Origin: Trueperaceae bacterium
GTDB lineage: Bacteria; Deinococcota; Deinococci; Deinococcales; Trueperaceae
Length of the DNA: 23,955 nucleotides
NCBI GenBank assembly: GCA_035703635.1
Contig: DASSXV010000014.1
Location: forward strand, 1 to 23,955
Direction of reading: 5' to 3'
The position numbers and the translations under genes are program-made. Position 1 is the stretch's first letter; the number at the start of each line of letters is the position of its first letter. Shown here piece after piece: positions 1 to 23,955 of this stretch. The notes below the pieces were generated by a model, which worked only from the letters and a program-made list of their open reading frames with translations, had not been told where the DNA came from and did no database searches.

Positions 1-332
1 GCTAACGCCGCCGCTCCCCTCCCCCTGCGCGCCATCTGGTTACCTTCGATGGCGGTGATTATCGAGGCGGACTCGCCTGGGGTGTTGAGGAGGATCGAGG
101 TCGTCGAGCCGCCGTACATGCCGCCGTAGTAGATGCCTGCGAACATGATGAAGCTGGCGACGGGGTCGAGGTTGAAGGTTACGGGCAGCAGGAGCGCGAC
201 CGTCAGCGCGGGCCCGATGCCGGGCAGGATGCCAACCATGGTGCCAAGCGTTACGCCGGCCAGCGCCCACAGCAGGTTCTGCCAAGTGAGGGCGATAGAG
301 AAGCCATGAAGCAGGGCGGTCAGTGTGTCCAT
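1..332 (-). CDS. tctA: Tripartite tricarboxylate transporter large permease TctA, N-terminal part (runs off window start)
   Basis: Manual translation from ATG at 332: [50 protein letters not shown]...[41 protein letters not shown]. The G.LPG.G and YGG.YGGS...IL.N.PG motifs are TctA hallmarks. Lies downstream of tctB. Confidence 0.93.
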
Positions 333-384
333 GTGGCTCCCGGCGAGTTGGCGCCGTAGGCGCCGGGGTAGTTAGTTGCTCGCC

Positions 385-888
385 TCACAGCGGCAGAATG
401 CCGGCGGGCAGCGTCAGGCCGAGGAGTTTCGTGAAGGCCAGGTAGACGACGAGCGACAACGCAAAGCCGATGAGTATCGTCCTCACTGGGCGCCTGTCGC
501 CGAAACCGATGGCGACTCCCCAGAACAACACGGTTGACGAGAGCACGAAGCCAGCTTGCTTGATCAGGAGCAAGTCGAGCACGAGCGCGGCACCGATGAT
601 GGCGAGGACCCTCCAGTCGGTGTCGGCCTCTGCGTCGGCGTCCTCCGTGTCTTCCGGTAGGCCGCGTTGGCCGCGCAGCGCCATGAACGCGAGCACCGCT
701 CCACAAGCAAGCAGTGCGAGGGCGACACTGAACGGAAAGAAGCGCGGACCTACGCGCGCGTAACTTGGCAGCACCTTGATGATGGTGGCGCCGCGCAGGA
801 AGAACGCGCCAAGGCCAAGGACTCCGAGGGCGACCAGCAGGTCGCCCCCGGAGATGCGGCTAGACTTCGAGGCGTTGTCGTCTGGCAC
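385..888 (-). CDS. tctB: Tripartite tricarboxylate transporter small membrane subunit TctB
   Basis: Within ORF 385..1023; likely start is GTG at 888, just after the tctC stop. Several TM segments, VGPRFFP motif, C-terminal 'YLAFTKLLGLTLPAG'. Lies between tctC and tctA. Confidence 0.88.
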   Translation of the reverse strand: MPDDNASKSSRISGGDLLVALGVLGLGAFFLRGATIIKVLPSYARVGPRFFPFSVALALLACGAVLAFMALRGQRGLPEDTEDADAEADTDWRVLAIIGAALVLDLLLIKQAGFVLSSTVLFWGVAIGFGDRRPVRTILIGFALSLVVYLAFTKLLGLTLPAGILPL

Positions 889-893
889 TATGG

Positions 894-1853
894 TCAGTCG
901 ACGAGGCCGATGTCTCTGAGGATCTCGGTTACGCGTGCGTCCTCGTTCACGAGGTACTCGGCGAACTCGTCGCCACTCATGTACGCGCTCGTCCACCCGA
1001 ACTGCTCGAGCTTCGCTGCCCACGCGTCACTGGCCACCATGGCGTCCATGGTGCTCACAAGTGCGTTCCTTGCCTCGTCGCTGATGCCTGGGGGAGCCAC
1101 GACGCCACGCCAGTTGGCGAGGTCAAGGTCTACGCCTGCCTCGCGCATGGTTGGAGCGTCGATGCCCGCCTGCCGTTCGGGCGACGAAACGGCGAGAACC
1201 CGTAGGTCACCAGACTCGATCTGGCCAGCCCACTCCGAGTAGCCTGACACGCCTGCGGTGACTTGACCGCCGAGGATGGAGGCGAGCGCCTCGCCGCCGC
1301 CGGAGAAGGCGATGTAATTGATGGCCTTCGGATCGACGCCGACTGCCTTGGCGATCAGACCGACCAGGATGTGGTCGGTGCCTCCCGCCGAGCCGCCGCC
1401 CCACGAGACCGCGCCGGGATTGGCTTTGAGCGCGTCGACCAGGTCAGACAACGTCTGTAGTGGCGAGTTGGCTGGCACCACGATGACCTCGTACTCAGCC
1501 GTAAGGCGGGCGATCGGCGTGGTTTGCGCGAGCGTGACTGGGGCGTCGTTGCTGAGGATGGCGCCCACCATCACGAGGCCCATCATCATCAGGATGTCGT
1601 CCTTGCCCTTCTCGGCCGTCGCCAACTGCGCAAGGCCGATGGTGCCCCCTGCACCGGGCACATTGAAGACCTCCACGGAACCGATGATGCCGGCTTCCTG
1701 CAGTGCCGCCTGCATTGCGCGTGAAGTGCCGTCCCACCCGCCGCCAGGAGAGGCTGGCGCCATGATTCTCAGACTGGTTGGCGGCGCCGCTAGCGCTGCA
1801 CCTATCACGATAGCTACGAGTAGGACTACTGCCGAACGAACCATTGCTCGCAT
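894..1853 (-). CDS. tctC: Tripartite tricarboxylate transporter substrate-binding protein TctC (Bug family)
   Basis: Signal peptide; [19 protein letters not shown] and [10 protein letters not shown] motifs; [22 protein letters not shown] upstream. Confidence 0.93.
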
Positions 1854-2024
1854 GCCTCACCTCTTCTTTCAGACTTTGGCAGACTATAAACCTTGCGGCG
1901 GGCGCCGGGGCGGGTTCCCGTACTGACGGCGCCGCACCGCGCAGCTCCATCAAGCGCGGCTGGTCATGGACCGATAGAGCGTTGGCTCAGCCAAGCGGCT
2001 AGGTCACATGGCCTATGCTGAACC

Positions 2025-2399
2025 ATGTCGACCAATCCAGATCCGGCCACCAGTGCCATTCGCGACTGGGCGATGATCGCGCATCTCTCGGCCCTGGTCG
2101 GGCTGCTTGGGAACGGCGTCGGTTTCGTGCTTGGTCCACTCATCGTATGGCTCTGGAAGCGCGACGACGACGAGTTCATCAAGGAGCAGGCGCTCGAAGC
2201 CCTTAACTTTCAGATCACCATGGTCCTGGCGGCGATCGCCTCGATACTGCTCATGTTGACGGTAGTTGGCATCGTGATCGGCGCCCTCGTCCTGATTGTC
2301 GTGGGCGTCCTAATGGTGGTCATGCCCATAGTCGCGGCCGTTCAAGCCAAGAGGGGCATGCACTACCGCTACCCGCTGTCGCTCAGGCTAGTGAAGTAA
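2025..2399 (+). CDS. DUF4870 / Tic20-like small membrane protein
   Basis: WAMIAHLS...GPLIVW..K.D..FI..QA.EALNFQIT...G.HYRYPLSLRL pattern; about 3 TM helices. Confidence 0.85.
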   Translation: MSTNPDPATSAIRDWAMIAHLSALVGLLGNGVGFVLGPLIVWLWKRDDDEFIKEQALEALNFQITMVLAAIASILLMLTVVGIVIGALVLIVVGVLMVVMPIVAAVQAKRGMHYRYPLSLRLVK

Positions 2400-2452
2400 G
2401 AGCAGAACGACCTTGTGGGGATTGCGGAGCGTTGCCATCCAGGACGCCCGCA

Positions 2453-2515
2453 CATGAGCTTCACGGCCACCTGGTCGTAGGGGAAGTGCCCGCGGTTCTC
2501 GATGACCTTCTTGAG
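2453..2515 (-). pseudogene. IS256-family transposase remnant (short C-terminal fragment)
   Basis: Minus strand reads LKKVIENRGHFPYDQVAVKLM, resembling the IS256 LRKxxKxRGHFPxDxAxxKL motif. No surrounding ORF. Confidence 0.65.
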
Positions 2516-2570
2516 CAAGAAGCCGCAATTGGCGTCTTCAAGCCTACTCGCAAGACAAGTGACGACGTCA

Positions 2571-2643
2571 CGCTATCAACTCAACTTCCGCCCGTTATCG
2601 GTCTGCTCTCAACTCAAGTTCCTTGCTATCACTATCATGTTCC
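2571..2643 (+). repeat. Three tandem 19-20 bp direct repeats; candidate TnsB-binding sites (transposon end)
   Basis: CGCTATCAACTCAACTTCC (2571-2589), TGCTCTCAACTCAAGTTCC (2604-2622), TGCTATCACTATCATGTTCC (2624-2643). Confidence 0.7.
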
Positions 2644-2804
2644 GCTCTACGACCCTTCTCACCGAGGCACCTGGGGATGGTTTAAGAACAAGTGCCGCTT
2701 CTGGTAACTACTGAGGTCTCATGCTAGCCTGACTTATTCCACAAATGGAGGCGCACCGATGACCTGCTTGAGTACCTACAGGCAACAGCAACCAACTCGG
2801 ATCA

Positions 2805-3749
2805 GTGCCATTGGAAACCAACTTGATGATCTCAGTACGGTACGCCCGGCCCGAGGATTACCTTGACGCCCATGACAAGCAAGACGACTCCTCACTAAGG
2901 TTCAACGAACGCCTGCTCCAAAGTGATGAGGGCAGTGCAGAAATCGATCCCTCCTTCGGCAGGGTAATCGCCAGAACCGCTGACAAGATCGTCGGCACCT
3001 GCGCTATCAGGAGCAACTGGGACGGCGTCGTCCAGCCCGGCCGCTTTTGGGTGACCATCTCGCTAGTCCCACGGTGGCACGGACGCGGCCTTGATACGCG
3101 GATGCTCCAGTACGCGATCGCCGAACTCGGGGCCGAGATAGGCGAACTCGCCACCTGCATCCGGGAAGACCACCTGCAGCACGCCGACTTCCTAGAGGAG
3201 TTCGGCTTCGCGGAGCGCTTCAGGTCGTGGGGCGCCCACCTCGACTTGAGAGTGTTCGACCCCACCCGCTTCGATGCAGTCATCGAGCGCCTCCAGCAGT
3301 CAGGGCTCAGGCTCATCTCCTACGCGGAACTCCGGTCAGATGAGAACGACCGGAAGCTCCTTGACCTCAAGCGGGACCTGGACCGCGACGTTCTCTCATT
3401 CGACCCGATCGTGCCGAGCGGCGGCGGCGACATCCTAGGAGACGAGTACCTCCCCGCAGGCCTGATAGTCGCCGTGAACCAGCAGGACGACTTCGTGGGA
3501 ATGGCCTCCCTAAGACGCACCTCCTCTGCTGAGATCATCGATTCCGGCCTCACAGGCGTGCGGCGCGAGTACCGTGGCCGCGGAATCGCTACCGCCTTAA
3601 AGGTGCGCTCGCTTACCGTCGCCAAGGAGCTAGGCGCGACCGAGAACGGAACCGGCGGCGGCGGAACCAACGCCCCCATGAAACGTCTCAACCAGAAACT
3701 CGGTTACGAGGTTGGCCCGGAATGGGTAACCCTGATAGGCCCACGCTGA
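2805..3749 (+). CDS. GNAT-family N-acetyltransferase with two GNAT domains
   Basis: Two acetyl-CoA motif A copies (VPRWHGRGLD; TGVRREYRGRGIATALK) and C-terminal NAPMKRLNQKLGY. True start may be ATG near 2826. Confidence 0.85.
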   Translation: MPLETNLMISVRYARPEDYLDAHDKQDDSSLRFNERLLQSDEGSAEIDPSFGRVIARTADKIVGTCAIRSNWDGVVQPGRFWVTISLVPRWHGRGLDTRMLQYAIAELGAEIGELATCIREDHLQHADFLEEFGFAERFRSWGAHLDLRVFDPTRFDAVIERLQQSGLRLISYAELRSDENDRKLLDLKRDLDRDVLSFDPIVPSGGGDILGDEYLPAGLIVAVNQQDDFVGMASLRRTSSAEIIDSGLTGVRREYRGRGIATALKVRSLTVAKELGATENGTGGGGTNAPMKRLNQKLGYEVGPEWVTLIGPR

Positions 3750-3769
3750 CCCGTAAGGGTTAAACGCTT

Positions 3770-3803
3770 GTTTGTGGCCGCTTCATAACCAGCGGCCACA
3801 AAC
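3770..3803 (+). terminator. Stem-loop, probable terminator of the GNAT gene
   Basis: Perfect 13-bp inverted repeat GTTTGTGGCCGCT-N8-AGCGGCCACAAAC, 20 nt after the stop. U-tract is weak. Confidence 0.55.
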
Positions 3804-3920
3804 TTGATGCCAACATTTACGCCGAAGACACGCAGGGACCCGAAGGTCTGTATAGCCACTTCTATGGGCCCAATCCACAGGTCGACCTTTCCCCTAGAGC
3901 GAGGCATGCCGGAGAGGCAG

Positions 3921-4072
3921 TGCTCTCAAATCCACTTCCCCACTCGCTTTCAACCTGCTATCATGTTGATTCCACTTATCGAAGCCAGCGTGGCAGCTAT
4001 ACATCGCGCCGCCATCGAGCAAGACATTTTCGGTCTCAATACTCTGCACCATCGATTCTCAATACCTGTGCA
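3921..4072 (+). repeat. Second, degenerate cluster of end-like repeats
   Basis: TGCTCTCAAATCCACTTCC (3921-3939; 16/19 to the 2604 copy), TGCTATCATGTTGATTCC (3956-3973), and TCTCAATAC twice (4034, 4057; 23-bp period). Confidence 0.5.
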
Positions 4073-4344
4073 GTCTTTACGACGGCTACCTGAAGCCCAA
4101 GCTTCTAATTGGCTGACTGTGCGGCCGATCCCTTGAAGAGCGGTCCTACGTTCGCTACACCGCCAGCAACGGTAAGAACGCACTCCGTGCCGCGTTCGTT
4201 TACAGCCATCTATGGACCTACCGCTAAGGAGCAAGGCGCCACTCCCGCCTCGGCTACCTTTCACCCCTGGAGTTCGAAGGTAGGCAAACTAGCGTCAAGA
4301 GCCAGCAGGTTGATAAGCTCGTAGCTGTTCATCAAAGCGGCTGA

Positions 4345-4749
4345 ACTCCAGAGGACTCCTCGGTAAACTTCGCGTACCTGGTCGCACTCCGCATCGGTAG
4401 CATCGCGCCGCTCCTCGCCCTCACCGGCGGGCAGCCGGGCGCCATCACCCACTGGCTCCTGACGCACCGCGAGCCGCGCGTGCGCGCCGCACTCGCCCTT
4501 AGCCGCAACATCCCCGTGTGGGCCTACCAGGCGCTCTTCGATGACACCCACCTGCGCGTCCGCGCCACTGCCCAGAAGTCGCCGCCGGCCCAACCTCCGG
4601 CGGCACACGCAAATGGTGTGGGCAGCCACTGCGACCCTAGATGCCGGGGTGCCGGCGCCACCCACCGACCCGACAGCACGCGCCGGGCGGTCACCTACCT
4701 GTCCTGTTCCAGCGCCCCGTCAGGAGCACCGCATCGGACCGACTGGTGA
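4345..4749 (+). pseudogene. 5'-truncated fragment of a leucine-rich-variant/HEAT-like repeat protein
   Basis: Open frame after TGA at 4342 reads ...HWLLTHREPRVRAALALSRNIPVWAYQALFDDTHLRVRATA. This resembles the LRV pattern D..VR.A.A.N...P...L..L..D...VR. No good start codon upstream of the motif. Confidence 0.4.
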
Positions 4750-5573
4750 TCCAAGATCAAGCGCACTCCCCGGCCCCGCAACACGCGAACCGGGTGAGAC
4801 GACGTCCCCTCATCCAAGGACAGGGGGGCCGGCCTCTCGACGCAGTTGTAGCTCAGGTCGACGGTATGCCCCCTATCGAAGCTCGGGTTCGACGCCAAGG
4901 GCGTCAGATCGCGGATGCGGTTGAGCGACAGGCCGAGGTGCCCCGGGGGCCTCTCCCAGTCGGCGAGGGCCGTGATGTCCGTCAACCCCGCGTACTGGAG
5001 TACCACCGTATCGACCTCGAGCTCGAGGAGAGCCTCGAGGCGCGCGATGCTCACCCCCGTCAAGTACAGCTCCTCCAGAACCGGAAGACTCGCTAACGGT
5101 TCAAGGTCCAGCTCGCCCTCGCTCACGATGTTGACGTACCTGAGGTTCGGTAGGCCTCTCAGCGGCTCGAGGCTCTCGACCGCATGCGGCTCGCTCGTAC
5201 CCGGGATGGGTAACGGAATCATCCGAAGGGTCAAGGCCTCCAAGCTCGTGGCGTACTGCAAACCCTCCAGCGAGCGCACCTTCTGGTGCGGTGTCGCGGC
5301 CTCCAAGCGCGTGAGGCGGGCCAGCAGCTCGCAGGGGACGGTGGTGGTCTCATCCGGCCCCTTGAGGTCCCCGACCGCCTCAAAGCCGAACTCCCACCCA
5401 AGCGACTCGTGGATCGCCCTTCTCAGGCCAGCGTCGGGGACGTGTAGGAACGCCGAATCGGCACAGGCCCCTCCTAGCACCTGCGCGCTCGCGACGGAGA
5501 TCCAGAGCGCTGCCACGGCGGCTAAGGCACCCACCGACCACCCTCTCGAAAGATATCGCTCACACCCCAACAC
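4695..5573 (-). CDS. Secreted leucine-rich repeat protein (internalin-like LRRs)
   Basis: Signal-like N-terminus (..ALWISVASAQ), cap 'VPDAGLRRAI', repeats SLEGLQYATSLEALTL, SLEPLRGLPNLRYVNI, DLEPLASLPVLEELYL, LSLNRIRDLTPLA, DLSYN. Confidence 0.8.
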   Translation of the reverse strand: MLGCERYLSRGWSVGALAAVAALWISVASAQVLGGACADSAFLHVPDAGLRRAIHESLGWEFGFEAVGDLKGPDETTTVPCELLARLTRLEAATPHQKVRSLEGLQYATSLEALTLRMIPLPIPGTSEPHAVESLEPLRGLPNLRYVNIVSEGELDLEPLASLPVLEELYLTGVSIARLEALLELEVDTVVLQYAGLTDITALADWERPPGHLGLSLNRIRDLTPLASNPSFDRGHTVDLSYNCVERPAPLSLDEGTSSHPVRVLRGRGVRLILDHQSVRCGAPDGALEQDR

Positions 5574-5700
5574 CTGCCCGCCTCATACTCAGAATTCCAC
5601 ACGGTCGCAGTGACAGCTTTCACAACGTCTAGTCGTAGCCTTGCGGAGAATCGTACCAAATCACGCGAGCCACTTCGCGGAATGATACTAGGGGGTGCTA

Positions 5701-7497
5701 ATGAGGGGGATTGTTCCAGTCGCGCTCATCACTATCAGCCTTCTGTTCATCGCCTGCACGCGCCAAGACGCGTACGGATTGCCACAAGACGAGTGGCAGG
5801 CCGCGTACGACGCGCTCTCTCCGGAGGAACAGGAAGCGGTACGTGCAGGGCGGTTGGTGTTTACCACAGGCACCTTCCACCCTGCACCAGTCTTGCTGCC
5901 CTACCCCAGCAAGACAGTCCTTTCCCCTCAGTACGTGGAGTCGTTCGCCTGTCCGGAAGTGCCCCTGGACGAATCCGAGTGGACCAGCTCAACTGACCTA
6001 GGTACGTTCTTCGGGAGCGCGATCGCGAACAAGCCCGGCCAGCGGTTCAACGCTGTCCTGTTTCAGTTCATCCTTCCTGCCCCAGAGGACGTCGACTTCT
6101 ACCTACCCGACGATCACGAAGCACAAGGTGCGTACTTGATGGCGCCGATATGGTCCGCGGATCCTCACCACTATCCCGTAGACGCAGGGCTGACGTACCA
6201 GAGGGTGGGCGGCACCTTCGACTGGTTCCCCTTCTCATACGACGCCGTGAACGGCTGGCAAGCAGAAGGTCAATGGCGGCTCAGGAACAAATACAGCGGC
6301 ACGGACGAGCCGCTGACCGGCGCCTTGGTACTCCGGGTGGCAGACGACGGTCAGCTAGAGCTCGTCATAGAAGCGACCGGCGACACGGAGTGGCTGAACG
6401 TCGACACCAACGCCCGCGATACTCAGCGCACTATCCAAGTCCCCAACATCCTAGGCGTGCCAGGCGACGGTGACGACGCGACATTCACAATCCAGATCAA
6501 CTACGGCAGCCAAAAATTCCCACCTACAGCCAACAACCGCATACCGGACATCGTCATCTACGACATGAAGGTCGCCATGTGGAACCCGGTCAACGGTACC
6601 TACAACAACGCCACTCCCTGGGACTTCACAGACCCCAACCAATCGGAATTCCTGATCATTTGCCCGTCTGACGGCATCGAAGAGGCCTACGAGGTCGACG
6701 GCGGGTCACCAACTGCAGAAGACCCAGAGAACGGTTTCAACATCAGCATCGACACCGCGACCAGTAACGTGCACCAGCCATGCGTAAACGTACGCCCCAC
6801 AGGCGACTATCACGTCTTGAACTTCGCCTACCACATGCCCTCCATCGCCGGGTCGTCGCGCACGTTCTTCGACTTACGGAACTGCGGCAGGGCCCCACGG
6901 ACCATCGACTTCACGATAGACGACTCCTGGGCGTCTCTCAGCCCGCCTGCCGTGACGGTCAACGCTGGTCCCTCCGAAAGGGTCTCCATCGTCCGCGCTC
7001 ACAACCCCTCTGGTGTCGACACCTGGTTCAACTGCGGCCAGTTCGGCCAAGTCATGCAAACCACTACGGTTCGCGCGCTCAACAGCGACACGGAAATACA
7101 CAGCTTCCCGTTCACTATCGACTGCACCGTTCCAAATAGCCACCAGATGTCAAGCGTCTTGATCAGGTGGGCAGAGGGAGCCTGGAGGCCGCCTACCGGG
7201 ACGCAGGGCCGCTTCTACAACACCTACTACACCTCGTCCACGCAATCCTGGTGCGACCGCTCCATAACCCCAAACCTCCGTAAGGTACGCAACTACGCCA
7301 CCTGGACCACCACCGTCGAGTACGGGGTTTACGACATCACTTCCGCGACGTACCTGCCTGGTTACACTTCAACGTATACGGTAAACATCGATGATGAGGA
7401 TGAATGGACGGACGACGACTTTATCGATGAGACTCTCCAGACAGTCCTGTGGTGGAATGAGGCTGTCGTTTTGTGCTGGAACGACGAACTAGACTGA
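5701..7497 (+). CDS. Large predicted lipoprotein of unknown function, beta-rich, with a probable BACON/Ig-like domain
   Basis: 600-codon ORF; MRGIVPVALITISLLFIAC is lipobox-like. FDLRNCG...DDSWASLSPPAVTVNAG..ERVSI resembles BACON/Ig-like strands. Confidence 0.75.
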   Translation: MRGIVPVALITISLLFIACTRQDAYGLPQDEWQAAYDALSPEEQEAVRAGRLVFTTGTFHPAPVLLPYPSKTVLSPQYVESFACPEVPLDESEWTSSTDLGTFFGSAIANKPGQRFNAVLFQFILPAPEDVDFYLPDDHEAQGAYLMAPIWSADPHHYPVDAGLTYQRVGGTFDWFPFSYDAVNGWQAEGQWRLRNKYSGTDEPLTGALVLRVADDGQLELVIEATGDTEWLNVDTNARDTQRTIQVPNILGVPGDGDDATFTIQINYGSQKFPPTANNRIPDIVIYDMKVAMWNPVNGTYNNATPWDFTDPNQSEFLIICPSDGIEEAYEVDGGSPTAEDPENGFNISIDTATSNVHQPCVNVRPTGDYHVLNFAYHMPSIAGSSRTFFDLRNCGRAPRTIDFTIDDSWASLSPPAVTVNAGPSERVSIVRAHNPSGVDTWFNCGQFGQVMQTTTVRALNSDTEIHSFPFTIDCTVPNSHQMSSVLIRWAEGAWRPPTGTQGRFYNTYYTSSTQSWCDRSITPNLRKVRNYATWTTTVEYGVYDITSATYLPGYTSTYTVNIDDEDEWTDDDFIDETLQTVLWWNEAVVLCWNDELD

Positions 7498-7498
7498 G

Positions 7499-7520
7499 CC
7501 TCATTCCAACAGGAACGAGG
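7499..7520 (+). terminator. Hairpin right after the lipoprotein stop
   Basis: CCTCATTCC-AACA-GGAACGAGG, one mismatch, no U-tract. Confidence 0.3.
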
Positions 7521-7910
7521 GCGACCATTCGGTCTTGGGAGTGCATCCCCATAGCGGTACTGGTTGTCGCAGAAAGGGGGGGACGACGTACCATCCTGCG
7601 AAACGCGGCGGGCACGCCGCCGCAACGGGAACGCTCTCTAGGGTCCAGCAGCCATACCGGCTAGTGAAGGGTCCGGCCAGTGTCGCGTGATCGGCCTGGC
7701 CGGACTCGCTTGGAGCCGACACCAAGTCCACCTTCAGACACGCATCGCACCATTGACGAGGCCGTCCCCTCCGGCATCACCCAGCCAGCGTACAGTCGAG
7801 TTCCGGCGCTTACCTGAGGGTCGGTAGCATTGGTACCACGTTCCTGTCCTCGTCGAGGCCCGTCGAGAGCGATTCCATACGTTGCCCTGGGCAATAGGGC
7901 CAAAGGTGGC

Positions 7911-8210
7911 ATAAGCTCGCGTTCCAAGAAGGCACGCCGTCAGCTCCAACAGCAGCGGCGCCAACAACGGCAGCACCAGAAGCGCCTCGCGCAGCACGTC
8001 AAGCAGACCGCCAAGAACCGCACGAAGCCCGATCTCACCGAGGAGTAACGGCAATGGGCCAACGAGCGGCTCAGCGAGTTCGCGGTGCCGTGCGGAGGCC
8101 TGGGTCAGTACGAGAGGAGGGATCTCAAGCACCTCCTCAAGGAGCTCGCGCCACCCAAGCTCGCTGACAAGCTCACCGCGGCTCAAGACCAGCACCGCAG
8201 GCTGCTTTGA
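7911..8210 (+). pseudogene. Decayed small gene with a basic Q/R-rich N-terminus
   Basis: RBS-like AAAGGTGG then ATA (possibly a former ATG). Reads SSRSKKARRQLQQQRRQQ...PDLTEE*RQWANERLSEF...QHRRLL*, with one in-frame TAA at 8046-8048. Confidence 0.35.
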
Positions 8211-8218
8211 AGCGTTTT

Positions 8219-8407
8219 TCATAGCACTTCTCGGGGGAAGTCGAGCAGCGAGTAGAAGCCCTGGATGTCGGTGAGGGTCACGGCGTCCAGGGCCGCTTTC
8301 GTGGCCAGGCTCAGGGCGGTATGGGTGGTGGCCGCCGCCCGCTTCAGGTGCGTCGTGAGCTGCGCGAACATGCTTTCGATCGGGTTATTGCAGAAGTAGG
8401 CATGCAT
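8219..8407 (-). pseudogene. IS630-family transposase C-terminal remnant
   Basis: AYFCNNPIESMFAQLTTHLKRAAA.T..AL..A...ALDAVT..DIQGFY is a degraded form of the IS630 P.YSPD.NPIE..F..LK..LR motif and tail. Confidence 0.7.
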
Positions 8408-8623
8408 GCGGTGTAGACCGTGGAGTCAGCGTGCTGGCTCATCTCATTACTCAAGATCCAATGTTGTGGCTGCACGTTCCTACCTCCGCAGACGTTTCAT
8501 TACTGGCGGAAGAGGTTCCCGGACAAGCTGGACCGCAAGCCCGCCATTACTGGACCCAACTGTAGACATGACGCTAGAACTTAGAACAGACAAGCGATGA
8601 ATCACGAAGTTTCAGGCAAGCCC

Positions 8624-8667
8624 CGAAGATGATCTGAGAGCACAACCCGGAACTTGAAGTGAGGATT
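8624..8667 (-). repeat. Inverted copies of the 19-bp end motif; candidate TnsB-binding sites
   Basis: Reverse complements: TGCTCTCAGATCATCTTCG (8624-8642; 14/19 to the 2604 copy) and AATCCTCACTTCAAGTTCC (8649-8667; 13/19, perfect TCAAGTTCC). A weaker copy lies near 8577-8595. Confidence 0.55.
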
Positions 8668-8726
8668 TCCTACTCTCGAAGGCACCCGACCAATCAACGC
8701 CCGCGAAGGCAAGCGGTTCCAGGGCG

Positions 8727-8776
8727 AGAGAAACACCAGGTGTTTCTCTGCTTCGCCGTGAAACACAGCGAAGCAG
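8727..8776 (-). terminator. Two abutting inverted repeats downstream of tniQ (terminator or protein-binding site)
   Basis: AGAGAAACACC-A-GGTGTTTCTCT (8727-8749) and, on the minus strand, CTGCTTCGCTGTG-TTT-CACGGCGAAGCAG (8776-8748, one G-U pair). Confidence 0.5.
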
Positions 8777-8824
8777 CGATCGGCGTGGCCTTGCGACCGT
8801 CGTCATCCAGACATCATCCACGAC

Positions 8825-11368
8825 CTAAGGGTGGAGAAGGGATTCGCCGTACTCCAGGAGCGTGCCTTTCATGATCGGGGCCTGCTCGCGAACGAACTTC
8901 TGATGGATGCCGTAGTCCTGGTGAGTGTTTCGCACCAGCGCCTTGAACGCTGGTGAGTCACGTACGTCCTGTTGCATAAGTTCTGCCCAGATCCAGGCGG
9001 CCGCGTGTGCGCTACGTACGTTCCTTCGGCCGACATGCACGCCGGCGCACTTGCAGATGTCCCGCCACTCGGCTTCCGGAATGTTCGTGAAGCCGGCAAG
9101 GCGAGCACCGCGCTCCCTAAAGTCCACTCTCGCTTCGTTGCGCCCCAATGCCGCAGCAGAGGCTGTGAGGCGCTCCTCGAAGGCGGCCGCATGCTCACCG
9201 GCCCGTATCCGTTGTAATGCCGCCGAAACGCCGCCTCTGATGTTTCGTTCGTCGATGCCGATCAGCGCGCCGATCTGAGCCCTCGGCATGCTCAGAACTA
9301 GTTCGAGTAGCGCCACGGAGACCGCGGCGCGTCCGGTGGGCGCAGAGACGCCAAGCGCCTGGAAGAACCGTTCGAAGTGCGCGTCGTACTGGTCCCGCCA
9401 GAAGAGTTGAGGCACGTGTACTGGCCCGAACCCGTACCCTCCTTCCATGCCGTGGCGCTCCAGGATCTCCGGGCTGGCCCAGTACACGAACCCGTCCAGT
9501 TCACCGCCGTCGGCGAGGTACTGCACGTAAAGCGCCATCATGGCCGCGAACTCTGCCGTGGCGGAGTTCGCGAAGCGGAGGTAAGTCTCGCGCGAGGCCC
9601 CTTCGTTCCCTGTACGGAAGCGCAACGCAGGAGCGCCGCGCCAATCGCTGCCCGTCAACTGCTCCCACGCCATCGTTGCGGCGAACTCGTCTCGACCGCC
9701 CGCTAGACCGGGGTTCATGGTCGCCCGCTTGGCGATGAAGGCCCAGTCCACCGGCGGGACGCACGTGAAGGTGGCGAAGCGCGTCCGGCGCTGGGCATAG
9801 TCCACTAGCCGCTCGCTCGTCGACAGCGCTTCAGCCACGGCGTGCAGTTCAGCGAACGCCTCAAGGGCCGCGCCCCGTTCTCGTAACAGGAAGATGGCCT
9901 TATCGACACCGCCGCGAACGGCGCTTCTTTCTACTCCGAGCGCTTTGAGCGCTTCCGCGCGCGAACCGCCGACCACTAGCTCCGCGAGAAGGGCTGACAG
10001 GGTTAGCCGTACGGTCTCCTCCCTGAGGGCCAGGCCATCGAAGAACTTCCGGAACCGGGAGGCGTACTCGCCGCGCCAGAAGAGCTGGGGGATGTGGCGC
10101 GGTTCGAACGCGTAGCTGCCCTTGGAGGCCGTCTGGGCGGGACGGCGTGGATCGAACAGGTACTCGCGCTTCGTGTCGAACGTGAGCGAATACAGTTGCA
10201 TGAAGAACGGCGGCAATCCCAGCCGGGTGATGAAGCTCGAGGTCCCGCCGCCACGTGCGCTACCCATCTCGAGCAAGGGCGCCATTCTGTGAGCGGCCTC
10301 CATGACCGATCCAGCATCGAGGTACGCGGTGGCTGCGCTCAGCAGCCCGCCCATCAAGGCGGGGTCGGCTGGTGCGAAGGCAGTCATCTTCTGCGGCGCG
10401 ATGCGTCGCTTCTCGCCGGCCTGGGCGGCGACCTCCTTGCTTCGCTGCAGCCTAGCGAGAGTCGCATCCCGCGTGTCGAACCAGCGCTCCAGGCTCTCTT
10501 TCACCTCGCGTGGCGCTGTCTCTCCGACCAGGCTCGACACATCCTTGGCCGATGCCGCGTACATGATCAACGCCACCGTTCCGCGCAGCACGCGGAAGAA
10601 CTCTGGCGCCGCCACCGTGGTACCCGCCAGCGTCGCCGAGCCCGCCTCCAAGACCTCGTCAATCCGAGCCTGCACCCGCGATAGCTCCGACCCGGGTTGT
10701 ACTGGTACGACGTCGACCGTCCTGAGGTCGTGCCTACACTGGCCCGCTCTTACGCCGCGCTTGCCGCTCGAGGGGCCCGTGTTCGTGCACAATCCAGGCT
10801 TGGGAACTTGGCTTCCGAACATGGGCCGCAGTTGACCGTCGCGCCGCCAGGCGGCGAAGCGCAGCTCGCATTGCGGGCACTCTGCCGCCAGGAGGTTCGA
10901 GTGCTTCACGCACATGAACGACCACGGCAGCTTCCACGCCACCCGCCACGCGCCGCCGTCCTCCTCCATGCAAGCAGGACAGAGGTGCGAGCCGGAGGCG
11001 TACACCCACTCGCTAAGCCCGAGGGCCCCGAGTTGCGTCACCTCGCCCCGGTAGAGCGCGCTGAAGTCGAGGCAGACATCGTGGTACCGCTCCAACAGCA
11101 GCGCCCTCGCTTGGGCGGTGGTGAGATGCGTGGCGCGCGCGAAGGCCGCCAGGGCTTCGGGAGCGAGGTACGCCCCGTAGCCGGATGGCACGTCGCTCAT
11201 CCGCTCGGTGCTCGTGATGCCGACGCGCTGGAGGAGGGTGATGAGTGGAACGTCGAGGTGGTGAGCCAAGCGGTCGATATAACTGGCGAACCATTCCCCC
11301 GCCACTGGCCTAAGGGAACGCGGTAACGGCATGGGGTGCCGCGAAGGCGCGGGTGGCAGTGGGTTCAT
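8825..11368 (-). CDS. tniQ: TniQ/TnsD-family target-selector protein, 847 aa, with a duplicated C-terminal domain
   Basis: N-terminal LP...RP..GE...SYI.RLA; CPAC...WRVAW.LPW.F.C.KH..LL...CPQC zinc-finger pattern; follows tnsC. Confidence 0.9.
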   Translation of the reverse strand: MNPLPPAPSRHPMPLPRSLRPVAGEWFASYIDRLAHHLDVPLITLLQRVGITSTERMSDVPSGYGAYLAPEALAAFARATHLTTAQARALLLERYHDVCLDFSALYRGEVTQLGALGLSEWVYASGSHLCPACMEEDGGAWRVAWKLPWSFMCVKHSNLLAAECPQCELRFAAWRRDGQLRPMFGSQVPKPGLCTNTGPSSGKRGVRAGQCRHDLRTVDVVPVQPGSELSRVQARIDEVLEAGSATLAGTTVAAPEFFRVLRGTVALIMYAASAKDVSSLVGETAPREVKESLERWFDTRDATLARLQRSKEVAAQAGEKRRIAPQKMTAFAPADPALMGGLLSAATAYLDAGSVMEAAHRMAPLLEMGSARGGGTSSFITRLGLPPFFMQLYSLTFDTKREYLFDPRRPAQTASKGSYAFEPRHIPQLFWRGEYASRFRKFFDGLALREETVRLTLSALLAELVVGGSRAEALKALGVERSAVRGGVDKAIFLLRERGAALEAFAELHAVAEALSTSERLVDYAQRRTRFATFTCVPPVDWAFIAKRATMNPGLAGGRDEFAATMAWEQLTGSDWRGAPALRFRTGNEGASRETYLRFANSATAEFAAMMALYVQYLADGGELDGFVYWASPEILERHGMEGGYGFGPVHVPQLFWRDQYDAHFERFFQALGVSAPTGRAAVSVALLELVLSMPRAQIGALIGIDERNIRGGVSAALQRIRAGEHAAAFEERLTASAAALGRNEARVDFRERGARLAGFTNIPEAEWRDICKCAGVHVGRRNVRSAHAAAWIWAELMQQDVRDSPAFKALVRNTHQDYGIHQKFVREQAPIMKGTLLEYGESLLHP
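8837..10114 (-). repeat. Protein-level tandem duplication within TniQ (aa 419-618 vs 645-844)
   Basis: Ungapped alignment at an offset of 226 aa; 64/200 identities counted by hand. Copy 1 at nt 9515-10114, copy 2 at nt 8837-9436. Confidence 0.92.
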
Positions 11369-12537
11369 GAGGCATTGAGGAGGCGCGCGACCGCTTCCGG
11401 GGAGTCCTTGATGGCCGCGAGGGCCGCCTTCTTCTCGGCGTAGTAGCGTTCGGCGCCCTCCGCGAGCCGGATGTTTTCAAGGCCAGCCCGGGACAGGGTC
11501 TCACTGCCGTCCCGGATCGCCGCGTTGGCGGCGGCGCGCACCAGCCGGATCAGGCTGCCGATGCCGCCTTCGGTACGGAGGTAGAGGTAGCGCTCCTGCT
11601 GCACCAGCCAGCCGGGCCTGTTCTCGATCAGGCACAGGTGCTCTTCGACGCTCGCGAGGAACTCCAGCCACGCCGACTTGCCCGCCAGATGGACGTCGTA
11701 CGGGAACGGGTCGACCTTGTGCAGAGCGAAGCGGTACTGGGTCTGGGTGAAGCGGCCCTTCCCCCCGGTGCGGCTGTCCATCAGCAGCACCGAGTCCTCG
11801 CAGTTGATGCCGGCGTAAACGAACGTCGCGGGGATCAGGTTCGCGAGTTCCTTGATGAGGTCGTTGACGCTGTCGGCGCTCTTGTTGCCGCGGTGCAGGT
11901 TGTGGATGTCATCGAGGATGAACAGGCTGGTGCCGCACTGCACGGCGATGTCGTGTAGCCGGCTCTTCAGCTTCGCTTCGGAGTCGCGCTCCGCGAAGGG
12001 ATTGCCGTAGAACTTGTTCAATGCCTGCAGCAGCTTCTTGGGCGTGGTGCTCGAGGGAACGCTGCTGTAGACCACCGGGATGAACTCGACGTGGGTTCCG
12101 TGCAGGCCCTTGCCCTCGTAGGCGCGCTGCGCCAGCCCCTCGTAGATGCGGCCCATGTGCAGCACGATGGTGGTCTTGCCGAGCGTGGCTTGCCCGTCCA
12201 CGATCGCGCCCTGACGGGCCCCGGGAGCGGTGCGGAGGTTGTCCCACGCGAGGCGGATCACCTGGTCGTGAACCTTCTTCATGGTGCGGGAGGTGAGCGG
12301 CCCGAAGGTGTTGTGGTACATCTTCCGCGCCAGGTCGAACGAGGCCTTCTCCGCGTCGCTCATCGCCTGGTACTGCGCCATGGAAGGCAAGAGCGGCTTC
12401 TTCGGATCGGGCCTGGCAACGAACTCGCGCCACGCCACGTAGTTCTCGGGGTTCTCCCGCGCGAACGGAACGTCCTCGGCCAACAGGTCGGAGAAGTTGG
12501 CAAGCATGTTGTCCACCACGTCGGCTATGGTCATCAA
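11365..12537 (-). CDS. tnsC: TnsC/TniB-family AAA+ ATPase (transposition regulator)
   Basis: Walker A GQATLGKT, Walker B LFILDDIH, TFVYAGI, and RT.G.IGSL..LVR.AA..AI..G.E tail. Confidence 0.9.
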   Translation of the reverse strand: MMTIADVVDNMLANFSDLLAEDVPFARENPENYVAWREFVARPDPKKPLLPSMAQYQAMSDAEKASFDLARKMYHNTFGPLTSRTMKKVHDQVIRLAWDNLRTAPGARQGAIVDGQATLGKTTIVLHMGRIYEGLAQRAYEGKGLHGTHVEFIPVVYSSVPSSTTPKKLLQALNKFYGNPFAERDSEAKLKSRLHDIAVQCGTSLFILDDIHNLHRGNKSADSVNDLIKELANLIPATFVYAGINCEDSVLLMDSRTGGKGRFTQTQYRFALHKVDPFPYDVHLAGKSAWLEFLASVEEHLCLIENRPGWLVQQERYLYLRTEGGIGSLIRLVRAAANAAIRDGSETLSRAGLENIRLAEGAERYYAEKKAALAAIKDSPEAVARLLNAS

Positions 12538-12570
12538 CCTCCCAGTGCCGCTCTCAGGCGGCGCCCCCCG

Positions 12571-14781
12571 CTAGACGCTGAAGTCATCGGGGTCCAGCAC
12601 GGCGAGGCGCTTACGGGGCTCGCTCCCGGGCTCCTCAGGCTCAGGGTCGAGCTCGCCTGCGGCCGGGAAGCCCTGAACGGTCGCGCCTTCGGGCCCGAGT
12701 GAGCCCGCATTCTGCAGGGGCTCGTCGGGGCCGAAGAGGTCATCGAGGTCGGCTTCCGCGTCGGGCTCCATCACGCTGTCAACCTGCCGCTGGGGCGCGG
12801 CGCGCCGCCGCTCCTCATGCGCCTCGATGGTGCGCATGGCGTGCACGGCGGCAAGGCGGCGCTCCTTGCGACCCTCGACCTCCAGCGCCGCGATCCTATC
12901 CAGCAGGTCGTCGAGCGCCTGGTTCAGCTCCCTGCGGCGGTCCGCCGCCGTGGCGCCACCGCGCGCGATGACCAAGGACTTCGCGTAGCTGAGGGTGGCG
13001 TCGTTGAAGGGGCGATTGACGGGGGAAGCGCCATGCCGGGGGATGGCATGCCACTCGCCCAGCGTAGGATCGTGGAAGAACACCTCGGACAGGTCGCGGG
13101 GGTCGTAGCGGATCGGCCAAGCGCCGTCGCGGATGTTTGGGTAGGGCGAGGGCGCGTCGCGCCACTCGTCAAGGACCTCGCTGGTGTAACGCAGGCCGCG
13201 CAGGTCGATGCCGTAATGCTGGATCTTGCGCCACTCCGTCGGCAGCAGTTCGAAGTACAGGTTGGGATCTGGCAGCACGTACGTGAAGCCCGCCCGCATT
13301 AGCCCTTCCTCGTACATCCGATTGGGGCTCAGGTCCATCTTGGGAAGGTCGGGGATCTCGAGACCGTCGTGGGTGCGGTTCTGCCAGTAGGTGGCGACCC
13401 AGCCGGCGAACTCGGCTTCGATCTCGTCGATGAAGAAGAACGCTTCGCTTTCGACGTCCTTGCCGCGGGAGTACACGTCCGGGCCCTTGTAACCCTTGAG
13501 GTTCACCACGAAGTTATCGCGGATGGTGCGGAACAGCCGCTCCACCTGCGCCTTGTCCGTCGGGGTGTAGGGGCGGGCGAGCTGCAGGTCTATCCCAAGC
13601 CGCACGCACGCGTCCCGGAACGCCCGCGAGATGAACACGCGCCCCCGGTCCACCCACACGGCTTCCGGGTTGAGGAACGGAACCCCAGCCAGACCGCCTA
13701 GCGCTTGCCCGTCGAGGTTCTGATCCGCATCGCCCAATAGCTCGACCACGATGGCTTCCGGCAGGCCCACGTATGACCAGCGGGCGTTCTCTGGCCACCC
13801 GTTACGCATGAACTTGGGCCTCACCACGTCGTAGAGCAACAGCGCGGCGTCCACGCCCTTGGTGGAGACGGGCGTGAACCGCCACGCCACAAGCGAGTTG
13901 GTGTACAAGTCCATGGCGATGGTCAACTGCACCTGCACCCACTTGAAGGTCAACGGATCAAGAGCGAACGCGTCCAAGGAGGTCGAGTCGATCAGCACGA
14001 CTTCGCCCGGACGCACCACCTGGAAGTAGCGGTAGAGGTTGCTAGGGCGGTTGGCGATGCTGCGGCGCGCCTTGGCCGCCCCGAAGGTGCCGCGCCCGGC
14101 CGCCATCCGGTCGACAAGCTTGTTGAACGTCTTCTCGGACGGCAACTCGACGGCTTCGTCCGGGAAGAAGTCCTTGAGCTTCCGCCTCGTGCGCCGCCGC
14201 AACTGCGTCTTGGGGATGTTCGACTCGTCCGTCAACTCGTCCAGCACCGCCCCGAGAGCCAACTTGACGCGGTCGTCCACCCGCGCGAAGTCCTTCAGCG
14301 GACTCAGTTTGCGCTCGTCCACGAGGCCCACTAGGCCGCGCTCCTCGTACTTCTGCTTGTAGCGCCAGAGCGTGCTGAAACCGATCCCCAACTCGCGAGC
14401 CTTGGCGGTAGTCCGCTGCCGCACGGTAGTGAACTCAGGATCGTATTGCGGACTCGGCTCATGTTCGAGCGCCAGCACCCTGGAGCCGTGCTGGAACCCG
14501 GTTAGGGCCTCCATGAGGTGCCGCTCCAGCTCCTCGGCTGCCCGCAGCAGTTCCGGCGGCACCGTATCCAGGTAGACGGGGCTCGACTCCCCCTCCCCGG
14601 GCTCAACGTCCGACAGGACCTTGAAGTCGGGCGCCTCGGTGAGGACGCCCATTAGGATCCGCGCCCGCTTGCCGCGCGGGTCCTGCACCTCGACCTCGCC
14701 GGCGTAGAAGCCCGTGATGGTCCAGGATTTTCCATCCCACCAGATCCTGGCGCCGACCTCGAGCTTCGCTCGGTACCTCAT
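12571..14781 (-). CDS. tnsB: TnsB/TniA Mu-like DDE transposase
   Basis: N-terminal SH3-like strands, HTH (ARELGIGFSTLWRY), DDE triad in LIDST / VDRG / KAQVERLF, Mu C-terminal region (IRYDPRDLS), acidic tail. Confidence 0.92.
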   Translation of the reverse strand: MRYRAKLEVGARIWWDGKSWTITGFYAGEVEVQDPRGKRARILMGVLTEAPDFKVLSDVEPGEGESSPVYLDTVPPELLRAAEELERHLMEALTGFQHGSRVLALEHEPSPQYDPEFTTVRQRTTAKARELGIGFSTLWRYKQKYEERGLVGLVDERKLSPLKDFARVDDRVKLALGAVLDELTDESNIPKTQLRRRTRRKLKDFFPDEAVELPSEKTFNKLVDRMAAGRGTFGAAKARRSIANRPSNLYRYFQVVRPGEVVLIDSTSLDAFALDPLTFKWVQVQLTIAMDLYTNSLVAWRFTPVSTKGVDAALLLYDVVRPKFMRNGWPENARWSYVGLPEAIVVELLGDADQNLDGQALGGLAGVPFLNPEAVWVDRGRVFISRAFRDACVRLGIDLQLARPYTPTDKAQVERLFRTIRDNFVVNLKGYKGPDVYSRGKDVESEAFFFIDEIEAEFAGWVATYWQNRTHDGLEIPDLPKMDLSPNRMYEEGLMRAGFTYVLPDPNLYFELLPTEWRKIQHYGIDLRGLRYTSEVLDEWRDAPSPYPNIRDGAWPIRYDPRDLSEVFFHDPTLGEWHAIPRHGASPVNRPFNDATLSYAKSLVIARGGATAADRRRELNQALDDLLDRIAALEVEGRKERRLAAVHAMRTIEAHEERRRAAPQRQVDSVMEPDAEADLDDLFGPDEPLQNAGSLGPEGATVQGFPAAGELDPEPEEPGSEPRKRLAVLDPDDFSV

Positions 14782-15503
14782 GCCATCAACTCGCTCGTAG
14801 ACAGGTAGACCAGCGAACCTTCTTCAAGGATCGCCGTCATGTCGAACTTCAGGACCCGTTTCCAAAGGAGGTGGAATAACGCTGGGCGCGCCAGGAGCGG
14901 TTGCTCCATCTGGGCGAGCAGTTGGCGTACGGACACCGCTCCATCGGCACAGCCGCCGACCAACTCTCTCGCCGTCGCCTCGAACCGCGGTGGGCGGCGC
15001 CGGTACCCGGCCAGCCACTTCACGTTGGCGAGGTAAGTGTCATCGGGTTCGGTGCGCACCTCGAAACCCCACCCCAGGTGCTGGCACGCGACTTCCGTGC
15101 TCTCGAAAGCTCGCCGGTTCCGGCTCGCGCCTGCCTGCTCTGACCGCTTCACGTCCACCACCGTGACACCACCACCCTCTCGCCAAACCAGGAAGTCGGG
15201 CACGTGCCTAAACGTCTCCCCACTTCGCTCGAAATGAAGCATGAGAGGTTGGGCGAGTACGCCGATCACTCCGCCATCGAAATCGAAACCCATCAGGGTG
15301 AACATCTCGAGACGACTTGCGTAGGGCACGAGCTGGTTGAGGCCACTGAACCAGTAAAAGCCGGGAAGGTGGCCCTGCCCCTTGTAGGCGGGAATCTTGC
15401 GAATGGAGTGATACCCGATAAAGTCGCGGCCAGCAGCGTCGTTTATAGGGACCGTTTCGTGAAGCACGAGTCGGTTGTCAAGGAACGAAACTGAGATCTT
15501 CAT
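14778..15503 (-). CDS. tnsA: TnsA-like heteromeric transposase endonuclease subunit
   Basis: R..P.YKGQ.H.PG.YW, S.LE, DFD..V....AQP, HVPDF...VDVK (PD-D/ExK), NVKWLAGYR, LFHLLW C-terminal domain. Likely start is ATG at 15503. Confidence 0.88.
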   Translation of the reverse strand: MKISVSFLDNRLVLHETVPINDAAGRDFIGYHSIRKIPAYKGQGHLPGFYWFSGLNQLVPYASRLEMFTLMGFDFDGGVIGVLAQPLMLHFERSGETFRHVPDFLVWREGGGVTVVDVKRSEQAGASRNRRAFESTEVACQHLGWGFEVRTEPDDTYLANVKWLAGYRRRPPRFEATARELVGGCADGAVSVRQLLAQMEQPLLARPALFHLLWKRVLKFDMTAILEEGSLVYLSTSELMA

Positions 15504-15532
15504 GTGCGCCCCCAAGCCGCGTAATGTAAGGA

Positions 15533-15567
15533 TACCTTAGATTATAAGGTACCGGCGCAGGGCGCAA
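15533..15567 (-). promoter_or_regulatory. Putative tnsA promoter with a palindrome overlapping the -10 box
   Basis: Minus strand TTGCGC-N15-TATAAT (perfect -10 at 15546-15541). Palindrome TACCTTA-N5-TAAGGTA at 15533-15551. Confidence 0.55.
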
Positions 15568-15593
15568 CTCGGCTGGTAGAGCCGAACCAAGCC

Positions 15594-16025
15594 TTACCCA
15601 TGTCGGACGGCGAGGAAGCAGGCGTCGTCCCTGCCTGCTCGTTTGCGTTTGCCTTTGAGCCCGCCGTTACTGGGCACTCGCTTCAACGGTGAGAGAGCGA
15701 GGTGGCGTACGATCACCAGGTTCGCTTGCGCGTTCTCCTTCCGCGCACGGCTCCGGTCCTCACCGAACACGATGCTCAGCACGCAATGCAGGCCGTTGTC
15801 GATGCCCCGATGCCGCCGCACCGCGTACGCCACCTTCTCCGCATTAGTGTGGTTCGTGAGGAAGTAACGCTACTGCACGCTCACCTGCCCATCAGTAGTG
15901 CGCGTGCCGCGCACTTGGGCCACGCTGCGCAAGTCGCGCCAGGCGGCGCGCTCGCGGGCCTCCAGGCACTCCGGGTCGGTGCGCAACCAAGTTTCGCGCA
16001 GCTCGACTCGTCCGTGCCCTGCTGA
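15594..16025 (-). pseudogene. ISAs1-family transposase C-terminal remnant with an internal stop
   Basis: GHGRVELR...WRDLRSV..V...R...*RYFLTN...VRRHRGIDNGLHCVLSIVFGED.SR.R..NA..N is the ISAs1 HGR.E.R / R.HW.IEN.LHW.LDV.F.ED pattern, decayed. TAG at 15870-15872. Confidence 0.88.
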
Positions 16026-16109
16026 AGCCGGACAAGGCGATTTCCGCCCCCCAACACTCGTACCCCACTCCAATGTTTGCACCGCTAGTGTTTGTTCGGG
16101 AGGTAACCC

Positions 16110-16517
16110 ATGATGCAAGCAGCCGACATGTTTCGAACCCACCCGCGCCAATCCCAGGTCGAAATCTCCGTGCTGGCGAAGTGCGTCGACGAATGCTACG
16201 CCTGCGCTCAGACCTGCACCGCCTGCGCCGACGCCTGCCTAGGGGAAGCGAACGTGGCTGAGCTGGTGCGCTGCATCCGCCTCAACGAGGACTGCAAGGC
16301 GGCGTGCCTCGCAACGGGCGAGATGCTCTCGCGCGTGACGGAGGCCGACTGGAGCGTCCTGCGCGCGCAGGTGCGGGCGTGCCTCACGGCCTGCCAGGTG
16401 TGCGGCGCCGAGTGCGAGAAGCACGCCGGGCACATGGAGCACTTCCGCGTATGCGCCGAGGCCTGCCGCGCGTGCGAGCAGGCGTGCCAGGCCCTGCTGG
16501 ACGCCATCCCGGCCTGA
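16110..16517 (+). CDS. Cys-rich four-helix-bundle copper-binding protein (DUF326 / Csp-like)
   Basis: 17 Cys in CxxxC/CxxC spacing, CIRL..DC motif, C..EC.KH...H..CA.AC..C. RBS GGAGG; no signal peptide. Confidence 0.88.
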   Translation: MMQAADMFRTHPRQSQVEISVLAKCVDECYACAQTCTACADACLGEANVAELVRCIRLNEDCKAACLATGEMLSRVTEADWSVLRAQVRACLTACQVCGAECEKHAGHMEHFRVCAEACRACEQACQALLDAIPA

Positions 16518-16584
16518 GCCATGGACGCGAGGGTGTGCTGCGAGCCGTGCGCCCATAAGTCAATGCTGAAGATGCTTTGGCTCG

Positions 16585-17943
16585 TCAGGCGCTGACCTGC
16601 CCGAGCGACTCGAGGTGACCCGTCAGGCGGCGCGCTTCGGCCGCGCGGAGGGCCAACGCCGTCTCGATGGCCTCCTGCCAGCGCTGGCGTTCCGCGAGCA
16701 CCCTCCGCGCCCGCTGCAAGATGGCGCTAACGTCAGCGGCCGTGGGCTGCTCGGCGAACACGTGGATGTCGGGGTAGCCGAGCATCTGCTGCACGCTGGC
16801 GGTCTTGTGCGAGTCGGCGCCCAGCAGCACGCCCGGCACGCCGCCCAAGCCCGCCAGGATGGCGGGGTGGTAACGGCCCGTCACTACCAGTTCGGCGTGC
16901 GCCAGGATTTCGGTGGCCACCATGACGTTGGTGTCCGCCGGCACCAGCGGCAGGCCCAGCTCGTGCGCCAGCTCCTCCAGGAAGGCGTCGCCCGTCGAGC
17001 TCACCGTCACCACCAGCGGGTACCCCAGCTCCGGCAGCGCCTGAAGCAGGCGCCGGTACGAGGCGGCCGCCCGCTTAGGGTCCTTGGCGGCCTCCGAGCT
17101 GCCGCCCACGCAGATGTACGGCCGTTGGAAGTCCCAGGTCCCCAGCCGATCGGGGCGTTCGTGGAAGGGAGTCAGGTACTCGGGGCGCGCCAGGAGGTCG
17201 CGCCCGCGCCCTACGCGCCCCTTCCAGGCGAAGACGCTGTCGGGTACGTAAACCGAGGCCACCTCGGGCGCCACCTCGCGGAGGAACGCCTGCGACCAGG
17301 GGTCGCGCGTCGTCACCAGGCGCGCCTGGGGCAGCAGCCGCCGGGTCGCCGCCACGGTGGCGGCGTTGCGGGGCCCGTTGGCCGGGTCGGCGACCAGCGC
17401 GTTGACGTAGGCGAAGGGCACGTCCGCCTCGTGCGCGAGCTGCATCACGGCCAGGTGGAAGCGCTGCTCCAGGCGCGAGGGGGTGGTGAAGATCATGCTC
17501 CCCTCGCCGTTGACGACCACCGCGTCCGCGCGCTCCACGCGCGCGATCCACTCCGCCAGCGGCTCGCGCCCTGAGCGGCGCCAGCGGCGCACCGTCTCGG
17601 CGGGGTCGTCGCTGACGGCGTCGCGGACGCCCAGGCGCTCCAGTGACAGGCGCGTGCGGCCGCCGCGCGCCAGGCCGGCCACGGCGAGCCGGGCGAGGGC
17701 CGGTTGCCGCAGGAGGCGGCCCGCCACCGGCCCGTCGGCCAGCGCCACGCGCGAGCGCACCTCGGCGTCCAGCACGCGGTCGGAAGGCGAGAGGCCGGCG
17801 GCGGCCATGAGTTCGAGCAGCGCCATGGTGGTGGCGCGGCTGCCCCAGTTGGCGTTGTCGCGGTTGTCCGACACCAGCAGCACGCGCGGCCCGGCGCCGG
17901 CCGCGGCCTGCTCGATCTGGGCGTCAGCGGCCGCCTGGATCAC
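16585..17943 (-). CDS. Polysaccharide pyruvyl transferase family protein
   Basis: N.NWG..A, ADAVVVNGEGS, TRDPWS, VPDSVF and LVVTGRYH..I.A...GVP motifs. Confidence 0.8.
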   Translation of the reverse strand: MIQAAADAQIEQAAAGAGPRVLLVSDNRDNANWGSRATTMALLELMAAAGLSPSDRVLDAEVRSRVALADGPVAGRLLRQPALARLAVAGLARGGRTRLSLERLGVRDAVSDDPAETVRRWRRSGREPLAEWIARVERADAVVVNGEGSMIFTTPSRLEQRFHLAVMQLAHEADVPFAYVNALVADPANGPRNAATVAATRRLLPQARLVTTRDPWSQAFLREVAPEVASVYVPDSVFAWKGRVGRGRDLLARPEYLTPFHERPDRLGTWDFQRPYICVGGSSEAAKDPKRAAASYRRLLQALPELGYPLVVTVSSTGDAFLEELAHELGLPLVPADTNVMVATEILAHAELVVTGRYHPAILAGLGGVPGVLLGADSHKTASVQQMLGYPDIHVFAEQPTAADVSAILQRARRVLAERQRWQEAIETALALRAAEARRLTGHLESLGQVSA

Positions 17944-18334
17944 GACGCCCTCTCACGCTCTCGTTAGCGCGAGCGACGAGGGGCGCGCAACCAGGCAAGT
18001 GGGTGGCCGCAGGCCTGTGGGTGGGGCGAACCTTCCTATCGGTGGCATGTTGTCGTCCTGGTCGAGGCTACCACTAGCGGCCGCGCGGGCGCTGTGCGCT
18101 GGCGTCGGGGGCTCCCGCCGTGCGGGGCGCGAGTTGAGGTGAGCGCTCGCTGCGAAACGGTGCGCCTGATAGCCGCCGCCTCACCGCGACCAACGGCGCT
18201 CAATACCTGCTTGCCCTTCCTCCCAGGGGTGCCGTAAGGCCGCGCCCAATAGCGCGCGGGCCGACGCCTGGCGGGGGCGGTGAGCAGACGGCCGGGCACC
18301 GTCCGCGTTCATAGTCCAGCGGGCGGGAGTGCAT

Positions 18335-18988
18335 CTAATGGACCTCGGCCCCGCTGGTAGTTGCGCTCGCCACCATGTCCTGCACGAACTGGGCGACGAA
18401 CTCGTCCTCGCCGGCCTCGAGCAGCTCCTGCGGCGAGGTGCCCCCCAACTGCGGATGCGGCGACGTCAGCCACAGCTCCAGGCCCTCCTCGTCGGCGCCA
18501 ACGAACCGCGCCAGGCTCTCGCGTATTACCTCCAGGGGTGACGCGCCCGGCAACTGTTCGACCGGCGCGAGGCGTTCGATCCGCACGCTGATCTGCGCCC
18601 CGAAAGCGTCGAGGATGCGCTGCGCCCTCTGGGTGCTGATGTTCCGGTAACCGTTGCGCTCGTCCCGGCAGACCAGCGGGGCGCTCGTGCCCAGCGCGGC
18701 GGCGAGGCGCTGCTGCGTCCACCCCCGCTGAGAGCGCAGTTCGGTCAGCCAGCGGCCGATGTCGGTTAGGCGGCTGAGCGGTTCGAGCTCCACTGGGCGC
18801 TCGCGTTCGTACGCCTCGACCTCCCTGCGGAGCTCCGAGTGATAGTCAAGGGCCGGCCGCATGAGGCGCTCGACCTCTTCGGCCGCCAGGTCGGCGCGGC
18901 TCAAGGCCTCCCGCAGTCGATCCAGGTGCTCGCTCTCGTCCCGCAAGCGTCGCGTGGCGCGGGCGTACTCCGCCGCCGTGGTGATCAC
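18335..18988 (-). CDS. XRE-family HTH protein fused to a C-terminal Xre/MbcA/ParS-like antitoxin domain
   Basis: AGGAGG RBS before GTG at 18988 (MITTAAEY). HTH: LRSQRGWTQQRLAAALGTSAPLVCRDERN. C-terminal WLTSPHPQLGGTSPQELL motif. Confidence 0.75.
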   Translation of the reverse strand: MITTAAEYARATRRLRDESEHLDRLREALSRADLAAEEVERLMRPALDYHSELRREVEAYERERPVELEPLSRLTDIGRWLTELRSQRGWTQQRLAAALGTSAPLVCRDERNGYRNISTQRAQRILDAFGAQISVRIERLAPVEQLPGASPLEVIRESLARFVGADEEGLELWLTSPHPQLGGTSPQELLEAGEDEFVAQFVQDMVASATTSGAEVH

Positions 18989-19043
18989 CGCGTTCCTCCT
19001 AATCCGTTCCAGCCCTCCCAGAGCCATAGCCAGCGCGCTCCCG

Positions 19044-19490
19044 CTAGGGCGTCCCGCTCAGGCGCGCCTGCGCGGAGCGTTGCTGCGGCTTCCACCACTC
19101 CTTGATGTAGGCGATCACGTCCGTGACCTGCTCGTCGCTCCAGTCGGGGCCGACGGCTGGCATCATGAAGCCGCCCTGCCGGATCATGGCGGCGATCTGC
19201 GAGTCGGGGTGGTGCCAGGCGTGCATGGTGCCGTCTAGGGCTGGGATGCCGGCGCGCGAGTTGCCGGCGCCCGTGACGCCGTGGCAGGTGGCGCAGTTCG
19301 CCTGGTACGCCTGCTCGCCGCGGGCGATCTGCTCGGCCGGATAGGTGGGGTAGGTGAGCGGCCCGGAACCGCCGCTGCCGATGCGGGCGTAAACGGCGAG
19401 CATCACGATGATGACGACGCCCGATGCGAGGGCGATGGTGGATGGGCGCGGGCGGCGGCGTTGCTTGGGCTTTCGGGACAATGTCTTCAA
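19044..19490 (-). CDS. Membrane-anchored mono-heme cytochrome c
   Basis: N-terminal TM helix, CATCH heme motif, PALD..MHAWHH, MPA distal Met, VIAYIKEWW. Confidence 0.88.
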   Translation of the reverse strand: MKTLSRKPKQRRRPRPSTIALASGVVIIVMLAVYARIGSGGSGPLTYPTYPAEQIARGEQAYQANCATCHGVTGAGNSRAGIPALDGTMHAWHHPDSQIAAMIRQGGFMMPAVGPDWSDEQVTDVIAYIKEWWKPQQRSAQARLSGTP

Positions 19491-19598
19491 CCTCGTTCGG
19501 TGGGATGGCGGCCGCAGCGGCCGTACGGGCAGCGGGCGGGCTAGAGGAGTGGGGGCGGGTCGGCCGCTAGCGCGCCGCGACCGGACACGCCCCTGGCT

Positions 19599-20354
19599 TC
19601 AGTCGGCGGAGTCGGCCAGCCACGCCTGGTATTGGTGCACCTCGCCGGCTTGCGTGACGATGACGTCGCGCGCCAGGTCGCGCAGCTCCGCGTGCGTGGC
19701 GCGCTCGAGCGCGAGCTGGGCCATGTCGATGGCGCCCTGGTGGTGCGCGATCATCTCCGTCAGGAAGGCGGCATCCGGGTCTGGGCCTTCGGCCATGGCC
19801 GTCATCATGCCGCTCATCTCGGCGTCCATCGTCGCCGCCGAGGCGCCGTCGACCTCGGCGTCGTACCACGCGCGCAGCCAGGTGGTCATCTGCTCGATCT
19901 CGGGCGCCTGGGCGGCCTTGACAGCGCGCGCGGCGGCCAGCACCTCGGGGTCGTCGCCGCGCTCGAGCACCCAGTCGGCCATGGCGATGGCGCCCTGGTG
20001 GTGGGCGATCATCATCGACATGAAGGCCACCTCGAACTCCTCGCCAGCCAAGCCTCCCAGCTCTGTCGTGCCGGCGGCGCCGTGCATCATGCCCGGCGTC
20101 TGACCGGCGGGCATCCCGTGCATCTGGGCCATCATCTCGTGCATCTGGCGCATCATGCCGCTTGGCATGTGGCCCATCATGGGCCCGTGCATGCCGCCCA
20201 TCGCGTCGGCGCCCATCATCGCGCCACCCATCCCCATGGGGGCGGCGCCGGGGGGCGTGGTCGTGCCGGGCGGGTGGTGGTCGGGGTTGGCGAGGGCGGT
20301 GGTGGTCAGCGCGGCGGCGAGCAGCGCGGCGAAGAGTGTCTTGCGGTGCGTCAT
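19599..20354 (-). CDS. Exported DUF305 (CopM-like) protein with a Met/His-rich linker
   Basis: Signal peptide, M/H/G-rich segment, two F...MIAHHQGAI.MA repeats. AGGAGG RBS before ATG at 20354. Confidence 0.88.
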   Translation of the reverse strand: MTHRKTLFAALLAAALTTTALANPDHHPPGTTTPPGAAPMGMGGAMMGADAMGGMHGPMMGHMPSGMMRQMHEMMAQMHGMPAGQTPGMMHGAAGTTELGGLAGEEFEVAFMSMMIAHHQGAIAMADWVLERGDDPEVLAAARAVKAAQAPEIEQMTTWLRAWYDAEVDGASAATMDAEMSGMMTAMAEGPDPDAAFLTEMIAHHQGAIDMAQLALERATHAELRDLARDVIVTQAGEVHQYQAWLADSAD

Positions 20355-20404
20355 GGCGCTCCTCCTGTCGAGGAGCATGTTCGGGCGCGCGCGTGAACCG
20401 GCGA

Positions 20405-20431
20405 TAACGCCCGTGTAAGGTTTCGGTAAAG
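20405..20431 (-). promoter_or_regulatory. Putative response-regulator binding box upstream of the DUF305 gene
   Basis: Minus strand CTTTAC-CGAA-ACCTTACACG-GGCG-TTA; same conserved blocks as 22321-22347. Confidence 0.7.
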
Positions 20432-20454
20432 CCGCCCAGGACGCGGAGCGGCGC

Positions 20455-21597
20455 TCAGCCCGCGTCCGGCGCCCGCGGCAGCGTGAACCAGAAGGTGCTG
20501 CCCTGCCCCAGGCGGCTGCTGACGCCGATGTCGCCGCCTTGGCGCTCCACTAACTGCTTGGCGAGCGTGAGCCCGATGCCGCTGCCGCCGCCCTCCTGCT
20601 GGGCGCGCGCCTGGTCGCCGCGGTAGAAGCGGTTGAACACCAGGCTGAGCTGCCCCTGTGGGATGCCGCCGCCCGTGTCGCTGACCTCGAAGCGCACCCA
20701 CCCCTCGCCAACCGCGTAAACCGCAAGCTTGACCCGGCCCCCGGCAGGCGTGAAGCGCAGGGCGTTGGCCACCAGGTTGGTGAGCACCTGGCCGCTGCGC
20801 TCGGCGTCGGCCCATACGCGAACGTCGGGCGCGGCCGCCACCTCCAGCGTCACGTCCTTGGCCTCGAAGCGCGGCCGGAACGCCTCCGCCACGGCATCGA
20901 GCAGGGTGACGGCCGCCACCTCCGCCGGGTGCAGGTCGACCTGGCCGGTCTCCACGCGCGACAGCAGGCTCAAGTCGTCCGCCAGGCGCTCCAGCCGCTG
21001 CAACTGCCTCCGGGCCGGCGCCGCCAGCTCCTCGGGCGCGAACACCCCGTCCTCGAGGCCCTCCAGGTAGCCACGCAGGTTCGACAGGGGCGTGCGGAAC
21101 TCGTGCGCCACGTCGGCCATGAGCTGCACGCGCCGCTCCTCGCTCTTCTCCAGCGTCGCCGCCATGGTGTTGAACGCCGCCGCCAGCTCCCCGATCTCGC
21201 CCGGCGCCCGCTGCGTCAGACGCTGGCTGTAGCGCCCGCCGGCGATGCGGCCGCTGGCGCGCGTCAGCGCCCGCAGCGGCCGCACCACCCGCCGCGTGAC
21301 GTAAAGGCCAACCATAGTGGCGGCAGCCCCGGACGCCACCAGCGCCCACAAGAGCGACTGCGTCAGGGCGCGCCGGAAGCCGGCCGCCAGGTCGTCGGCC
21401 ATGGCGTCGAGCGTCTGGTCGCCGTGGGCGTGCAGCGACTCCATCATGGCGTCCACGTGGCGCTGCAAGAAGTAGGGCGCCAGCGCTTCGCCCGCCAGGA
21501 ACATCGTGCCCAGCGCCACCACCACCACCACCAGGTAGGAGGGCAGCAGGCGCCAGTAGAGGCTCGAGCGGGGCGGCCGGGTCATCGGGCTAGTCAT
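20455..21597 (-). CDS. HAMP-domain sensor histidine kinase (BaeS/CopS-like)
   Basis: Two TM helices, HAMP, H-box DVAHEFRTPL, N-box NLVANA, DTGGGI, FYRGD, GSGIGL. Confidence 0.93.
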   Translation of the reverse strand: MTSPMTRPPRSSLYWRLLPSYLVVVVVALGTMFLAGEALAPYFLQRHVDAMMESLHAHGDQTLDAMADDLAAGFRRALTQSLLWALVASGAAATMVGLYVTRRVVRPLRALTRASGRIAGGRYSQRLTQRAPGEIGELAAAFNTMAATLEKSEERRVQLMADVAHEFRTPLSNLRGYLEGLEDGVFAPEELAAPARRQLQRLERLADDLSLLSRVETGQVDLHPAEVAAVTLLDAVAEAFRPRFEAKDVTLEVAAAPDVRVWADAERSGQVLTNLVANALRFTPAGGRVKLAVYAVGEGWVRFEVSDTGGGIPQGQLSLVFNRFYRGDQARAQQEGGGSGIGLTLAKQLVERQGGDIGVSSRLGQGSTFWFTLPRAPDAG

Positions 21598-22271
21598 GCC
21601 ACCTTGTAGCCGACGCCGCGCACGGTCACCAGCAGGGCGTCCGCGCCCACGCTGGCGAGCTTCTGGCGCAGGTTTGAAACGTGCACGTCAACCACGCGGT
21701 CGACGCCGGTGAAGTCGGGGCCCCACACGCGCTCGATGAGGTCGTTGCGGCTGAACACCCGCCCCGGCGCGCGCGCCAGCGCGAACAGCAGGTCGAACTC
21801 CAGCGTGGTCAGCTCCACCTCGCGCCCCGCGAAGCTCGCCTGGCGCTGCAGCGGATCGACGCGCAGGCCGCGATGCTCCACCGCCTCGTCCGCCTCCGCC
21901 ACCTCGCGCGCCTGGCTGCGCCTCAGCACCGCGCGCACGCGCGCCACCAGCTCGCGCGGGCTGAACGGCTTCACCACGTAGTCGTCCGCGCCCAGCTCCA
22001 GCCCCACGATGCGGTCGCTCTCCTCGCTCCTGGCCGTCAGCATGATGACGGGCGTGCGCTGTGCGCGCCTGAGCGCGGTGAGGAACTCGGGGCCGGCCAC
22101 GCCCGGCAGCATCCAGTCGAGCACCACCAGGGCCGGCGGCGCCGTAAGCGCCGCTTGCAGGCCGGCGGCGCCGTCGTGCGCCACCTCGACGGCGTAACCC
22201 TCGCGCGTCAGGTAGGCGCTCACCACCTGCGCGGCGTCAGCGTCGTCCTCCACCACCAGGATGCGGCTCAT
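21594..22271 (-). CDS. OmpR/PhoB-family DNA-binding response regulator
   Basis: ILVVEDD, LDWMLP, GADDYVVKPF, winged helix VDVHVSNLRQKL...TVRGVGY. ATGA overlap with the kinase. Start may be as far as 22280. Confidence 0.93.
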   Translation of the reverse strand: MSRILVVEDDADAAQVVSAYLTREGYAVEVAHDGAAGLQAALTAPPALVVLDWMLPGVAGPEFLTALRRAQRTPVIMLTARSEESDRIVGLELGADDYVVKPFSPRELVARVRAVLRRSQAREVAEADEAVEHRGLRVDPLQRQASFAGREVELTTLEFDLLFALARAPGRVFSRNDLIERVWGPDFTGVDRVVDVHVSNLRQKLASVGADALLVTVRGVGYKVA

Positions 22272-22320
22272 GACCACCAAACTAACACCCGTTTCCGGGA
22301 CACCAATCCGCCCAACGCGA

Positions 22321-22347
22321 CTTTACGCGGACCTTACACGACGCTTA
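22321..22347 (+). promoter_or_regulatory. Putative response-regulator binding box in the divergent promoter
   Basis: CTTTAC-GCGG-ACCTTACACG-ACGC-TTA; TTA at an 11-bp period (22323, 22334, 22345). Confidence 0.7.
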
Positions 22348-22382
22348 AGCGACCGAAACAACCGGCCGCTACCGTGGACGAC

Positions 22383-22610
22383 ATGAGCGCGCCGCTGACG
22401 CACATGGCACCCCACGGACTATGGATGCTTCTTGGCACCGTCGCCCTGGTGCTGCTGGCGCTTGGCCTCCTGCGCGCGCTCTTCCCCGACTTCTCCCGCC
22501 ACGACATCAGCACCGCCCCCGGCGCCCAGCCCGACCGGCAGGCGCCAAGCGCGGTGGAGTCGGCGGCCGGCGTTACCGCCGCGGAGCCGCCGCCCGGACG
22601 GCGGGGCTGA
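22383..22610 (+). CDS. Small single-TM membrane protein (75 aa)
   Basis: MSAPLTHMAPHGLWMLLGTVALVLLALGLLRALFP... is the 3' end of shadow ORF 21681..22610. It sits between the regulatory box and the DUF411 gene. Confidence 0.5.
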   Translation: MSAPLTHMAPHGLWMLLGTVALVLLALGLLRALFPDFSRHDISTAPGAQPDRQAPSAVESAAGVTAAEPPPGRRG

Positions 22611-22700
22611 GATGCCGCGCGCAGAAGAGGTTGCTTCTCGGTTGCTAACGCGCGGGAGCGGCGCAGGCCGCCCGCGACGAGGAAGGCTAGGTGCACCAAC

Positions 22701-23168
22701 GTGAAGAGATGGCTACTGACACTGACCCCGCTGCTAGCGCTGGCGGTGACCGCCACCGCGCTGCTGGGCGGCCAACCCGCCCACGCCGCGGTCCCGCTGG
22801 CGGGCCTGCAGGTGACCGTCACCAAGTCCCCCTGGTGCGGCTGCTGCGGCGACTACATCGAGATCCTGCGCGAGCGCGGGATGGAGGTGACGGTGATCGA
22901 CACCGAGGACACCGCCGGCGCCAAGCTGGCCCTCGGCGTGCCGCCCACCACCTGGAGCTGCCACACCACCGAGGTCGACGGCTACGCCGTGGAAGGCCAC
23001 GTGCCCCTGGAGGCCATCGAGCGGCTGCTGAGCGAACGCCCCGCCGTGACCGGCATCGCGCTGCCCGGCATGCCCGCCGGCTCGCCCGGGATGAACGGCG
23101 TCAAGAGCGCGCCGTTCCAGGTCGTCGCCTTCGACGCCGGCGGCGTGCGCCTCTTCGGAAACTACTAG
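22701..23168 (+). CDS. DUF411 (CopG-like) exported metal-binding protein
   Basis: Signal peptide, KSPWCGCC, SCHT..VDGY.VEGHVP, PGMPAGSPGM. Confidence 0.9.
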   Translation: MKRWLLTLTPLLALAVTATALLGGQPAHAAVPLAGLQVTVTKSPWCGCCGDYIEILRERGMEVTVIDTEDTAGAKLALGVPPTTWSCHTTEVDGYAVEGHVPLEAIERLLSERPAVTGIALPGMPAGSPGMNGVKSAPFQVVAFDAGGVRLFGNY

Positions 23169-23267
23169 CAGTGCGATAAGCAGCAGAGAGAGCGGTCGCT
23201 TGCTATTGCCGGATCAGGTTGCTGTTCTCAACCGTCGGCGCCAGATGGAGGGCAGTCGTTCAGCGCG

Positions 23268-23720
23268 CTAGCGAGATAGCCGCTCCAGGATGCCCTCCAT
23301 CTGGGCGATCTCCTCACGTTGCGCGCGGATGATCTCCTCGCAAAGCTGAACGGTCTCCGGGTCTCGCCGCGTGGCCTGCTCGCAGTTCTTGATGGCTATG
23401 GAGTGGTGCGGGATCATCGACAGGGAGAGCTGCGCGTCGCCCACGAACGCCTGCGTTCGGATAGCGGTGAACGCACCCAGGAACACCAACGTGCTAACGG
23501 TATAAAGCACCGCGTTGAGGCGCTTGTTCTTGAACATGTGCCGCATCGCGACGAGCATGACGACGATCATGGGCGCCACCATCACCACGGCCATGTAGAA
23601 GCGGTTCAAGTTGAGGTGAATGTGCTCGAACGCGGCCACGCCCACGTAAGTAAGGGTCCACATGATCTGGAAGTGAATAGCGACGGCGAGCCCTAGGGTC
23701 GCGTACGGCCGGTCCTTCAC
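23268..23720 (-). CDS. Membrane-bound DUF305 domain protein
   Basis: GGAGG RBS before GTG at 23720; three TM helices, NLNRFYMA, SMIPHHSIAI...EII.AQ.EEI.QM. Confidence 0.85.
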   Translation of the reverse strand: MKDRPYATLGLAVAIHFQIMWTLTYVGVAAFEHIHLNLNRFYMAVVMVAPMIVVMLVAMRHMFKNKRLNAVLYTVSTLVFLGAFTAIRTQAFVGDAQLSLSMIPHHSIAIKNCEQATRRDPETVQLCEEIIRAQREEIAQMEGILERLSR

Positions 23721-23788
23721 GGGGCACCTCCGATGTCCGCTCCTGGAGGTTAGGCGCAATGCCGAGACCGAGTCAGTGACCCTAGAAC

Positions 23789-23955
23789 TCAAGGAGTGGC
23801 TGGGTTCGCTTCCGACACCTCGTGCTGATAGGCGCGCTGGCGCGGTTCCCACCACTGCTTGACGTAGGCCAGTACCGCCGTCACCTGCTCGTCGCTCCAC
23901 TCGGGCGCCACCGCCGGCATGTACACGCCGCCCTCGCGGATGTAGCGCGCGAACA
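23789..23955 (-). CDS. Cytochrome c paralogue, C-terminal part (5' end outside window)
   Basis: Manual translation FARYIREGGVYMPAVAPEWSDEQVTAVLAYVKQWWEPRQRAYQHEVSEANPATP* aligns with the C-terminus of 19044..19490. Confidence 0.85.
   Translation of the reverse strand, partial: FARYIREGGVYMPAVAPEWSDEQVTAVLAYVKQWWEPRQRAYQHEVSEANPATP

Follow-up and report, generated by a model that had tools for sequence, protein, structure and literature searches.

A TniQ/TnsD-type protein from Trueperaceae with a tandemly duplicated C-terminal module, a possible double reader of target DNA

The window, by which we mean the whole 23,955-nucleotide stretch of DNA that we analyzed (contig DASSXV010000014.1 of a Trueperaceae bacterium), contains four tns genes in the order tnsA-tnsB-tnsC-tniQ. 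All of them lie on the minus strand, and their ends overlap or nearly abut. The stretch 8561-15609 consists of these four genes and nothing else coding:

8561..8700 (inner limit approximate), plus strand: left end, starting TGTAGACATGACGC, where homology breaks; a recurrent terminus
8825..11368, minus strand: tniQ/tnsD-like gene, an open reading frame of 847 amino acids plus stop, Pfam TniQ (PF06527)
11365..12537, minus strand: tnsC/tniB AAA+ gene, 390 amino acids, Pfam TniB (E 1.2e-12) and AAA_22 (E 9.3e-11)
12571..14781, minus strand: tnsB transposase gene, 736 amino acids, Pfam Mu-transpos_C (E 6.7e-09) and rve (E 9.7e-05, below its cut-off)
14778..15515, minus strand: tnsA gene, 245 amino acids, Pfam Tn7_TnsA-like_N (E 1.2e-06, 29.4 bits against a cut-off of 26.5)
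15516..15609, plus strand: tnsA-side region, where the right end would be expected; none is recognizable, and the homology of two flank types fades 52-95 bp past the tnsA start

An earlier note, made from the sequence alone and giving no strand, had read the product of the last gene as a TniQ target selector, and we agree. The match to the TniQ profile is strong (E 4.2e-19, 70 bits against a cut-off of 27) and pairs residues 16-159 with profile positions 1-141 of 142, the gene sits at the end of the operon, directly after tnsC/tniB, and the best structural match of the protein's core is the TnsD of Tn7 (8v32_J). The same note held that the window has no second TniQ and no TnsE or Cas gene. There is indeed a single open reading frame with a TniQ core; neither TnsE nor Cas turned up among the 16 open reading frames that were scanned with Pfam, which was not an exhaustive scan. 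No CRISPR-type repeat family is among the largest repeat families listed for the window. As one part of the explanation that we tentatively prefer, the tniQ product would be a selector of the TnsD type, which chooses targets for a Tn7-like element by protein alone.

The left end of the element carries a terminal TGT at 8561. Homology to loci L001 and L002 stops at 8556-8561, and homology to a distant locus of genome G003 stops exactly at 8560. Because there are two independent homology breaks at 8560/8561, we rejected the 85 bp to the left as part of the element. The same left terminus recurs in 13 rows with 9 different outside flanks, and three of the nine abutting sequences are the ends of other Tn7-like elements, 4-12 bp away.

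The tnsA side is another matter. In the window and in six related loci, we found neither an ...ACA terminus nor a copy of the left-end site core with up to two mismatches, and repeat searches for an inverted repeat between the two sides gave nothing beyond chance 11-mers. We considered an imperfect terminal repeat, CGTCCGACATGGG, which runs inward from 15609, and set it aside as weak and without the terminal CA. The 5 bp before the left end (CCAAC) do not match the 5 bp after the putative terminus at 15609 (GCGAG), the right boundary being uncertain. Neighboring related elements in L035 and L037 do have canonical right ends (...ACA and binding-site repeats), and in G020 the one-module element begins with a canonical end, TGTAGGGAAC, just 1 nt past the stop codon of a host gene that lies upstream; tnsA adjoins this end. 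With neither a canonical right end nor a matching duplication of 5 bp in evidence, the window's copy may be immobile.

All near-identical copies for which we recovered the tnsA side lie near the same Cys-rich open reading frame. Between strains with 98.6% identity in the host flank, this reading frame has 87% identity, so we considered that it might be borne by the element, but no end was found beyond it either. We also rejected genome G001 as an empty site: it has window positions 15619-18014 in common, but its left flank is unrelated and can be linked to no copy's left flank. Two candidate transposase remnants, labeled from motifs (ISAs1-like at 15594-15869 and IS630-like at 8219-8425), had no Pfam match at E up to 0.01.

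The 847-residue protein can be divided as follows, in the order of the chain:

10154..11332, minus strand: TniQ core, residues 13-405; a helical domain, a putative Cys/His zinc-finger region and a second helical domain, aligned to TnsD/TniQ by VIA-align
9503..10123, minus strand: module 1, residues 416-622 (module HMM, E 6.4e-94); eleven helices, which match those of module 2 at an offset of 226
9878..9961, minus strand: helix-turn-helix-like unit of module 1, residues 470-497; helix 470-476, 4-residue turn, helix 481-497 (break at 485-486), counterpart of the stretch of module 2 aligned with DnaA and MarR
9449..9502, minus strand: linker between the modules, residues 623-640; two short helices in the model
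8831..9448, minus strand: module 2, residues 641-846 (module HMM, E 4.1e-96)
9200..9283, minus strand: helix-turn-helix-like unit of module 2, residues 696-723; helix 696-702, 4-residue turn, helix 707-723

We compared an AlphaFold2 model of the full-length protein (pLDDT 94.0, pTM 0.85) with known structures. With VIA-align, the core matches TnsD of E. coli Tn7 (8v32_J; Z 12.9, 188 residues aligned, rmsd 3.5, model residues 13-261), 7oxd (Z 12.8), and the TniQs of type I-F systems (Z of about 12; for example 6lnd, with Z 12.2 and 249 residues aligned over model residues 13-403). The best Foldseek match of the full-length model is also 8v32_J (E 6.8e-3, probability 0.99). Among 92 aligned family members, conservation is at least 90% for C130, C133, C153, C164, C167, C194, and C211 and complete for H156; these residues probably form a zinc finger.

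The earlier note's central observation, a tandem duplication of a C-terminal module that contains a helix-turn-helix-like unit, is supported by the repeat count, by the model, and by fold comparison. Our recount reproduced the 64 identities in 200 positions between residues 419-618 and 645-844, at a fixed offset of 226. The best 200-residue window at this offset has 65 identities; for the other offsets between 20 and 599, the maximum is 29. The motifs that were quoted for the two copies (H.PQLFWR, RGGV, VD[YF]..R, and W..L...D.R..PA) are all present. The alignment had been described as gapless, which is correct for the fixed-offset count but not for the best local alignment, which has two small gaps: by BLASTP, residues 415-640 and 641-847 are 35% identical over 186 residues (E 4e-33, 4 gap positions). 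All five homologues from a word-index search keep the repeat, down to 43% identity, so it is not an artefact of the assembly of this contig. In the confident models (pLDDT 94-96), modules 1 and 2 fold alike, helix for helix. Together, the two modules, all-helical paralogues of about 205 amino acids each, account for the last 430 residues. They go back to a single, old event, in which the family's one C-terminal module was duplicated in tandem and in frame.

What these modules resemble is less clear-cut. Each copy had been said to have a helix-turn-helix-like segment, and the model does have a helix, a short turn and a second helix at both places, but the assignment as a DNA-binding type of fold depends on middling scores (Z 6-7). 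Module residues 7-108 align with the DNA-bound domain IV of DnaA (3pvp_A; Z 7.2, 86 residues aligned, rmsd 4.1), with another structure of that domain (1j1v_A; Z 6.1, or Z 6.4 by VIA-align for residues 647-740 of the full-length model), and with many winged helix-turn-helix proteins of the MarR family (Z 5-6.2). None of the 48,161 chains compared reached Z 8, and scores of 5-7.2 are common for helical proteins. Judging from the models, then, the first half of the module moderately resembles the helix-turn-helix domains of DnaA (domain IV) and MarR. The second half (residues 109-207 or so) had no informative structural match, and TnsD's own C-terminal domain is absent among the matches listed for the module. 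A model of module 2 alone (pLDDT 96.0, pTM 0.90) had its best ESM Atlas score at 0.89, below the 0.9 line; some clusters of sigma-70 region 4 scored 0.86-0.87, and we treat these as leads only.

Other searches gave little. Foldseek with the module model found nothing at E up to 0.001, either in the PDB (best E 1.5) or in a viral library (best E 0.83); Pfam at E up to 10 had no match on either module or on residues 157-414; NCBIfam at E up to 1 gave a single chance-level match; phmmer with the whole protein against PDB chains found none at E up to 1; and the module profile found five chance-level matches in the PDB at E up to 10.

A large TnsD-like family (856 representatives) has this repeat unit as its C-terminal module. 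The earlier note had allowed that the two-module form might already be the described norm for its clade. It is not the norm: among the 92 full-core representatives listed, 83 have one module and 9 have two, so the double-module form is a rare variant. Long double TniQ/TnsD forms may already be catalogued among the architectures in the supplements of PMC10293859. In a tree of modules, the first modules of 12 proteins group together (SH-aLRT 99), as do their second modules (96), and the two sets form a group as well (90); by this phylogenetic evidence, the 12 double proteins descend from one old duplication. Two more proteins, P0062 and P0152, look like separate duplications in the tree. Apart from these two, the two-module proteins other than the window's include P0005, P0006, P0009 (MCK9519242.1), and P0010-P0015. 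An AU test did not reject placing all 14 first modules in one clade (lnL 60.4 worse, p 0.079), and this group was named after the tree had been seen. At one position, both modules have R, whereas W stands there in 88% of 78 single modules.

The two-module architecture is retained in other lineages, one of them annotated as Dehalococcoidia, down to 20-45% identity. Within a sample of the phylum (364 genomes), there are five complete copies and two that are cut by contig ends, and all are at least 92% identical. A one-module relative of the class with about 600 amino acids, P0007 (in L005/G020), is 34% identical to the 847-residue TniQ over 611 residues. Some relatives have two selectors as separate genes: L005 encodes a 409-residue TniQ that is only a core and a 613-residue TniQ with one module, while L044 has two core-plus-module genes in tandem (633 and 602 amino acids).

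Our best explanation, which we would put just short of an even chance, is that this protein is a double reader on adjacent DNA, with a longer site than its one-module relatives have. The TniQ core (about residues 13-405), which is common to all TniQ/TnsD proteins, would recruit TnsC, by analogy with the solved TnsD-TnsC complexes. Modules 1 and 2 would both lie on the target DNA, side by side, and the site that the protein reads, next to the insertion point on the side of tnsA (the right end), would therefore be about double the length of a one-module relative's. We expect module 2 to be the main reader, of the ancestral type, because it is basic and its recognition helix is strongly conserved. 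Module 1 would add weaker or lineage-specific contacts, given that it varies more and is often not basic. More broadly, duplication of the module might be a recurrent route to single-chain double readers of two adjacent or separated segments, that is, of a longer or composite site, and the main clade and P0062 might represent at least two such events, but we are doubtful about this broader claim.

It is also conceivable, if rather unlikely, that there is one reader and one adaptor: only module 2 would bind the target, and module 1 would hold the core at a set distance from the DNA-bound module, as a spacer or as a domain that contacts protein (the core itself, TnsC, or some host factor). Across the clade, module 1 is often acidic or neutral (median pI 6.3, median net charge -1.5), while module 2 (9.0 and +3) is like the single modules (median pI 9.2), and there are 12 positions that are conserved in module 1 only, as compared to 25 for module 2. 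The two copies had been reported to diverge at the presumed recognition helix, and the helices do differ, but not symmetrically. In module 2, the G, S, A, Q, and A of the helix (G.S.A.Q...A) are each shared by 10 or more of the 12 two-module proteins, whereas the equivalent helix of module 1 is variable and has one conserved position. The low pI and charge of module 1, along with its fewer conserved positions, fit a module that no longer reads DNA. On the other hand, module 1 of the window's own protein is basic (pI 9.2) and retains the helix-turn-helix-like geometry in the model. Furthermore, single modules have 19 positions with a conservation of 80% or more, and on average over 12 proteins module 1 retains 74% of these, on par with the 76% of module 2. 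In comparisons of the window to L001/L002, dN/dS for module 1 (0.18-0.20) is about as low as for the core (0.17), and it is 0.13-0.17 for module 2; both modules are under purifying selection.

We think it quite improbable that each module reads an attachment site of its own, which would give two pathways from one chain. Separate selector genes do occur in pairs in the relatives L005 and L044, loci with dual tniQ-tnsD genes are described as common and as having several origins (PMC10293859), and the window's element has a single selector gene. But the linker is predicted to be ordered (pLDDT 95-96 for residues 621-650, as compared to 70 for residues 411-420 at the junction of core and module), and this, with the pTM of the whole chain, suggests one fixed body rather than two independent arms. 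Also, in the solved TnsD complexes as the preprint describes them, insertion occurs at a fixed distance from the bound site via one TnsC-recruiting core, and modules at different distances from one core could not both meet that distance (PMC13251919). And because the copies with a recovered tnsA side are all near the same Cys-rich reading frame, there is no sign of a second class of sites. That shared neighbor could instead mean that we are looking at a relic, an immobile copy that is fixed at one locus and whose double tail has no present role in targeting. The close similarity of the copies in the phylum fits this as well, as does our finding neither a canonical right end nor a matching target duplication. 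Nevertheless, a relic seems very unlikely to us: all four tns genes are intact in several strains, dN/dS is low throughout tniQ, the two-module form has been kept in other, distant lineages, and the nine sequences that abut the left end, three of them the ends of other Tn7-like elements, look like the products of past insertions.

How does this protein compare to known selectors? TnsD of E. coli Tn7 has 508 amino acids. It has the same core fold (8v32, TnsD-TnsC-DNA; 8glu, TnsD(1-318)-TnsC), its gene has the same position after tnsC, and it follows the same plan, with a TniQ core and then a helical C-terminal region, which has helix-turn-helix units there and, according to the models, helix-turn-helix-like units here. 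However, the structural match to the 847-residue TniQ ends at residue 261, and the C-terminal module here belongs to a separate family and is present twice. One-module members of that family, such as P0007, have the same core and the same module in one copy, and some are paired with a second selector gene.

Tn7-like elements are known to have reached new attachment sites by duplication of a whole tniQ/tnsD gene, by capture of DNA-binding partners, and by gain or loss of a single helix-turn-helix. Duplication of an entire reading module within the chain would be a further route. If the double reader is real, then new targets could be reached without a second selector gene, and the attachment site should be composite or much longer than that of any one-module relative. 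In the survey of Faure et al. (2023), 1,048 of 3,953 loci have dual tniQ-tnsD genes, from several independent origins (PMC10293859). There too, duplication led to a second target-reading unit, but as described in that survey the whole gene was copied, which gives two proteins, each with a TnsC-recruiting core, whereas here the C-terminal module alone was duplicated, within one chain (PMC10293859). In cyanobacterial TnsD variants, loss of a C-terminal helix-turn-helix is reported to accompany a change of target (PMC11837452). So the gain or loss of a C-terminal DNA-binding unit tracks the target in that account as well, yet what it describes is a loss, of about 60 amino acids, and not a tandem repeat (PMC11837452).

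The C-terminal regions of TnsD proteins are described as folding into several helix-turn-helix domains (PMC10293859). AvTnsD, from the type I-B1 CAST of Anabaena, has such a string (HTH3-HTH6), of which HTH4-6 make base contacts according to the preprint, and two extra domains relative to E. coli TnsD lengthen the contacted DNA, extending recognition upstream in glmS (PMC13251919). We propose the same principle for the 847-residue TniQ. The extra domains of AvTnsD, as the preprint presents them, are a zinc finger and one helix-turn-helix of other origin, whereas the extra part here is a duplicate of the whole C-terminal unit; and for AvTnsD the glmS target and the DNA contacts are solved, while the 847-residue TniQ is known from sequence and models (PMC13251919). 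The two-module TniQ would lend itself to testing how the size and composition of a reading domain determine how long and how specific its target is. Provided that both modules read DNA, one-module and two-module relatives would be a matched system in which to dissect, and perhaps to re-engineer, protein-guided site-specific insertion.

The tail of the 847-aa TniQ protein consists of one module written twice. Its core (residues 13-405) is the part shared with other TniQ and TnsD selectors, and it is followed by module 1 (residues 416-622) and module 2 (residues 641-846). The earlier note had reported this tandem repeat, and we confirm it: residues 419-618 and 645-844, at a fixed offset of 226, are identical at 64 of 200 positions, compared with at most 29 identities per 200-residue window for the other offsets from 20 to 599 in a scan of the protein. 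BLASTP of the two tail halves gives E = 4e-33, with 35% identity across 186 residues. The further statement that the copies align without gaps is true at the fixed offset, but the local BLASTP alignment has two small gaps. All five homologues from a word index (842-866 aa; 43-99% identical across the query region) have the two-part tail. The two-module tail is a real, well-conserved architectural variant of the TnsD-like selector.

The window is an entire contig (G000:C11) of a Deinococcota genome, and the related records are titled Deinococcota or Trueperaceae. Within its delimited extent (8561 to about 15609), the element contains only four tns genes, all recognized by Pfam:

14778-15515, minus strand, tnsA
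12571-14781, minus strand, tnsB
11365-12537, minus strand, tnsC/tniB
8825-11368, minus strand, tniQ (847 aa)

Pfam's TniQ model covers just residues 16-159 of the last of these (E = 4.2e-19, 70 bits against a cut-off of 27). A conserved palindrome, which reads ACCTTAGATTATAAGGT in the window, precedes the tnsA start by 15-35 bp, at 15528-15552. It is found at the same place in the related loci L001 and L002, and also upstream of the tnsA of a neighbor in locus L037, in elements with different surrounding sequence, and may serve as an operator or promoter.

How unusual is the double form? Five sequences went into a module profile: the window's two modules, the module of a one-module Trueperaceae relative, and one each from the representative proteins P0005 and P0006. 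We searched this profile against 1.84 billion representative proteins. There were 856 matches at E ≤ 0.001, 383 at E ≤ 1e-10, and 107 at E ≤ 1e-30. The best 150 of the 856 were scanned again with the module profile and a core profile:

Full core, one module: 83, mostly 585-650 aa, with the module at about residues 400-600
Full core, two modules: 9
Partial core, two modules: 1
Partial core, one module: 29, short
No core, one module: 28, short

Many of the short one-module representatives with a partial core or none are probably fragments. Judged by these sequence matches, the repeat unit is the usual C-terminal module of a fairly large family of TnsD-like proteins. The earlier note allowed that two modules might be the norm for this clade; with 9 double against 83 single proteins having a full core among the best 150 of 856, the double form is instead a minority. 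Of 364 genomes sampled from the phylum, 26 encode the module. Seven of these have the double form (five complete, two cut by contig ends), in every case at least 92% identical to the window's protein, and the remaining 19 have one-module forms. Outside this sample, one double-form protein has no annotation beyond "TniQ family protein [Dehalococcoidia bacterium]".

To follow the history of the duplication, we placed 106 module sequences in a maximum-likelihood tree. Fragments and the near-identical representative P0002 were excluded, and a single module was included only if its protein had 570 aa or more and it matched 170 or more profile positions. In 12 double proteins, the first modules group together (SH-aLRT 99), as do the second modules (96), and the two groups form one joint group (90), so the tree suggests that a single old duplication was followed by divergence. 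At a position that is W in 88% of single modules, both copies have R. Two more proteins of the double form, P0062 with 794 aa and P0152 with 803 aa, are placed among the single modules. In each, the two modules are sisters (support 100 and 99, respectively), and the repeat period is about 200 residues rather than the 226 of the main clade. The two modules of P0062 share 43.8% identity, against 29.4% or less with any other row, and an independent second duplication there is likely, but not proven. P0152 is less clear as a separate duplication because its modules are 30.6% identical to each other and the first is closer (up to 33.8%) to another row. In an AU test, a tree constrained to unite the 14 first modules, a group that was picked after the original tree was seen, was worse by 60.4 lnL units and was not rejected (p = 0.079).

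The predicted structure has the same repeat. In the full-length model (92 rows; pLDDT 94.0, pTM 0.85), the helices of module 1 match those of module 2 one for one when shifted by 226 residues. The linker between the modules is predicted to be ordered (pLDDT 95-96 at residues 621-650), and the weak point is the core-to-module junction (pLDDT 70 at residues 411-420). Modeled alone from a 36-row alignment, module 2 has twelve helices (pLDDT 96.0, pTM 0.90). The core resembles TnsD in the TnsD-TnsC-DNA structure 8v32_J (Z 12.9, model residues 13-261), which is also its top Foldseek match (E = 6.8e-3), and the type I-F TniQ proteins 6lnd, 9gs9_J, and 6uvn_I (Z about 12, residues 13 to about 417). 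For the module, Foldseek gave no significant match in the PDB or a viral library. An exhaustive VIA-align comparison with 48,161 chains gave 27 matches at Z ≥ 5 and none at Z ≥ 8, all on module residues 7-108; by the tool's own caveat, scores of this size are common for helical proteins. The hits are to DNA-bound DnaA domain IV (3pvp_A, Z 7.2; 1j1v_A, Z 6.1), many MarR-family winged helix-turn-helix (HTH) proteins (Z 5-6.2), and sigma-factor domains (Z about 5). The same comparison gave no informative match for the second half of the module. Because the hits are uniform in kind and the model has a helix, a 4-residue turn, and a helix at residues 470-497 and 696-723, an HTH in each module is supported, though not established.

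Selectors are arranged in several ways among related elements. The window, L001, L002, and L037 (a two-module element with 44% identity) each have one selector gene with two modules. In genome G020 (locus L005), a core-only TniQ (409 aa, L005:3134-4360) directly follows tnsC, and a one-module TniQ (613 aa, L005:9962-11800) lies 5.6 kb downstream. Another one-module relative with a second selector gene has two tandem core-plus-module genes (L044:9902-13762). Two metagenome contigs (L042:2990-5083 and L043:3-1853) have core and module in adjacent ORFs with a single in-frame stop between them, which is either a split selector or a case of read-through or a pseudogene.

The one-module relative in G020 has canonical geometry: its end, TGTAGGGAAC, begins 1 nt past the stop codon of a 423-aa ORF, which may be pilC-like, and tnsA adjoins. 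In L037, about 200 bp separate the element from the 3' end of an upstream 601-aa ORF, and we saw no clean right end there. The left end of the window's element is well defined at 8561, where it starts with TGTAGACATGACGC. Homology to L001 and L002 ends at 8556-8561, and a distant locus in G003, a complete genome of the same genus, is 99.8% identical to 3964-8560 and stops exactly at 8560. That locus (L028, near 1.748 Mb of G003:C1) is 160 kb away; the block of at least 4.6 kb is likely mobile or rearranged and holds a 600-aa ORF (5695-7497) without a Pfam match. The same left terminus is present in 13 rows, of which two pairs each represent a single place and one lies at a contig end. It has 9 different outside flanks, 3 of which are the ends of other Tn7-like elements, 4-12 bp off, in a tandem-array pattern. 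The contrast with the tnsA side, which always lies near one Cys-rich ORF, involves L001, L002, L020, L029, L030, L033, and L035. It could reflect independent insertions, one-ended rearrangements that start at the left end, or chimeras made in assembly. The window's genome has two copies of a 17-mer, GCCCGYCRTTAMTGGRC, in direct orientation: one at 8539-8555, 5 bp beyond the left end, and one at 15659-15675, some 50 bp beyond the putative right boundary. There are three copies in G003 and one in genome G001. A short frame at 8219-8425 (minus strand) looks like a C-terminal transposase remnant, IS630-like; Pfam gave no match at E ≤ 0.01.

On the tnsA side (15516-15609), there is no recognizable right end: the left-end site core does not recur, and no matching pair of 5-bp target duplications was found at the element boundaries. 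One type of flank is shared by the window, L007, L009, L030, and L033, and another by L001, L002, L010, L011, L013, and L031. Homology between the types fades 52-95 bp past the tnsA start, and both reach the same 135-aa Cys-rich ORF within 250-500 bp. Between strains that share 98.6% identity in the host flank, this ORF shows 87%, so its variation follows the element rather than the host. Its match to the Csp1 four-helix-bundle copper-storage family (TIGR04401) is weak (E = 1.6e-05, 25 bits against a cut-off of 100). A 2.5-kb stretch beyond it (16520-19042) is missing from L001 and L002. A short frame at 15594-15869 (minus strand), without a Pfam match at E ≤ 0.01, also resembles a C-terminal transposase remnant, in our view ISAs1-like. 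The other features on this side are:

16110-16517, plus strand, Cys-rich ORF (135 aa), weak Csp1 match
16585-17943, minus strand, polysaccharide pyruvyl transferase gene (within the 2.5-kb stretch)
18335-19027, minus strand, Xre-type HTH protein with an MbcA/ParS antitoxin C-terminal domain (within the same stretch)

What might two modules do? It is very unlikely, we think, that the window's element is a relic copy whose double tail has no present role in targeting. The element lacks a recognizable right end, which would fit a relic; between the window and the 92%-identical L001 and L002 copies, dN/dS is 0.17 for the core, 0.18-0.20 for module 1, and 0.13-0.17 for module 2. Across 12 double proteins, module 1 retains on average 74% and module 2 76% of the 19 positions that are at least 80% conserved in 78 single modules. 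In the L020 copy (genome G013), divergence from the window is mosaic along tniQ, with dS of 0.01 for the core, 0.06 for module 1, and 0.20 for module 2, which suggests recombination between element variants inside this gene.

The two copies are unequal in conservation and charge. If a conserved position is one kept in at least 10 of the 12 double proteins, then 20 are conserved in both modules, 1 is conserved but different, 12 are conserved in module 1 only, and 25 in module 2 only. The second HTH helix is well conserved in module 2 but not in module 1. Module 1 has a median pI of 6.3, against 9.0 in module 2 and 9.2 in single modules; the window's protein has two basic modules (pI 9.2 for module 1 and 8.7 for module 2). 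One module might read DNA while the other serves as an adaptor, which we consider rather unlikely. That the modules read two alternative sites seems quite improbable. The most likely reading, which we hold tentatively, is that the two modules would act together as one extended reader.

The available text of PMC10293859, PMC13251919, PMC11837452, and bioRxiv 10.1101/2025.07.27.667033 does not describe duplication of a whole tail within one chain. Our search of the literature on domain, internal, or tandem duplication in TniQ/TnsD did not find such a case either; supplements may catalogue long forms. Known TnsD tails are strings of HTH domains (PMC10293859; AvTnsD preprint, PMC13251919), and loss of a terminal HTH accompanies a change of target (PMC11837452). 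Duplication of whole tniQ/tnsD genes is common and has several origins (Faure et al. 2023, PMC10293859), and extra tail domains can lengthen the segment that TnsD recognizes (2026 AvTnsD preprint, PMC13251919).
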